64,000 nucleotides of DNA from Nitrospirota bacterium (GTDB lineage Bacteria > Nitrospirota > Thermodesulfovibrionia > Thermodesulfovibrionales > Dissulfurispiraceae), in the NCBI GenBank assembly GCA_963710375.1, contig CAVPZX010000005.1, positions 384,001 to 448,000 on the forward strand, written 5' to 3'. This document shows, in pieces, positions 1 to 64,000 of the stretch (positions are counted from its first letter, which is position 1; the number at the start of each line of letters is the position of its first letter). The translations under genes and the position numbers were made by a program. Under the pieces are notes generated by a model. That model saw only the letters and a program-made list of their open reading frames with translations. It did not search any database and was not told where the DNA came from.

Positions 1-3000
1 TCAGGATCGGAGTAGAGTAAGGGTCCCACTCGACCAGACGCTGGGCGGCATCCACCTTTTGCCCGTCTTCCACAAATATCCTTGCCCCATAGACAAGACT
101 GTATTTTTCTTTTTCGCGGCCTGTCTTATCGACAATGGCGAGCATGGCGTTCCGGTTGAGCACTATCAGAACGTCCTCCTTGTTTTTGACCGCGCTTACG
201 TCAATGAATTTTACAAACCCGGAATTCTTCGGCGCCAACGTAGCCTGCTCAATGATCTTTGTAGCAGCTCCACCGATATGGAAGGTCCTCATGGTGAGCT
301 GCGTGCCGGGCTCTCCTATAGACTGGGCAGCGATAATGCCTATCGACTCTCCGATCTCGATCTTGCCGCCCCTCGCAAGGTCTCTGCCATAGCATTTGCC
401 GCATACGCCGATCTTTGAGTGGCAGGTTAGCACAGAGCGTATCTTCACCCTATCAATGCCCGCATCCACGACCTTCCTTGCCAATTCGTCGTCAATTTCG
501 ACGTTTCTGTTTGCAATGATCTCATTGGTCACGGGATCTTTGAGAGTTTCGGCAAGCGTCCTGCCGAATATGCGCTCCTCAAGGGACTGAATAATTTCTC
601 CCCCCTCTATGAGCGGGATTACCGTAATCCCTTCCCTTGTGCCGCAGTCTTCTTCTATGAGGATAACGTCCTGGGCAACATCGACAAGTCTCCTGGTAAG
701 GTATCCCGCGTTGGCGGTTTTCAATGCGGTATCGGCAAGGCCCTTACGCGCACCGTGCGTTGAAATAAAGTACTGGAGCGGAGTAAGTCCTTCCCTGAAA
801 TTGGCGGTAATAGGCGTCTCTATGATCTCCCCCGAAGGCTTGGCCATCAGTCCCCTCATACCCGCAAGCTGGCGTATCTGGGCTGCGCTGCCTCTTGCTC
901 CGGAGTCAGCCATCATAAATATGCTGTTAAAGGAACGGCTCTCTTTAATTTCTTCTTCGGAGAGCGACTTGCCCTCCTCAGCGCCCAGTTCCTTCATCAT
1001 CTCATCGGCGACCTTCTCTGTAACGTTGGCCCAGATATCGATGACCTTGTTGTACCGCTCACCCTGGGTAATCAGACCGTCGGCATACTGCCGCTGGACC
1101 TCCATTACTTCCTGTTCAGCCTCTTTGATCAGCTCAGCCTTTTTAGACGGCACGTGCATATCATCGATGCAGATAGAAATGCCGGAGTTGGTAGCGTATT
1201 TGAATCCCAGCCGTTCGAGCTCATTCAGAAACACAACAGTATCCCGTTTCCCCGATACTTTATGTATATACTCGATCAGCTTTCCCAATTCCTTCTTAGT
1301 CAGTTCTCTGTTGGCCGCTTCAAAGGGTATATTCTTGGGCAGTATCTCGCTGAATATAATCCTTCCCACAGTTGTTTCGACAAAACCGCCGTTCATTCTT
1401 ACCTTGACGGCAGCGTGCTCATCAATAACCCCGGAGTCATAAGCAATACGCACATCATCGGTATCAGCGAACAGCTTCCCTTCACCCCTCGCCCCTTTCC
1501 TCTGCTTTGTCAGATAGTAGAGGCCGAGGACCATGTCCTGCGTAGGTACAACTACAGGCTTTCCGTTGGCCGGCGAAAGGAGGTTGTTTACCGAGAGCAT
1601 CAATACCCGCGCCTCTATTTGTGCTTCAACCGACAAGGGGACATGCACTGCCATCTGATCACCGTCAAAGTCGGCATTGAACGCCGTACAGACAAGCGGG
1701 TGCAGCTTTATGGCTTTCCCTTCCACCAGGACAGGGTCAAAAGCCTGTATTCCCAGGCGGTGCAGTGTCGGGGCACGGTTCAACAGCACGGGGTGCTCAC
1801 TTATGACGTCCTCGAGGGCATCCCATACTTCAGGCTGTTCATGCTCGACGAGCCTTTTTGCCTGCTTTATTGTCGTAGCGTAACCTTTCTCCTCAAGCTT
1901 GTTGAATACAAATGGTTTGAAAAGCTCAAGCGCCATGCGCTTGGGAAGGCCGCACTGGTTCATCTTGAGTTCGGGACCGACCACAACAACGGAACGGCCG
2001 GAATAGTCCACTCTCTTGCCGAGCAGGTTTTGCCTGAAACGTCCCTGTTTGCCTTTTATCATATCGCTGAGGGATTTAAGGGCGCGCTTGCCGCCTGCTT
2101 TCAACACTTTTGCCCGCTTGCTGTTATCGAAGAGTGCATCCACTGCTTCCTGGAGCATTCTTTTTTCATTCTTTATAATGACGCTTGGGGCCTTCAGTTC
2201 CATGAGCCGTTTAAGCCTGTTGTTCCTGTTGATTACTCGCCTGTACAGATCATTCAGGTCCGAGGTGGCGAAGCGGCCGCCGTCGAGAGGGACGAGGGGT
2301 CTCAGATCAGGGGGCAGCACAGGCACTATGTCAAGGATCATCCAGTCAGGCTTGTTCTCCGATCTCAGAAATGCTTCCACTGTTTTAATCCTTTTGGAGA
2401 GTTTCCTTTTTACGCCGATAGACGAGACAGAGTCGATTTTTTCCTTTAAATCGGCTGCCAGAGACTTAAGGTCTACCTTCCTCAAAAGCTCGCGTATGGC
2501 ATCGGCCCCCATTCCCGCCTTGAACCTGTTGCCGAATTCGGCAATCTTCTTCTTGTGTTCATCCTCGGTCAGCAGTTCCTTTTCTTTCAACGGAGTATCG
2601 CCGGCATCGATGACAATGTATTCTTCAAAATAAAGCACCTTTTCAAGCTGCCGTATGGTCATGTCGAGAAGAGTGCCTATCCTGCTCGGCACTCCACGGA
2701 GGAGCCACACATGTGCGACAGGTGTCGCCAACTCTATGTGCCCCATGCGCTCCCGTCTGACCTTTGACTGGATGACTTCAACGCCGCATTTGTCGCAGAT
2801 CACACCCCGATGTTTCATCCTTTTGTACTTTCCGCAGAGACATTCCCAGTCTTTTACAGGGCCGAATATTTTGGCGCAGAAAAGCCCGTCGCGTTCAGGC
2901 TTAAAAGTGCGGTAGTTAATGGTCTCCGGCTTTTTTACTTCTCCGTGGGACCATTCTCTGATCTTCTCAGGCGAAGCAAGTTTTATCCTTATTGCATCAA

Positions 3001-3052
3001 AGTCTTTAGGATTCTTCGGTTTTTGAAAAAGGGCATAAATATCTTCTATCAA
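1..3052 (-). CDS. rpoC: RNA polymerase beta' subunit (3' end runs off window)
   Basis: Manual minus-strand translation from TTG at 3052 (overlaps rpoB TGA): [49 protein letters not shown], Zn-finger Cys, catalytic NADFDGD. Absent from ORF track because it has no stop in the window. Confidence 0.98.
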
Positions 3053-6000
3053 GCTAATTCCTCCCTCTTTTTCTTTTTCTCCAGGAGTTCAACATCAAGA
3101 CCGAGACTCTGGAGTTCTTTTATTAATACATGGAAAGACTCGGGTACTCCGGGTTCCAGTATTGGATCACCTTTTACAATAGCCTCGTACATACGCGATC
3201 TTCCGCTGATGTCGTCGCTCTTCACCGTCAGGAATTCCTGCAGTGTATGAGCAGCGCCATATGCTTCCAATGCCCACACTTCCATTTCACCAAGCCGCTG
3301 GCCGCCAAACTGGGCCTTGCCGCCAAGAGGCTGCTGTGTTACAAGAGAGTATGGTCCGATAGAGCGGGCATGTATCTTGTCGGCAACAAGGTGATGTAAT
3401 TTCAGCATATACATGCATCCAACCGTAACCGGTCTCTGGAACGGCTCACCTGTCTTCCCGTCGTGCAGCGTGATCTGTCCGCTGGTAGGCAGGTCGGCTT
3501 TTTTTAGAAGGTCCTTGATCTCGCTTTCTTTGGCCCCTTCAAAAACAGGTGTCGATACGTAGAGGCCGAGTGTCCTGGCTGCCCAGCCCAGATGAATTTC
3601 GAGTATCTGTCCAACGTTCATTCGAGAAGGTACACCGAGTGGATTCAGGACAAAATCAACTGGCGTGCCGTCGGGAAGATAAGGCATGTCTTCTTCCGGC
3701 AGCACCATTGACACGACGCCCTTGTTACCATGGCGTCCTGCCATTTTATCGCCTACCTGTATTTTCCGCTTCATTGCAATAAACACTTTGACCACTTTGT
3801 TGACGCCGGGAGACAGCTCGTCTCCTTTCTTGATCCGTTCCAGGCGCTCCTGGTAACGCGATTCCAGTAACTTAATATATTGGATGCTTGCAGTATTGAC
3901 GGTCTCTATCTGTGCCCTTGCATCGGCATTTTCGATCTTTACCCTGAGGAGATGGTCGTCCTTAATCCTTGCCACCAGCGCATCTGTCAGCTTCTTGCCC
4001 TTCAGGCCTATCGGTTCTTTGGTCTTCGGATCATTGAAATCCTCGGCTGGTTTCTGATTGACCAATAGCTTTCTTATCTTTGACGCACGCTCTTCTTTGA
4101 GAATCTTTGTCTCCTCTTCAAGGTCCCGCTGCAACTTGATTATATCGTCTTCTTCTATGCTCTTCGTCCTCTTGTCCTTTTCAACTCCCTTTCTGGAAAG
4201 GATCCTGACATCAACAATAACACCCTCGATGCCGGGGGGCACATAAAGGCAGCTTTCCTTTACCTCCTCAGCTTTCTCGCCGAATATGGCGCGCAGCAGT
4301 TTTTCCTCGGGGGTCAGCATTGTTTCGCCTTTGGGTGTGACCTTGCCGACAATAATATCGCCTGGTTTAACCTCAGCACCTATCCTGATGATGCCGCTTT
4401 CGTCGAGGTCTTTTAACGCTTCCTCTCCAACATTAGGGATGTCCCTGGTGATGTCTTCGGGCCCGAGTTTTGTGTCACGGGCTTCAGCTTGAAATTCTTC
4501 TATGTGTATCGAGGTATAAACATCATCCTTGACCAATCTTTCATTGAGAAGTATGGCATCCTCAAAGTTGTAACCTCCCCAGGGCATGAAGGCAACAGTC
4601 ACATTTTTCCCCAGCGCAAGTTCGCCGAGATCGGTCGAAGGGCCGTCAGCCAATGCACTGCCTTGCTCAACTATATCCCCGACGTTAACAATAGGCTTCT
4701 GGTTCATGCAGGTGCCCTGATTGGAGCGATCGAATTTGACGAGGTTGTAAATGTCAACTGCTCCCTCTTCAGTTGCCCGGACCACTATCCTGGCAGAGTC
4801 AACGCTTTCAACAATTCCTGCCCGTTTTGCGAGTACCAGCCATCCCGAATCTTTCGCGGCAGCGTGTTCCATGCCTGTGCCTACAATCGGCGCATCCGGC
4901 ACTAACACAGGGACAGCCTGGCGCTGCATATTGGAACCCATAAGGGCCCTGTTCGCGTCGTCATTTTCGAGGAAAGGGATCAGGGCTGCAGACACGCTGA
5001 CAATCTGTTTAGGAGAAACGTCCATATACTGGACCTCTTCGGGCGCGACTATTTTAAAATCTCCGCCGACCCTTGCAGACACGGCCCCGCCCAGGAGATT
5101 CCCTTTCTTGTCGATTGATGACGTCGCCTCCGCAATAATATTGTTCTCACCTTGTATGGCTGACAAGTATACGATTTCTTTTGTCACGCGGCCCTGCTGG
5201 ACCTTTCTGTAAGGCGCCTCTATGAATCCAAAATCATTGATCTTGGCATATGATGCGAGCGATGTTATAAGGCCTATGTTGGGTCCTTCAGGGGTCTCGA
5301 TAGGACATATCCTGCCGTAGTGCGTAGGATGGACGTCCCTTACTTCAAAACCGGCCCTTTCACGCGTTAGTCCACCCGGTCCAAGGGCGGAAAGCCTTCT
5401 CTTGTGGGTTATCTCAGAAAGTGGATTGGTTTGGTCCATAAACTGGCTCAACTGGCTCGAACCGAAAAACTCCTTTACCGCAGCCATGACCGGTTTAGCG
5501 TTAATCAGGTCATGCGGCATTGCACTTTCGAGTTCGGTGAGCGTCATCTTCTCCTTGATGGCGCGTTCCATGCGCACCAGCCCTATCCTGAAATGGTTTT
5601 CGAGGAGTTCTCCAATACCTCGTATCCGCCTGTTGCCCAGATGGTCTATATCATCGACTTCCCCTTTGCCAGTTCTGAGATTGAGAAGGTAGCGCACAAT
5701 CTCGACAATGTCGGCGTCTGTCAGGACTCTCGTAGTGAGAGGCACATTAAGACCGAGTTTCTCATTGACTTTCAGCCTGCCCACCGGTGAAAGGTCATAC
5801 CTCTTCGGATCAAAAAACAGACCGTTGAAAAGTTCCCGGGCAGCATCCTCGGTCGCAGGCTCTCCAGGTCTCAGTTTCCGGTAAATCTCCTTAAGGGCCT
5901 CTTCCTGTTTCGCCACTTTGTCGGTCAGGAGAGTCTCTCTGAATGAGGACAGGTAGTTAACGTTGTCAATAAAAAGCAGGTGCAATGTCGTGATCTTCAA

Positions 6001-6990
6001 AGAAAGGATAGTGTAGAACACCTCTTCGGTTATTTCCTTGTTTCCATCGAGAATAATCTCTCCAGTTGCTGGGTTGACTATGTCGGTGAGTGTGACCCTG
6101 CCGATTATGTCGCTGTTTGACAGAGGGATTTCCTTTATCCCCGATGTCTCCATTTTCTTAAGCGCCGCCTTGGTGATCTTGCTGGCTTCCCTTACGATTA
6201 CCTCATTTGTGTTAGGAGCTATGATATTCTGCTTCGCACGAACTCCGGCAAGGACCTCGCTGACTACTCGCGTGTAGTTGTCTTTGCCCTTAATCCTTAT
6301 CTCTTCCACTGGATAGAAAGTCCGCAGAAGGTCCTCATTGGAATAACCAAGAGCCTTCAGCACAATCGTTGCGGGCAATTTCCGGCGCCGGTCTATCCTC
6401 ACATAAAGTATGTCCTTAGAATCAAACTCGAAGTCCAGCCAGGAACCCCTTGCAGGGATTGCACGTGCTGTATATAAAAGCCTCCCGCTCGCATGCGTCT
6501 TGCCCTTGTCAGGCGCAAAATAAACGCCCGGGGAGCGATGCAGCTGGCTGACAATTACCCGCTCAGTTCCATTTATGATAAAGCTTCCTGTATCAGTCAT
6601 TACAGGCATGTCGCCGATATAGACTTCCTGTTCGCGGGATTCTTTCAGGCGCTTATTTCCACGATCATCCTTCTCCCATATGTTGAGTTTCACCTTTATC
6701 CGCAGCGGCGCTGCATAGGTCAGGCCTTTGAGTATGCACTCGCGGGGTGTCAGCTTTGAATCACTCAACGTATATGAGATAAAGTCTATGGATGCAGTAT
6801 CATTGTAATCAGTTATAGGGAAAACACTGTTAAACGCCGAATGCAGTCCTTCATCTGTCCGCTGTTCAGGTGCATCGTCCTTCTGCAGGAATCTTTCAAA
6901 GGACCTTTTTTGGAATTCCACAAGGTAGGGGACTTCCAGAACCAACGGAACTTTCCCGAAATTTACTCTCTCTCTCAGAAGCTTAGCCAT
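3049..6990 (-). CDS. rpoB: RNA polymerase beta subunit
   Basis: 1313 aa; motifs [36 protein letters not shown]. Confidence 0.99.
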
Positions 6991-7009
6991 AGGTCTCCTT
7001 CTTTAAAAT

Positions 7010-7108
7010 CAGGTTGAGGTTTAGGTTAAGGTTAAGTAAAATCAAAGACAAAGGCAATCTAAATGCAGATTTGTTCCTCATCTTGCCCTCAACCTTAACC
7101 TTAACCTG
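7010..7108. repeat. Hexamer inverted-repeat element (AGGTTR)n...(YAACCT)n
   Basis: Between rplL and rpoB. Related copies at about 10338-10408, 12247-12321, 21030-21106, 22481-22544, 38206-38302; AGGTAN/AGGCAN variants at about 28881-28976, 34292-34361, 56455-56527. Confidence 0.85.
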
Positions 7109-7119
7109 TCTTTCCCGTG

Positions 7120-7503
7120 TTATTTTATTTCTACTTTAGCCCCTTCTGCCTCGAGTTTGGCCTTGATTGAGTCAGCTTCTTCCTTTGAGACGCCTGTCTT
7201 GACCGGCTTGGGCGCACTATCTACCACGTCTTTGGCTTCTTTGAGACCGAGACTGGTGATTTCCCTTACGACTTTGATGACCTGAATTTTCTTGTCACCG
7301 ACTGCTGTCAGAATAACATCAAAACTCGACTTTTCTTCAGCCGCAGCAGGCGCGCCGGCCGCAGCACCCGGCGCTGCAGCAACCGCAACCGGGGCAGCCG
7401 CGGTTACCCCGTAGCGCTCCTCGAATTCCTTAATAAACTTCGACATCTCGAGAATAGTCATATTATCAATGAAACCGAATACATCATCCTTTGTAACAGC
7501 CAT
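7120..7503 (-). CDS. rplL: 50S ribosomal protein L7/L12
   Basis: Ala-rich hinge, [20 protein letters not shown]; position before rpoB. Confidence 0.98.
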
Positions 7504-7517
7504 CTAAATGTCCTCCT

Positions 7518-8039
7518 TTATGTACTTTTTTTATTTTTTACCGCTTCTAAAGCGTAAGCAAATTGAGCTATAGTTGCATTCAGCGCACAGGCCAGTTTAG
7601 CTGCAGGAGCCTGGAAGGTCCCTGCCATCATGCCAAGAAGAATATTCCTCGGCGGCAGCTTTGAAATGGCTTTAAGTTCATCAAATGAGAAGAGTTTCCC
7701 TTCAACAATGCCGCTCTTGATTTTGAGCTTGTCGTTCTTTGCGGAATACTCAAGTAACTTTTTGGCGGCGGCTACCGGATCATCAAAACCGAACGCGACA
7801 GCGGTAGGGCCCACAAAAAAGTCTTTAGCTGCTTCTACGGGGGTGCCTTTTACCGCGATAGCGATCAGCGTATTCTTTGCAACCTTATATTCTGCGTTGA
7901 CTTCCTTCAAGAGCTTTCGAAGGTTGGCGATCTCGGCTACAGTCAGCCCTTTGTACTCCGTGAAAACAACAGCTTTTGACCGTGAAAACTTTTCAGTCAG
8001 TTCCGTTATTTGTTGGGATTTTTTTTCCTTGGTAATCAA
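7518..8039 (-). CDS. rplJ: 50S ribosomal protein L10
   Basis: YKGLTVAEIANLRK...KVAKNTL; TTG start with AGGAGG SD. Confidence 0.97.
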   Translation of the reverse strand: MITKEKKSQQITELTEKFSRSKAVVFTEYKGLTVAEIANLRKLLKEVNAEYKVAKNTLIAIAVKGTPVEAAKDFFVGPTAVAFGFDDPVAAAKKLLEYSAKNDKLKIKSGIVEGKLFSFDELKAISKLPPRNILLGMMAGTFQAPAAKLACALNATIAQFAYALEAVKNKKST

Positions 8040-8067
8040 ATGCTTCCTCCTTTCCTAGAGACCATCT

Positions 8068-8167
8068 TTCAGCAGGCAGTAAGCAGTATAAGTAAGCAGT
8101 AGGCAGTAAATACTTCAGCAGGCAGTAAGCAGTCTACTGCTTACTTATACTCTTTACTGCATACTCG
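8068..8167. repeat. Heptamer (AGTAAGC)n...(TACTGCT)n element with a 20-bp direct duplication
   Basis: TTCAGCAGGCAGTAAGCAGT occurs at 8068 and 8114; lies between the L10 leader and the rplJ SD. Confidence 0.75.
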
Positions 8168-8175
8168 TTCTTTTC

Positions 8176-8250
8176 TGTCACTGTCTCGGTAGGCTGGCCG
8201 GTATAGCTGCCAATTAAAGTATGCCGTACTACCTACTGTCTCCGACTAGT
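8176..8250 (-). promoter_or_regulatory. L10 leader (autogenous rplJL regulatory RNA)
   Basis: Minus strand GGAGACAGTAGG...TTTAA...CCTACCGAGAC upstream of rplJ, fitting the L10-leader pattern; boundaries approximate. Confidence 0.7.
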
Positions 8251-8399
8251 ATCTAAACAGGCAAAGCCTGTATAAAAACATAGGCAATAGGCGAGAGGTT
8301 AAAGGCTAAAGGTAAAAGACAGAACACGGACATGCTTTCATTTATATTTTGTGCCTTTATTAACCCTTTAGCCATTTGCCTCTTGCCTTTCGCCAGCTG

Positions 8400-9089
8400 T
8401 TAACCCACTTTTAGTCTGGCGACATCAAGTTTAATTCCAAGTCCCATGGTTGATGACATTGTGATTTTCTTTATATACTTCCCTTTTGAAGAAGAGGGCT
8501 TTGCCTTTACTACGGCCTTCAACACAGCCGCTGTATTTTCCAGGAGCTTTTCTTTATCGAACGAAACCTTTCCTACCGGCACATGCACAATGCCCGCTTT
8601 CTCAACTTTATATTCAACCTTGCCCGCCTTTATCTCCTTAACAGCCTTACCGATGTCAAACGTCACTGTGCCCAGTTTGGGATTTGGCATAAGTCCTCTC
8701 GGTCCGAGCAGCTTGCCGAGTTTGCCTACCATTCCCATCAAGTCGGGTGTTGCCACAGCCTTGTCAAAATCCAGCCATCCTTTCTGGATTTTTTCAACCA
8801 TGTCCTCAGCACCAACGAAATCCGCGCCAGCCTCTCTCGCCTCTTTTTCCTTTTCTCCCTTTGCAAATGCCAGCACACGCACAGGTTTTCCTGTTCCATA
8901 AGGGAGCACAACGGTCCCCCTTACCATCTGGTCGGACTTCTTTGCATCAACACCGAGGTTTATTGCGATATCAACCGTCTCGTCGAACTTTGCAACCATG
9001 TTCTCCTTAACCAGAGTTATTGCTTCCTCGATGGTGTATTCTTTATTTGTATCAACCTTTGCCGCCGCATTGTCAAATTTCTTGCCCAT
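8400..9089 (-). CDS. rplA: 50S ribosomal protein L1
   Basis: [31 protein letters not shown]; start trimmed to MGKKF. Confidence 0.98.
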
Positions 9090-9103
9090 TTGCTCGCTCC
9101 TCC

Positions 9104-9532
9104 TCAATCCTTTATTTCCACACCCATGCTTCTGGCGGTGCCCTTGATAATCCGTGCCGCAGATTCAAGCGATGTGGTATTCAGGTCGGGCAATTTTGTC
9201 TTTGCTATCTCTTCCACCTGGGCATTAGTCAAGGCGCCGACCTTATCCTTGTTGGGAACACCCGAGCCCTTTACAATGCCTGCCGCCTTCTTGATGAGTT
9301 CCGATGCAGGCGGCGTCTTAAGCACAAACGTAAAGGACCTGTCATTATAAATGTTTAACACTGCTGGGATTAGCGTATCGCCCATGCTCTGGGTCTGTGC
9401 ATTGAACTGTTTGCAGAATTCCATAATATTGATCCCGTGCGGTCCGAGCGCCGGTCCTACAGGTGGCGCCGGGTTCGCCTTTCCAGCAGGTATCACGAGC
9501 TTAACCTGTGCAATTACCTCTTTCTTAGCCAT
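9104..9532 (-). CDS. rplK: 50S ribosomal protein L11
   Basis: [22 protein letters not shown]. Confidence 0.98.
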
Positions 9533-9598
9533 TTATAACCTCCAAAAATTTCTTTTTCTTTGACCCAGTGCCCATAGCCCATTGCCCATAGCCTGTCT

Positions 9599-10123
9599 TT
9601 AAGCTTTTTCCACCTGCGAGAAGGCCAATTCAACTGGTGTCTGCCTCCCGAATATGCTCACCAGAACACGCATCCTTCCGTGGTCCATATCGACTTCATC
9701 CACATAGCCGACAAAATTGCTGAACGGGCCGTCGATGATTCTTACGTTTTCACCCTTTTCATACTGACTCTTTACCATAGGGGCAGGTCCTTTTTCGATC
9801 TGCTGAAGTATAACTTCGACCTCTTCTTCAGGAAGCGGTACCGGCCTGGCCCCCCCTACAAAGCCTGTGACACGTGGAGCATTCTTGACGAGATGCCACG
9901 TATCGTCATCAAGCTCCATTTCTACAAGGATGTAACCAGGATAAAACTTCCTGTTGGTCTCCTTCTTCTTTTTCCCCTTGAGTTCGACAACCTTTTCGGT
10001 GGGGATCAGTATCCTGGTAATTTTTTCCTCAAGGGATTTCAGTTTGACTTTCTCTTCAATGGAAATCTTTACCTTTTCTTCGTAGCCCGAATATGTGTGC
10101 ACAACGTACCAGCTCTTAGCCAT
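9599..10123 (-). CDS. nusG: Transcription termination/antitermination factor NusG
   Basis: WYVVHTYSGYE, FYPGYILVEM, KOW GPF...IFGRQTPVEL. Confidence 0.98.
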   Translation of the reverse strand: MAKSWYVVHTYSGYEEKVKISIEEKVKLKSLEEKITRILIPTEKVVELKGKKKKETNRKFYPGYILVEMELDDDTWHLVKNAPRVTGFVGGARPVPLPEEEVEVILQQIEKGPAPMVKSQYEKGENVRIIDGPFSNFVGYVDEVDMDHGRMRVLVSIFGRQTPVELAFSQVEKA

Positions 10124-10131
10124 CGCCCCTC

Positions 10132-10317
10132 TTACCGTATGAGTAATTTCACAATTTTAGACAGACTCAGATCGACAATACCCAGAAACACCGAGACGAT
10201 TATCACCGTAATAATAACGACCCGTGTAGAGCCCAGAAGATCGTCCCTTGATGGATAATTGACCTTCTTTGCCTCTGTTTTCACTTCTTTGAAAAAGGTT
10301 TTCAACTTGTCCAGCAT
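10132..10317 (-). CDS. secE: Preprotein translocase subunit SecE
   Basis: EAKKVNYPSR followed by one TM helix; upstream of nusG. Confidence 0.95.
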   Translation of the reverse strand: MLDKLKTFFKEVKTEAKKVNYPSRDDLLGSTRVVIITVIIVSVFLGIVDLSLSKIVKLLIR

Positions 10318-10415
10318 TCCGTCTCCTTAAATTGCAAAGTTAAGGTTGAGGTTCAGGTTAAGAATTTAGATGCTTTAAAATCTTAGCCTCAACCTTAGAC
10401 TTAACCTGCCTATTA

Positions 10416-10491
10416 TGGCAGGCCAGGAGGGATTTGAACCCCCAGCCCTCGGATTTGGAGTCCGATGCTCTGCCGTTAGAGCTACTGGCCT
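10416..10491 (-). tRNA. tRNA-Trp (CCA)
   Basis: Cloverleaf; anticodon arm TCGGA-CT-CCA-AA-TCCGA; encoded CCA end. Confidence 0.95.
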
Positions 10492-10495
10492 ATCC

Positions 10496-10648
10496 TTATG
10501 CTTTTGTCTCCTTATGCACGCTATGCTTTCTGCAATGCCTGCAATATTTCTTGAGCTGGAGTTTCTCGGTTGTATTCTTCTTGTTCTTCATGTTGGAATA
10601 ATTTTTATTTTTGCACTCAGTGCACTGAAACAGGATTATATCTCTCAT
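10496..10648 (-). CDS. rpmG: 50S ribosomal protein L33 (Zn-binding CxxC/CxxC type)
   Basis: Manual translation [50 protein letters not shown] (50 aa, below track cutoff). Confidence 0.96.
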
Positions 10649-10651
10649 GGG

Positions 10652-11851
10652 TTACTCCAGTATTTCCGTAACAACACCGGCGCCAACTGTCCTGCCGCCC
10701 TCGCGTATGGCAAACCGCAGTTCCTTCTCCATCGCTATGGGCGCTATCATCTCTACCGATATCGTTACATTGTCGCCAGGCATTACCATCTCTATCCCCT
10801 CAGGCAACGTCGCCACCCCTGTCACGTCCGTTGTCCTGAAATAGAACTGCGGACGATATCCGTTGAAAAACGGGGTGTGTCTGCCCCCCTCTTCCTTCGT
10901 CAGTATGTACGCCTCTGCCTTGAACTTCGTGTGCGGGGTTATACTGCCCGGCTTTGCCAGCACCATGCCCCTCTCCACTTCGTCCTTCCCTGTTCCCCTG
11001 AGCAGTACCCCTATATTGTCTCCGGCACGCCCTTCATCCAGCAGCTTCCTGAACATCTCCACCCCGGTAGCCACTGTCTTCCTCGTCTCCCTCAACCCCA
11101 CTATCTCTACTTCCTCTCCTACCTTCACTATCCCGCGCTCTACCCTTCCTGTCACTACCGTGCCCCTTCCAGATATCGAAAATACATCCTCTATCGGCAT
11201 GATGAACGGCTTGTCCACAGGCCGCTCTGGCGTCGGTATGTAACTGTCAACAGCATCGCCAAGCTCAAGTATGCACTTGTACTCAGGCGCATTGGGATCA
11301 TTGCTCGGGCTCTCCATCGCCTTCAGCGCGCTGCCCCTTATTATAGGTATCTCATTGCCCGGAAATCCGTACTTCACCAACAACTCCCTTACTTCAAGCT
11401 CCACCAGGTCCAATAGCTCAGGGTCATCCACCATGTCCACTTTATTCATAAATACCACCATGTACGGCACCCCTACCTGACGCGCCAGCAGTATGTGCTC
11501 CCTTGTCTGCGGCATCGGCCCGTCCGCTGCGCTCACTACCAATATCGCGCCGTCCATCTGCGCTGCACCGGTGATCATGTTCTTTACATAGTCGGCATGC
11601 CCCGGACAGTCTACATGTGCATAGTGACGCTTCTCTGTCTCGTACTCCACATGCGCTGTCGCTATCGTTATACCACGAGCCTTCTCTTCAGGCGCGTTGT
11701 CTATCTGATCATATGCCTTGTACTGTGCCAGGCCCTTCATCGCTAATACCTTGGTTATCGCCGCCGTCAATGTCGTCTTGCCATGGTCAACATGCCCTAT
11801 CGTCCCCACGTTCGCGTGCGGCTTTACCCTCTCAAATTTCGCCTTAGCCAT
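10652..11851 (-). CDS. tuf: Elongation factor Tu
   Basis: [36 protein letters not shown]. Confidence 0.99.
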
Positions 11852-11894
11852 ATCTCTCCCCCCTCAGTAAATTAGGAATTCGTAATCATCTCAA

Positions 11895-11967
11895 AGCCCA
11901 TGATCGGAATCGAACCGATGACCTCATCCTTACCAAGGATGTGCTCTGCCGACTGAGCTACATGGGC
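11895..11967 (-). tRNA. tRNA-Thr (GGT)
   Basis: Anticodon arm CATCC-TT-GGT-AA-GGATG; T-loop TTCGATT. Confidence 0.95.
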
Positions 11968-11970
11968 AAG

Positions 11971-12042
11971 AGCGGGAAACGGGATTCGAACCCGCGACCC
12001 TCAGCTTGGAAGGCTGACGCTCTACCGCTGAGCTACTCCCGC
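11971..12042 (-). tRNA. tRNA-Gly (TCC)
   Basis: Anticodon arm TCAGC-CT-TCC-AA-GCTGA. Confidence 0.95.
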
Positions 12043-12154
12043 AATCAGCAAATGTATAGTATAAACTAAAAAAGAGATTAATGCTATAGCCGTCTATACT
12101 ATTCATGCTGTTCCGGAAAACCATGCCGCCCCATTTGTCAGCCCCATTAGCTTA

Positions 12155-12239
<85 letters not shown>

Positions 12240-12331
12240 TGAAAATCAGGTTAAGGTTAAGGCAAGCGAAGAAAAAAGTTCTTAATGTTTTTTACTTAAC
12301 CTTAACCTCAACCTTAACCTGTCTTTTACAA

Positions 12332-12404
<73 letters not shown>

Positions 12405-12525
12405 TTGAACTTTTTAATATAGGGTAAATATTATAATATTGTCAATCCCATTTTTGCAACATATCTCAACAAGAATTGACTTTTAATCAGCCGATTAATT
12501 AAAGTAAGAACTTCGGTTCATTATA

Positions 12526-12600
<75 letters not shown>

Positions 12601-12603
12601 TTT

Positions 12604-12677
<74 letters not shown>

Positions 12678-12740
12678 CTTGGAAGCTTTATCGCGGACAC
12701 AGAATAATCGAGCATTTTCGTTTAACGCTGTGCGCGTTAT

Positions 12741-12817
12741 GGTGGGCGTAGTTCAATGGTTAGAGCACTGGATTGTGGATCCAGACGTTGGGGGTTCGAG
12801 TCCCCTCGCCCACCCCA
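12741..12817 (+). tRNA. tRNA-His (GTG)
   Basis: G-1, anticodon arm CTGGA-TT-GTG-GA-TCCAG, CCA end. Confidence 0.95.
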
Positions 12818-12866
12818 TTTGCAACCCTCAGCAAGACAATATCAGCTATGGTTATTTCTTTGCGCA

Positions 12867-14275
12867 TTAACGTTTTGATAGCTCATCAGCAGCTACTATC
12901 CATCCTCCTCCCATCGCCTTGTACAGGTTTACTAATGACTGGAAAAGTGTTCCCTGGGTCTGTGTGTAGTTAAGTTCGGCGCTGAACAGGCTCCGCTCGG
13001 CGTCCAGCACCTCGATGTAGCTCGTGTATCCGTTATCGTAACGGAGCCTTGCCACCCGGGCATAGGTGCGCAGGGCCTCCACCTGCCGCGTAGGCTTCAA
13101 GCTGCTCCCGGGTGCGGTGTTGGTCTGCGAGGGAGTCCTCCACATCCCGGAAGGCATTCTGAATCGTCTGTTGGTACTGCAAGAGGGCTTCCTTCTGAAT
13201 CGCCTCTGCCTCTTTGACCTGACCTGCAATGGCGCCTCCTGTAAAGATCGGGGCGGTGAGAGGAACGGACCAGTTCCATATGCGCGCCGGGCCGGAGAAG
13301 AGAGACGATAGTTTTATGCTCTCATAACCGAACATGCCGGTTAAGGAGATATCAGGAAAGTACTGGGCCCGGGCGACCCCGATTTGTGCGTTGGCGGAGA
13401 TGAGGTTTTGCTCTGCCTGGCGTATATCAGGGCGCTGTGCGAGCAAGTCTGACGGGAGTCCTGCCGGGATGTCCGGCATTCCAAGTCATCTATCGATTTG
13501 CCCCTTGGAATGGGACCAGGATTGCGGCCAAGGAGCACGCACAGGGCGTTTTCCTGCTGTGCAATACTCTTTTCCAGGGGTGGGATGGTCGCAAGTACCT
13601 GTTCGAGATCGGACTTGGCCTGGCTCAGTTCCAGTTCTGAAACGTACCCTGCTTTGAAGCGGATATTGAATATATGGTATGTTTCTTCGCGAATTTTTGC
13701 GGTCTGCCGGGCAATATCCAGTTGCCGGTCAAGGTCGCGAAGGTTTACATATGCGTCGGCAACAGAGGTGACGAGGGACAGGATAACGCTCTTCCTCCCC
13801 TCCTCGGTGCTGAGGAGAGCGGCGCGGGCCGCCTCTGTTGCATAACGCAGTTTGCCCCACAGGTCGATTTCCCAACTGGCTGATAAGGACGCCTGGTACT
13901 GATAGAATGGATTCGGGGTCCCGGCTGGAAGGGGTTCCTGCCCAAGTTCGGTAGTGCGTTCTCTTTCCGTGCCGGCATTTGCGACAACCTGCGGAAAGAG
14001 GGCGGCGCGCGTGACGGCATATTTTCCGATGAATTCATCCAGCCGTGCCGCGGCGATTTTGAGGTCCTTGTTTTCCCGAAGGGCTGTACCGATCAGTTCG
14101 TTTAGTACAGGGTCCTTGAACTGTTGCCACCAGGCGGTGTTGACTATATCTTTTGCCTCTTTCTCCCCGAAACGCCATGATTGCGGTGTCTCAACCGAGG
14201 GCGTTTATACTCGGTGCCGGCCATGCAGCCGCACAGAGTCAGGACAAGCAGCGCTGTTGCCGCGATTCTGCGCAT
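12867..14275 (-). pseudogene. RND efflux outer-membrane lipoprotein (NodT/OprM family), multiply frameshifted
   Basis: Starts MRRIAATALLVLTLCGC (lipobox). Fragments PSDLLAQRPDIRQAE (13033-13479) and SYIEVLDAERSLF...LYKAMGGGW (12867-13229) are in different frames. Confidence 0.85.
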
Positions 14276-14314
14276 GTCACTCTTCTCCTGCCCGGAGGAG
14301 TAGTATGCCCGCGA

Positions 14315-17300
14315 TTACATTTTTACTTTTTCTCTAGCCGTCTTGTCCTGCGATGTACTTTTATTCCTGCCTCTGCCGAGCTTCTCGATGACATAGTACA
14401 TCATCGGGATCAGGAATATGGCGATGCAGGTCGCCGCGAGCATGCCGCCGATGACGCCGGTGCCCATCACCCTGCGGGCGATGGCGCCGGAGCCGCTGGC
14501 GATTGCGAGCGGCAAGCAGCCAAGAATAAATGCGAAGGAGGTCATCAGGATCGGCCGCAGCCGCAGCCGTGCGCCGGTAAGCGCCGCGTCTTTCAGGTCC
14601 TGGCCTTTTTCGTATTCGTCTTTGGCAAATTCGACGATCAGAATGGCGTTCTTCGCCGCCAGGCCGATAAGCACGATGAGGCCGATCTGGGCATAGATAT
14701 TGAACTCCATCCCGCGGACCCAGAGTGCCGCAAACGCGCCGAAGACAGCGATGGGCGTGCTGAGCAGAACGCTGAAGGGCAGCGACCAGCTCTCGTAGAG
14801 GGCCGCAAGGATCAGGAACACGAAGAGCAGTGAGAGCGCGAAGATGGCTGCGGGCGGCACGCCCTGCTGCGCCTGTTTCTCCTGGAACGACATGCCGAGG
14901 TAATCGAAGCCCATGTCGGACGGCATGGTCTGGGCAAAGACCTCTTCCAGAGCCTTCATCGCCTGCGCCGAACTGTAGCCGGGTGCGGCCGTGGCATTGA
15001 TCTGGGCCGACCGGTAGAGGTTGTACCGCATGGTGAACTCCGGGCCCGTCGCGCGGCTCGACGTGCGTCACCGCCGCGAGCGGCACAGGGTCGCCGTTGG
15101 AGTTGCGCACGTAGAACTGGCCCAACTGCTTGACGTCGGTCCGGTAGTCGCCCTCGGCCTCCACGTACACCTGCCACTGCCTGCCGAAACGGTTGAAGTA
15201 GTTTACGAATGCCCGCCCATGAAGGCCTGGAGCGTGCCATACACCTGGCCGAGGTCCACCCCCTCGCTCAGCACCTTGTCGCGGTCCACATCCACGAAAT
15301 ACTGCGGCACACTTGGTAGAATGGTCGTAGCTTACCCGCGCCAGTTCCGGCCGCTTTTGGGCCGCGGCAATGAACTTCTGCGTATTGTCCGCCAGGAAAC
15401 CGATGTCCTTGCCGGCGCGGTCTTCGAGAATGAATGTCACGCCCCGCAGGTGCCGACCCCCTGGATGGCCGGCGGGGAGAATGCGAAGGCGTTCCCCTGC
15501 GGCAGTTGGCCCAGTTCGCGGTTAAGGCGGGCCATGATGGCCGGGGCCTTCTCCTCCGGACTTTTCCGCTCGTCCCATTCCTTGAGACTGATGAAGAAGA
15601 AGCCGCTGTAGGTGTTCCGCACATAGCTCAGGAGGTTGAAGCCGATGACCGTGGTACAGTACTCAACGCCGGGGGTGTTCAAGATAATCCGCTCCGCCTC
15701 GCGGGTGGCCTCGGCGGTGCGCTGGAGCGATGCGGCATTGGGCAGTTGAATGACGGCGTAAAGGTAGCCCTGGTCCTCCTCGGGCAGAAAACCGCCGGGA
15801 CCCGCCTGCCGAGCAAGCCGATACCCAGAGCTGCCACCAGGAGAATGGCGAACCCGATCACGGCCTTGCGGATGACAATGCCGGACAAGCTTACGTAACC
15901 TCGGTAGTACGTTTGAACATCCGGTTGAACCAGCTGTAAAACCAGCCCAACGGACCGCCCGTTTCCTTCTTCGGGCGGAGCAGGACGAGCAAAGCGCGGG
16001 ACTGAGCGTCAGGGCGTTGAAGGCGGACAGGAGCACCGAGATGGCGATGGTGACGGCAAACTGTGGTAGAGCCGCCCGGTGATGCCGGGAATGAAAACGG
16101 TCGGGAGAAATACGGACGCCAGGACGAGCGCGATGGCCGTGACCGGGCCGGCAACCTCCTCCATGGCCTTGAGGGCCGCTTCCTTCGGCGTCAGTCCTTC
16201 CTCGATATGGCGTTCCACTGCCTCAACCACGACGATGGCGTCGTCCACGACGAGTCCGATTGCCACGACCATCCCCATGAGGGCAATCGGGTTGATGGAG
16301 AAGCCGAGGAGGGGAAAAAAGGCGAAGGTGCCGATGAGCGAGACCGGCACGGCGATCGCTGGAATGAGCGTGGCCCGCCAACCCTGGAGGAAGACGAACA
16401 CCACGATGATCACCAGGACCATCGCAATAAAGAGGGTCACGACGATCTCCTTAATCCCTGCGGTGACGGGGAGGGTGGTGTCGAGCGCGATGTCGTAATC
16501 CAGGTCGGCCGGAAAGGACTCCTTGAGCTTGGCCATCACTTTCTTGGCGCCGTCTGCCGCCTCCAGGGCGTTCGTGCCGGGCAGTTGGTAAAGCGCGAGG
16601 ATCCCTGACGGCTTGCCGTTGAAGCGCCCCTGAATGTTGTAGTCCTGGGCGCCCAACTCGATGCGGGCGACGTCCTTCAGGCGCACCAGGGAGCCGTCAG
16701 GGTTGGCGCGCAGGACGATCCGGCCGAACTCCTCGGGGGTCACAAGCCGCCCCTGCGCCCGGATCGCGTAGGTGAATTCCTGGCCCGGCGGGATGGGCTC
16801 GCCGCCGACCTGTCCGGCGGGGTTCACCGTGTTTTGCTTCTGAAGCGCGTCGACGATCTCGGGAACGGTGATATTGAGCTTGGCCAGCAGGTCCGGGCGC
16901 ACCCAGCAGCGCATGGCGTACTGGCCGGCGCCGAAGACCGTGACACTGGCGATCCCCCTCACCCGCGTCAGCTGGTCGTTTAAGTGGATATAGGCGTAGT
17001 TGGCCAGGAAGGTGGCGTCGTAGGTCCCTTTGGGCGAATAGAGGGCGAAGAGCATGAGCGGCGCGGAAAGAGCTTTCTGGACCGTCACCCCGTAGTTGCG
17101 CACGTCGATCGGGAAGCTGCGATTCCGCCTGGGACTCGCGCAGTTGGGCGAGCACCTGGTCGGTATTCGGGTCGGTCTTCACGTCGAAGTTCACGGTCAT
17201 CCGCATCAACCCGTTGTTGGGGTTGAGGGAATACATGTAGTTCATGTTGTCCACGCCGCTCATCTGCTGCTCGATAGGCGTGGCCACGGACTGCTCGATC

Positions 17301-17466
17301 GTCAGGGCGTCGGCGCCCACATAAGTGGCCTGAACGAGGATTTCGGGGGGACGATATTGGGATACTGCGCCACCGGCAGCCCTGACATTGCGACCAGGCC
17401 GACGATGACTGTGATGATCGCGATGACCATCGCCACGATGGGGCGTCTGATGAAGAAGCGGTACAT
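14315..17466 (-). pseudogene. RND efflux permease (AcrB/MexB family), multiply frameshifted
   Basis: Starts MYRFFIRRPIVAMVIA. GLVVDDAIVVVE (16009-17103) and [14 protein letters not shown] / RLRPILMTS (14315-15031) are spread over several frames. Confidence 0.88.
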
Positions 17467-17472
17467 GACGGT

Positions 17473-18656
17473 CTACTGCCCTGCAGCCGGGGGCCGGCGC
17501 GCAGGTGAGGTTTCCTGATCGGGTGGAACTCCCGGGGACGAATGGCTTTGCGGTTACGGCAATGCCCTGTTTCACCTTCTGTACCCCTTCGACCACGACC
17601 CGCTCTCCAGGCTTCAAGCCCTCGTCGATCATCCAGAGCGGGCCTACGATGTCCCCTGCCTTGACCGTCCGGATATCTATCCGGTTGTCAGCTCCCACGA
17701 CTGCCACCTGGTAGCTCCCCTGCAGTTCCGTCACAGCCCGCTGAGGCACGAGCAGGGCCCCCTTTTTAGTTCCGACCAATACACGGACACTTACGAACTG
17801 TCCGGGACGGAGCAGATTGGCCGGATTCGGAAAGAGTCCGCAACCCGGAGCGTCCCTGTTCTTACGTCCACCTCACGGTCAAAGGCGTAGAATGTGCCTT
17901 TGTATGGATAGAGAGACCCGTCCGCCAGGATAAGTTCCAACTTCAGCTTTCTTGCATGTTCGAGACCGCGGCCTCTGACGAGAACTGTTTCATGAAGTCG
18001 ATATAGGCCTGTTCGTTGATTGTGTAGTACACCTTGATCGGGTTGATCGTCGAAACTGTTGTCAGTTCGCCGGCCTGGGCCGGTCCAACCAGGTCTCCCG
18101 ACCTGGGCCCTGGCGAGGCCGGCCATGCCATCGATGAGGGAGGTGATTTTCGTGAAGCTGAGATCGAGCCTGGCCTTCTCAACCGCTGCCCTGGCTGCGG
18201 TAACTGCGGCCAGGGCTGACTGCTCTGCTCCGATAGCGTCGTCCAGGTCCTTCTTGCTCAGTGCGTTCTGTTCAGCGAGAGGTCTGATCCGGTCAAGATT
18301 GCCCTGGCATTCTTATACTGTGCTTCCTGCTGCGCCAGGTCTCCCATTGTCTGGTCCAAAGCAGCCTGGAAAGGCCGCGGGTCGATCTCGAACAGCACCT
18401 GTCCCTTCTTCACTAAATCACCTTCCTTATAGTACTGCCTGATAAGGTAGCCCGTGACCTGTGCCCTTATAGTGGCGTTGACCATGCCGTCGGTGGTGCC
18501 GACCCATTCGTGCTGGATAGGGACGTCTTTTTGAATGACCTCCATGACTTCCACAACCGGAGGCTGAGGCGGGGGTTTCTGCTCTTTCTTGCATCCTGCC
18601 AGAAAGATGGAAACAGAACAGAAGATAATGATGATTCTAAAAAGTGCCGGACTCAT
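17473..18656 (-). pseudogene. RND periplasmic adaptor (AcrA-like lipoprotein), frameshifted
   Basis: LAGC lipobox, IRAQVTGYL, LFEIDPRPFQAAL; C-terminal LLVPQRAV...GLKPGERVVVEG lies in another frame. Confidence 0.85.
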
Positions 18657-18789
18657 TAGGTCATCCCCTATTAAATATTTTTACAGTAACAATTATAACA
18701 GATTATTGATTGATAATCAGGCATAAAAATTCTATTGTTATTTCAAATCTGACGACGTTGTAAAAAGTCTGGGAAAGCGTTTTTTCGCC

Positions 18790-18813
18790 ATTCCCGTGAA
18801 AACGGGAATCCAG
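18790..18813. repeat. ATTCCC-N8-GGGAAT short palindromic (REP/dRS3-like) element
   Basis: ATTCCCGTGAAAACGGGAATCCAG. Confidence 0.55.
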
Positions 18814-18947
18814 CCTCCCTTCAATCAGAAAAAACCGCACTAAAATAATCACGGCGGTAGCTTAGCGTGTTGATAATAACGCCAAAACTTGCTAATAAGC
18901 CCATCATACAGTATACTTATTGTAGATACAATATAGGAGGTAGAAAT

Positions 18948-19193
18948 ATGACCACAAAGATACAGCAGTGGGGAAATAGTCTGGCTTTGAGAATTCCGAA
19001 GGCATTTGCGGTGGAAGCAAATCTTCACAAGGGAGCGATTGTTGATGTTTCGGAAGAAGGCGGCAAAATCATCCTTACACCCGTTAAGAAGAAAAGGAAA
19101 TTCACTTTAGAAGGTTTATTGTCGGGGGTAACAAAGGAGAATATCCATGGCGAGATTAGCACCGGGAAGAGGGTGGGTAAGGAAATATGGTAA
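18948..19193 (+). CDS. mazE: AbrB/MazE family antitoxin
   Basis: KIQQWGNSLALRIPK...LEGLLSGVTKENIHGEI...GKEIW; AGGAGG SD; palindromic operator-like GTATAC/TGTAGATACA upstream. Confidence 0.92.
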   Translation: MTTKIQQWGNSLALRIPKAFAVEANLHKGAIVDVSEEGGKIILTPVKKKRKFTLEGLLSGVTKENIHGEISTGKRVGKEIW

Positions 19194-19533
19194 AACAGAA
19201 GGATTTTATTCCGGACCGGGGGCATATCGTTTGGATAGACTTTGACCCGCAGTCCGGACATGAGCAAGCAGGCAGGAGACCCGCCCTTGTGGTATCGCCG
19301 GCCGCCTACAACGAGAAAATCGGCTTGGCTTTATTGTGTCCTATAACGAGACGGGTGAAAGGTTATCCTTTTGAGGTTGGAATTCCAAAAGGGTTAGAGT
19401 GTATCCGGTGTAATTCTCGCAGACCAGATAAAAAGTCTTGATTGGAAGAGTCGGAACACAGAGTTGTAGTTGCAATGCGCCTCACGAGGTTGTCAATCTT
19501 GTCCTGGAGAAACTGGCTACGCTCTTGTCGTAA
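19187..19533 (+). pseudogene. mazF: MazF/PemK endoribonuclease toxin, two apparent frameshifts
   Basis: FDPQSGHEQAGRRPALVVS...CPIT; continuations VSGVILADQIKSLDW and EVVNLVLEKLATLLS* lie in shifted frames. Confidence 0.85.
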
Positions 19534-19658
19534 CGCCGGCTCAGTTCTCAATCCATGCAGTCTCAATTCTTGACAGACAGAGGAACGAGGCAGAGTCGGG
19601 CCATCCTTTGCTACAAATAGGGCACAGTCTCATGTTACAATAATTGCAGACCTTTTAT

Positions 19659-19732
19659 GCGCCTGTAGCTCAGTGGATTAGAGCATCGGCCTCCGAAGCC
19701 GAGGGTCAGAGGTTCGAATCCTCCCAGGCGCG
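19659..19732 (+). tRNA. tRNA-Arg (CCG)
   Basis: Anticodon arm TCGGC-CT-CCG-AA-GCCGA; T-arm GGTTCGAATCC. Confidence 0.93.
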
Positions 19733-20947
19733 TTATACATTCTCCAGAATGTGGCCCATCTTTTTCTTTTTGGTCTGCAGGTAAATTATATTTCTGTCGT
19801 GCGGCTGGACTTCTGCGGGTACCCGTTCGACGATTTTAATCCCATAGCCCTCGAGTCCGACAATCTTCTTTGGGTTGTTTGTTATCAGCCGCATCTTCTT
19901 AATCCCGAGGTCTACCAGTATCTGGGCGCCGACGCCGTAGTCTCTCAGGTCAGCCTTAAACCCGAGTTTGAGGTTGGCCTCGACCGTATCAAGGCCCTTG
20001 TCCTGAAGTTCGTAAGCAAGGAGCTTGTTTGCGAGCCCTATCCCCCTGCCTTCCTGTCTCATGTAAAGGATGACCCCTTTGCCCTCTTTCCTGATAATTT
20101 CCATCGCTTTTTGCAACTGATCGCCGCAATCACACCGCTTTGAACCGAACACATCGCCGGTAAGGCACTCGGAGTGCACCCTCACCAGCACTTTGTCCTC
20201 AGGTGTGAACTCCCCCTTGACCAGCGCGATATTAATATTGCTGTCAACGTCATTAGCATAGGCAATAGCTGTGAAATCCCCGCCGTGCTTCGTAGGCATC
20301 TGGACAGTGGCTATCCTTCTGACGAAACGCTCGGCACGCATCCGGTACTGTATAAGATCTTTTACCGTGATCAGCTTTAATTTATGCTGTTTTGCGAATT
20401 CCATTAATTGCGGCATTCTGGCCATGCTTCCGTCATCGTTCATAATCTCGCAGATAACGCCTGAGGGGTTAAGGCCGGCCAGCTTTGCAAGGTCAACCGA
20501 CCCTTCCGTTTGTCCGGCCCGCTGCAAAACCCCCCCTGGCTTCGCCCTCAGCGGGAAGACATGACCGGGCTTTGCAATGTCTTCCGGCCTGGTCTTGGGA
20601 TCAATAGCAGTCAGGATTGTAACAGCGCGGTCATGGGCTGAGATTCCGGTAGAAACACCTTTTTTTGCCTCTATGGATACGGTAAACGCAGTTCCGAAGG
20701 AAGAAGTATTGTTTTCGGTCATCATGCGAAGTTTAAGGTCGTCGACTCTCTGCGGGGTAAGCGAGAGACAAATAAGCCCTCTGCCGTATCTTGCCATAAA
20801 ATTAATGGCTTCGGGAGTGACCTTTTCAGCAGCCATGCAAAGGTCTCCCTCGTTTTCTCGATCCTCATCATCCACCAGGATGACCATCCTGCCTTTTGCT
20901 ATATCCTCAAGGGCTTCCTCTATAGTGTTGATTTTACCTTTCTCCAC
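19733..20947 (-). CDS. ribBA: Bifunctional DHBP synthase / GTP cyclohydrolase II
   Basis: [38 protein letters not shown]. Confidence 0.97.
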
Positions 20948-21111
20948 TGACAGACCTCCATATCACGCATCATATATTTGGAAAGTATATTCCAGTATAA
21001 CAGAAAGAGAAACTGCCTTTCCATGAGGGGGTAAAGGTTAAGGTTGAGGTTGAGGGAAAGCTTTTTTTGTTAGCTGTTTCTTAACCTTAACCTTAACCTC
21101 TACCTATCTTC

Positions 21112-21747
21112 CTAGACAAACCCTGACTGTTTCAGGGCTGAAAGAAGCGAGGAACTGCTATCCGGCCGGACAAATTTCTCAACATATTTTGCAAGAATGT
21201 CTGGCTCCAGATTAACCGTATTGCCTGCTGCTTTAAATCCCAGTGTCGTCAATGTTGCTGTATGGGGTATGATTACTACGCAGAAGGCATCTTTTGATAC
21301 ATCAACAACAGTCAGGCTTATGCCGTCCACCGCAACCGAGCCTTTCTCGACAAGATATTTTAAGATATCAGCCGGGGCTTCTATTACTATCCTCACCGCA
21401 TTCCCAGAGACCGTTTTTGAGCGTATTTTGCCGGTACCGTCGATATGGCCGGTGACGAAGTGCCCGCCCATTTTCGAGCTCGGTTTTAACGACGGCTCCA
21501 GGTTTACACGTTCACCCTTTTTCAGACTTTCAAGGTTGGTGCTCTTTAACGTCTCATATGAAACATCAAAGTAAAGAATGTTTTTATCGATGGCAGTAAC
21601 TGTAAGGCATATGCCGTTGACCGAAATACTATCGCCAATAGCGGTATCAGAGACTATCTCCCCTGCCTTGACTGAAAGTCTTGCGCTCCCGGCCTTTTTT
21701 TCGAGGGATGCAATCTCACCTAATTCTATGATCAATCCGGTAAACAT
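21112..21747 (-). CDS. ribE: Riboflavin synthase (alpha type)
   Basis: MFTGLI N-terminus, GGHFVTGHID, two lumazine-binding repeats. Confidence 0.95.
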   Translation of the reverse strand: MFTGLIIELGEIASLEKKAGSARLSVKAGEIVSDTAIGDSISVNGICLTVTAIDKNILYFDVSYETLKSTNLESLKKGERVNLEPSLKPSSKMGGHFVTGHIDGTGKIRSKTVSGNAVRIVIEAPADILKYLVEKGSVAVDGISLTVVDVSKDAFCVVIIPHTATLTTLGFKAAGNTVNLEPDILAKYVEKFVRPDSSSSLLSALKQSGFV

Positions 21748-21756
21748 ATCTTATAA

Positions 21757-21849
21757 AATTTTGAATGTTGAATTTTAAATTTTGAATTGTGGAAGAAAAA
21801 ATTGCTTCACTTCATTAATTCAAAACTCAGCATTCAAAATTCAAAATTG
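21757..21849. repeat. Heptamer inverted-repeat element (TTGAATK)n...(ATTCAAA)n
   Basis: Second copy at about 24349-24433. Confidence 0.8.
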
Positions 21850-22461
21850 TCATTTAACCAAATCACCCATTCTGCTGAACCTCGGGAAGTTTTTTGTGCT
21901 GTCCCATGACCAGTATATAATCATCGCTTTGCCTCTCACAAGTTTGAGATCAACATAGCCCCAGTACCTACTGTCGTAGCTCTGGTCCCTGTTGTCACCC
22001 ATTACGAAAAGCTTGCCACCGGGTACAAGGTAAGGGCCGAAATTGTCTCTCGGTTCAATACTGTTTACGGAATTGTCCGTATGCTGTACATATGGTTCGG
22101 TCAGAGGCTTCCCATTGACAAAAACCACCTTGTTCCTTTCCTCTACGATATCGCCTCCGACGCCGATGACCCTTTTGATGAAGTCTTTGGACAAATCTTC
22201 GGGGTATTCAAATACGATAATATCACCTCTTTCAGGTTTTCTAATTACCAGAATCTTTTTATCAGTAAAAGGAATGGGTGTTCCGTATAAGAATTTGTTC
22301 ACAAGGATATGATCACCTATGAGCAGCGTCTGGATCATGGACCCTGAGGGTATTTTGAATGCCTGCACTATATATGTTCTTATAATCAGCGCAAAGATCA
22401 GCGCGGTGCCGATGGCTTTTGCGTATTCCAAAAATTTGTTCTGTTTCCGTTCCAAAGTCAT
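21850..22461 (-). CDS. lepB: Signal peptidase I
   Basis: IPSGSM, FIKRVIG, GDNRDQSYDSR. Confidence 0.96.
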   Translation of the reverse strand: MTLERKQNKFLEYAKAIGTALIFALIIRTYIVQAFKIPSGSMIQTLLIGDHILVNKFLYGTPIPFTDKKILVIRKPERGDIIVFEYPEDLSKDFIKRVIGVGGDIVEERNKVVFVNGKPLTEPYVQHTDNSVNSIEPRDNFGPYLVPGGKLFVMGDNRDQSYDSRYWGYVDLKLVRGKAMIIYWSWDSTKNFPRFSRMGDLVK

Positions 22462-22542
22462 TGCCTCCCGTATAGTTATATTAAGGTTAAGGTTGAGGTT
22501 AAGGTTAAGTCTTTGTCTTTTTGCTTAACCTCAACCTTAACC

Positions 22543-24333
22543 TTACTCTTTCACCTTGAGAACAGTCAGGAAGGCTTCCTGGGGGATTTCTACCTTTCCG
22601 ATCTGCTTCATTTTCTTTTTGCCCTCTTTTTGCTTTTCGAGCAGCTTTCTTTTTCTTGTTATGTCGCCGCCATAGCATTTTGCAAGGACATTTTTTCTCA
22701 TTGCCTTGACACTTTCCCGCGCAATTATCTTGCCGCCGATGGCAGCCTGTATGGCGATTTCAAACATCTGCCTCGGGATGACCTGTCTCAGCTTTTCCAC
22801 AATTTGCCTGCCCTTATAATAAGATTTCTCACTGTGGACAATCAAGGAGAGGGCATCCACAGGCTCTCCGTTAAGCAGCACATCCAGCTTTACAAGTTTG
22901 GACGGACGGTAGCCTATGAATTCGTAGTCCATAGATGCGTAACCGCGCGAAACAGACTTTAGACGGTCATAAAAATCCCAGAGGATCTCGTTGAGCGGTA
23001 TCTCGTAGGCAACCATTATACGGTCTTTGCTGATGAAAGTGAATTCCGTCTGAGTGCCTCGTTTTTCCTGGCAGAGTTCCAGTATCTGTCCTATATATTC
23101 CTGCGGCACAAAGACCGAAACTTTTACATACGGTTCTTCTATCTTTTCAAAAGAGTCCGGAAGGCTGCTAGGGTTATCAATAAAAAATTCATCCCCCTTT
23201 ACACCAGTCACTTTGTAGATGACGGTAGGGGCGGTGGTTATCAGCGAAAGCTCAAATTCTCTTTCGAGCCTCTCCTTTATGATCTCCATATGCAGGAGGC
23301 CCAGAAAGCCGCAGCGGAAGCCGAAACCCAGGGCCGAAGAGGTCTCCGGCTCAAATCTGAACGACGAATCGTTCAGCCGCAATTTTTCGAGCGCGTTTTT
23401 CAAATCCTCATACTGTATATTTTCGACCGGGTAGAGACCCGAAAATACCATGGGCTTGATTTCTTTGTACCCTGACAGCGGGGTTTCAGCGGGACGGGCG
23501 GCGTCGGTAATTGTATCTCCTATCTTAGTGTCCCCAACCGTCTTGATGCCGGCAATAATATAACCTACATCACCTGCCGAAAGCTGGGACACAGTCTCCA
23601 TTTTAGGCCGAAAAACTCCGACCTTGTCGATCTCGTACTCTTTGCCCGCAGCCATCAATCTCATCTTCATACCGGGCCGCACTGTTCCGTCGAAGACCCT
23701 GACAAGGACGATCACCCCCTGATAGTTGTCAAACCATGAGTCGAAGATAAGGGCCTTTAGCGGCGCTTCATCGGTGCCTGCGGGAGGAGGGACTTTCCTG
23801 ACAATTGCCTCGAGTATCTCCTTTGTGCCTATGCCCTCCTTTGCGCTTGCGAGGATTGCCTCGGAGCAATCTATTCCTATTGCATTCTCTATCTGTTCCC
23901 TAACTTTCTGCGGTTCAGCACCCGGCAGGTCTATTTTGTTGATCACGGGAATGATTTCATGATTATGTTCGAGGGCGAGATATGTATTGGCAAGGGTTTG
24001 CGCCTCAACTCCCTGTGTGGCGTCTACAACCAACAGGCTTCCTTCGCAGGAAGCGAGGCTTCTGGATACTTCATATGAAAAATCAACATGTCCGGGGGTG
24101 TCGATAAGATTGAGTACATACTCATTGCCATCATCGGCCTTATAGCCGAGCCTTACTGCGTGTGCCTTGATCGTAATACCCCGCTCCCGCTCTAGGTCCA
24201 TTGAATCTAGCACCTGCTCCATCATATCTCTGGAGCTTACGGCTCCCGTATACTCCAGCAGCCTGTCGGCAAGAGTGGATTTTCCGTGGTCGATATGTGC
24301 GATTATAGTAAAATTACGGATGTTTTTTGGCAT
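22543..24333 (-). CDS. lepA: Elongation factor 4 (LepA)
   Basis: [43 protein letters not shown]. Confidence 0.98.
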
Positions 24334-24440
24334 GGCACATTATAAATAATTTTGAATGTTGAATGCTGAATGTTCAACGGAGGATGAAATAATGTATTTT
24401 ATATTTAAATTCCACAGTTCAACATTCAAAATTCTTAGCA

Positions 24441-25379
24441 TTATGTTCTGTATTGCTCTAAAACGAGGCGAGCAGCACCGATAAGTCCCGCATCATCTCC
24501 CAGCTTGGAAGCAATAATCTGCACCTTACCGTAAAGTTCCTTTAAAGCCCTTTTCGATGCCTCCTTTATCGCTGATTCTATGTAAATATTCCAGGCGCCC
24601 ATAAGACCTCCGGTAAGAATGATTGCATCAGGGCTCATGATGTTAATGACATTGGCAATGCCGAGGCCGAGGCATTTGCCGGCCTCTCGCAAAACATTTC
24701 TTGCAAGCGGGTCTCCTTCAAGCGCAGCATCATAAATATCCTTGGCCGTAATTTTGTAAACATTACCGTTATTGAAATCTTTTAGAATACTGCTGTGCCC
24801 TTTTTCAAGCTCGGCAATGGTATTGCCGATAATGGCTGTTGCCGAGGCATACAGTTCAAGGCAGCCCACATTGCCGCATGGGCATTGCGGGCCGTCTGCA
24901 TTGATGGTCATATGGCCGATTTCAGCAGCCACAGGCAGCAGCTCGTCATTAAAAACTATACCAGTGCCGACGCCGGTGCCCAGGGTGAACATAACAAAGT
25001 TTTTGAAATCTTTTCCAGCCCCAGAAGATTTCTCACCATAAGCGGCGGCATTGGCATCGTTTTCTACAACAACGAGTGTCTTGTGACGGTCCGCTATTTG
25101 TGATTTCAGATTTGCGCCGTTCAGTTTCGGAATATTCGGCGACCGCATGACAACACCATTTTCTCTGTCGATCAGCCCCGCGACCGCAATGCCTACACCT
25201 GCAACTTCCCCGGCATTGCCGGAATATACTAAATCCAGCAACTTGAAGAGGACCTGTATAGGGTCTTTGCCGATAGACACCTTTGATTTGGTCACTACCG
25301 TCCCCTCGGAATCTATGAGTGCCGCCCTGATATTAGTGCCGCCCAAATCAACACCTATGACATATTTATTATTTGCCAT
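24441..25379 (-). CDS. ROK family sugar kinase (glucokinase-like)
   Basis: GVDLGGT, ENDANAAAYGE, EIGH...CPCGNVGCLE. Confidence 0.92.
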   Translation of the reverse strand: MANNKYVIGVDLGGTNIRAALIDSEGTVVTKSKVSIGKDPIQVLFKLLDLVYSGNAGEVAGVGIAVAGLIDRENGVVMRSPNIPKLNGANLKSQIADRHKTLVVVENDANAAAYGEKSSGAGKDFKNFVMFTLGTGVGTGIVFNDELLPVAAEIGHMTINADGPQCPCGNVGCLELYASATAIIGNTIAELEKGHSSILKDFNNGNVYKITAKDIYDAALEGDPLARNVLREAGKCLGLGIANVINIMSPDAIILTGGLMGAWNIYIESAIKEASKRALKELYGKVQIIASKLGDDAGLIGAARLVLEQYRT

Positions 25380-25514
25380 TGTCCTCTCTTGCAAAAAAAA
25401 TATTTGAATTTAACGACGCTGATACGCTTACCAGACCTCAAGCCGGTGAGCATAAGGGTTATATCTCTGTGGAACGCTAATGTAATATCACCGTGTGTAT
25501 ATTACCACAAAGAC

Positions 25515-25640
25515 AGGCTAAAGGCAAAAGGCTAAAGGGCAAAAGCTAAAGGATAAATAAGAAAAAAGAACTAAAAATTAGAAGTATGTTTTTCTTTATT
25601 TTTTTCCCCTTAGCCTTTAGCCCTGAGCCTTTTGCCTTTT
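25515..25640. repeat. Heptamer inverted-repeat element (AGGCWAA)n...(TTWGCCT)n
   Basis: Related copies at about 8282-8394 and 45286-45386, and more weakly 50453-50530. Confidence 0.8.
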
Positions 25641-25657
25641 TAATGATATAATCATGG

Positions 25658-26581
25658 ATGGACCTTTACCTGATCGACGGAAACTCCTATTTCCACAGGG
25701 CTTTCCATGCCATAAAAGCGCTTGCGAACTCAAAAGGCGCTCCCACAAACGCCATTTATGGTTTCACCACCATGATACTAAAGATACTCCGGGAGAAAAA
25801 ACCTGATGCCCTGGCAATAGTCTTTGATTCTCCGGTGCCGACCCAACGGCACAAGCTCTACGAGCAATATAAGGCGCATCGGCCCGAAACACCCGGCGAT
25901 CTTATCATTCAGATTCCCCGGATCAAGGAGATCATAAAGGCCTTCAATATTCCAGTTTTCGAAATGCCGGGCTACGAGGCGGACGATGTGATCTGCACAC
26001 TTGCAAGGAAGGCCGCTTCACAGCTGTCCCGCGTATTTATTGTCACCGGTGATAAAGACATGATGCAGGCGGTTGATAGTTTCATTAAAATTTACGATCC
26101 TATGAAAGACGTAGTTATTGACAAGGAATATATAACCGGGCGCTTCGAAATGCCTCCTCAAAATATTGCTGAAATTATGGCACTTACAGGAGATGCTGTC
26201 GATAATATACCTGGAGTAAAGGGCATAGGAGAGAAAACCGCGAAAGGACTTCTCTTGAAGGCAGGGGGGCTGGACAATCTGCTGAGTCATCCCGAAAAGA
26301 TCGACAATGTGCGTCTGAGAAAGCTTATCATCGACAACATCGGGGATATACGGCTTAGCAAGGAGCTTGCAACCATAGATATGGGCCTGCCTGTTGAGGC
26401 GCATCTGGAGGACCTTATGATCAAAGAGCCTGATTGGGCAGCGCTTCTTCACCTGTTTACAGAATTGGAATTCAGAAGCCTTCTAAAGCTCATCCCCTCT
26501 CATGGCTATGCGCCACGCGGAGAATATTTCACGATCACAAGCCGTAAACATCTTAAGGAATTCCTCGGGCTTGCCAGATGA
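25658..26581 (+). CDS. polA: DNA polymerase I, 5'-3' exonuclease portion
   Basis: LIDGNSYFHRAFHA, YEADD, GDKD, DNIPGVKGIGEKTA; stop overlaps next ATG (ATGA). Confidence 0.9.
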   Translation: MDLYLIDGNSYFHRAFHAIKALANSKGAPTNAIYGFTTMILKILREKKPDALAIVFDSPVPTQRHKLYEQYKAHRPETPGDLIIQIPRIKEIIKAFNIPVFEMPGYEADDVICTLARKAASQLSRVFIVTGDKDMMQAVDSFIKIYDPMKDVVIDKEYITGRFEMPPQNIAEIMALTGDAVDNIPGVKGIGEKTAKGLLLKAGGLDNLLSHPEKIDNVRLRKLIIDNIGDIRLSKELATIDMGLPVEAHLEDLMIKEPDWAALLHLFTELEFRSLLKLIPSHGYAPRGEYFTITSRKHLKEFLGLAR

Positions 26582-28371
26582 AACAATGTTCGCTTTTCGG
26601 AGATAGTGTAAATGATTCACAGCAAGAAGTTCACGCGGTAATCGATACCGGCACTATTTCTGAATTATCGTTCGATATTGAGGCGACGGGGAGGGACCCC
26701 CTTAGTGATTCAATTGTAGGAATAGCCCTTTGCAAGGAAAAAGGAAGATCATATTATGTTCCGGTCAGGCACACCGGACCATGCAATGTTCAGGATGCCC
26801 TGTCCATTTTGACGCCTGTACTTGAGGACCCTGCCGTAGCAAAGGTAGGACATAATCTGAAATACGATATGCTGATACTTAGGCAGGAGGGAATTCACGT
26901 GAGAGGAATGCTCTATGATACCATGGTGGCGTCCTACCTGCTGAACCCGATTAAGCCTGACCACAGCCTCCAGGATTCGGCAGTTGAGCACCTCGGGCAC
27001 AAGAAACGCCCGTTTACCGAAGTCCTGGGCAAACGGGCATCGTTTGCAGAGGTCCCCATTGAAGAGGCTACGCAGTATGCTGCCGAAGATGCCGAACTGG
27101 CAATGGAACTGAAAGATATTCTCTTTGACAAGCTGCAAAGTGCCGGACTGCAACGCATCTACTTTGAAATCGAAATGCCGCTTATCTATATACTGACTGA
27201 TATGGAAGAGACCGGAATCAAAATTAATAGAGAACGTACCGAGGAATTATCAAAGGAACTCGACCGTGAGCTGGAGGAGCTGCAGTCAAAGATATATATA
27301 CTTGCCGGCAGCACCTTTAACATAAACTCTCCGCGTCAGCTCGGCAAGGTGCTCTTCGATGACCTCGGGCTGAAGCCGATGAAAAAAACTAAAACCGGCT
27401 TTTCTACAAGTATGGATGTCCTTGAGGAACTCTCAAAGAGCCACGAACTTCCACGAGAAATACTTAATTACAGGTCTTTTTATAAGCTCAAGACAACCTA
27501 TACTGATGCGTTGCCTAAACTTATCAATGCAAGAACCGGCCGGATCCATACCTCTTTTAACCAGACAGTCACTTCAACAGGAAGGCTTAGCAGCAGCGAT
27601 CCCAATCTTCAGAATATTCCCATTCGTGGTGAGTGGGGGACTAAAATCAGAGAGATTTTTATTGCTGACAAAGGTCATATGCTTGTCTCAGCAGACTATT
27701 CCCAGATTGAGTTGCGGATATTGGCACATATGAGTGAAGACGAAAGCCTTATTGACGCTTTTAAAAAAAACATCGACGTTCATACCAGAACAGCCTCGGA
27801 GATATTCGGGGTGCCGCTCGAAGCAGTGACCTCCGACATGAGGAGGGCGGCAAAAGTCGTGAATTTCGGGATCGTGTATGGTATGAGTGCCTATGGCTTA
27901 TCTGACGCACTCTCTATTAGCCCCAAAGAGGCAGCCGTCTACATAGAAAATTATTTTAAAAAGCATGACGGGGTAAAGCGTTTTATGGAACATACTATAC
28001 AGATTGCCAGGCAGAAGGGATACGTCACCACACTTCTGGGCAGAATAAGACCCCTACCTGAAATCACCAGCACCAATGCGGCGATCAGACAGCAGGCAGA
28101 GAGGCTGGCCATTAATACACCTGTTCAGGGCACAGCTGCTGATTTGATTAAAATAGCGATGGTGCGCGTTTCAAAGGCGCTGCAGGCGAGAAATCTTTCA
28201 ACGAAAATGCTGCTGCAGATCCATGACGAGCTTCTTTTTGAAGTGCCGGAAAATGAGATCGACGAAATCCAGGAGTTAATCGCCTTGGAAATGGAGGCTG
28301 CCCTCGATCTTTCGGTCCCACTAAAAGTGGAGTTTGGGCGGGGAAATAACTGGGCGGATGCCCACCATTGA
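26578..28371 (+). CDS. polA: DNA polymerase I, 3'-5' exonuclease + polymerase (Klenow) portion
   Basis: FDIE, HNLKYD, YAAED exo motifs; DYSQIELR, RRAAKVVNFGIVYG, QIHDEL. Confidence 0.92.
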   Translation: MKQCSLFGDSVNDSQQEVHAVIDTGTISELSFDIEATGRDPLSDSIVGIALCKEKGRSYYVPVRHTGPCNVQDALSILTPVLEDPAVAKVGHNLKYDMLILRQEGIHVRGMLYDTMVASYLLNPIKPDHSLQDSAVEHLGHKKRPFTEVLGKRASFAEVPIEEATQYAAEDAELAMELKDILFDKLQSAGLQRIYFEIEMPLIYILTDMEETGIKINRERTEELSKELDRELEELQSKIYILAGSTFNINSPRQLGKVLFDDLGLKPMKKTKTGFSTSMDVLEELSKSHELPREILNYRSFYKLKTTYTDALPKLINARTGRIHTSFNQTVTSTGRLSSSDPNLQNIPIRGEWGTKIREIFIADKGHMLVSADYSQIELRILAHMSEDESLIDAFKKNIDVHTRTASEIFGVPLEAVTSDMRRAAKVVNFGIVYGMSAYGLSDALSISPKEAAVYIENYFKKHDGVKRFMEHTIQIARQKGYVTTLLGRIRPLPEITSTNAAIRQQAERLAINTPVQGTAADLIKIAMVRVSKALQARNLSTKMLLQIHDELLFEVPENEIDEIQELIALEMEAALDLSVPLKVEFGRGNNWADAHH

Positions 28372-28484
28372 AAATTATATTCTTCCATTTTTCCCTTGAC
28401 AAATAAGCATCTTCTTGTTATCGTGTATACCAGTCTTGAAATTATAAAAAACTTTTTTATTGGGAGAAAGGGGGGAACAAGGAT

Positions 28485-28757
28485 ATGACTAAGGCAGATC
28501 TTATAGACAAAATTGCATCGGGCGCAAGTCTCTCAAAGACTGATGCGGGCAAGGCACTGGATGCAACTGTTGATGCAGTTAAATTAGCTCTCAAAAAAGG
28601 GCACAAAGTGACGCTGGTCGGTTTCGGAACATTTTCAGTTTCAAAAAGAAAAGCGAGAAAGGGCCGCAACCCTAGGACAGGCGCAGAAATCAAGATACCC
28701 GCAGCAAAGGTTCCAAAATTTACTGCTGGAAAGACATTAAAAGACGCTGTGAAGTAA
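28485..28757 (+). CDS. hup: DNA-binding protein HU
   Basis: GFGTF...RKGRNPRTG...[10 protein letters not shown]. Confidence 0.96.
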
Positions 28758-28830
28758 ACATTAACGGGGCAAGCGAGAAGTTATAGTTATAAATAGATAT
28801 CCCAATAACTCTTGGTAAACTGTTAGAGAT

Positions 28831-28866
28831 AAGAGGTGAGGAGATCACTCCCCCACCTCTTTTTTA
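28831..28866 (+). terminator. Rho-independent terminator after hup
   Basis: AAGAGGTG...CACCTCTT stem followed by a T-tract. Confidence 0.7.
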
Positions 28867-28997
28867 TTGCAAATTAAAGGCAGGCAAAGGTAAAGGTATA
28901 GGTATAGGTAGAGAAAAAGTCTGATAAAAGCTGTCTTAGTTTTTTTGGATCTATACCTATACCTTTACCTTTGCCTGTTGTTATACTTCAGGCATAC

Positions 28998-29879
28998 ATG
29001 GACCGTAAGGAAACAACAATACTCGCCGCAGTTGATCTGGGCGCTGATACAGAGAAAGTCCTCTCTTATGCATTATGGTTGTCGCAGGCCCTTGCTGATG
29101 GCAGCGGGGACATCACAATCCTCAACGTCATGGATTATGCCCTCACCCCCCCGTCGTATCTTCTGCCCTATATGGAAAAAGAAGAAGAGGCAACTTGTAT
29201 GGAACTTAAGCAATGGGCTGATCGCCTGAAACAATACGATGGGACCGCGACTGTCAGGCTTGGAGTCGGCATGCTTGTCGAAACATTCAGCAAGACAATG
29301 CATGCTCTTAATGTCACCGCCATGGTGCTCGGGCATAAATCTCATGTGATACGGACAAGCAGTTCAGAGAGGCTCATAAAATCGCTTAACGTGCCGATGC
29401 TGGTTGTTCGGGGCAGGAAAGCGGATAGTGCCGTATTGGGATCGATCGTTATAAAGAATATTTTGTGCGCTGTCGATTTTTCCGTTCATTCAAACAGGGC
29501 GCTTGAGTTTGCGCATGCTATAGCTGAGAAGAATTCATCGGGGCTGCAGGTTGCCCATATTCTTTCCAGCCTCAAGCTGGAAAAGAGTTTTGCCAGTCTC
29601 AGGAATTTGAGCGAAGAGGACAAAAAGAACTATCGGGACCATGCAATTCAGGAGGCTGAGAAAGCTATGTCCTCTCCGGCAAATGTATGCGACGCGGCGG
29701 TGCGCATTATTAAAATAGGTGTCCCCTATAAGGCCGTCAATGAGATTGCTTCGGAGAGAGACTCTGATCTGATTGTCATCGGGGCCCAGGGAGTGTCCTC
29801 CACAAAGGGAGTCCTGCTCGGAAGCATAGCTGAAGCTCTAATCAAATCTTCACCTTGTCCTGTAATGCTCGTTCGCTGA
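28998..29879 (+). CDS. Universal stress protein (tandem USP domains)
   Basis: ILAAVDL and ILCAVDFS starts; DLIVIGAQG...LGSIAEALIKSSPCPVMLVR. Confidence 0.9.
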   Translation: MDRKETTILAAVDLGADTEKVLSYALWLSQALADGSGDITILNVMDYALTPPSYLLPYMEKEEEATCMELKQWADRLKQYDGTATVRLGVGMLVETFSKTMHALNVTAMVLGHKSHVIRTSSSERLIKSLNVPMLVVRGRKADSAVLGSIVIKNILCAVDFSVHSNRALEFAHAIAEKNSSGLQVAHILSSLKLEKSFASLRNLSEEDKKNYRDHAIQEAEKAMSSPANVCDAAVRIIKIGVPYKAVNEIASERDSDLIVIGAQGVSSTKGVLLGSIAEALIKSSPCPVMLVR

Positions 29880-30925
29880 TGATACAGCCGATCCTGTTTC
29901 TCATTGGCAGCCTTTTTATGATTTTGGTCAGTGCTGAGTTTTTTACCAATGGGGTTGAATCCTTCGGCAGGCGTCTCTCCTTATCACAGGCTGTTGTCGG
30001 AAGCGTTTTGGCCGCAATCGGCACTGCCTTGCCGGAGACAATCCTGCCCCTGGTCGCCATCCTCCTGCACGGCGATAATACTGCAAGGAAGATCGGTGTC
30101 GGTGCAATCCTTGGCGCTCCCTTCATGCTTTCGACGCTCGCCTTTTTTGTTGTAGGGGCGACAGTAGTATTCGGTATGCTCAGAAAAAAAAGAAAATTCG
30201 TGCTTTATGTAGATACCAGTTCTATAAGACGCGACCTCATCTTTTTCATCATCATGTACGGCTCAGCTATCTTTTTGCCACTTCTCGTACCGTACAGTCA
30301 TCTCCTGATTGCAGGATTGCTTGTAACCGGCTATGTGCTGTACGTATACTCGACATTTAAGGCCGAAAGTGCCGAGATACTCCATGCCGATCAGCTGCAT
30401 TTTGAAAAGCTGTTGTCCGACTTTAGGAGGCTCGCAGGTTTGCAACTGCGATCGGCCCGGGCAGAGCCATACAAGACCACTTCTTTGATACTTATTTGCT
30501 TTCAGATAACCGCTTCGCTCAGCGTCATGGTAGGCGGCGCACATATATTTGTCGGGAGTCTCGAAAAACTTTCACTCTCGTGGGGCATGAGTCCCCTGCT
30601 GTTTGCCCTGCTGGTCGCGCCGATTGCCACGGAATTGCCCGAGAAATTCAATAGCGTGACATGGACGCTGAAAGGCAGAGACACGCTTGCCATGGGAAAC
30701 ATAACCGGTGCAATGGTTTTTCAGACAACATTTCCTGTCTCGGTAGGGTTACTGTTTACAGAATGGCATATCTCAGGACTGGCGCTCCTCTCAGCAGTCC
30801 TGGCATTGATATCAGCCTTGATCGTCCTGGTAAATATTCAGATCGGCAAGAAAATCTCACCTGCCGCAATGCTTTTTGGAGGCGTAATTTACACGATCTT
30901 TGCGCTATCCGTATTGTTAAAGTGA
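29879..30925 (+). CDS. Sodium:calcium antiporter family membrane protein
   Basis: Two alpha-repeats (GTALPE, ATELPE); multiple TM helices. Confidence 0.88.
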   Translation: MIQPILFLIGSLFMILVSAEFFTNGVESFGRRLSLSQAVVGSVLAAIGTALPETILPLVAILLHGDNTARKIGVGAILGAPFMLSTLAFFVVGATVVFGMLRKKRKFVLYVDTSSIRRDLIFFIIMYGSAIFLPLLVPYSHLLIAGLLVTGYVLYVYSTFKAESAEILHADQLHFEKLLSDFRRLAGLQLRSARAEPYKTTSLILICFQITASLSVMVGGAHIFVGSLEKLSLSWGMSPLLFALLVAPIATELPEKFNSVTWTLKGRDTLAMGNITGAMVFQTTFPVSVGLLFTEWHISGLALLSAVLALISALIVLVNIQIGKKISPAAMLFGGVIYTIFALSVLLK

Positions 30926-31110
30926 CTGCAATTCAGACAGTACGGGGTAATTTTTCTTTGCGAGCGATTAGCCCTCTGTACCAGCCCTGCTGCCTATACG
31001 GAAGATAAACTTTGTTCCAGCTATATATGTTGGGCTCGGCGTTACTCGCCCCTGCAGATAACCCAGGCGCTCGACTGCAGAAAAACAACCCCGTACTGTC
31101 TGAATTGCAG
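30926..31110. mobile_element. MITE-like element family A, copy 1 (185 bp) with 9-bp target-site duplication
   Basis: Terminal IR CTGCAATTCAGACAGTACGGGGT / ACCCCGTACTGTCTGAATTGCAG; TTAAAGTGA directly repeated at 30917-30925 and 31111-31119. Confidence 0.85.
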
Positions 31111-31144
31111 TTAAAGTGAAGAGTCAGAATTTAGTTTTTATTGA

Positions 31145-33112
31145 CTACTGCTTACTTCTAACTTGATCATTGATGAACTTCTGCAGGTTTTTGCTGTTGT
31201 CGATCGGCTCATAGCATACATCCCCTGCACATGGGATAATGCGGTTATGGTCTTCTTTGTATGCGATGCTCATGTAAGGGGCAAACAGAGATAGGGCAGC
31301 GGCGGCGAGACTGCTCTCCGGTTGGGCCTCCACCGTAAGTTGTAACGTATGAAAATACGCATCGAGCCCGCAAAAGTAATATCCGGCATGGATGCTTAAT
31401 TCGCGCACCTGGGTCGAGAATGCCTCAAGAGCGGTCGCTGCATATTGGCGATATATTGATTTCTCGGTTGCGTAAAATAATTTAAGCAGTTGCATGATTC
31501 CAGCAGCATTAGCTGATGGGTTGGGTATGTCCTCTATCCCCTTAAGTCTTAGACCGAGCACTGCTGTGTCGGAGTCAAAAAATCCACCTTCGGCCTTGTC
31601 CCAGAAGCTCTCCAGACACCGCTCCATAAGTTCATCTGCCCTGCCCATATAATACCTATTGCCGGTTACCTCATATGCGGCGACCAGCGCCTCGATCAAA
31701 TATATGTAATCATCCGGCAGGGCCTTTATTCCATCTGAGTGGAACAGTTCGTTCCCTGATGAACGGATTTGCAGTATTCTGTTCAGGCTTTTTAGCGCAA
31801 AATCTTTAACCTCACCATCTTTAAGCGCACGGTATGCTTTAAAATACGATGTGAGGAGCATGCCGTTCAATGAAGTATAAAGTGTGGTATCTATAAAGGG
31901 TTCTTCCCTTGTTTGGCGTGACTGAAGAAGCTTTTTTTTGCCCACGCTTACCAGCCTGTCAACCCGTTCCTGATCCATTTTGAGAGTACGTGCAATTTCA
32001 GCCGTTTCCATGGCAATAAAAAGGACGTGCTTCGATTTGTCATGGTGCATACTGCCTTTGTCATGGAGCAAATGAAGGGTGAGGACCTGAAACTCCTCAT
32101 CATTCAGAACGCTTCTGAAATCATCTTCAGTCCAGGTAAAGTACCCTCCTTCGTCGTCAGCAGTAACGTCGGCATCCTGACTCGCGTAAAACCCGCCATC
32201 CCTGCTTGAGAGAATGTCCATGGTAAAACTGATAATACCCCGCGCAACCTCCATGAAGTAGCCGGTGCCGAAGATTGAGTAAGCGTCAATATAATTTCTC
32301 AGAAGCCAGGCGTTATCATCGGCCATTTTCTCGAAGTGAGGGACGATCCATTTATCGTCAACAGAGTAGCGGTGAAATCCGCCCTTAAGTTGGTCATGGA
32401 ACCCGCCTTTCGCCATTGACTCTAGCATCTTTTTGGCAGCGTTGCCGCTCGACTCATCGCCGGTAAGAAAATACCTGTAAAGCAGGAATGATGCCGCACC
32501 GGGCATAGGAAATTTCGGGGCCGTGCCGAACCCTCCGTTTTGCGGGTCAAACAGAGAGAGCATTGTGCTCTGCGCGACGTCAAGCATCGCGCTGTTTATT
32601 TCTCCCTTAACCATAGCATCCGGCCTGATAAAATCCATGAGCCGTTCAGTATAACTGTTGACTTCCTCTCTGCTGGAACGGTAAAGGTCAATAATTGCCT
32701 GGAGCACTTTTTTAAAACCCGGTCTTCCTTGACTGTCTTCAGGAGGGAAATAGGTGCCGCCGAAAAACGGTTTTTTGTCCGGGGTAAGAAACACGCTGAG
32801 AGGCCATCCTCCCGCTGCTCCCATTGCTGATACGGCACGCTGGTAACGCCTGTCTATATCTGGCCGCTCATCCCTGTCGAGTTTTATGCTCACAAAATGG
32901 CTGTTGAGCAGAGCGGCGACGCCGTCATCAAAAAAACATTCGTTTGCCATCACATGGCACCAGTGGCACCATATTGCACCGGAACTCAGGAAAACCGGTT
33001 TGTCCTCGATGCGCGCTTTTTCGAAAGCTTCTTCAGACCATGGATACCAGTCTATTTTTTGAGCGGCGGAATGTGCAAGGTAAGGAGATTTCTCATTAGC
33101 GAGTCTGCTCAT
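31145..33112 (-). CDS. Thioredoxin-domain protein, YyaL/SSP411 (DUF255) family
   Basis: RLANEKSPYL, WCHWCHVM, DRDERPDID, PHFEKM; start trimmed to MSRLAN. Confidence 0.9.
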   Translation of the reverse strand: MSRLANEKSPYLAHSAAQKIDWYPWSEEAFEKARIEDKPVFLSSGAIWCHWCHVMANECFFDDGVAALLNSHFVSIKLDRDERPDIDRRYQRAVSAMGAAGGWPLSVFLTPDKKPFFGGTYFPPEDSQGRPGFKKVLQAIIDLYRSSREEVNSYTERLMDFIRPDAMVKGEINSAMLDVAQSTMLSLFDPQNGGFGTAPKFPMPGAASFLLYRYFLTGDESSGNAAKKMLESMAKGGFHDQLKGGFHRYSVDDKWIVPHFEKMADDNAWLLRNYIDAYSIFGTGYFMEVARGIISFTMDILSSRDGGFYASQDADVTADDEGGYFTWTEDDFRSVLNDEEFQVLTLHLLHDKGSMHHDKSKHVLFIAMETAEIARTLKMDQERVDRLVSVGKKKLLQSRQTREEPFIDTTLYTSLNGMLLTSYFKAYRALKDGEVKDFALKSLNRILQIRSSGNELFHSDGIKALPDDYIYLIEALVAAYEVTGNRYYMGRADELMERCLESFWDKAEGGFFDSDTAVLGLRLKGIEDIPNPSANAAGIMQLLKLFYATEKSIYRQYAATALEAFSTQVRELSIHAGYYFCGLDAYFHTLQLTVEAQPESSLAAAALSLFAPYMSIAYKEDHNRIIPCAGDVCYEPIDNSKNLQKFINDQVRSKQ

Positions 33113-33117
33113 TGATC

Positions 33118-33543
33118 CTAACTGCGAAAGAACCCTAATTTCTCCATCTCGTTGATCGCCCATTCATCTTCAAGCAGCTCGTCTCCGTCCAGGTCTTTTT
33201 TTGTCCGCGCATATTCCTTGAGAAAGTAGTAGGCAAGCTGTTTCTCCAGACTGTTGAGCCGTTTTGCGATGTCGGCAGCAACATCCCTGACTGCCCACCT
33301 CACACTAAGACCGTTGATAATGCCCCCAAGCACCTCGTCACTGATCTCGGATTGCACAACCATCACGAGACGGTTATCCTCGCCGGTGATCAGTTTCATG
33401 GGTTGAGCAGGTTCTTTCAGCGATATGTCTTTCTGATCTGCCCACGATGTTATGTCGGGCACATACTGAATGTCAAAAATGAAGAATTCTCTGCCAAGCC
33501 TTCTCAGCTGGTCATCAAAGTCATCAACAAAAATCATAACCAC
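33118..33543 (-). CDS. Hypothetical protein
   Basis: 141-aa acidic ORF with GAGG SD, directly upstream of the YyaL-like gene. Confidence 0.7.
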   Translation of the reverse strand: MVMIFVDDFDDQLRRLGREFFIFDIQYVPDITSWADQKDISLKEPAQPMKLITGEDNRLVMVVQSEISDEVLGGIINGLSVRWAVRDVAADIAKRLNSLEKQLAYYFLKEYARTKKDLDGDELLEDEWAINEMEKLGFFRS

Positions 33544-33640
33544 CTCTCAAGCATTTATTCGTCATGCCCGAAGTACTTCATCGGGCAGCCAATTCACTGA
33601 TACGATAACTGTATCATAATAGGGATGATTTGTCACGTTA

Positions 33641-33831
33641 ACCCACATTATTCATAAATTTATACAAGGAGCAGGCGGGACATGGTGCTGAGCGGACTTT
33701 GACAGCCTAAGTGACACCAAGGACGGTGGCACAGGCTGTCATAGCCTCGGAGCAAGGCTGGATGCCTTGCGAGAATGAGTGAAGCACTGTGGCCTGACTG
33801 CTCCTTGTATAAATTTATGAATAATGTGGGT
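33641..33831. mobile_element. MITE-like element family B (191 bp), 34-bp perfect terminal IRs flanked by TA
   Basis: ACCCACATTATTCATAAATTTATACAAGGAGCAG (33641-33674) and its exact reverse complement (33798-33831); TA at 33639-40 and 33832-33. Confidence 0.8.
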
Positions 33832-34277
33832 TAGTACGTTGATGGGTCCTCGGGAGGAAGCGCACTCTCATCAAAAGGCATGACCCCGAGCTGCACCATC
33901 ACCGATTCTATTCCTTCAAGCAGCACGGAATAATTGTAATCAGAGAGATTTTCATGTAGTGCCTGTTCAACTATCCGGTCAAAGGCGTCGTAGTCAAACT
34001 CCCTGCCAATCACTCCGGAGCGGACCAGTACATTAAAAACTGTCTTATCGTTGTCAAGGTCGTCATCAACCTTAATTAGAAGCGCTGCCCGTCGCCCGGG
34101 GGAAAGTAAAAACCACTCTGTAGCGCTGATTAAAGCATCATAGAGTGTTACTATGCCGGCTGAGATCTTCCCCTGCCTCAGCCTGCGTTTGCCCCCCCGT
34201 ATGTGAAGCCTTGCCTGTTGCAGGGCCGCTGCTTCCGGACCCAGTTCATCAGCGTTCATCAACCCGGCATGCGGCAT
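33831..34277 (-). CDS. Hypothetical protein
   Basis: About 148 aa, MPHAGLMNADELG...LPPEDPSTY; downstream of SOD on the same strand. Confidence 0.7.
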   Translation of the reverse strand: MPHAGLMNADELGPEAAALQQARLHIRGGKRRLRQGKISAGIVTLYDALISATEWFLLSPGRRAALLIKVDDDLDNDKTVFNVLVRSGVIGREFDYDAFDRIVEQALHENLSDYNYSVLLEGIESVMVQLGVMPFDESALPPEDPSTY

Positions 34278-34361
34278 AAATGTCCTTCGGACAGGCAAAG
34301 GTTGAGAGTAAGACAGGTATAGAAAAAATCTCTAACTTACCCTTAACCTATACCTTTACCT

Positions 34362-34940
34362 TTATTTTAAGCGCGCCTCTACTGTCTTCCAGTCGATATT
34401 TTTGAAGAATGACTGAATATAATCAGCTCTTTTGAGTCCATAATCGGTCATAAAGGCGTGTTCGAAGACGTCCATTATCAATATCGGGTTGCCGCCCGCA
34501 GGATGTCCGGCATCATGCTCATTTATCCAGAAATTGATGAGCTTCCCGTTATTGAGATCCTGGTAAAGGACTGCCCATCCAACGCCTCTCATGGTGCCTG
34601 TAGCCTTGAAGTGCTTCTCCCACGCCTCATAGCTTCCGAAATCCTCTGAAAACTTTGCGGCGAGCTTGCTGTCTTTCTGTATGGCTCCCTTACCGCCCAG
34701 GTTTTCGAAATAATACTCATGCAGCCTCATGCCGTTGAATTCCCATCCGAGCCTCCGCTTCATTTCGGCAAACTCAGGCGTGCCTCCTTTGTCCTCTTTC
34801 ATCAGTGCTTCGAGTAAATCAAGGACCTTGTTTGTGTTCGTGACATAACCCTGGTAAAGAGTAAAATGATTTTTAAGCAATGTCTCGCTGAAGCCTTCCA
34901 TGCCTATTAACTTCCCATAATCCTTTGCTGTGTAAGCCAT
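34362..34940 (-). CDS. Fe/Mn superoxide dismutase family protein
   Basis: Ligands H (KNHF), H (RLHEYYF), DVFEHA. Confidence 0.93.
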   Translation of the reverse strand: MAYTAKDYGKLIGMEGFSETLLKNHFTLYQGYVTNTNKVLDLLEALMKEDKGGTPEFAEMKRRLGWEFNGMRLHEYYFENLGGKGAIQKDSKLAAKFSEDFGSYEAWEKHFKATGTMRGVGWAVLYQDLNNGKLINFWINEHDAGHPAGGNPILIMDVFEHAFMTDYGLKRADYIQSFFKNIDWKTVEARLK

Positions 34941-35211
34941 ACCATCCTCCTTTGAAGTACGAAGTATGAAAAAGTTTATTTAAATACTATCAGATACCAT
35001 AAAAATGTCAAATTACAGCTTCGAAAAGAGACCAGAACGTGTATTTTTTTAATAAGTTGCTGACACTTTATTGACAAATGTTAGTAACTTTTTATTTATG
35101 ATTTCCTTGAACAGCAACGCGAAGACATAGTCCCTGGCTGTGACCTCCTTTTTGCCTTTTTACACTGGTTATGGTATAAGTTTACGAGCATGCGATCAAA
35201 GGAGATGTGCG

Positions 35212-36348
35212 GTGAAAGGGATCCTGAAGATAGCATTTAAGCTTCTGGTGAACGACAAGGGTAAATTTGCAGCGCTTCTTGTCGGTATAACTTTTGCTGT
35301 CTTTTTGATGGTTATGATGACATCGATGTTCGCGGGTATTTTGCACAGGGCATCTTCCACGATTATAAATGTAGGGGCCAAGATATGGGTGATGGATCCT
35401 GCGGTGAATACGCCTGCCAACAGCATCCCGATGCCGGATTATATATTAGACGCGGCACGGAGCATCAACGGAGTCAAATATGCAGTGCCTTTGTATTCGG
35501 GCGCCGGCCTTGTAAAACTCAGGAAAGGCGTTTACCAGGCTGTAACCATCATCGGGCTGGATGATGCAAGTCTCCTTGGCAGTCCACATCTCATTCAGGG
35601 GCACATCGAAGACATCTATGCCGAAAATTCATTTATTGTCGTCAAGGATTCGGAATATCCCAAACTCGGAAGCCCCGGACTCGGCACCGAATTCGAGATA
35701 AACGACAACAGGGGAGTTATTGTCGGCATAGCACGGGTCAATGTCGGCTCCCTGTTCGGAACTCCGACACTGTATACTACCTTCTACAGGGCTATTCAGT
35801 ATATTCCGTCGATGAGGTTCACCATTTCTTATATTCTTATAGAACCAAAGAGCGCTGCAGATATACTACATATCAAACAGCAGATACAATCGCTCGGCTA
35901 TGAAGCCCTGACAAAGGATGAATTCATCCATAAAGTTTCCGAATATTACAAATACCAGACAGGGCTCGGCATAAACGTGATGATAATGACCGTAATAAGT
36001 TTTATTGTCGGGTTGTCAATCTCCGGGCAGACCTTTTATACCTTTATATTGGAGAACCTCGAAAAGTTCGGCGCATTGAAAGCCATAGGCGCCAAAGGGT
36101 CCGAAATGGTATATATGATACTGTTTCAGGCTACTTTCACTGCTCTCACCGGATACGGCATGGGTGTAGGACTGGCCTCGCTGATAATAGCCTTCGCCAA
36201 ACTCAGGCTGCCGAGCTATGCAGCAATGATAACTTTTACGAATCTCGCATTTGCTTTTGTGATGGTATTGATAATAGCCGCAATATCGAGTTATATCGGA
36301 GTAAGAAAAGTGATAAGGATAGAGCCGTTCGACATATTCAGGGGTTAA
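35212..36348 (+). CDS. ABC exporter permease (FtsX/DevC-like)
   Basis: N-terminal TM, periplasmic domain, FGALKAIGA, three C-terminal TMs; GTG start after AGGAG. Confidence 0.88.
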   Translation: MKGILKIAFKLLVNDKGKFAALLVGITFAVFLMVMMTSMFAGILHRASSTIINVGAKIWVMDPAVNTPANSIPMPDYILDAARSINGVKYAVPLYSGAGLVKLRKGVYQAVTIIGLDDASLLGSPHLIQGHIEDIYAENSFIVVKDSEYPKLGSPGLGTEFEINDNRGVIVGIARVNVGSLFGTPTLYTTFYRAIQYIPSMRFTISYILIEPKSAADILHIKQQIQSLGYEALTKDEFIHKVSEYYKYQTGLGINVMIMTVISFIVGLSISGQTFYTFILENLEKFGALKAIGAKGSEMVYMILFQATFTALTGYGMGVGLASLIIAFAKLRLPSYAAMITFTNLAFAFVMVLIIAAISSYIGVRKVIRIEPFDIFRG

Positions 36349-36349
36349 G

Positions 36350-37063
36350 ATGGCCAATCTTGCAGTGAAGGCTGACAAGCTTGTTAAGTGGTTTGGAGAA
36401 GGAGAAGCCAAAACTGTCGCTGTGAGTGATGTCAGCTTTGAAGCCCACTTTGGGGAAATGCTGTACATCGAAGGCCCGTCAGGGAGCGGTAAGACAACAT
36501 TGTTGAGCATTATATCAGGAATTCTCAAGCCAAATTCAGGCACGGTGACAGTAGAGGGCAGAGATATCTGGAGTTTGACCAGTGACCAGCTCGCTGATTT
36601 CAGATTGAACAAGGTGGGATTCGTGTTTCAGGATTACCACCTCTTCCCAAAACTGACCACGGTAGAAAATGCAGCAATCCCCCTGATTTTGAAAAAGGTC
36701 GAGTGGAATGAATCCATAAAAATGGCCGCGAAGTATTTGGAAATAGTCGGTCTCAAGGACCGGGCCCAGCTCACTCCGGTCAAATTAAGCGGAGGGGAGC
36801 AGCAGCGGGTGGCTATTGCGAGGGCAATTGCGAGCAGCCCCGATATTCTTATATTTGACGAGCCTACAGCTTCATTGGATGGGGAAACAGGAAGGAGAAT
36901 TGTGGATTTTGTAAAGAAAAACATCCTGAACGAGAACCGGTGCATTATAATTGTCACGCATGACAGCAGGATATTCGAATATGCTGACAGGATAATGAAG
37001 ATGGCTGATGGCAAGATAACAGGAATAGTAAAAGGAGGCTTGCGTGAAGCGGAATCCCTTTGA
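36350..37063 (+). CDS. ABC transporter ATP-binding protein (LolD/DevA-like)
   Basis: GPSGSGKT, LSGGEQQR, FDEPT, VTHD. Confidence 0.93.
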   Translation: MANLAVKADKLVKWFGEGEAKTVAVSDVSFEAHFGEMLYIEGPSGSGKTTLLSIISGILKPNSGTVTVEGRDIWSLTSDQLADFRLNKVGFVFQDYHLFPKLTTVENAAIPLILKKVEWNESIKMAAKYLEIVGLKDRAQLTPVKLSGGEQQRVAIARAIASSPDILIFDEPTASLDGETGRRIVDFVKKNILNENRCIIIVTHDSRIFEYADRIMKMADGKITGIVKGGLREAESL

Positions 37064-37114
37064 CTGTGAGCGCAATGTGACAGTAAGTTGCAGGAATCGT
37101 AAAAGGAGGGCGGC

Positions 37115-38200
37115 GTGAGGAATAAGATATTGTTCTCTCTCTCAATTATAGGCATTCTGGTCGGCTCGTTAAGCGCTTATATATATGGCATTGAACACAA
37201 GCCGTTGCCCCCTGTGTTTAATCCGGCCTCAAATCCCTATGCAAAAGGCATCTATGCCAGTGGAATTACTGAAAGCTACCAAAGCAATGGAGAGAATATA
37301 AATATATACCCCGAGGTGCCTGGAGTTGTGGTAAAAATCCCGGCAGCTGAAGGGCAAAAAGTGCATAAGGGAGATCTGCTGCTTGTTATGGATGATTCCG
37401 TACAAAGGGCGACTGCCGAACAGCAGAAATCGCAGGCTGAAGCAGCGCTCGCCCTGCTCGAAGAGCTGAAGGCCGAGCCGAGAAAAGAAAACCTCGAAAT
37501 TGCTGTTGCCCAGGTCGATTTTGCCGCGGCAAGCCTCAAGACATCTGAAGACCAATTGGACAAGCTCAGGAAATCTTACGAGCTCAATCCCAAATCGGTG
37601 AGTAAGAACGATTTGGATAATGCGGAAAATGCCGTTAAAACCGCAAGAGCGAATCTCGAAGTCGCCCGGAAGCAGTACGAACTCACAAAGGCAGGGGCCT
37701 GGATTTATGACATAAGGAACCAGGAAAACCAGTACAAGGCGCTGATAAAAGCCTACACAGCTTCGGTGGCTCTATTGGACAAGTACGCCATAAAAGCTCC
37801 GGCAGATGGAGTGGTCCTTTCCATAAATGTGGCTGCAGGCGGCTACATTTCTTCTCTGGGCTCATACGATACATATACGCAAGGCGCTGTTCCGGCAATT
37901 GTTATGGGATGGCCGCAGGACTTTATAGGCGTCAGGTGTTATATCGATGAAATACTCGTGCACAGGCTTCCGCTGGCATCACAGATGAACGCGCAAATGT
38001 TTATACGGGGTACCAATATCAGTATTCCCCTGCAATATGTGAGGACGCAGCCTTATGTATCCCCCAAGATTGAATTATCGAATGAAAGGACCGAAAGGGT
38101 GGATGTTAGGGTACTGCCTGTGATATTCAGGTTCGAGAGGCCAAAGAACGTTAGCATTTATCCTGGGCAATTGGTGGATGTCTATATTGGAGAGAAATGA
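37115..38200 (+). CDS. HlyD-family membrane fusion protein
   Basis: Lipoyl-like halves (EGQKVHKGDLL, IKAPADGVV), coiled coil, ERVDVRVL. Confidence 0.88.
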   Translation: MRNKILFSLSIIGILVGSLSAYIYGIEHKPLPPVFNPASNPYAKGIYASGITESYQSNGENINIYPEVPGVVVKIPAAEGQKVHKGDLLLVMDDSVQRATAEQQKSQAEAALALLEELKAEPRKENLEIAVAQVDFAAASLKTSEDQLDKLRKSYELNPKSVSKNDLDNAENAVKTARANLEVARKQYELTKAGAWIYDIRNQENQYKALIKAYTASVALLDKYAIKAPADGVVLSINVAAGGYISSLGSYDTYTQGAVPAIVMGWPQDFIGVRCYIDEILVHRLPLASQMNAQMFIRGTNISIPLQYVRTQPYVSPKIELSNERTERVDVRVLPVIFRFERPKNVSIYPGQLVDVYIGEK

Positions 38201-38240
38201 TGAAACAGGTTAAGGTTGAGGTTAAGGTTGAGGGAAAAAG

Positions 38241-39725
38241 ATGAGTGATAAAAAAACAAAGTTTTTATTTTACTTTCTCACCCTCAACCTTAGCCTTAAC
38301 CTGTTTCTTGCCGGATGCACCGTTGGGCCGGACTTTGTCCGTCCCAATCCACCCGAGGTCAAAAGCTACACCCACGGTACAGACCTTGCCGCGACAATTC
38401 CTGCTGATGGTAAGGCCCAGCTTTTTGAACAGGGTGGCAGTGTCGCCGCAGACTGGTGGTGCCTTTTTAATTCCTCCAAGCTGGATGCTGTGATAAAGGA
38501 TGCCATCGCAGGCAACCAAACACTGCAGGCTGCGCAGGCCAGTTTGCGCCAGAGTCAGGATAATCTCCGGGCCGGTTACGGAGTCTTCTATCCACAGCTT
38601 AATGCGGGTTTTGATGCCACGCGTCAGAAGTCCTTACTTGCCAATTTGGGCGGCAGGCGAGTCTTCAGCATCTTCAACCTTTTTACACTCCAGGGGACTG
38701 TCAGTTATGCCCTCGATGTTTTCGGCGGAGAACGCCGCGCAGTGGAGAGTCTGGGAGCTCAGGTGGATTTTCAACGTTATGAGGTTAAAGGCACTTACCT
38801 CACCTTGTCCGGCAATATTGTAAACACTATCATTGCTCAGGCGGCCTATAGAGAACAGATTAAGGCTGCTGAACAAATCATCAGTATAGACAGGGAACAA
38901 GTCAGCATCTCCGAAGCGCAGTGGGAAGCCGGCACTGTCCCGTACTCAAGTGTGCTCAGCCTCCGCAGTCAGCTTGCCGCTGATGAGGCGACGCTCCCGC
39001 CGCTACGGCAGAAACTAAGCCAGACAGAGGATTTGCTTGCTACCCTGACAGGCCGCACACCGGCGGAGTATGTCCAGCCGCAAGTCGATTGGGCAGACCT
39101 GACGCTCCCGGTCAAACTGCCGTTAACCCTGACCTCGGAGTTGGTGCATCAGCGTCCTGATATTCTTGCTGCTGAGGCGCAGCTGCATAGCGCCGGAGCC
39201 GAAATCGGGGTAGCGACGGCAGCATTGTTCCCTAGTTTCACCTTGAGCGGAGCTTACGGAGTGAGCAACACCTCCTTTAGCGACCTCTTCAAAAATAGCA
39301 GCATATGGAGTCTTGGCTCAGGCGTTGTTACGCCGCTTTTCCATGGGGGAACTTTGTGGTACAATCGGCAAGCTGCCATTGAAGGCTATAATCAATCCCT
39401 GGCCAATTATCGCCAGACCGTTCTTAGCGCATTTGCCCAGGTTGCCGATACCCTCAGGGCATTGGAACATGATGCCGAGACCTTGCAGGCCCAGTCGCGG
39501 GCACTGAGTACGTCGGAGGAAGCGCTCCGGCTGGTGCAGGCAAATTACCGGGCCGGCACAGCCAACTATTTGCAAGTGCTTCTTGCGGATGATCAGTACC
39601 ATCAAGCCAGGATCGGCTATCTCGGGGCATCGGCCCAGCGGTTCCAGGACACTGTCGCACTATTTGTTGCCCTGGGTGGCGGTTGGTGGAATGACGCGGA
39701 GCAGTCTAATTTAACCAAAAATTAA
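38241..39725 (+). CDS. Efflux outer-membrane lipoprotein (NodT/TolC family)
   Basis: LAGC lipobox, RPDILAAEAQL, LFVALGGGWW. Confidence 0.92.
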   Translation: MSDKKTKFLFYFLTLNLSLNLFLAGCTVGPDFVRPNPPEVKSYTHGTDLAATIPADGKAQLFEQGGSVAADWWCLFNSSKLDAVIKDAIAGNQTLQAAQASLRQSQDNLRAGYGVFYPQLNAGFDATRQKSLLANLGGRRVFSIFNLFTLQGTVSYALDVFGGERRAVESLGAQVDFQRYEVKGTYLTLSGNIVNTIIAQAAYREQIKAAEQIISIDREQVSISEAQWEAGTVPYSSVLSLRSQLAADEATLPPLRQKLSQTEDLLATLTGRTPAEYVQPQVDWADLTLPVKLPLTLTSELVHQRPDILAAEAQLHSAGAEIGVATAALFPSFTLSGAYGVSNTSFSDLFKNSSIWSLGSGVVTPLFHGGTLWYNRQAAIEGYNQSLANYRQTVLSAFAQVADTLRALEHDAETLQAQSRALSTSEEALRLVQANYRAGTANYLQVLLADDQYHQARIGYLGASAQRFQDTVALFVALGGGWWNDAEQSNLTKN

Positions 39726-39808
39726 TTTGCCGTTAACACATCTGTAATAATTGCTCTATATTATAGTAAGTTATTTATTCGCAGACCCTAACTAGGAGGC
39801 CCATTATC

Positions 39809-41410
39809 ATGAGTTATAAAGTATTGGTAACCGATAAGATTAATGAAATTGCCGTGAAAATCCTGGAAAGCAGCTGTGAGGTAGATTATAAACCTGTTGT
39901 CAGTGCTGAAGAGCTTAAAGCCATCATTACAGACTACGACGCTTTAATGATTAGAAGCTCTTCAAAAATCACCAAAGACATAATCGCTGCCGCTGACAGG
40001 TTGAAAGTAGTTGGCAGGGCAGGTGTTGGAGTAGATAATGTCGATATTGACGCTGCCACAGACAAAGGAATAATTGTCATTAACTCACCTGAAGGCAATA
40101 CAGTATCAGCTGCTGAACATACGATAGCCATGATGCTGTCCATGACCAGGCATATCCCGGCAGCTGATGTTTCTATTAAGGAAGGCAGATGGGACAGGTC
40201 TAAGCTGACAGGTAGGGAGATCTTTAATAAAATATTAGGCGTAGTCGGTTTCGGGAAAGTTGGAAGCAGAGTGGCTTCTGCTGCCAGGGCAATGGGCATG
40301 AAAGTTTTGGTATATGATCCGTTTGTGGGCAAAGAGATCGTAGAAACGGCGGGCGCTTGTTATGTTGCATCGCTTGATGATATTTGGAAGTCGGCCGACT
40401 TTATCACATTGCATATTCCTAAAAACAAAGATACTCTTAATTTAATTAACAAAGACACAATAGCCAAGATGAAAAAAGGCGTAAAAATAATCAACTGCGC
40501 CAGGGGCGGAATAGTTAATGAGACTGATCTGGCGGAAGCGATTCAAAACGGTCATGTCGAAATGGCTGCTATTGACGTTTTTGATAAAGAACCTGTTGAA
40601 GGTTCGCCACTTTTGAAGATGGGGGACAAAGTTGTTCTCACCCCGCACCTGGGAGCCAGCACGGAAGAAGCACAAATAAATGTTGCCGTTGATGTTGCCG
40701 AGCAGATCAGGGATATGTCTCAGGGCCTGCCTGCAAGAAGCGCAGTTAATATCCCTTTCCTGAAGCCTGAAACACTTGAACCTGTAAAACACTATATGTC
40801 ACTTGCTGAGAACCTCGGATCCCTTGTGAGACAAGTTACAATCGGCGCTACACGGGAAATAGAAATAGTTGCCTGTGGCGAACTAGCCGGATTAGAAATC
40901 TCTCCGTTGGTAGTGGCAGTTACTAAAGGAGTTTTAGAGTGCAGCGGTGAGGGAGTTAATTATGTTAACGCTCCCAGGTTAGCTCAAAGAAGTGGAATAC
41001 ACTTCAAGAGATCGACGTCAACAGATTCAGAAAGCTATCTGGGCCTTTTAAAAGTGGTACTGACCACGGACAAAGAAACAAATAAGGCGACAGGTACCAT
41101 TATAGGCAATGATATTCCGAGAATTCTTGGAGTTAATGGTTATCACACAAGTATTGAGCCTGCCGTACATATGCTGGTTCTGCCTCATAAAGACAAACCA
41201 GGCATGGTTGCTCAGGTGGCAACGCTATTAAGTAAAGAGAACATTAACATATCGATGATGCAGGTAGGAAGAAAAGTTCGTGCACAGGCAGGCGGCGAAT
41301 CCATGATGATTTTAAACATTGATGAGCCTGTAACTGACGACATCCTTAAGCAATTACGTAAAATAGACGGCATTTATAATGCGAAATATGTTAACTTGAA
41401 GGCGAAATAA
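39809..41410 (+). CDS. serA: D-3-phosphoglycerate dehydrogenase (long form, ASB+ACT)
   Basis: GRAGVGVDNVD, GFGKVG, INCARGG, TPHLGAST; C-terminal ACT DKPGMV. Confidence 0.95.
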   Translation: MSYKVLVTDKINEIAVKILESSCEVDYKPVVSAEELKAIITDYDALMIRSSSKITKDIIAAADRLKVVGRAGVGVDNVDIDAATDKGIIVINSPEGNTVSAAEHTIAMMLSMTRHIPAADVSIKEGRWDRSKLTGREIFNKILGVVGFGKVGSRVASAARAMGMKVLVYDPFVGKEIVETAGACYVASLDDIWKSADFITLHIPKNKDTLNLINKDTIAKMKKGVKIINCARGGIVNETDLAEAIQNGHVEMAAIDVFDKEPVEGSPLLKMGDKVVLTPHLGASTEEAQINVAVDVAEQIRDMSQGLPARSAVNIPFLKPETLEPVKHYMSLAENLGSLVRQVTIGATREIEIVACGELAGLEISPLVVAVTKGVLECSGEGVNYVNAPRLAQRSGIHFKRSTSTDSESYLGLLKVVLTTDKETNKATGTIIGNDIPRILGVNGYHTSIEPAVHMLVLPHKDKPGMVAQVATLLSKENINISMMQVGRKVRAQAGGESMMILNIDEPVTDDILKQLRKIDGIYNAKYVNLKAK

Positions 41411-41415
41411 CGAAT

Positions 41416-41751
41416 ATGAATATTAAAAAAATAATGATTGTGATAGTTGTAATATTGCTGCTGGCAATAGCAATCAACTATTACACAGGAACAACCATTC
41501 TCATAAACGGGAACAAAGTGTCCGGCGTATGGGGTTATATAGCAGCGTACTTTGCGCTGGTTCTCGTTGCCGCGGCGTTGGTTATTGTAATACCATCAAC
41601 CCTTATACTAATTGCAGTGCTTTTAGTAGTTTTCGGAATCTTCTTTGTTGTATTCTTTCCTCTGTTGCCCATCGTTTTCCTTTTAATTCCCGGCATCGTC
41701 TTTGCCGGCGTTGTTTACCTCATTTATAAAATGGCGAGAAAGAAAAAGTAA
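41416..41751 (+). CDS. Hypothetical membrane protein
   Basis: 111 aa, almost entirely hydrophobic, basic termini. Confidence 0.7.
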   Translation: MNIKKIMIVIVVILLLAIAINYYTGTTILINGNKVSGVWGYIAAYFALVLVAAALVIVIPSTLILIAVLLVVFGIFFVVFFPLLPIVFLLIPGIVFAGVVYLIYKMARKKK

Positions 41752-41780
41752 TAAGTTCTGAAAGCCGGATAAGGCTGCCT

Positions 41781-41965
41781 CTGCAATTCAGACAGCACAG
41801 GGTAATTTTTCTTTGCGAGCGATTAGCCCGTTGTTCCAATCCTGCTGTCTGCACGGATAATCATTCGCGTTCCGGTTGAATGTGTGGGCTCGGCGTTACT
41901 CGCCCACTGCAGATAACCCAGGCGCTCGACTGCAGAAAAATAACCCTGTACTGTCTGAATTGCAG
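41781..41965. mobile_element. MITE-like element family A, copy 2 (185 bp)
   Basis: Same termini and conserved internal blocks (TTTGCGAGCGATTAGCCC; GGGCTCGGCGTTACTCGCCC; GCAGATAACCCAGGCGCTCGACTGCAGAAAAA) as 30926-31110; no visible TSD. Confidence 0.82.
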
Positions 41966-42017
41966 AATCTAGAGTGTGTTAGCTCAATTAAGAACCGCAT
42001 TCATAGTATAATACAAG

Positions 42018-42812
42018 GTGCTGCGGTATCCAAATATCAATCCTGAAATTGTCAGGGTCGGGCCGTTTGCGGTCAGGTGGTACGGGGTGATGTACCTGAT
42101 CGGATTTGCATCGTCCTATCTTCTCGTGAAGTATCAGCTAAAAAAGTCCGGAAGCCGGGATAGAGTGGATATAGACTCCCTTTATTCATATGTCATACTC
42201 GGTCTTCTGGCAGGTGCGAGACTGGGTTATGTCGTGTTTTACAATCTTCCCTTTTACCTCAGCCATCCTCTGGAGCTGTTTGCCGTGTGGCACGGAGGTA
42301 TGTCGTTTCATGGCGGACTTATCGGGAGCATCGTTGCAGGGTACCTGTTCTGTAAAAAAATGAAGCTCGATTTCTGGCAGACAGCGGACCTTGTCATTGT
42401 TACGGCTCCAATCGGGCTTGGTCTCGGAAGGCTGGGGAATTTTATCAATGGAGAGTTGTACGGCAGAGTGGCTGATGTGCCGTGGGCCATGGTCTTCCCC
42501 TCAGGGGGGCCTGTGCCGCGTCACCCATCGCAGCTTTACGAGTTTTTTCTGGAAGGAGTGGTCCTGTTTGTTGTGCTCTGGATATTGAGAAGAAAGCATT
42601 ATAAGCCGGGGATACTGACCTCGCTGTTCGTGATTTTGTACGGGGCATTCCGGTTTTTTGCAGAGTTTTTCAGGGAGCCTGATGCGCAACTCGGTTATGT
42701 CCTCGGCATGCTTACTATGGGACAGGTGTTGTGCCTGTCCATGCTGCTGGCCGGGATAATAATGATGTACGCGCTAAATAGGGCGTATCGCACGATTAAA
42801 ATAAAAAGATAA
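42018..42812 (+). CDS. lgt: Prolipoprotein diacylglyceryl transferase
   Basis: VRWYGVMY, GGMSFHGG, GRLGNFINGELYGR, HPSQLYE. Confidence 0.96.
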   Translation: MLRYPNINPEIVRVGPFAVRWYGVMYLIGFASSYLLVKYQLKKSGSRDRVDIDSLYSYVILGLLAGARLGYVVFYNLPFYLSHPLELFAVWHGGMSFHGGLIGSIVAGYLFCKKMKLDFWQTADLVIVTAPIGLGLGRLGNFINGELYGRVADVPWAMVFPSGGPVPRHPSQLYEFFLEGVVLFVVLWILRRKHYKPGILTSLFVILYGAFRFFAEFFREPDAQLGYVLGMLTMGQVLCLSMLLAGIIMMYALNRAYRTIKIKR

Positions 42813-42838
42813 ATAATAACTTGCCAAGGAGAAGAGAC

Positions 42839-43534
42839 GTGAAAAAGATCATATTATGGTTTTTAGTATTAATAAGTGTGTATGCCAATATATCGTGTTC
42901 CAAACCGGATTACAAAAAGGTTGCAAATGACTTCATAACTACTACAACCACCATCAGAGATTACACTATCAGGGGAGTGGAAGCTACGAGTTCTCCCAAG
43001 TGGAAGGCTGTTATTGTGTATATAAAACAGGGCGGAACGAATATGCCTATTGTATTATTTGTATCAGACGATGGTCTGTCTATCGTGCCAAATTCAATGA
43101 TCTATGTTAACAATAAGCCGATTTTTACTAAAAAACTTGAGCCCGAACTTGGCAAGATAGATTTTCAGCTCTCTGGAAAGGACCGGCTTGTTTACAATCC
43201 CTCTGGAAATAAAACGGTTTACATGTTTACTGATCCTGACTGCCCATTTTGCAAGCAGGCCAGGGAGAAGCTCAAGAACTATAAAGGAGAATATAGGGTG
43301 GTAGTTAAGTATTTTCCGTTAGAGCAGATTCATCCCGGCGCAACTAAAAAAGCAATTGAAGAGCAGGCAGAGTGGCTTAAGAATAACAGAAAAGACCTTT
43401 CAAAAAAGGCAGATATTTATAAGGAGGCCCAACGAATGGTCGAAGAAGACATTATGGAAGCCAGAAAAGCTGAGATCAGGGGTGTCCCGACATATGTAAT
43501 GGAAGACGGAACCTTAAAGCAGGGGCTGTTTTAG
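42839..43534 (+). CDS. DsbC/DsbG-like thioredoxin-fold lipoprotein
   Basis: Signal peptide with Cys; FTDPDCPFC; cis-Pro motif GVPT. Confidence 0.8.
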   Translation: MKKIILWFLVLISVYANISCSKPDYKKVANDFITTTTTIRDYTIRGVEATSSPKWKAVIVYIKQGGTNMPIVLFVSDDGLSIVPNSMIYVNNKPIFTKKLEPELGKIDFQLSGKDRLVYNPSGNKTVYMFTDPDCPFCKQAREKLKNYKGEYRVVVKYFPLEQIHPGATKKAIEEQAEWLKNNRKDLSKKADIYKEAQRMVEEDIMEARKAEIRGVPTYVMEDGTLKQGLF

Positions 43535-43604
43535 GGCTCAAAGGCGGCAATTTCAGATATAATGGTGTACTGGAGATTGGGACCCGGAACTGGGGAGGCG
43601 CTTA

Positions 43605-44075
43605 GTGGACAGTGAGACGGCAGCCGGTTTGAACAGTCTTAAAAAACATGTTTTTTACGAGTTACTGCGTATCGGCGGGAGGGTATTTATACTCGTGAGG
43701 TATTCTGAGCATGTTATACTGGGAAACCGCGGCCTTACTGAAGATGAAAGGGAAAACGGCATTGTCCTCGTATTTAACCCGGGGATGAACTTCCAGTGGG
43801 ATGACTACGGGATTACCGCCACACTAGTCTTCGGCAGTTCATCCCAGAAATGTTTTATTCCAGTGGATGATATAGCAGCCGTCTATTCTTCCGATCTCAA
43901 TGCGCAATTTATGGTATTGCCCATGTCAAAGAAAATGCAGGACTTCCGGGCAAGGAGCACAGTCAGTGATGAAGACGCTTCTGTATTTGATGGTAATGTC
44001 ATTAAGGTCGATTTTACAAAGAGACAAAAGAAACACGACGCTGCAGAGGGAAAGGACGGAGATGTTCCGTCATAA
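43605..44075 (+). CDS. SspB-like (ClpXP adaptor) family protein
   Basis: ATLVFG...CFIPVDDIAAVYS core and C-terminal VIKVDF motif. Confidence 0.6.
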   Translation: MDSETAAGLNSLKKHVFYELLRIGGRVFILVRYSEHVILGNRGLTEDERENGIVLVFNPGMNFQWDDYGITATLVFGSSSQKCFIPVDDIAAVYSSDLNAQFMVLPMSKKMQDFRARSTVSDEDASVFDGNVIKVDFTKRQKKHDAAEGKDGDVPS

Positions 44076-44103
44076 TATAAGTGCTGTAACCGGTACACGG
44101 ATG

Positions 44104-44652
44104 TCAGGCGCTTTCTAACAACAACTTTTTCAGGAGCTCTTTGATCGCGAAAAATTCTGCTTGTTCAATTTTGCCTGCTTTAGAATAACGAACAATGCCT
44201 CTTTTATCTATAATGATGCAATTGCTTTCTCCCTTTATGATCTTATACTTTTCAAAGAAGCTGCCGTCCCAGTCGCCGTAAATTGTTATTCCTTCCTTCA
44301 AGGAGTTTTTTATCAAGTTCTTCGCCCAGATTCCTTTAAATGGCCAAACAGCGCCACTGCAATTAATAACGGCTAATCTTGAAACTTGCTTTTTTATTGA
44401 ATCGGGTTGATCCTTATAGAACTGATTCAATTCATTTTTTAACTCACGATTTTGCTCGATAATTTCTTTTTCTTTAGTTTCATAGAAAATCGTTATCACT
44501 GAACCTTTTAATTGATTTAGCGATATGTTCTTATCATCCCCTGATGTTATGAAAAATTCAGGGGCTCTCATTCCGTCCTCCAATAAGCAAAAGGCATTTG
44601 AATGCATAAGCAATGATAAAAAGATAACACATAAAACAATTGTTCTCATCAA
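44104..44652 (-). CDS. Exported redoxin/YtfJ-like protein lacking CxxC
   Basis: Signal peptide, GMRAPEF, DWDG, IIIDKRGIVRY; AT-rich. Confidence 0.6.
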   Translation of the reverse strand: MMRTIVLCVIFLSLLMHSNAFCLLEDGMRAPEFFITSGDDKNISLNQLKGSVITIFYETKEKEIIEQNRELKNELNQFYKDQPDSIKKQVSRLAVINCSGAVWPFKGIWAKNLIKNSLKEGITIYGDWDGSFFEKYKIIKGESNCIIIDKRGIVRYSKAGKIEQAEFFAIKELLKKLLLESA

Positions 44653-44947
44653 AGCCTCCTCAAATCCTTATGATCATAAAGATGAAAGTAAACATTTTTG
44701 CGTGAAAAGAGTACATGCGTCCACGCATGATTTCTACTTTACTCAACGCCAATTGTATCATATGCGCAGGTTGTATTAGAAAGGTCAGATGGTGTTGTGC
44801 GTCTCAATTAGGAGAGAGAAGTAAAGGCCCCTTACAAATTCTCAAATATGTTTGTTATTCTAAGTACTCATTGTGTCGTCGAACTTCGCAAAGCAGATGA
44901 GGAGGCATATCAGCGGAGAAATCCAACAGTCTGATATGACATAGGAA

Positions 44948-45283
44948 ATGGATAACGAGCACCTTGTACACGATTTGATTGTTGACCATTTAAGACACAG
45001 GTTCAGAAGGGATTATAGTGAGATCAAGGTTAATCCAGGGGGAGGGCCTGATATGACCCTGTCAAATCACGGTCTTGTTCTTGCCGTTGTTGAAGTTGAA
45101 ACTGAAAGCAGCATCACTCCTGAAAAGGCCGAGCAATGGAAAGGCCTGGCGCAGCCCGGCACCAAGCTTATTGTCATGGTGCCAAAAAGCGCACGTGTAA
45201 AGGTTATGGAGATGTTATGGCAGAAGGGCATTGCTGATAAAGTGGGAGTGGGCACCTATGATATCGCTATCACGATGCCATGA
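44948..45283 (+). CDS. Hypothetical protein (possible PD-(D/E)XK-like fold)
   Basis: 111 aa; GPDMTL...VVEVET pattern. Confidence 0.6.
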   Translation: MDNEHLVHDLIVDHLRHRFRRDYSEIKVNPGGGPDMTLSNHGLVLAVVEVETESSITPEKAEQWKGLAQPGTKLIVMVPKSARVKVMEMLWQKGIADKVGVGTYDIAITMP

Positions 45284-45387
45284 GAAAGGCAAAATGGCAA
45301 AAGGTTGAAAAGTAAAACACGGGCAGACTTTTAATTTTATTACTTTTATTAAACCTTTGGCACTTTGCCATTAGCCTTTTGCCTTTG

Positions 45388-46068
45388 TTAGCCCCCTTGC
45401 TGTTTGCCTTCTTCAGGCAGTGCCATATGCCGTATAAGTTTACCTGCCACCAGGTAAATTACCATCTCGGCAATATTAGTGGCATGGTCGGCGATACGCT
45501 CAAGATATTGGGCCACAAAGATTATTTTTGTGGCCCTTGTTACTGTTGCGGGGTCCTGTACCATAAAGAAGACCAATTCTTTAAGAATTGCATTTCTCAG
45601 GTCATCAACTTCATCATCTCTCATAATGACATCCATTGCTAATTTTTTGTCCCCTTTTACAAATGCGTCAAGTGCGTCTCTTGTCATGCCCTGGGCAATT
45701 TCTCTCATCCTCGGGATATCGATGTACGGCTTTAGAATGGGTTCTTCATTCAGTTCAATAGCCCTCTCGGCAATATTGGATGCCATATCTCCCATCCTTT
45801 CGAGGTCAGTGGTAATCTTCATCGCCGTTGTTATAAATCTCAGGTCACTGGCCATGGGCTGCATGAGTGCAATGAGCTTTATGCACTCCTCATCAATTTC
45901 ACTATCAAGCGTGTTTATCTGGTGGTCGTTCTCGATAACAGTCTTGGCGAGCTGGTTGTCCCTGTTGACGAGCGCTCTTACCGAATCCTTTATGGAAGTT
46001 TCAACCATAGACCCCATTATAAGGACTTTCTCTTTAAGCCGCAGCAATTCCTCATCGAATATAGACAT
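45388..46068 (-). CDS. phoU: Phosphate signalling regulator PhoU
   Basis: DLERMGD, DDEVDD, YLERIADHATNIAE. Confidence 0.96.
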   Translation of the reverse strand: MSIFDEELLRLKEKVLIMGSMVETSIKDSVRALVNRDNQLAKTVIENDHQINTLDSEIDEECIKLIALMQPMASDLRFITTAMKITTDLERMGDMASNIAERAIELNEEPILKPYIDIPRMREIAQGMTRDALDAFVKGDKKLAMDVIMRDDEVDDLRNAILKELVFFMVQDPATVTRATKIIFVAQYLERIADHATNIAEMVIYLVAGKLIRHMALPEEGKQQGG

Positions 46069-46832
46069 TATCCAAACCTCCCAGTAATATAATCTTCCGT
46101 GAGCTTTTCAGACGGAGCTGTAAACATTTTGTCAGTCCTGTCAAACTCGATCAACTCCCCCAGCATCATAAACCCGGTCCAGTCAGATATCCGGGCCGCC
46201 TGCTGCATATTGTGCGTTACTATTATTATAGTCACACTATTTTTTAATTGCACGAGAAGCTCTTCTATCTTGCCGGTTGAGATAGGGTCAAGCGCGGAAG
46301 TCGGCTCATCGAAAAGAAGGACGTGAGGCTCAACCGCGAGAGCCCTGGCAATAACAAGCCGCTGCTGTTGTCCGCCCGAGAGATCATAAGCGCTGACATG
46401 CAGCTTGTCCTTGGCTTCATCCCACAGGGCAGCGTTTTTAAGGGCCTTCTCAACCCGTTCCGAGAGGTCTGAACGCTTTGTAATGCCCTTTAACTTCAGC
46501 CCGTATGCGATATTGTCGAAAATAGTCATAGGGAAGGGCGTGGGCTTCTGGAAGACCATGCCGATGTCGCTCCTCAGTTTGATAACATCGACATCATTTG
46601 AAAGAACATTCCTGCCCTCGAAGATTATCTCGCCCTCGTATCTATTCTTAGGATAAAGGTCGTGCATACGGTTAAAACATCTCAGTAATGTGGTCTTCCC
46701 GCAGCCGGAGGGCCCGATTAAAGCAGTCACTGCATTTTTATGAGCAGGCACATTAACCTGTTTAAGCGAATGTACATTGCCCGCATAATAAAAGTTCAGG
46801 TCTTTAGCTTGTATTTCCACTATATCGGACAC
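46068..46832 (-). CDS. pstB: Phosphate ABC transporter ATP-binding protein
   Basis: [39 protein letters not shown]. Confidence 0.97.
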
Positions 46833-47671
46833 TATTTATACCTCCATTTAATGATGAGTCTGCCCGCTATGGTGATCAGGAGAATGAAAATAGTTATTAC
46901 AAATGATGCGCCCCATGCCTGAATGTGCCACTCTTCATAGGGGCCCATAGCGTACTGGAATATTGTAGTAGTTAATGATGCGATCGGTTCTCGCATGTCA
47001 GTGGAAAGGTAGGAATTATTAAATGACGTAAACAATAGCGGTGCAGCCTCGCCAGCAACCCGGGCAATGGAAAGCAGTATTCCCGTAAGAATGCCTGTTG
47101 CCGCGCCTCTGTAAACCACCTGGATGATAACTTTGTAATACGGTGCGCCAAGGGCAAAGGCCGCTTCCCTTAAAGTCCACGGAACAAGAGAAAGCATATC
47201 CTCAGTTGTTCTGAGTACAACAGGGATCATGATAACTGACAGCGCAGCGGCTCCGGCCCAGCCATTGAAATGCCCGATAGGCTTGACCATTACAGCATAT
47301 ATAAAAGTTCCCACCACTATGGCAGGTACGCTGACCATAATATCGGCAAGTATACTTATGGCCCGTGCCACCCTGGTCCCTCTTGCGTATTCGGCAAGAA
47401 ATGTGCCTCCCAGAATGCCTATGGGAACGCCTATCAGAGTAGCAAAACCGACTATCATCAACTGCCCTATAAATGCATTGCGCAACCCGCCGCCTGTAAC
47501 GCCTGGCGGGGTCGGATCGTTAAGGAACAGACTCGGCGTAAGAGCCCCAATACCGCGTACAAGGACATCTCCCAGAATAAAAACTAGCCAGAACATTCCC
47601 AAAAGGGCGGCAAAAGTGCTCAAAGTAAGGGCCACGATGCTCTCGATTTTTCTTTTTTGATCGATGTTCAT
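46832..47671 (-). CDS. pstA: Phosphate ABC transporter permease PstA
   Basis: [21 protein letters not shown]. Confidence 0.95.
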
Positions 47672-48609
47672 CGTGAATATTTCCTCTCAGCCTTGAGCAG
47701 AAAGATCTTTGCTACTGCAAGGACTATAAAGCTCATTATGAAAAGTATAAGGGCCAGATAAAAAAGTGACGAGAGGTAGATGTCTGTGTCAGCCTCGGTA
47801 AACTCATTGGCAAGTGATACTGTAATGGTTGCAGCAGCATCAAATAGCGATGCAGTGATCTGATGGTTGTTTCCAAGGACAAAAGCTACCGCCATGGTCT
47901 CGCCCAGCGCCCTGCCCAGGGAAAGAGTAACCCCTCCGAAAACGGCAAGTTTTGAATAAGGGATCACAACGTTTTTAACAACTTCCCATTTAGTGGCCCC
48001 GATTGCATAAGCAGACTCCTTGACAACGGCAGGCGTCAAATTAAAAGCGTCCCTAGAAATGCTTGCGGTGAAAGGTATAATCATTATGCTCAAAATAACA
48101 CTCGCAGTTAACATGTCGATGCCCATGGGCGTGCCTTTGAACAGGATTCCCACTAATGGCAGCGCTCCGACGCTCTTCTGAATCGCCGGTTCTATATATT
48201 TTGACATTATTGGAGCTACTGTGAACAGCCCCCACATGCCATAAATAATACTGGGAATTGCTGCCAGGAGTTCAATGGCGATCCCGATAGGCCCTCTCAT
48301 AAAGTTGGGAGATATTTCGGTAACAAAGATGGCAATGCCGATTGCGACAGGTACCGCAATTGCTAGAGAGAGCACTGTCGTAACAACGGTCCCGAATATG
48401 GTTGTCGCAGCCCCGAAGGATTGCTTTACAGGGTCCCAGTCAGTGGATTTCAAAAAGTTGATAACACCAAAACGACTGATGGCAAGCGACGACTCCTGTA
48501 TAAGCACTATTAAGATGCCTAAAACCAGTATAACCACCAGCGTTGAAGCAAAAGCTGTTATAAGAGAGAACACGAAGTCAACAGGGTTCTTTTTTTCAAG
48601 AATAGGCAA
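47668..48609 (-). CDS. pstC: Phosphate ABC transporter permease PstC
   Basis: IELLAAIPSIIYGMWG, GRALGETMAV. Confidence 0.95.
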   Translation of the reverse strand: MPILEKKNPVDFVFSLITAFASTLVVILVLGILIVLIQESSLAISRFGVINFLKSTDWDPVKQSFGAATTIFGTVVTTVLSLAIAVPVAIGIAIFVTEISPNFMRGPIGIAIELLAAIPSIIYGMWGLFTVAPIMSKYIEPAIQKSVGALPLVGILFKGTPMGIDMLTASVILSIMIIPFTASISRDAFNLTPAVVKESAYAIGATKWEVVKNVVIPYSKLAVFGGVTLSLGRALGETMAVAFVLGNNHQITASLFDAAATITVSLANEFTEADTDIYLSSLFYLALILFIMSFIVLAVAKIFLLKAERKYSR

Positions 48610-48671
48610 GCTGCTTACTCCTTATGAATCAAATATAATTGGCCCAGAACAATTATGATCGGATAAAAGGC

Positions 48672-48717
48672 AATTAAAAGGGTCAGGATATATGATACAT
48701 ACCTGACCCTCTTAATT
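48672..48717. terminator. Intercistronic hairpin between pstS and pstC
   Basis: AATTAAAAGGGTCAGG...CCTGACCCTCTTAATT. Confidence 0.6.
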
Positions 48718-48728
48718 CAATCTAACTT

Positions 48729-49739
48729 CTAATAAATGCCATTCTCCTTCCAGTATGCCCGGATCTTGTCCTTTAAACTCTTTGGCAGCGGCACATAGAT
48801 CAGTTCCTTGGCTTTTGCATCGCCGTTTTTGAAAGACCAGTCATAAAACTTGACGGTTTTCATATCGGCTTGTTTGTGATCCTTTGCGAGCAGAATAAAT
48901 GTGGCGCCTGCGATAGGCCATGCATTCTTGCCCGGTGCATTAACGAGCCAGAGGTCGAAGTGTTTTTTCGGGTCAAAGTTTGCTGAGGCAGCGGCATCTT
49001 CAAAAGCCTCGAAGCTCGGCTCGATATACTTGCCTGCAGAGTTTTTCAACGCTGTATAGGTTAGGTTGTTCAGTTTAGCATAAGCGAATTCTACATACCC
49101 GATAGCATCAGGGGCCTGATGTACATAGTTGGACACTCCCTCATTTCCCTTGCCGCCGATGCCGACAGGCCATTTTACAGAAGTTCCAGCCCCAACTTTC
49201 GTTTTCCATTCAGGACATGTTTCGGAAAGGTAACTAGTAAATATTGCAGTAGTACCGGAGCCGTCAGACCTATGGACAACGGTAATTTCGCTATGCGGCA
49301 GGTTTACCTGTGGGTTCAGAGCTTTAATTACTGGATCATCCCAGTATTTGACTTCGCCAAGATATGCTTTACATACAGCATTAGAATCCAGTTTTAACTC
49401 GCCTGGCTTTACGCCGGGCATGTGAACCACAATAACAACCCCACCCATAACAGCCGGGAACTGCAACAGGCCTGCCTTGTTCAGTTCCTCAGGGGTGAGG
49501 GGTGCATCAGATGCGCCGAATTCAACTGTCCTGTTCGAAATCTGCCTGATGCCTCCTCCTGAGCCGATAGGCTGATAATTGAGCTTAATACCGGTTGCCT
49601 TGTTATAGTCATACGCCCATGCTTGATAAACAGGGGCAGGGAATGTTGCTCCAGCGCCGGTTAGAATATCCTCCGCATGTACAACTGAAAACGTCAAAAC
49701 ACAAGCTGCTGATACAATCAAACTTACTAATCTTTTCAT
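48729..49739 (-). CDS. pstS: Phosphate-binding periplasmic protein PstS
   Basis: GAGATFP, GSGGG, FGASDAP, RSDGSGTT. Confidence 0.97.
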   Translation of the reverse strand: MKRLVSLIVSAACVLTFSVVHAEDILTGAGATFPAPVYQAWAYDYNKATGIKLNYQPIGSGGGIRQISNRTVEFGASDAPLTPEELNKAGLLQFPAVMGGVVIVVHMPGVKPGELKLDSNAVCKAYLGEVKYWDDPVIKALNPQVNLPHSEITVVHRSDGSGTTAIFTSYLSETCPEWKTKVGAGTSVKWPVGIGGKGNEGVSNYVHQAPDAIGYVEFAYAKLNNLTYTALKNSAGKYIEPSFEAFEDAAASANFDPKKHFDLWLVNAPGKNAWPIAGATFILLAKDHKQADMKTVKFYDWSFKNGDAKAKELIYVPLPKSLKDKIRAYWKENGIY

Positions 49740-49774
49740 GTTTCCTCCTGGTTTAAAAAATCTCTGTCTGATTT

Positions 49775-49829
49775 AGGATAAAGCATAAATGTTACATAAA
49801 TGTTACGTCAGTGTTAAATATATATTACA
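49775..49829 (-). promoter_or_regulatory. Pho-box-like array and -10 upstream of pstS
   Basis: Minus-strand TGTAATA/TTTAACA/CGTAACA/TGTAACA at exact 11-bp spacing (+ starts 49823, 49812, 49801, 49790), then TATCCT. Confidence 0.8.
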
Positions 49830-49909
49830 TATCACCTCCCTATCGCAAATTAAAAATTACAAATTATGCATTGAGAGAAGAAGATATAAAATCATTTAAT
49901 TCTTCTTAA

Positions 49910-50098
49910 TTAAATAAGCGGACATTTCTTATGCTGTTTACTCTTACAGTACTCCTGGAGTTGGAACAAACTTGGGACGTAAGGTATATCTCCTGCCTGA
50001 CAGGTGAAAATGATCCATTTAGTAAGATAGGGGCATTTCAGACGCCTGGTCTCAACTTTTGAAAATACACTTTCCCTTCTTGACGTGCTGGTTGGCAT
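49910..50098 (-). CDS. Small Cys4 protein, paralog 1 (CPY motif)
   Basis: C-x10-C-x17-C-x7-CP; same spacing pattern as 58969-59196 and 59338-59544; start uncertain. Confidence 0.7.
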   Translation of the reverse strand: MPTSTSRRESVFSKVETRRLKCPYLTKWIIFTCQAGDIPYVPSLFQLQEYCKSKQHKKCPLI

Positions 50099-50105
50099 TA
50101 CAATA

Positions 50106-50360
50106 TCACCCCATGCTGATTGTTGCGATTATCTCACTATCTGCCATCATTTTTTTCAGGTATTTCTCAATATCAAAATGATCAGGATCATATGTAATGA
50201 CTAGGCTTCCGGTAACCGGGTTGGCCCGGACATCTTTAACCCCCTCCGGTATGGGTATCTCTGCTAATTTTTTTAGTGTTGCAATAGAAAGCTTTTTTAT
50301 CACCGGCACTTGTACTCTGATACGTCCCGGAACATGGTGAACCACCCTATAGTTGATCAT
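50106..50360 (-). CDS. Stand-alone HMA2/CoBaHMA-like domain protein
   Basis: VVHHVPGRIRV...ANPVTGSLVITYD; no CxxC. Confidence 0.8.
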   Translation of the reverse strand: MINYRVVHHVPGRIRVQVPVIKKLSIATLKKLAEIPIPEGVKDVRANPVTGSLVITYDPDHFDIEKYLKKMMADSEIIATISMG

Positions 50361-50403
50361 TCAATCCACCTTTGTTAGGTTTCATTAATTAAATCATATT
50401 AAT

Positions 50404-50443
50404 TCTTACAAGATGATGAACTGTCAGTTACAACTTTGTGACA
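50404..50443 (-). promoter_or_regulatory. Pho-box-like array upstream of the HMA2/Cys4 pair
   Basis: + strand TCTTACA, GATGAAC, AGTTACA, TGTGACA at 50404/15/26/37. Confidence 0.65.
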
Positions 50444-50641
50444 TTTCAGCAAGGCAGGTTATAGAGTATAGGCCATAACTAATTGTTTTGCCATCGTTTG
50501 CCTTTGGCCTATAATCCATTACCGGCCTTTATGCAATGTAGGTATATAATGAAAGCTTTTTGTAGAATGCTTTTACATTTACATCTGACTAGTTTTATTA
50601 TACACTTTCATTAAAGACTGGCTCACGAGCGGGAGGACAAC

Positions 50642-50929
50642 ATGGCACTTTTTGATAATGGATTAAAGGGTAATATAGTTACAGGCCTCGCTGTCGGCAT
50701 TGGTGCGGCTCTATTTGCCCCTCAGGTGATTCCGGCACTGGCAGGTGTGGTAAAGCCGCTTGCAAAAGCCGCCATAAAGGGCAGCCTTGTTTTATATGAA
50801 AAAGGTAAAGAGGCTTTTGCAGAAGTAGGTGAAATGATGGAAGATATCGTTGCGGAAGTAAAGGCTGAAATGGCAGAATCACACAATGAGGCAGCCGGTA
50901 TCAGCCCCGACGATAAAACAGGCGCCTGA
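50642..50929 (+). CDS. FezA/DUF5132-like small membrane-associated protein
   Basis: GLAVGIG GxxxG segment, KPLAKAAIKG, EMMEDIVAEVKAE amphipathic helix. Confidence 0.75.
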   Translation: MALFDNGLKGNIVTGLAVGIGAALFAPQVIPALAGVVKPLAKAAIKGSLVLYEKGKEAFAEVGEMMEDIVAEVKAEMAESHNEAAGISPDDKTGA

Positions 50930-51417
50930 TGATTCCTGAAGCAATTGTATGCCACTCTTCACCTGGAAGATCAAGGGTTAAAGTGCCTTCCAGAAAAGGT
51001 GACGCCGCTTATTTCTCTAGCCTGAAGGACCATTTTGCTCATCTGGAGGGAGTCAAGGAGGTCGAAGCAAATGCCGTTACAGGCAGTGTTGTGTTCATGC
51101 ATGCTGCTGATTTAAAGGCAATTTCTACTTTTGCCGAAGATCATTCACTTTTCAGGCTCATTAAATTAGAGTCCGCGACGCCTGCTCTGTCCCGAAATGT
51201 GGTTAAATCATTCAGGGACTTTGATAAGAAAGTAAAAAAATTTACCGGCAACGAACTGGATGTCCCCGGAGTGGCTTTCCTGACGCTGCTGGGGTTAGGT
51301 ATATACGAAATCGGCAGGGGAAACTTTGCCGCACCTGCATGGTATACCGCTTTTTGGTATTCATTGAACATATTTCTGAAATCAGTGCCTCATACCACCG
51401 ATGAGGAGAACAAATAG
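50929..51417 (+). CDS. HMA2-domain membrane protein (FezC-like architecture)
   Basis: HSSPGRSRV...ANAVTGSV, then TM LLGLGIY and PAWYTAFWY. Confidence 0.75.
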   Translation: MIPEAIVCHSSPGRSRVKVPSRKGDAAYFSSLKDHFAHLEGVKEVEANAVTGSVVFMHAADLKAISTFAEDHSLFRLIKLESATPALSRNVVKSFRDFDKKVKKFTGNELDVPGVAFLTLLGLGIYEIGRGNFAAPAWYTAFWYSLNIFLKSVPHTTDEENK

Positions 51418-51496
51418 CGGAAGCCATGTAGTTAAACCGCTGCATGGCACATCAAGAAAAAAAACGTTAACAACAATCTAAAAGGGGGTTGCTATT

Positions 51497-52150
51497 ATGA
51501 CTAAGGGCGAGGCTAAGGCTAATTCAAGAGGGGCTGCCAATATTGGAGCAGCTGGAACAAAGGTGAAAGAGGGCATTGTAAGCAGCCTGAAAGGAATAAA
51601 CGAAATCGAGGCGGAAATCGTTAGTTTGGTGAGAAATACTGTCTCCAATGCGCTGAAGGCGACGGCATCGGTAGCCAGCGAGGGCGTGGTCATAACGAAG
51701 GATGTGGTAAAGGGCGCAATTCAGGCTACGGAAGAGGTCGGTACCGGATTGATTTTGAGCACTAAAAGTGTTGCCAAAGGAATTATAATGGGGGTCAGCG
51801 ATGTAGGCGGTGATGTGCTTAGTGTTGCCGGGCAGACTGTCAAGGGCGCTGTCAAAGGTGCTGCCGAAGTCGGTGCAGATGTCGCACTTGTTGCGAGAAG
51901 GGCTGTGGACGGTGTAATTGAAGCAACAAAAGAAATCGGAGGAAATGTTGAAGAGGCTGCCACAGTTGCCGTCGGAGGCGCAATAGAGGCCGCCGGATCT
52001 ATCGGCACTACTGCTGTGCATGCCGTGAAGGACATGCTTGTCGGCGTCGTTTCAGGAGTGAAAGAAGTTGCCGGCTCCGCGCTGCCGAAACCGCGTTCAT
52101 CCGCGGCGACTGAAGTAACGTCAAGGCACAGAACAAAAAGGGAAGAATAG
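51497..52150 (+). CDS. Gly/Ala/Val-rich protein with 22-aa amphipathic repeats
   Basis: VVKGAIQATEEVGTGLILSTKS / VAKGIIMGVSDVGGDVLSVAGQ / TVKGAVKGAAEVGADVALVARR / AVDGVIEATKEIGGNVEEAATV / AVGGAIEAAGSIGTTAVHAVKD. Confidence 0.8.
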   Translation: MTKGEAKANSRGAANIGAAGTKVKEGIVSSLKGINEIEAEIVSLVRNTVSNALKATASVASEGVVITKDVVKGAIQATEEVGTGLILSTKSVAKGIIMGVSDVGGDVLSVAGQTVKGAVKGAAEVGADVALVARRAVDGVIEATKEIGGNVEEAATVAVGGAIEAAGSIGTTAVHAVKDMLVGVVSGVKEVAGSALPKPRSSAATEVTSRHRTKREE

Positions 52151-52156
52151 CGGCAC

Positions 52157-55100
52157 GTGGTCCAGACAGTACACGCGACCATACCCGGCAGGGCCCGATA
52201 CAAGGTGGCCGGACTTTACCGTTCGGAATCGCTGAAAAACCACATTGAATCGGGCCTTTCAGACAGGGAAGGGATTAATCTTGTCTCTGTAAACACATTG
52301 ACCGGGAGCGTTCTCGTATATTACAATTCCATCGATACCCCCGAATACGTTGCCAATGTTATTCAAAATATAGTCCTCGAACATAAAGGCAACGGTTTCA
52401 AGCAGATTGAAGATACTGCTCCTCTGTCCGGCTCCCGGCTTCCTGCAGCGGAAAGCCGTATGCCCGAGACCGGGCTGTCTCCCGCCCCGGCTAAAGAGAT
52501 AAAAAGCAGGGGTAAAGTAAGAAGGCTTGTCAGCCATGCCGAGGACCAGACGGTTGAGGAATGGCATGCTGCCGAACCGTCCGCAATCCTTGAGCGGCTC
52601 GATACTGCAGCATCTACGGGACTTTCAACTGAGAGCGCACAAGCAAGGCTAAAAAAGTTTGGTCCCAATCTCCTGCCTGAATCCGTCCCGCGTTCGGGAT
52701 TGAGCATTCTTCTCGATCAATTCAACTCGATCCCAAATGCCCTGCTGGGCGTAGCAGCCGGTCTCTCTGTTCTTACGGGAGGTATAGCTGATGCAATCGT
52801 CATTGCCGGAGTAGTAGGGATTAATGCGGTCATAGGCTATGTAACGGAGAGCCAGGCGGAAAGAACCATCCACTCTCTCAAGAGTCTTGTCAGGCCCTCT
52901 GCGCTTGTAATAAGAGATAATATTTATAAAGAGGTCCCTGCTGAAGATGTGGTAATCGGCGACATTCTGGTACTCAGGCCCGGCAGCTATGTCGCTGCCG
53001 ACAGCAGAATGGTTGAAGCAACTCACCTGAGTGTTGATGAATCAGCGCTTACCGGGGAGAGTATGCCGGTCGTTAAGTCTACGGAAAGCATCGCAGCCCA
53101 CAATCTGCCGCTTGCCGACAGGGTCAATATGGCCTATATGGGGACCCTGGTGACCGGGGGACAGGGCTTTGCTGTAGTTGTAGCCACCGGAAAGTTTACG
53201 GAGATAGGGAAGATACAGGAACTCGTGGGAGCTGCAGAGTCGCCAGATACTCCTATGGAGCGTCAGCTTAGAAAAATGGGCACACAGCTCGTGCTTATCA
53301 GCGGAGCTGTCTGTGGTCTTGTTTTCATCATAGGACTGCTGAGGGGATATGGTTTCCTGCAGATGCTCAAAAGCTCGATCTCTTTAGCTGTCGCTGCTGT
53401 CCCCGAGGGGCTGCCGACAGTTGCAACTACGACCCTCTCACTGGGGATCAGGAATATGAGGAGGCATAAAGTCCTCATTCGCCATCTCAACGCAGTCGAA
53501 ACACTCGGCTCGGTACAGACCATATGCATGGATAAGACCGGTACCATAACCCTGAACAGGATGACGGTTGTGGCTGTCCATTCGGGGATGAAGAGAATAA
53601 AGGTGATGGACGGAAAATTTATGGCCGGCAGGGAGAACATTAACCCCTATACCTCTGACGAGTTCCTCAGGCTTATCCATATTGCAGTGCTCTGCAATGA
53701 ATCTGAAATCATCGTGAAAGAACATACAGCTCGAGATCACCGTGGGAAGCACTTACGATGAGAACGGAGAGGGGAAATATGTGCTGCGCGGTTCACCCAC
53801 CGAGAACGCCCTTATGCATATGGCTATTTGTGCAGGTGTTGACATAGTTCAACTAAGAAAGATGTTCCCGCTTCTCAAAATAGGCTACCGCTCTGAAAAC
53901 CGCAATTATATGGCAACCCATCATGACTACGGCGTCGAGGGCAAGATCATAGCGTTGAAAGGCAGCCCTACGGAAGTGCTGGCAATGTGCGATTGGTATA
54001 TAAAGGACGGCGAAAAGATTTTGATCTCCGATGATGACAGGCTTGCATTGGAAACAGAGAATGAGCGAATGGCTGGTGAAGCACTGCGAGTCCTTGCCTT
54101 TGCTTATCACCAGTCTGAAAATGGCAACGGCGCCGGGTCCGACATCACCAGAGGTTTTGTGTGGCTCGGCCTGGTCGGGATGGCAGACCCCACCAGAAAG
54201 GGAGTCAGGGAACTGATCGGCGTCTTCCACCGGGCCGGCATAGAAACAGTTATGATAACCGGAGACCAGACGCCTACGGCTTATGCCATCGGAAACGAGC
54301 TTGACCTGAGCAATGGAGAACAGCTCGAAATCCTGGATTCGACCCACCTTACCGATATAGAACCCGATGTCATGAAAGCGCTTGCCGAGCGTGTCCATGT
54401 TTTTGCCCGCGTCAGTCCTGCCCATAAGCTTCAAATAGTGCAGGCTCTTCAGAGTGCGGGGAAAGTAGTCGCAATGACCGGCGACGGCATTAATGACGGC
54501 CCTGCGCTCAAGGCTGCCGACATAGGCATTGCAATGGGGCATACAGGCACAGATGTAGCCCGTGAGGTGGCCGATATTGTGCTTGAGGACGATAATCTTG
54601 AGACCATGATCATCGCTGTAAGCCATGGACGCACTATTTATAACAATATTCGAAAATCAGTGCATTTTCTCCTGTCGACCAACCTCAGTGAAATTATGGT
54701 CATGTTTACGGCCATTGCCGGAGGCCTCGGTCAGCCGGTCAATGCCATGCAACTGCTTTGGATCAACCTCATATCAGATATATTCCCCGGACTGGCGCTG
54801 GCACTTGAACAGCCAGAACCCGATGTGCTCACCAAGCCGCCGCGCAACCCTGAGCACCCTATTATTATGAGCAGCGACTTTAAAAGGATAACTTTCGAAT
54901 CCGCAATGATGAGCGCTACTACTCTCGGCGCATATGGGTACGGCATTGCGCGGTACGGACGTGGAGCGCAGGCAGGGACAATGGCCTTTATGACTCTGAC
55001 AACGAGTCAGCTTCTGCACGCCATTAGCTGCCGTTCTGAAAAAATCAGTGTCTTTGACAAAGAGCGTCTCCCGTCCAACAGGTACCTTGATGCTGCTCTG

Positions 55101-55271
55101 GGAGGCTCATTTGCGCTGCAGGCTTTGACAGTGGCATTGCCCGGACTTAGAGGCCTGCTCGGAACAACAACTATCAATTTTATGGATGCCCTGGTGATCG
55201 CAGGAGGTTCTCTGCTCCCTCTGGTTGTCAATGAAGCTACCAAGAAAACTATGCGAGGTGAAGCTATATGA
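52157..55271 (+). CDS. P2A-type (Ca2+-like) P-type ATPase with N-terminal HMA2 domain; one apparent frameshift near 53715-53760
   Basis: HATIPGRARY N-domain; TGES, VPEGL, DKTGT in 52157-53761; KGSP, TGD, GDGIND, STNLSE, WINLISD in 53742-55271. Confidence 0.9.
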
Positions 55272-56455
55272 AAAAGGATTTCATGTTTACGTCCGAATCG
55301 GTAACAGAGGGACATCCCGACAAGCTCTGCGATCAGATTAGCGATGCCATCGTTGACCACTTTCTGCAGCAGGACCCGTACTCACGTGTTATCGCAGAAT
55401 GCGCTGTTTCGACGTCGATACTCTTCATAGCTGCAAGGTTTGCATCTGACGCACGTGTTGACTTCCCCTATATAGCACGTCAGGTAATATCTCAGGTTGG
55501 CTATGAACAGCATGAGTTTAACGGGAAAACATGCAGTATCCTTACGAGCCTCAAAGAATCACCCCGTGACGTGGACTGCTGTTTTGATGAACGGGAGTTG
55601 TCCGAGAGAGAAATCGACAATATCCCGGTCAAGAACCAGGTTACGGTTTTTGGTTTCGCATGTAATCAAACCCCCGCATTTATGCCGCTTCCCATATGGC
55701 TCGCTCATAAGCTTGCCAGACGGCTCACTTCGGCAAGACTTCAGAAGATACTGCCCTATCTTTCCCAGGACGGAAAAACCCAGGTGGGAGTTGAATTCAG
55801 GAACCGCGTTCCATACAGGATACACAGCTTAACGGTTATTGCAAGCCAGAATAAGCGCGGAGGCCCTGATCTGAAACAGTTGGGCGATGATATACGGGAA
55901 GCAATTATCGATAATGTCTTCCTTGATGAATCTATCAAGCCTGATAAAAATACCAGGATATTCGTTAATCCGGACGGCCCGTTTATCACCGGCGGCCCGT
56001 CAATCCATTCAGGGCTTACCGGCAGAAAAAATGCAATTGATACCTATGGGGAGTACTCTCGCCACAGCGGTGCAGCACTCAGCGGTAAGGACCCGATGAG
56101 AATTGACCGGGTCGGCGCGTATGCTGCGCGTTACGCGGCGAAGAATGTGATTGCGGCCGGGCTTGCCGAGGAGTGCGAAATCCAGCTCAGCTATTCCATA
56201 GGTCTTTCCCATCCTGTGAGCATTCAGGTAGAGACCTTTGGCACCGGCAAACTGCCGGACGCGATTATTGCCGATCTGGTTGAGAAGAATTTTGATTTCA
56301 GGCTTGCCGGAATTGTGAAACAGTTTAGTCTCAGGCGCCTGCCTGCTGCCATTAAAGGCGGTTTCTATCGGAAGCTTGCTGTCTATGGGCATGTCGGCAG
56401 AATGGATATAGGGTTGCCGTGGGAAGTCACTGATAAGGCCCACCTGCTGAAATAG
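55268..56455 (+). CDS. Divergent methionine adenosyltransferase (MetK) homolog
   Basis: FTSESVTEGHPDK, DGKTQV, GLTGRK and GKD retained; GAGDQG signature replaced by PVKNQV; start overlaps ATPase stop. Confidence 0.85.
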   Translation: MKKDFMFTSESVTEGHPDKLCDQISDAIVDHFLQQDPYSRVIAECAVSTSILFIAARFASDARVDFPYIARQVISQVGYEQHEFNGKTCSILTSLKESPRDVDCCFDERELSEREIDNIPVKNQVTVFGFACNQTPAFMPLPIWLAHKLARRLTSARLQKILPYLSQDGKTQVGVEFRNRVPYRIHSLTVIASQNKRGGPDLKQLGDDIREAIIDNVFLDESIKPDKNTRIFVNPDGPFITGGPSIHSGLTGRKNAIDTYGEYSRHSGAALSGKDPMRIDRVGAYAARYAAKNVIAAGLAEECEIQLSYSIGLSHPVSIQVETFGTGKLPDAIIADLVEKNFDFRLAGIVKQFSLRRLPAAIKGGFYRKLAVYGHVGRMDIGLPWEVTDKAHLLK

Positions 56456-56532
56456 CAGGCAGAGGCAAAGGTAGAGGTATAGATAGATAAACTCTACCTT
56501 TGCCTCTACCTCTGCCTCTGCCTTTGCTTTTC

Positions 56533-56588
56533 TGTAACTTAAAATTAATGTTCCTGTAAAACTACTTTAACCCTTTTCCCTGTAGAGT
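56533..56588 (+). promoter_or_regulatory. Pho-box-like array upstream of the ornithine-lipid genes
   Basis: TGTAACT, ATTAATG, TGTAAAA, TTTAACC at 56533/44/55/66; TAGAGT -10-like at 56583. Confidence 0.7.
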
Positions 56589-56621
56589 ATATAAATGTGC
56601 TTTATCGCAGGAGGGGTGATA

Positions 56622-57413
56622 ATGGGACAGAATCAAAGCACAGTTCTGAGCATGCGCAATGGTCACTTTATTGTAAAACTGGCTGAATATCACGAAGAAC
56701 TGGAAAACACACTCAAACTGCGTTTCGATATATTTAACAGGGAGATGAATGAGGGCCTAAAAAGCTCTTACGTCACCGGCATGGACATGGACAATTATGA
56801 TGACTACTGTGATCACCTCATTGTTGTCGATACCCGTTGTAACAAGGTGGTCGGGACTTATCGTCTGCTCCTGGGTTTTGTCGCAGAAAACAGTATCGGC
56901 TACTATTCGGAGGGCGAATTCGATATGTCCGCTATCAGGACTATCGGGGGCGATAAGCTGGAACTCGGCCGCTCCTGCGTCCACAAGGATTACAGGAATG
57001 CCGGTGTCATCAATCTGCTTTGGGCCGGCATAGCCCGGTACATAGAAATATATGGTATTCGCCATTTATTCGGCTGCGGCAGTCTGCATACCAGTGACCC
57101 TGAAGAAGTAGGCATGGTATACTCTTACATGAACACATTTCACCGGGCAGGCGACGAATATACGGTGTATCCTATGAAAAAGCTGCGCGAGGTACGCTTG
57201 GCCAGCATTGTGGACCGGAAAACCGCGTTCGATAAACTCCCGCCGCTTATCAAGGGATATCTGCGGCTCGGAGCGCTTATATGCGGAGAGCCGGCTTATG
57301 ACGACATATTCGGAACAACGGATCTCTTTTTGCTCCTGGAAACAGAAAAGCTCATCAGCCGCTATAAAAGGAGGTTTTTCCAGCAGCCAGACGAGACATT
57401 ATGCCGGGCATAA
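56622..57413 (+). CDS. OlsB-like GNAT N-acyltransferase (ornithine/amino lipid synthesis)
   Basis: DNYDDYCDHL, VVGTYRL, ELGRSCV, PPLIKGYLRLGA. Confidence 0.82.
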   Translation: MGQNQSTVLSMRNGHFIVKLAEYHEELENTLKLRFDIFNREMNEGLKSSYVTGMDMDNYDDYCDHLIVVDTRCNKVVGTYRLLLGFVAENSIGYYSEGEFDMSAIRTIGGDKLELGRSCVHKDYRNAGVINLLWAGIARYIEIYGIRHLFGCGSLHTSDPEEVGMVYSYMNTFHRAGDEYTVYPMKKLREVRLASIVDRKTAFDKLPPLIKGYLRLGALICGEPAYDDIFGTTDLFLLLETEKLISRYKRRFFQQPDETLCRA

Positions 57414-58201
57414 TAAAACTATTAAGATTATTCCTGATTCTTATACTAAATCTCGTGTTCCTTGTCTGCGGTTTTTTGATAACGGCAGCTTTTTTTATTG
57501 CTCCTGAAAAGAAAATGTACCTCCGTGCTCATGGAATGCGATGGTGGGCGCGAGTCGGCTGTTTTATCCTTGGTATCCATATTACTCCCACCGGCTCATA
57601 TAAACAAAACGATGTCTTCTTCATCGTGAGTAATCATTGCAGCTATCTGGATATACTCATCATAGGCGCTATAATGCCCTCGGTCTTCGTCTCAAAAAGC
57701 GAGGTGGCCTCGTGGGTCTTCCTGGGCAGGATGGTAAAGCTTGCAGGGACTGTTTTTGTCAACAGGGAATCCAAAACAGCTGCTGTCAGAGTATTGGAGG
57801 CTATTAAGGAGCGCCTCGAGAGCGGCATTAGTGTTGTGGTTTTCCCTGAGGGAACTACCAATAACGGACTCAACATCAGGGATTTCAAGAGCACCTTTTT
57901 CAAAGCACCCATAGACAGCAAGGTGCCTATTTTGCCGCTCAGTATTATATACTCCCATTTAAACGGGATGCCTGTGACACCCGGAACAATTGATGCCGTG
58001 GCCTGGCATTCAGATATGCAGTTTGTCCCTCATTTTTGGAACCTTCTGGGTTTCAGCCGGATTGATGCAAGGATTCATTTCAATCCACCGCTTTACCATT
58101 TCACGGAAGACAGAAAAACACTCTCTTCTTTTGTGTCAGGGAAGGTCAAGCACGGCCATAATCTTTTAATTAAGAATTACGAATCAGGAATTAGGAATTA
58201 G
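57401..58201 (+). CDS. OlsA/PlsC-like lysolipid O-acyltransferase
   Basis: NHCSYLD, FVNRE, FPEGT; overlaps the GNAT gene. Confidence 0.85.
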   Translation: MPGIIKLLRLFLILILNLVFLVCGFLITAAFFIAPEKKMYLRAHGMRWWARVGCFILGIHITPTGSYKQNDVFFIVSNHCSYLDILIIGAIMPSVFVSKSEVASWVFLGRMVKLAGTVFVNRESKTAAVRVLEAIKERLESGISVVVFPEGTTNNGLNIRDFKSTFFKAPIDSKVPILPLSIIYSHLNGMPVTPGTIDAVAWHSDMQFVPHFWNLLGFSRIDARIHFNPPLYHFTEDRKTLSSFVSGKVKHGHNLLIKNYESGIRN

Positions 58202-58247
58202 AGAAATAAATATTGATTATACAGCCAGGAGAGTTGTACCGGCGGAT

Positions 58248-58619
58248 TTATAATAATACAGCTAATAACGACAGTGCTGATCCTTCCAATGCTTCCTGGA
58301 CAAAAGCCCCCAATACCGCCCGGCCCACCAAATGTCCTGTTTTAGCGGCAGCGCTATGTATATACTGATCATTGGTGGCCGCCTTTGTCGTATCGAAATA
58401 ACCTTTCCGTTGTAATATGCTTATGATATCCTTATGGTTGGCCATCTTTGGATTATAGTTCACCAGCAGACTGCCGGTAGTAAGGTTAATATCGACCGTA
58501 GCAATCCCATTCATTGTACTTAATGCCTTTTTGAGTTCGTTAGCCACGTTTTCGTTCCTTTTTATCGACGGGCTTTTAATTCTGAGTCTCCCGGGCACAT
58601 TATGAATGTAATAACTCAT
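58248..58619 (-). CDS. HMA2/CoBaHMA-like domain protein with hydrophobic C-terminus
   Basis: YIHNVPGRLRI...INLTTGSLLVNYN; C-terminal GSALSLLAVLL. Confidence 0.8.
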   Translation of the reverse strand: MSYYIHNVPGRLRIKSPSIKRNENVANELKKALSTMNGIATVDINLTTGSLLVNYNPKMANHKDIISILQRKGYFDTTKAATNDQYIHSAAAKTGHLVGRAVLGAFVQEALEGSALSLLAVLL

Positions 58620-58911
58620 TGTATCCCTCCTTATATGTTTTCGTGAATGTCTTGCAAACCGGATATCCCGAACACCTGAATCGTAATACTTTATCTTCCC
58701 TTTTATATAAATGCATTATCTTTCCACACACAGGACATGACGGCCTGTCCCTGACTTCAAATCTCCCGGTACCATGAGTAAATTGCCTGCCGCATATAAG
58801 ACATAGAAACCTCTGTTTCCCTTGCCAAGTTTTACCATATTTATAAACAGCATCCAAATTACAGTGCGGACATTTTGCTTCAACTTTTTCTTTCGCCGCA
58901 TCTGTCGTCAT
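58600..58911 (-). CDS. Double zinc-ribbon protein (InsA-like ribbon + topoisomerase C4-like ribbon)
   Basis: CPHC...YKYGKTWQGKQRFLCLICGRQF and CPVCGKIM...RCSGYPVC. Confidence 0.75.
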   Translation of the reverse strand: MTTDAAKEKVEAKCPHCNLDAVYKYGKTWQGKQRFLCLICGRQFTHGTGRFEVRDRPSCPVCGKIMHLYKREDKVLRFRCSGYPVCKTFTKTYKEGYNELLHS

Positions 58912-58917
58912 ATAAAC

Positions 58918-58973
58918 ATTGTAATCAAATACCATTACAACAATATGACAGTCTGTGTTACCAACGAGTTAAA
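58918..58973 (-). promoter_or_regulatory. Pho-box-like array and TACAAT -10 upstream of the zinc-ribbon gene
   Basis: + strand CATTACA, TATGACA, TGTTACC, AGTTAAA at 58933/44/56/67. Confidence 0.65.
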
Positions 58974-59196
58974 TCCCGGAGCACTCGACCGACTTATACG
59001 TACCTCCATAGTCGACCATTTGCATTGAGCAGAAATAGACAGAACACGCTTCATGACGCCTGCTCATGCATATTCTTATGTTCACATCCGGCATATCATT
59101 GATAAGTTTGTTTACCACAAGGCACTGCGCACCTACTTCGCTTCCCTTGAGATACGGACAGATAGTAAGTCTTTCCATGTACATTTTGCTCTCCAT
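58969..59196 (-). CDS. Small Cys4 protein, paralog 2
   Basis: CPY motif, C-x11-C-x17-C-x7-C. Confidence 0.75.
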   Translation of the reverse strand: MESKMYMERLTICPYLKGSEVGAQCLVVNKLINDMPDVNIRICMSRRHEACSVYFCSMQMVDYGGTYKSVECSGI

Positions 59197-59205
59197 TTCA
59201 CTTGT

Positions 59206-59261
59206 ATAATAACAACTCTTGTGTTACAACAATATGAAAAGAATGTTACAATTCTGTAACA
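59206..59261 (-). promoter_or_regulatory. Pho-box-like array and TATTAT -10 upstream of Cys4 paralog 2
   Basis: + strand TGTTACA, TATGAAA, TGTTACA, TGTAACA at 59222/33/44/55. Confidence 0.72.
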
Positions 59262-59337
59262 ATTGACTAATAACTTACAGCTAATAAGTCATGGGCAAAA
59301 CAACATACTCTTTTACAACCTGTAACCCGGATATTCT

Positions 59338-59544
59338 TTACCTCCTTCGGAGGGTCCTGGCCAAAAAAATCGGACAATTGTCGTAATCTTCATTGTTGCA
59401 ATAGCCGGATCTTCTCCTGGTATCTATTGTCAATTGTGACAGAGAGGCTGCACATATGCCGTTGTCGTTATTGGAATATGGACAGCTATGTTCGCAGCCG
59501 GTAATTGTATGGCATCTTTCGCTCTGCGTTATAGATGTGTTCAT
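59338..59544 (-). CDS. Small Cys4 protein, paralog 3
   Basis: CPY motif, C-x9-C-x17-C-x7-CP; 17 bp downstream of the MCP. Confidence 0.75.
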   Translation of the reverse strand: MNTSITQSERCHTITGCEHSCPYSNNDNGICAASLSQLTIDTRRRSGYCNNEDYDNCPIFLARTLRRR

Positions 59545-59561
59545 GTCGCCAGTTCACCTAT

Positions 59562-61292
59562 TTACTCATTGACTCGTTCAAATGGTTTATTGCCATTGGA
59601 CCGTGTTTTGAATCCTGTTGACGAATTCCTTAGTTCATCAGCAATGCCGGTAAGGGCGTCAACCTCATGTGTCACTTCGACAGACATCATCTCCATTTCT
59701 TTTGCTATCGCTGACGTCTCCTCAATACTCCTGAGCACGTCTTCGGATACCGCTGTCTGCTGGTCAACTGCCGCGGCAATCTGAGTTATCTGATCACGTA
59801 CCTTGCGCACAGAGTCCACTATACTGGTCAGTGAAGCGCCCGCCTGTGTCATATAGTCTTTCGCTCCTGTAACTTCATCAGAAGCATCCCGCATGGATTT
59901 TGTTGTCTTCCTGGATTCTGACTGGACAGCGTGAATTTTTTCCGTAATCTCGGCGGTGGCCCTGATTGTCCGCTCGGCCAGCTTGCGCACTTCATCAGCA
60001 ACTACGGCAAATCCCCTCCCTTGCTCGCCGGCGCGGGCCGCTTCAATAGCTGCATTGAGTGCAAGAAGATTGGTTTGGTCGGCAATATCGTTTATGACGG
60101 TAGCTATATCCCCGATTTCGCTCACCCTGTTGTTAAGCCCCTCCATCATTGAAGCTGCCTCAACAGTTGAAACGTGCACCTTGCTTACCGTAGCAACTGC
60201 CCCGTCAATTACGCTCTTGCCCCTTTCAGCGGCGGACATGGTCTGTGCAGAGGTCTCAGATGCGGCTGTGGCGCCTGCCGCAATGTTGTTAATGGTCTGG
60301 CTCATCTCGCCGGCAGAGGTGGCGATGTGCGCTGCTTGGAGGGATTGGCTTTTTGCGCCGCCAGCCGTTTTTTCAGCTTCAGCCCTCAGCTTCTGTACTG
60401 TGGAGATCACCTTATTTTCCGAATCGAGCATGCCGCCTATCATTCCGTTAAATGAATGGATCATCTTGTTAACATCGCGGCTCAGAATCCCTATCTCATC
60501 TTTGCTGTCATATTCAACTGATGCGGTAAGATCGCCGCTGGCCACCTGTTCAACAGTTTCAGCAAGTTTGGTCAGCGGTTTAATTATGTCGTTGACTATA
60601 AGGTAGCCGAAAATTATTGCGAGCGCCACTCCGACTATAATACTCACAAAAGCTATGGTGCTCACTGTTGTAAACAGCGATTCCGAGTGTGCATATGTCT
60701 CTTTAGCTTCCTCGATGTGGAGGGCGATCAACTCGCCAAGTTTTTGCTCAATCGGCTCAATAGTGGGATTCAGTTCGTCGATAAAAAAGTCGCTGAGTTT
60801 CTGACGGTCTTCCTCTTGTAAACTGTCCTTTAATTTGTTCAGAGGCGCCTCCAGACCAACCTGGGTATTATTTGCGCTCGCGATATCAAACAGCGGTTGA
60901 GTCTCTGCTATCAGTTTCTTCTCACGTGCGGTGTGCTCCAGTTCGGTATAGGCCTTCCATTTTTCGGCGATCACCAACAGCGCCTTATCAACGTTCTTGC
61001 GTCCTTCCTGCCATAAAGACTTATCCCCTTCAATAGGGTTGTCCCTGATGCGCTGCACGGACTTGACGATATTTATTGCATACATGTCAGATATTTCCTG
61101 AAGATCTTTCAATGGCAGCACATTTTTTTTGTATACGATATCGGTGCCGGCTACGGTCTTTTGCATGCCTATGATACCGAGTGTGCCGATAGCGATCAAC
61201 AGCATCAGCATAAAAACGACGAGCGCCAGGAGACGGTAGCCGATCTTTACATTATCCAGAAAAACGGTCTTGTATTTTTTTTTGAAACTCAT
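59562..61292 (-). CDS. Methyl-accepting chemotaxis protein (4HB sensor, HAMP)
   Basis: Two TMs, [38 protein letters not shown]; start MSFKKK overlaps the GT stop (TAATG). Confidence 0.93.
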
Positions 61293-62518
61293 TATGCAAA
61301 GCGCTCTTTTATTGCATCTATAATCCTGTAGCGCAGGGACCAGAAACCGGTTTCCGGGCAGGGGGAGAGTATAGAATTTTTGCCGATACTGTACCTGTTG
61401 CCTCTCCAAACAACGGTGTTGCTGACAATCGGCACAGACCATATGAGCCCGATAAGAAGGTCTTTAAACGGGGCAAGCAAATAAAGAAAAGGATTATCCA
61501 GTTCGCTTCCGGTCTTTCTGCCCAGATAGAAGTCACCGGCCACCTTAAGTAGTGAAGTGAGAATTGCGAACGTGACGGTCAATTTAGTGCATTGCCAGAA
61601 TACAATCGGCAGCGCCGACATGAATACCGGGTTGCCTAATAGTTCGAATACATATTTCCCGCCGCCGAGTTTCCACCTGAGCTTGCCCCATCTCGTATGA
61701 CGGTTAAGGAACCGCCTTAGCCCCCAGTATTGATTTACATTTTGCACCATGTAGCCAGACAGCACCACTTTTTTGCCGCTCTTGCGCATTCTTTCCCCAA
61801 TGACATAATCCTCGGCAAGAATATCTTTTACCGCTTTGAGCCCGCCGATTGCCTCTAAATCCTTCTTGGACATCAGCATGGATTTCCCAACCACGCAGGG
61901 CATTCTCAAAAACTTATCGAGAAAGCATACGCTTCCCATAACAAAAGAGTTAAGATGCAGATTTTCAAATACTGCGCCCAGGGAACGGCCGCCGACACCT
62001 TTTATAATATTGCTTACCAACCCTATTTCACGGCCTTTGGCAGGATTCTCTATATGACTGGTTATTGCCCTGAGATACTTTTCATCAACCATGACATTGC
62101 TGTCGCTTATAAGGATATAGTCATACCTTGAAACTTTATACGCGGGCAGAAGATTATTGACTTTCGGATTAAGGCCGGAATTGGAATCTTCAACTATAAT
62201 GGTGATGTTTCTGTCAGGGCATTTTTCTCTTATTTTCCTCGCTACTTTGTAAGCAGGATCATTATGACTCTGGAGCGAGAATATGATCTCATATTCAGGA
62301 TAGTCCTGATTACAAAAGCTGAGAAGGTTGTCGTGCAAATTGTCATCCAATCCCTTAAGCGGTTTAAGAATCGAAACGGGAGGAAAAAGTCGGGGAAGGG
62401 CATGCCCTTCCCCGCAGTCACAGGGAGTGGAAAGATACGAGCGCACTGCCAATATTTGGAAGCCATACGCAATAAGACCTAAAAAAGTAAGAGAAGCAAA
62501 AAGCCAGAATATGCCCAT
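61292..62518 (-). CDS. GT21 ceramide-glucosyltransferase/HpnI-like glycosyltransferase
   Basis: [29 protein letters not shown]. Confidence 0.85.
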
Positions 62519-62543
62519 TACTCTCCCTCCATTAGTGTTTCAC

Positions 62544-63236
62544 TTAGTTTCTGAATAGGGTTATTGCAACCCCTTTGTTGTGTTTAATACATTGTTTCAC
62601 CGCTGCAGTATCTTTCTCGCAATTAAGCAGCGTTTTCCACGAATACAGGTGTCGTGCCTTATGGAAGTCGCTATTGGCAACATAGGGATACTTTTTCAGA
62701 CTTATAACATTGAAAACATCGTCTCTGTTTGCCACTTCCCATGCATCGATATATTTGGCATATTTCTCCCTGTTGTTCCAGAGGAACAGGGTGTCACGGC
62801 TCATGTCAGACATATAATGAGGGTGGCAGGCCACTATCAGAGCGTCCTGTTCCCTTGCCTCGGAAAAAATCTTCTCATAGTTCCAGGAGGCGGGAATAAA
62901 ATCCTTTATATCAATAAGCAGCAAGTGAGCAGATTTGTCGGAAGAGATATGATTTTTGCTGATTTCAACTCCTGGGATCACCAGCATCCCGTACTTGTCC
63001 AATGCTCTATCCGCCTCTTTCCTGATATGTTCCATATACTCGCCGAAATTGTCTTCCCTTACTGAAAGGTTGAAGCGCTGGGCAAACTTTCCTATGGAGT
63101 TGTCGCCACTCACTACATGGTCGGTAATTGCAATAACATCGAATGCCGCTTGTCCAAAAAGGTCGATGGTTCGTCTCAACTCCACGGAACCGTCAGAGTA
63201 TGTGGTGTGGATATGAAAATCACACAAAAGCATCAT
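62544..63236 (-). CDS. PHP-domain phosphoesterase
   Basis: DFHIHTTYSDG, AITDH, GVEIS, CHPH, NSDFH. Confidence 0.87.
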   Translation of the reverse strand: MMLLCDFHIHTTYSDGSVELRRTIDLFGQAAFDVIAITDHVVSGDNSIGKFAQRFNLSVREDNFGEYMEHIRKEADRALDKYGMLVIPGVEISKNHISSDKSAHLLLIDIKDFIPASWNYEKIFSEAREQDALIVACHPHYMSDMSRDTLFLWNNREKYAKYIDAWEVANRDDVFNVISLKKYPYVANSDFHKARHLYSWKTLLNCEKDTAAVKQCIKHNKGVAITLFRN

Positions 63237-63240
63237 ATAC

Positions 63241-63296
63241 ATATTAGTATTTCTTTGGTTACAGCATTATTAAGGGCGGATTAAGATTATGTTACG
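63241..63296 (-). promoter_or_regulatory. Pho-box-like array and TAATAT -10 upstream of the PHP-GT-MCP-Cys4 operon
   Basis: + strand GGTTACA, TATTAAG, GATTAAG, TGTTACG at 63257/68/79/90. Confidence 0.7.
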
Positions 63297-64000
63297 ATCT
63301 GCTTTTGATTATATAAGCGTAATATGCCGCGGCATTGGTGGGCTTGCGTTCCATTGTGTTGAAGTTAACCCGGTAGAGGCCGAACCTGGCATCGAGTCCC
63401 TGCAGCCATTCGTAGTTATCGATCAGAGACCAGTAGAAATAGCCCCTGACATCGATACCGTCATTGATGCTTTTTTCGAGTGCGTCAATATGCCTTTTCA
63501 TATATTTAATTTTTTTCTGTCCGTCGCGGGTTGCAATACCGTTCTCGGTAATGATCAGAGGCACATTAAGCTTTGAAGCGTATCTCAGGACCTTTTCGAG
63601 ACCGCGCGGATGTATTTCCCATCCCATATCGGTCAGTCCATATCCGTCAATGTCCCTGTTCCTCAGTTCAACTCCCATCTTCTTAAACGGATTAAACCGT
63701 ATATGCACGCGTGTATAATAGTTGACCCCAAAGAAGTCCAACTTGTTTTTAATGGGGACAGGAATATTTATTTCGTTTTTAAAAGGGAACTTTACCTTCA
63801 GAACGCCGGTCAAAAAAGCATCCAGCAGCGAATGGTTGTAAAAATACTTGGCGATTTTTGACAGAAGCCTGTCCAGCGGGTTGAACCGGTGCCATGGCGC
63901 CAGGGCCGCCATATTATGCGCCACGCTGACCATTGGTGTAATCCCGTGTTTTTTTGCCTGCTCATGAATAAGGTCGTATGCCTTTGCGTGGCAGACAAGT
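63292..64000 (-). CDS. Glycoside hydrolase family 1 (beta-glucosidase), 5' part outside window
   Basis: GVNYY, TDMGWEIHP, nucleophile ITENG, YWSLIDNYEW. Confidence 0.9.
   Translation of the reverse strand, partial: LVCHAKAYDLIHEQAKKHGITPMVSVAHNMAALAPWHRFNPLDRLLSKIAKYFYNHSLLDAFLTGVLKVKFPFKNEINIPVPIKNKLDFFGVNYYTRVHIRFNPFKKMGVELRNRDIDGYGLTDMGWEIHPRGLEKVLRYASKLNVPLIITENGIATRDGQKKIKYMKRHIDALEKSINDGIDVRGYFYWSLIDNYEWLQGLDARFGLYRVNFNTMERKPTNAAAYYAYIIKSRS

Follow-up and report, generated by a model that had tools for sequence, protein, structure and literature searches.

Five co-oriented genes at 50642-56455 of the window, the whole 64,000-nucleotide stretch of DNA analysed here, make up a conserved operon centred on a P2A-type ATPase. 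Its gene order and coupling are established, and the operon is a real, as yet uncharacterised gene set common to several bacterial phyla. We propose, with somewhat less than even confidence and from sequence evidence, that this operon would clear the cytoplasm of Ca2+, and perhaps of Mn2+, with a small ferrosome-like membrane compartment as the probable destination, in which the ion would be held with phosphate, and that phosphate starvation would induce it indirectly, via a zinc-ribbon protein encoded nearby.

Composition and distribution of the operon

The initial annotation had described a run of genes for a small GxxxG protein, an HMA2 membrane protein, a 22-residue-repeat protein, an HMA2-fused ATPase and a MetK variant, and all the ORFs it named were found where it had placed them; its HMA_2 (CoBaHMA) and DUF5132 assignments also passed the cut-offs of PF19991 and PF17195 in profile searches. 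The first gene (50642..50929, + strand) codes for a DUF5132 small protein (PF17195, 63.6 bits for a cut-off of 25), present in 55 of the 80 loci surveyed, many of which are truncated contigs. Its hydrophobic GxxxG/GxxxA segment is conserved and rich in Gly and Ala, giving it a FezA-like anatomy. The second product (50929..51417, + strand) carries an HMA_2 domain followed by C-terminal hydrophobic segments (PF19991, 51.4 bits), is conserved, and has a FezC-like anatomy. The third gene (51497..52150, + strand), found in 61/80 loci and with 788 representatives, codes for a helical protein of 22-residue repeats (period z 8.9), for which no Pfam family was found; its predicted model is all helix (pLDDT 75.6), with no PDB match at E<=0.001. 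The HMA_2-fused ATPase (52157..55271, + strand) comes next, and its stop codon is overlapped by 4 nt by the gene of a MetK-fold paralog (55268..56455, + strand; TIGR01034, 376.6 bits).

Co-occurrence of these genes in other genomes, on which the earlier reading depended, is borne out. The pump gene directly precedes that of the MetK paralog in 76/77 loci from six phyla, with the 4-nt overlap in 28 of them. Among 151 Nitrospirota genomes, the MetK paralog is present in 27, the zinc-ribbon gene in 27 and DUF5132 in 28, with overlaps of 25 and 26 genomes. Two cyanobacterial loci have the pump and the MetK paralog alone, in one genome (G158) the operon is devoid of the MetK paralog, and in another (G027) there is no repeat protein, no zinc-ribbon gene and no box 2 element at the operon (see below), so the accessory set is not obligatory. 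The complete set exists in culture, in Desulforhabdus sp. TSK.

The P2A-type pump

In the window, the ATPase appears as two ORFs, 52157-53761 and 53742-55271, split by a spurious base at 53732. This base is missing from the contigs of four out of four runs from two studies (one run possibly being the source sample), and the ATPase is intact in 71/72 homologous loci; the ATPase is therefore one gene, for a protein of ~1035 residues, and the frameshift is an assembly error. The N-terminus passes the HMA_2 (PF19991) cut-off. The Glu of TM4 (within PEGL), the Asn and Glu of TM5, and the Asn and Asp of TM6, at positions assigned by the SERCA numbering, are invariant in 63/63 intact pumps. Together with TIGR01522 as the best-fitting model, these residues uphold the earlier assignment to P2A rather than P1B-6. 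All four intact proteins compared with TIGR01522 score 583-641 bits, below its cut-off of 798, the PMR1/SERCA equivalog models, this one included, being largely eukaryotic. Because of these scores, and because the site-I acid of TM8 is replaced by Gln in 54/63 pumps, the ion and the stoichiometry are uncertain. The top PDB sequence matches are the P2A Ca2+-ATPases LMCA1 and SPCA1 (E about 1e-76 to 1e-78), whose site II residues are conserved in the operon pump too; the latter differs from them by its N-terminal HMA_2 domain, the TM8 Gln and a translationally coupled MetK-fold neighbour. Removal of Ca2+, and perhaps of Mn2+, from the cytoplasm is the likely activity of the pump.

Relationship to ferrosomes and calcyanins

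The fez clusters code for FezA, a GxxxG protein, FezB, a P1B-6 ATPase, and FezC, an Arg-rich transmembrane protein (Grant & Komeili, bioRxiv 10.1101/2020.01.10.902569). Like them, the core operon unites, in one transcription unit mostly of anaerobes, a small hydrophobic GxxxG protein, an HMA-like membrane protein rich in Arg, and a P-type ATPase whose N-terminus is Arg-rich. Of the features used to recognise ferrosomes, the window has Arg-rich (RxR) HMA-like proteins, both soluble and membrane-bound, and a small hydrophobic GxxxG protein, DUF5132, of FezA-like anatomy. However, the pump is here of P2A type, with PEGL and Ca-type residues in TM5-TM6; a 22-residue-repeat protein and a MetK-fold partner are added; and the context is one of Pho and Mg/Mn genes instead of iron genes or Fur control. 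The D[Y/F]SCA and HNxxT motifs of P1B-6 ATPases were not found in the operon pump, whose TM4 reads PEGL, nor in the two P1B/Kdp-type pumps of the genome, and we reject ferrosome identity on the lack of P1B-6 motifs in the operon pump.

In Microcystis aeruginosa PCC 7806, ccyA and a Ca/H exchanger have DUF5132 and CoBaHMA genes as flanking neighbours (bioRxiv 10.1101/2024.07.07.602159), and calcyanins with a CoBaHMA domain are known (PMC8890360). A Ca transporter together with DUF5132 genes and several CoBaHMA (PF19991) genes is common to that neighbourhood and the present locus. The parallel drawn in the initial annotation with both systems holds for the parts list; as in calcyanin CoBaHMA, beta0 of all four HMA_2 domains of the window contains a His, and beta1 is basic. 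In contrast, a P2A ATPase replaces the CAX exchanger here, and there is no (GlyZip)3 domain. Calcyanins are defined by three GlyZip units of ~50 residues with a central Gly-Pro, whereas the repeat protein has 22-residue units, no Gly-Pro and three GxxxG; the suggestion of a calcyanin-type glycine zipper is thus not supported, and the system is not a calcyanin one. No carbonate transport genes recur near the loci.

Flanking genes and Pho-type arrays

The operon is flanked by genes preceded by Pho-type arrays. The array before pstS (49790..49829, - strand), of four repeats with an 11-bp period, is the top match of the genome (score 39.7). Another (50404..50443, - strand; p about 0.007 against shuffles) faces hmaA (50106..50360, - strand), a stand-alone HMA_2/CoBaHMA domain (PF19991, 37.9 bits), and, downstream of it, cys1 (49910..50098, - strand), coding for a small Cys4 protein present in 17/80 loci. 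On the other side, an array at 56533..56572 (+ strand), whose score was reached by 0/300 shuffles, precedes olsB- and olsA-like ornithine-lipid genes (56595..58201, + strand; best NCBIfam matches OlsB/OlsA, below cut-off). The third-best match of the genome (59222..59261, - strand; score 31.7) precedes a unit made of cys2 (58969..59196, - strand), the zinc-ribbon gene (58600..58935, - strand) and hmaB (58248..58619, - strand), an HMA_2 domain with a C-terminal hydrophobic tail (PF19991, 51.3 bits). Beyond lies cys3 (59338..59544, - strand). The initial annotation had missed the olsB/olsA-like genes and the zinc-ribbon gene. It had counted three paralogous Cys4 proteins: homology is clear for cys1 and cys3 (profile matches 12/18 and 18/19), while cys2 is weakly linked to them (0-1 matches per test). 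All four HMA_2 domains of the window match PF19991, carry the H..PGRxR signature and are devoid of CxxC.

A Pho matrix whose training set was limited to 10 pstS promoters from relatives recovers, in addition, the second pstS, phnC, two phosphoesterases and a glycosyltransferase of this genome. Arrays number 21 at a period of 11 against 0-2 at other periods. Arrays face the orthologues of hmaA in 17/21 cases, of the zinc-ribbon gene in 32/38, of cys2 in 12/14, of cys3 in 13/16 and of olsB in 8/8. The core operon has no sense array in the window (p=0.74), and only 7/55 orthologous promoters carry one. Hence, the regulatory signature formerly read as Pho rather than Fur stands for the flanks and fails as direct control of the core operon: the arrays serve the flanking genes. 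In five out of five intergenic regions, the best match to the Fur consensus is no better than in shuffles. Around the loci it is Pho and Mg/Mn genes, not iron genes, that recur; neighbours also include CorA (8 loci), MgtE (2), CDF (7) and a Na/Ca exchanger (1).

Box 2 and the zinc-ribbon protein

Upstream of the core operon lies a 16-bp element, box 2 (50539..50554, + strand; TAGGTATATAATGAAA), identical at 14/16 positions to the consensus TAGGYAAGTAATGAAA. It stands exactly 7 nt ahead of the -35 hexamer in 33/43 loci, a fixed activator position on the core promoter. Box 2 is also present at Mg-ATPase, MgtC, YtaF/MntP, DUF3562 and stand-alone repeat genes, some exact matches (in L104, L108, L116 and L139) being coincidences of a ribosome-binding site with ATG.

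The zinc-ribbon gene codes for a double zinc ribbon without a catalytic domain, homologous to the N-terminal zinc fingers of IS6/IS1-family transposases (residues 3-78 of an IS6 transposase; hhalign 98%, E 2e-13). Unlike these, it stands alone, without a DDE domain, in fixed synteny and behind a Pho box; the IS6 ends that we fetched do not resemble box 2. Box 2 is found at the locus in 28/33 zinc-ribbon-positive cases against 2/17 negative ones, and genome-wide in 22/33 against 1/17, the consensus being derived from the same loci and the genomes being kin and MAGs. Mismatches comprise the five positive loci without box 2 and the two negative loci with it; G027 has a 15/16 box elsewhere, and a looser 13-mer matches 38/124 negative genomes. 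This distribution makes the zinc-ribbon protein a candidate activator of box 2. If this is right, it represents a new family of transcription activators with a defined 16-bp site, linking phosphate starvation to divalent-cation homeostasis.

Proposed function and alternatives

In the proposed scheme, PhoB would induce the zinc-ribbon protein, which would bind box 2 and switch on the pump operon together with the MgtA-, MgtC- and YtaF/MntP-like genes; divalent cations would thereby be rebalanced during high-affinity phosphate uptake. In Salmonella, MgtC is reported to couple phosphate uptake and Mg2+ homeostasis. DUF5132 and the HMA_2 membrane protein may, like FezA and FezC, shape or target a membrane, basic HMA_2 patches may bind anionic lipid or polyphosphate, and the repeat protein may act as a scaffold. 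The MetK-fold partner would make no SAM; it may bind or hydrolyse tri- or polyphosphate beside the pump, as a phosphate-status input or for phosphate release. In its most specific form, namely a previously undescribed calcium-phosphate organelle, in which a ferrosome-type kit surrounds a P2A pump and a MetK-fold tri/polyphosphatase under a cascade from PhoB to a domesticated-transposase zinc ribbon that also controls Mg/Mn transport, the proposal must be considered unlikely. Should the general proposal be right, it would provide a genetic handle on the storage or detoxification of Ca2+ together with phosphate in anaerobic bacteria, and a second ion would be added to the ferrosome design.

A possible if somewhat improbable reading is that of a pump exporting Ca2+/Mn2+ across the plasma membrane, with no compartment, and with small proteins and a MetK-fold protein that tune or stabilise it. 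It accords with the pump being the sole P2A member among the four P-type ATPases of the genome, and with the minimal cyanobacterial version devoid of membrane helpers; simple export fits as well, since the other box 2 targets are plasma-membrane transporters and, like the recurrent neighbours, ordinary cation transporters. However, ordinary P2A pumps such as LMCA1 are not known to need GxxxG or HMA-TM helpers, and it is with the same helper anatomy that ferrosomes are built.

We find it doubtful that the core operon belongs to a divalent-cation-stress (low-Mg2+) regulon with another box 2 activator, its Pho link coming from the neighbours only and the zinc-ribbon gene being a co-inherited passenger. 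The scarcity of sense Pho arrays at the core promoter, the box 2 of Mg-ATPase and MgtC genes and the exceptions to the zinc-ribbon/box 2 match would be so explained, but box 2 and the zinc-ribbon gene are lost together in Geobacteraceae, Brocadiales, cyanobacteria, Desulfobaccales and G027, and are present together in Nitrospirota, NC10, Acidobacteriota and several deltaproteobacterial lineages, and the zinc-ribbon unit is itself Pho-boxed.

More improbable still is a membrane-remodelling machine for phosphate starvation, in which HMA_2 would bind anionic phospholipids and the module would help ornithine lipids and glycolipids to replace them, with recovery of their phosphate. The olsB/olsA, GT21, PHP and GH1 genes adjoin the operon under Pho arrays, and binding of CoBaHMA to anionic lipids has been hypothesised (Gaschignard 2024). 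Against this, such lipid genes occur in about 6-11/80 loci only (the olsB/olsA-like ones, in 9-11/80, belong to the Pho island and not to the core), and the pump, with its cation-site residues, is a poor match to the flippase model TIGR01652.

The MetK paralog

The initial annotation had taken the MetK paralog for a MetK variant. The residues binding metal and triphosphate (H14, D16, E42, K245, K265 and D271) are kept in 77/77 paralogs, and the fold is that of MetK (PDB 1RG9/7R3B; TM 0.87-0.89). In contrast, the methionine site is changed, by E55R in 75/77, D238H in 77/77 and K269R in 77/77, K269 being a methionine-binding position; Q98 is replaced, F230 is relaxed, and GAGDQG becomes a (R/K)NQV-type motif. 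In canonical MetK, E55, Q98 and D238 contact SAM (PMC8727953). With its methionine pocket rebuilt, the paralog is not an ordinary variant, and, if this reading is right, these proteins form an enzyme family that has apparently escaped description, its members being wrongly annotated as MetK throughout. A spare SAM synthase in a loose group of housekeeping-type genes, suggested by the intact fold and the TIGR01034 cut-off being passed, is highly improbable given this pocket, a separate long branch (100/100 support), a canonical metK additionally present in 16/17 carriers, and a single methyltransferase among the 58 neighbours scanned.

Composition of the module

The core operon on the forward strand encodes a DUF5132 protein (50642-50929), an HMA_2 protein with transmembrane segments (50929-51417), a repeat protein (51497-52150), a P-type ATPase (the pump, 52157-55271) and a MetK paralog (55268-56455). 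All ORFs named in the initial annotation, which proposed a phosphate-regulated ferrosome/calcyanin-like module around a Ca-type ATPase, are present in the window, and Pfam searches placed 50642-50929 in DUF5132, and hmaA (50106-50360), 50929-51417, hmaB (58248-58619) and the N-terminal 60 residues of the ATPase in HMA_2 (PF19991). Overlooked at that stage were olsB/olsA-like genes (56595-58201) and a double zinc-ribbon ORF (58600-58935). Pfam assigned no family to the 217-residue repeat protein or to the three Cys4 proteins (cys1, 49910-50098; cys2, 58969-59196; cys3, 59338-59544).

The four HMA_2 domains of the window all harbour a His plus a PGRxR signature and lack CxxC, which matches the definition of the CoBaHMA domain (PMC8890360), with which PF19991 has been equated (bioRxiv 2024.07.07.602159). 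The repeat protein has a period of 22 residues (z 8.9), and its predicted structure contains seven to eight helices (pLDDT 75.6), with designed helical repeats as the closest structures and no PDB match at E<=0.001. It heads a large unnamed family of 788 representatives at E<=0.001, and the Atlas returned no family for it. A calcyanin-like fusion of HMA_2 and repeat was rejected, fusions being rare among database proteins: the repeat is joined to the ATPase start in P0001, P0002 and P0004, the HMA-TM protein to the repeat in P0016, and individual proteins also join the repeat domain with DUF2934 or with a receiver domain (P0021, P0048). At least some of the fusions found in single proteins may be assembly read-through artefacts.

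Elsewhere in the genome (G000), two further stand-alone HMA_2 paralogs were noticed (C5:129442-129783, adjoining a nifH-nifD-nifK-like cluster, and C2:629314-629646), as well as weak additional Cys4 paralogs (C5:467701-467799 and C2:52797-52919), each following a similar unnamed gene of about 110 codons.

The pump

The ATPase reading frame is split at about 53730 in the window. A single ORF is found in 71 of the 72 loci that hold both halves, and base 53732 is absent from the contigs of all four sequencing runs, from two studies; one of the runs may be the source sample. The intact ORFs and the contigs without this base rule out a real pseudogene, and the ATPase is one gene. A second spurious base, at 58952, is intergenic and absent from the contigs of both runs compared. 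Frameshifts also split the housekeeping metK (G000:C2:692512-693637), a repeat-protein paralog (C3:198688-199306) and a Mg-ATPase gene (C5:86526-89184), and these splits are probably assembly errors.

The pump was compared with SPCA1 and LMCA1 by alignment. Across 63 intact pumps, the Glu of TM4, the Asn and Glu of TM5, and the Asn and Asp of TM6 are invariant; TM6 has a Ser in 57 of them, and Gln occupies the TM8 site-I position in 54. These positions correspond to ion-site positions of SERCA. The best-scoring model was the P2A model TIGR01522 in all four proteins scored (583-641 bits, below the cut-off of 798). The P1B-6 motifs defining FezB are absent from the pump, and likewise from the two other P1B/Kdp-type pumps of the genome, so that the earlier assignment to P2A rather than P1B-6 holds. 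The ion-site residues, the best model and the absent P1B-6 motifs make Ca2+ the likely substrate.

The MetK paralog

With regard to the downstream gene, structure comparison indicated that the MAT fold is kept (TM 0.87-0.89), with low confidence of the monomer model at residues 246-271. Residues were numbered as in E. coli and mapped via three canonical MetKs. Among 77 paralogs, H14, D16, K17, E42, K245, K265 and D271 are invariant, and R244, D163 and K165 are kept in 76, 75 and 74, respectively. E55 is replaced by Arg in 75, D238 by His and K269 by Arg in all 77, and D118 by Asn in 58; F230 is kept in only 54, and Q98 is replaced, in a column that varies between aligners. The SAM contacts of E. 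coli MAT are E55, Q98, D163, F230 and D238 (PMC8727953). In a tree of 28 of the 81 rows, a branch with 100/100 support parts 25 sampled paralogs from the three canonical MetKs. Of 41 relatives, 17 carry the paralog, and 16 of these have a canonical copy as well. Judging by these residues, the paralog would have lost methionine binding, and the pocket, which has become more basic, would suit tri- or polyphosphate or another anion.

Conservation of the module

Scanning GTDB genomes with the MetK paralog yielded 377 related stretches, of which the best 80 were kept as loci. The nearest relatives of the organism are Nitrospirota MAGs, and the phyla spanned by the 80 loci are Nitrospirota, Thermodesulfobacteriota, Myxococcota, Planctomycetota (Brocadiales), Cyanobacteriota, Methylomirabilota and Acidobacteriota. 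The gene combination singled out by the initial annotation recurs there, the pump lying directly upstream of 76 of 77 scored paralogs (the remaining one is at a contig end), with a 4-nt overlap in 28 of the 76. Many of the 80 loci are truncated; 61 have the repeat protein and 55 have DUF5132, and counts are lower for the zinc-ribbon protein (39), DUF3562 (34), PhoB-type regulators (16), PhoH (11), CorA and PhoR (8 each) and PsiE (7). Among 151 evenly sampled Nitrospirota genomes, 27 contain the paralog, 27 the zinc-ribbon gene (25 in common) and 28 DUF5132 (26 in common). DUF3562 (e.g. L059:12245-12532), a frequent neighbour and also a target of the promoter element described below, is absent from the window module.

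Reduced versions exist: two cyanobacterial loci have only pump and paralog, the paralog is missing from the operon of genome G158, and G027 has neither the repeat gene nor the zinc-ribbon gene. A plasmid of the cultured alphaproteobacterium Microvirga sp. VF16 (L192:6646-15708) carries two DUF5132 genes, an HMA_2-P2A pump, two HMA_2-TM genes and DUF445, with no MetK paralog within the 18 kb examined. At least one CYTH gene is present on this plasmid, just upstream of the variant module. Since some CYTH proteins are tripolyphosphatases, this neighbour of a paralog-less module is suggestive only, as a single case.

Relation to known systems and possible function

Despite its ferrosome-like parts list, the module does not qualify as a ferrosome, nor do its proteins as calcyanin or MetK, by the tests that define them. 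A full-text literature search, judged by result titles and abstract openings, turned up no account of this operon, of the MetK variant or of the promoter element of the operon. The HMA_2-P2A fusion may nevertheless have been published, perhaps among CoBaHMA fusions to P2A ATPases in the CoBaHMA family paper, and so may a place of DUF5132 in the Fez groups. The available part of an iACC methanotroph preprint mentions neither an ATPase nor DUF5132.

The pump would remove Ca2+ from the cytoplasm. Its helper proteins resemble FezA and FezC in anatomy; together with FezB, those two form lipid-bounded granules of Fe, P and O (10.1101/2020.01.10.902569). In Microcystis, DUF5132 and CoBaHMA genes flank ccyA and cax and are partly co-expressed with them (bioRxiv 2024.07.07.602159). 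Because of these two likenesses, we tentatively rank sequestration of the pumped Ca2+ in a compartment slightly above plain export without any compartment, each at less than even odds. For the inclusions of Achromatium, P-type Ca pumps have been proposed, but calcifying magnetotactic bacteria were found to have none (PMC11773610); a pump of this class is therefore no general marker of inclusions.

Regulation of the flanking genes

A Pho matrix, for which the training set consisted of the four-repeat arrays at 10 pstS promoters, all belonging to relatives, was applied to the sense strand with the 95th shuffle percentile as threshold. It scored above threshold before hmaA (17/21), olsB (8/8), the zinc-ribbon gene (32/38), cys2 (12/14), cys3 (13/16) and a PHP gene (6/6), compared with only 7 of 55 DUF5132 genes. 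The window holds arrays at 49790-49829, 50404-50443, 56533-56572 and 59222-59261; its zinc-ribbon gene, which comes after cys2, and its cys3 have none of their own, and the core promoter gave p=0.74. Fur control was rejected, Fur-like sites scoring no better than shuffles. The proposal of Pho rather than Fur boxes stands for the flanking genes, and direct Pho control of the core operon is not supported.

Genome-wide, 21 arrays have a period of 11, versus 0, 1, 2 and 1 at periods 9, 10, 12 and 13, and the genes concerned include the second pstS, phnC, two phosphoesterases, a glycosyltransferase and a YtaF/MntP gene. The genome encodes ppk1 and a PhoB-like regulator that scored 267 bits against a cut-off of 296, and induction of the flanking units by PhoB would be the most likely reading. 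Another array (39710-39753, score 18.2) precedes serA (phosphoglycerate dehydrogenase, 39809-41410), which suggests Pho control of Pi-releasing serine synthesis. Genes for a GT21/HpnI-like glycosyltransferase, a PHP hydrolase and GH1 occupy 61292-63933 and likely serve phosphorus-free glycolipid synthesis; the PHP gene is preceded by an array at about 63253-63296.

Regulation of the core operon

A 16-bp element, box 2 (consensus TAGGYAAGTAATGAAA; 50539-50554 in the window), lies in the core promoter. At least 14 positions match within 200 nt in 35 of 55 promoters versus 18 of 1384 random 450-nt windows, and a -35-like hexamer begins exactly 7 nt past the element in 33 of 43 loci. It also precedes stand-alone repeat-protein genes (L103, L109, L115, L145, L151, L160), DUF3562 and DUF2934 genes and one MgtC gene, and is found in reverse orientation before Mg-ATPase (L080, L105, L107, L113, L154) and YtaF/MntP genes. 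Monomeric activators such as MarA/SoxS act in both orientations at fixed distances, and box 2 resembles their sites in this respect.

Searching 50 whole genomes (50 of the 80 loci) for the zinc-ribbon gene, we found the operon box 2 in 28 of 33 positive versus 2 of 17 negative genomes, and the exact pattern anywhere in the genome in 22 versus 1 (41 sites, against 7 with a reversed control); these genomes are MAGs and kin, not independent, and the consensus was drawn from the same loci. The encoded protein, whose translation may begin at its second Met, is basic (net +9) with eight invariant cysteines, can be aligned with IS6 transposases over their N-terminal zinc region, and its second ribbon weakly matches topoisomerase I. 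Following PhoB induction, it would switch on the pump operon and Mg/Mn-transport genes, so that divalent cations would be rebalanced during high Pi uptake; MgtC in Salmonella is a precedent for coupling of Pi uptake to Mg2+ (PMC7980370).

Five positive genomes lack the operon box 2, two negative ones have it, G027 has a 15/16 match elsewhere in its genome without a zinc-ribbon gene, and a looser 13-mer, present in 25 of 27 positive genomes, is also found in 38 of 124 negative ones. Recognition of box 2 by some other activator, within a divalent-cation-stress regulon, seems rather unlikely, and this reading overlaps with both sequestration and export. A ribosome-binding site with a leader-peptide start accounts for four chance matches; at the operon it is rejected, as downstream frames are unconserved, some copies have no ATG, and the reverse orientation at Mg-ATPase/YtaF genes and the fixed -35 spacing count against it. 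An origin from IS6 terminal repeats was unsupported by the two IS6 elements compared.

In two genomes, a short ORF starting MKNQ lies before the Mg-ATPase gene (G000:C5, about 89180-89226, 15 codons; L154:1017-1202), possibly a leader peptide like mgtL.

Follow-up and report, generated by a model that had tools for sequence, protein, structure and literature searches.

The closest described relative of the protein examined here is the SAM synthetase MetK (EC 2.5.1.6; TIGR01034; PDB 8BB1, 7LO2), with which it shares a three-domain fold (TM about 0.9), about 40% identity and the metal/triphosphate residues. The two differ in that the ligands of the methionine amino and carboxylate groups have been replaced along with the gate loop and the GAGDQG motif, that the MetK-like proteins form a separate lineage, and that their genes are accessory, lying behind a P-type pump while a canonical metK is retained elsewhere in the genome. 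The pump, for its part, resembles the P2A Ca2+-ATPases (SERCA, SPCA1 and LMCA1 of Listeria) in its catalytic motifs and in the columns E309, N768, E771, N796 and D800, and is set apart from them by an N-terminal CoBaHMA domain, the substitution of F487 by Arg, the loss of K492 in most members, a Gln in place of E908 in most members, and a soluble partner of MetK fold.

Two described gene clusters are also comparable. In ferrosome (fez) clusters, a P-type pump is accompanied by R-rich HMA-like proteins and by small membrane proteins with GxxxG (bioRxiv 10.1101/2020.01.10.902569), and the genes described below include the like (DUF5132 with GxxxG, HMA_2 proteins with GRxR); however, FezB is a P1B-6 pump while the pump described below scores best as P2A, and the setting is one of phosphate where that of ferrosomes is iron. 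Ferrosomes contain both metal and phosphorus, and none of the words "methionine", "adenosyl" and "calcium" occurs in the main text of the same preprint. In the neighbourhood of ccyA (calcyanin) in Microcystis PCC 7806, DUF5132 and CoBaHMA proteins stand beside a Ca transporter, but this transporter is a CAX exchanger, and "adenosyl" is unmatched in the accessible main text (bioRxiv 10.1101/2024.07.07.602159). CoBaHMA has been put forward as a possible anionic-lipid binder (cited in 10.64898/2025.12.07.689555), and a 2023 review of P-type pumps (PMC10654040) has, in its accessible text, no match for pyrophosphate or polyphosphate. Our literature search, which covered openly available main texts, returned no description of the MetK-like family, of the change in the pump, or of a MAT-fold soluble partner of a P-type pump.

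The window, by which we mean the whole stretch of 64,000 nucleotides that was analysed, contains at 55268–56455 (+) an intact ORF of 395 aa with all three Pfam MAT domains (PF00438, PF02772 and PF02773). Its ATG overlaps the stop codon of the pump gene as ATGA at 55268–55271, as a preliminary description of the locus had pointed out. The protein scores 376.6 bits against TIGR01034, above the cut-off of 309.4 (E. coli MetK scores 667.3), and is thus labelled MetK in databases. Its AlphaFold model (pLDDT 95.1, from a 150-sequence alignment) matches E. coli MetK and MAT structures at TM 0.87–0.91 (Foldseek; query TM about 0.9). This model makes gross mis-registration, which the preliminary description had named as a possible fault of its own reading, an unlikely source of the substitutions discussed here.

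Residue numbers refer to E. coli MetK from MG1655, with which the ORF was aligned. Retained are E8, H14, D16, E42, D163, K165, R244, K245, K265 and D271, and the earlier statement that the residues for Mg, K and triphosphate are kept therefore holds in full; among them, we take D16 and E42 to belong to the Mg/K/triphosphate site and K165 to serve the C5'-O cleavage step. The methionine pocket has been rebuilt and the gate loop replaced. E55 has given way to R57, G117 to K122, D118 to N123, D238 to H247 and K269 to R278 (codons for R57, H247 and R278 at 55436, 56006 and 56099, +), and the GAGDQG motif reads PVKNQV, all of which bears out the substitutions first listed. The acidic ligands of the methionine amino group in MetK, E55 and D238 (PMC3853416), are thus absent and basic residues stand in their places, again as had been noticed. 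The carboxylate ligands Q98 and K269 are likewise absent (S98 and R278, the change from Lys to Arg being conservative), although position 98 had been misread as approximately Glu: the gapless alignment gives Ser, with Leu in most family members. Further changes are R229 to P238, T227 to D236 and I102 to V102; at the gate loop and adenine pocket, D101 and F230 are kept in the query and S99, I102 and T227 are not. The substitution at R229 is real, but its earlier grouping with the methionine site is not, since the residue contacts adenine through its backbone carbonyl in MetK (PMC3853416) and is therefore an adenine-pocket position.

Sequences for the family were drawn from GTDB loci, from phylum searches and from a pattern scan of metagenomes; of 237 HMM hits in these loci, 61 covering fewer than 330 columns were dropped and 176 near-full sequences were kept. 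The GTDB scan returned mostly canonical MetK, with 7 family members in the best 80 of 598 confirmed loci, and among the matches listed the family occurs in Nitrospirota, Thermodesulfobacteriota, Cyanobacteriota, Acidobacteriota and Binatia; it was also found in 17 of 201 genomes from the phylum of genome G155. The metagenome pattern demands H238, R244 and K245, so that conservation at these columns is circular in 67 of the 100 loci of the family, and the other 33 are reported apart. With the signature columns removed, FastTree places the 100 loci and the query on one side of a 100-support branch, with 75 canonical MetKs on the other, and a 51-row IQ-TREE (quick LG+G4) repeats the split with support 99; both trees are unrooted and built without an archaeal MAT outgroup, and "sister family" accordingly means one side of a branch. 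The distinct ATPase-linked clade that had been anticipated is thus recovered, with the pump directly upstream in 88 of 94 loci.

Conservation within this clade divides the protein into parts. His replaces D238 and Arg replaces K269 in 100/100 family members, in 33/33 of the set not selected on His, and in none of 74–75 canonical MetKs, which leads us to consider these swaps as due to neither chance nor decay. E55 is kept in 0/100 members and is R, H or K in 98/100, while the ancestral residue survives in 0/100 at each of D238 and K269, in 2/94 at Q98, and, in the GAGDQG motif, in 7/98 at G117 and 16/98 at D118. The Mg/K/triphosphate residues, in contrast, are 88–100% conserved overall: D16 in 98/98, E42 in 99/99, R244, K245 and K265 in 100/100, D271 in 96/100, H14 in 96/98 (Asn in the other two) and K165 in 88/100, with more variation among distant representatives. 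The D163 column, which corresponds to a ribose ligand in MAT (PMC3853416), is Asp or Glu in 100/100. The adenine and lid columns are relaxed (F230 in 48/98, I102 in 2/94, S99 in 8/94, T227 in 1/100), and at T227 the family has Asp or Glu in 77/100 and G, V, I, R or A in 23/100. The fixation of the methionine-pocket swaps across the family supports, at the level of sequence, the earlier proposal that the protein is not a SAM synthetase. In human MAT, SAM synthesis is reduced by D258G and by substitutions of K289 (equivalent to D238 and K269) while phosphatase activity stays the same, and gate-loop mutants of the E. coli enzyme lose SAM synthesis more than 200-fold with PPPi hydrolysis unchanged, the gate loop being required for the transfer step (PMC6850014).

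The source genome (98.8% complete) also holds another metK, which lies beside ahcY and has the canonical residue at every Met-site position; this metK, on contig C2 (692512–693637), is split by a single frameshift, by analogy with the pump gene possibly an assembly error. Among 151 genomes of the phylum, 27 carry the MetK-like gene and 26 of these have another MetK match, the lone exception being a 190-contig assembly. In two fragmented genomes (G117 and G151), the MetK-like gene is the only MAT C-domain match found. We regard the MetK-like gene as an accessory paralogue, and the family as real, multi-phylum, mis-annotated and, within the literature searched, undescribed. Other divergent MetK-like proteins (P0295, P0305, P0318, P0325, P0335, P0351 and P0382) have non-canonical Met sites unlike the His/Arg pair of this family, and judging from their sequences there may be further repurposed MAT branches. 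In addition, P0129 and about 60 other MetK proteins contain inteins (LAGLIDADG/intein Pfam domains).

The partner gene at 52157–55271 (+) encodes a P2A-type P-type pump with an N-terminal HMA_2 (CoBaHMA) domain and intact catalytic motifs (Pfam). We considered and rejected the possibility that it is a pseudogene: the gene is split by an extra base at 53732 that is missing from the contigs of all four sequencing runs compared (two of them possibly from the source sample), each one base shorter there, and the split is thus an assembly error. For the intact orthologue L005, the best NCBIfam matches are P2A models and the closest PDB entries are SPCA1, LMCA1 and SERCA, although it falls below all equivalog cut-offs. 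The pump subfamily lies on one side of a 100-support branch (FastTree, unrooted), and a GRxR motif marks its CoBaHMA domain in 72/81 linked pumps versus 1/61 controls.

Pairing of the two genes is close to strict. The pump ends directly upstream of the MetK-like gene in the 88 loci mentioned above (of 94 with enough flank; canonical loci 0/74), with an ATGA-compatible offset in 26/88, and in five of the remaining six the pump is further off or broken. In the 151 genomes of the phylum, a pump at E<=1e-150 was found in 26, all of which have the MetK-like gene, and the 27th genome has a split pump. Of 201 cyanobacterial genomes, 15 have the pump, and in 13 of these the MetK-like gene follows it directly; in the other two (L282 of G157 and L296 of G252, both Arg487-subfamily pumps) a genome search found no MetK-like gene, which makes them natural controls for whether the pump needs its partner. 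Pairwise distances of pump and partner correlate at r=0.89 (73 pairs, with kin not independent). No full-length fusion of the two was present among 119 longer hits, and four chimeric ORFs were dismissed as fusion evidence, as they are missing much of the pump or of the enzyme, or arise from shifted-frame read-through.

Columns of the pump are numbered after SERCA, whose F487 we take to be the adenine-stacking Phe of P2 pumps. The DKT (D351), TGE/TGES, TGD and GDGxND columns and the Ca-site columns E309, N768, E771, N796 and D800 are conserved in 81/81 linked pumps, and E908 is Gln in 68/81; with its phosphorylation, dephosphorylation and Ca-site columns invariant, the pump looks active. At the F487 column (codon 53889–53891, + in the window) the gapless alignment gives Arg in 85/85 linked pumps and Phe in 60/60 control P2A-like pumps from the same phyla; since the linked pumps are one lineage, the 85 Arg residues trace to a single evolutionary event. 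The preliminary description had not noticed this change at the adenine site of the pump. Most linked pumps have also lost K492, and 81/85 have gained a Glu two residues past the Arg, while E442, M494, K515, R560 and L562 of the nucleotide pocket are kept, K515 and R560 in 81/81. Arginine is able to stack on adenine or to read guanine and the rest of the pocket is intact, which means that nucleotide use by the pump may persist. LMCA1 and SPCA1 pairwise alignments were also used for the F487 column, a residue of the ATP site in SERCA (PMC7313052). A register shifted by one residue in HMMER pairwise alignments, with H, Y or L at the Phe column, was set aside because the multiple alignment is gapless; Phe is not conserved either way.

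The pump and MetK-like genes close an operon whose usual order is a divergent HMA_2 gene, DUF5132, HMA_2-TM, a repeat protein, the pump and the MetK-like gene, followed on the opposite strand by HMA_2 and zinc-ribbon genes. In the window these are a small stand-alone HMA_2 protein (50106–50360, −; Pfam, synteny); a DUF5132 small membrane protein with GxxxG, the first gene of the forward operon (50642–50929, +; Pfam, sequence, synteny); an HMA_2 (CoBaHMA) protein whose C-terminal segment is hydrophobic (50929–51417, +; Pfam, synteny); an operon-conserved Ala/Val/Gly-rich repeat protein (51497–52150, +); and, beyond the MetK-like gene, a second small HMA_2 protein with a zinc-ribbon protein, which travel with the operon (58248–58935, −; Pfam, synteny). 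The repeat protein is found in 18 of 20 long loci of the phylum; it has no Pfam or NCBIfam match, and its three nearest Atlas clusters (0.95–0.97) are unnamed. Elsewhere in the family, a small three-helix DUF3562 protein lies near the MetK-like gene in 23/100 loci (for example L100:241-498(-)), and CorA, cation-efflux, MgtE and MntP transporters recur.

A phosphate-starvation context had been suggested for the locus, and it is borne out in the window, where pstSCAB-phoU and olsB/olsA-like genes flank the operon and a Pho-box-like direct repeat with 11-bp spacing lies upstream of DUF5132 (50426–50443, +; genome rank 24). The matrix was built from upstream sites of the genome's own pstS and phoH-like genes, with a threshold of 12 bits: 11-bp-spaced repeats precede both pstS genes and a phoH-like gene in the source genome (names judged from sequence), and the four repeats upstream of pstS at 49790–49829 (+) served as a training site. 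Across the family, pst genes are rare neighbours (PstB-like hits in 4/100 loci, pst genes in 4/20 long loci). A dyad of at least 12 bits precedes DUF5132 or the operon in 12/50 loci (38/50 lack one), compared with 1–2 when any of six other spacings was used, 0.43 in shuffled sequence and 0/75 upstream regions of canonical metK. On this excess of motif matches over controls, Pho-type control of the operon is likely in part of the family.

Other features of the window touch on phosphate economy. A strong cluster of Pho-box-like repeats (59222–59261; genome ranks 10–15) lies upstream of the minus-strand zinc-ribbon and HMA_2 genes. At 56595–58201 (+), an olsB-like N-acyltransferase and an olsA-like O-acyltransferase (best NCBIfam matches, below cut-off) fit the synthesis of phosphorus-free ornithine lipids, with a weak 11-bp dyad at about 56572. 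At 61292–63999 (−), an HpnI-like glycosyltransferase, a likely glycoside hydrolase and a PHP-domain protein are encoded near weak dyads (63257–63279) and possibly make a glycolipid that substitutes for phospholipids. PPK1, a membrane pyrophosphatase and two Ppx/GppA genes are present in the source genome. A search for PPK1 and PPK2 in the 27 operon-bearing genomes of the phylum found neither in 25, PPK1 in only two and PPK2 in none. Polyphosphate made by PPK is thus not a general substrate and long polyphosphate is a poor fit, which led us to downgrade a role in mobilising it; the apparent anti-correlation of operon and PPK follows family lines and was discounted as evidence.

We tentatively favour, as plausible but short of probable, the reading that the MetK-like protein is a base-free pyro- or triphosphate enzyme coupled to the upstream pump, probably under phosphate-starvation control; it takes up the (tri/poly)phosphatase idea of the preliminary description. 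With the triphosphate site kept and an Arg/His/Arg pocket in place of the one for methionine, the protein would bind tri- or pyrophosphate and cleave or transfer it; SAM synthesis would have been lost, and the second half-reaction of MetK, PPPi to PPi and Pi, or a related phosphotransfer, would be retained with an extra anion pocket. Both proteins may have dropped strict adenine recognition and gained arginines because of a shared inorganic phosphoanhydride, a phosphate currency that the enzyme would supply to the pump or clear, while the CoBaHMA, DUF5132 and repeat proteins would build a cation-phosphate store comparable to the ferrosome. In its favour are the conserved phosphate and metal residues, the lost methionine ligands, the relaxed adenine and lid columns, the near-strict gene pairing, the change of F487 in the pump, the Pho-box-like dyads, and the published MAT mutants described above, which likewise separate SAM synthesis from PPPi hydrolysis (PMC6850014). 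Against it stand the two of 15 cyanobacterial subfamily pumps that keep R487 where no MetK-like gene was found, the scarcity of PPK, the otherwise intact nucleotide pocket of the pump, the many loci without a dyad or pst genes, and the inability of SERCA to use polyphosphate, although use of polyphosphate by PMCA has been reported (PMC13594633). The retention of an acidic residue at 163 throughout the family and of H14 in 96/98, together with F230 in the query, also means that the MetK-like protein may still bind a nucleotide.

That observation leads to a rather unlikely alternative, in which the nucleotide was switched in both proteins: the ligand of the MetK-like protein would be a guanine nucleotide with 3'-phosphates, such as (p)ppGpp, whose 5'-triphosphate would occupy the old site and whose 3'-pyrophosphate would sit in the R55/H238/R269 pocket; by trimming or sensing it, the protein would regulate the pump, where Arg487 and Glu489 would read guanine. 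Phosphate starvation raises ppGpp, and the new Glu of the pump and the invariably acidic column 163 would both fit. The position turned His, D238, is moreover a ligand of the ribose 3'-OH in MAT (PMC3853416, PMC6850014), and T227, whose human equivalent hydrogen-bonds adenine N1 (PMC6850014), is now mostly Asp or Glu; however, the base-contact columns vary in distant members (less than half keep F230, and 23/100 have G, V, I, R or A at T227), unlike a specific base pocket. We consider it quite unlikely that the protein is instead without catalysis and serves the pump complex as a scaffold or regulatory subunit, binding only phosphate, pyrophosphate or Mg-phosphate and reporting phosphate status. 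The near-strict pairing, the ATGA-type offsets and the correlated distances (again with kin not independent) would suit such a subunit, as would the two H14N members and the 12/100 with K165 changed, but the residues for metal-assisted triphosphate hydrolysis are near-invariant, beyond what binding alone usually needs, and the longer hits yielded only incomplete or frame-shifted chimeras of the two proteins.

The preliminary description had also offered an adenosyltransferase for an anionic acceptor, which is weakened by the variation of the adenine and lid positions within the family, even if the retention of D163 speaks in its favour. Such a nucleosidyl (adenosyl) transferase would draw on H14, D163, K165 and F230, all kept by the query, and on a basic new pocket with two invariant positions; yet the gate loop of the transfer step is replaced and I102, S99, Q98 and G117 have disappeared. 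Among the neighbour ORF clusters present in at least 4/100 loci (nine representatives scanned), there is moreover no recurrent family of methyltransferases or of an acceptor pathway. As it also leaves the change from F487 to Arg in the pump unexplained, we hold it to be decidedly unlikely. Finally, the protein could still be a SAM synthetase that binds methionine otherwise, as archaeal MATs do, and supplies SAM locally; it has the same fold, passes TIGR01034 and is the sole MAT C-domain match in the fragmented genomes G117 and G151. Archaeal MATs retain the aspartate equivalent to D238, however (PMC3853416), whereas here both amino-group ligands are basic in 98–100/100, and the further MetK matches in 26/27 genomes of the phylum with the gene and the canonical metK beside ahcY in this one make continued SAM synthesis very improbable.

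Returning to the base-free enzyme, its furthest extension is a P-type pump run on inorganic pyro- or triphosphate and not on ATP, for which a repurposed SAM-synthetase fold makes, trims or channels phosphate, the two together building up or draining a store of calcium phosphate under the control of phosphate starvation, in lineages where polyphosphate kinases are mostly absent; taken as a whole, this picture is unlikely. MAT is generally seen as a one-function family, and a branch of it that passes the curated MetK cut-off is therefore mis-annotated. If the pump does run on PPi or PPPi, or on GTP, a well-studied class of transporters would have a new source of energy, and the MetK-like protein and its pump could provide the phosphate-handling step that is missing for ferrosome-related granules of calcium or phosphate.
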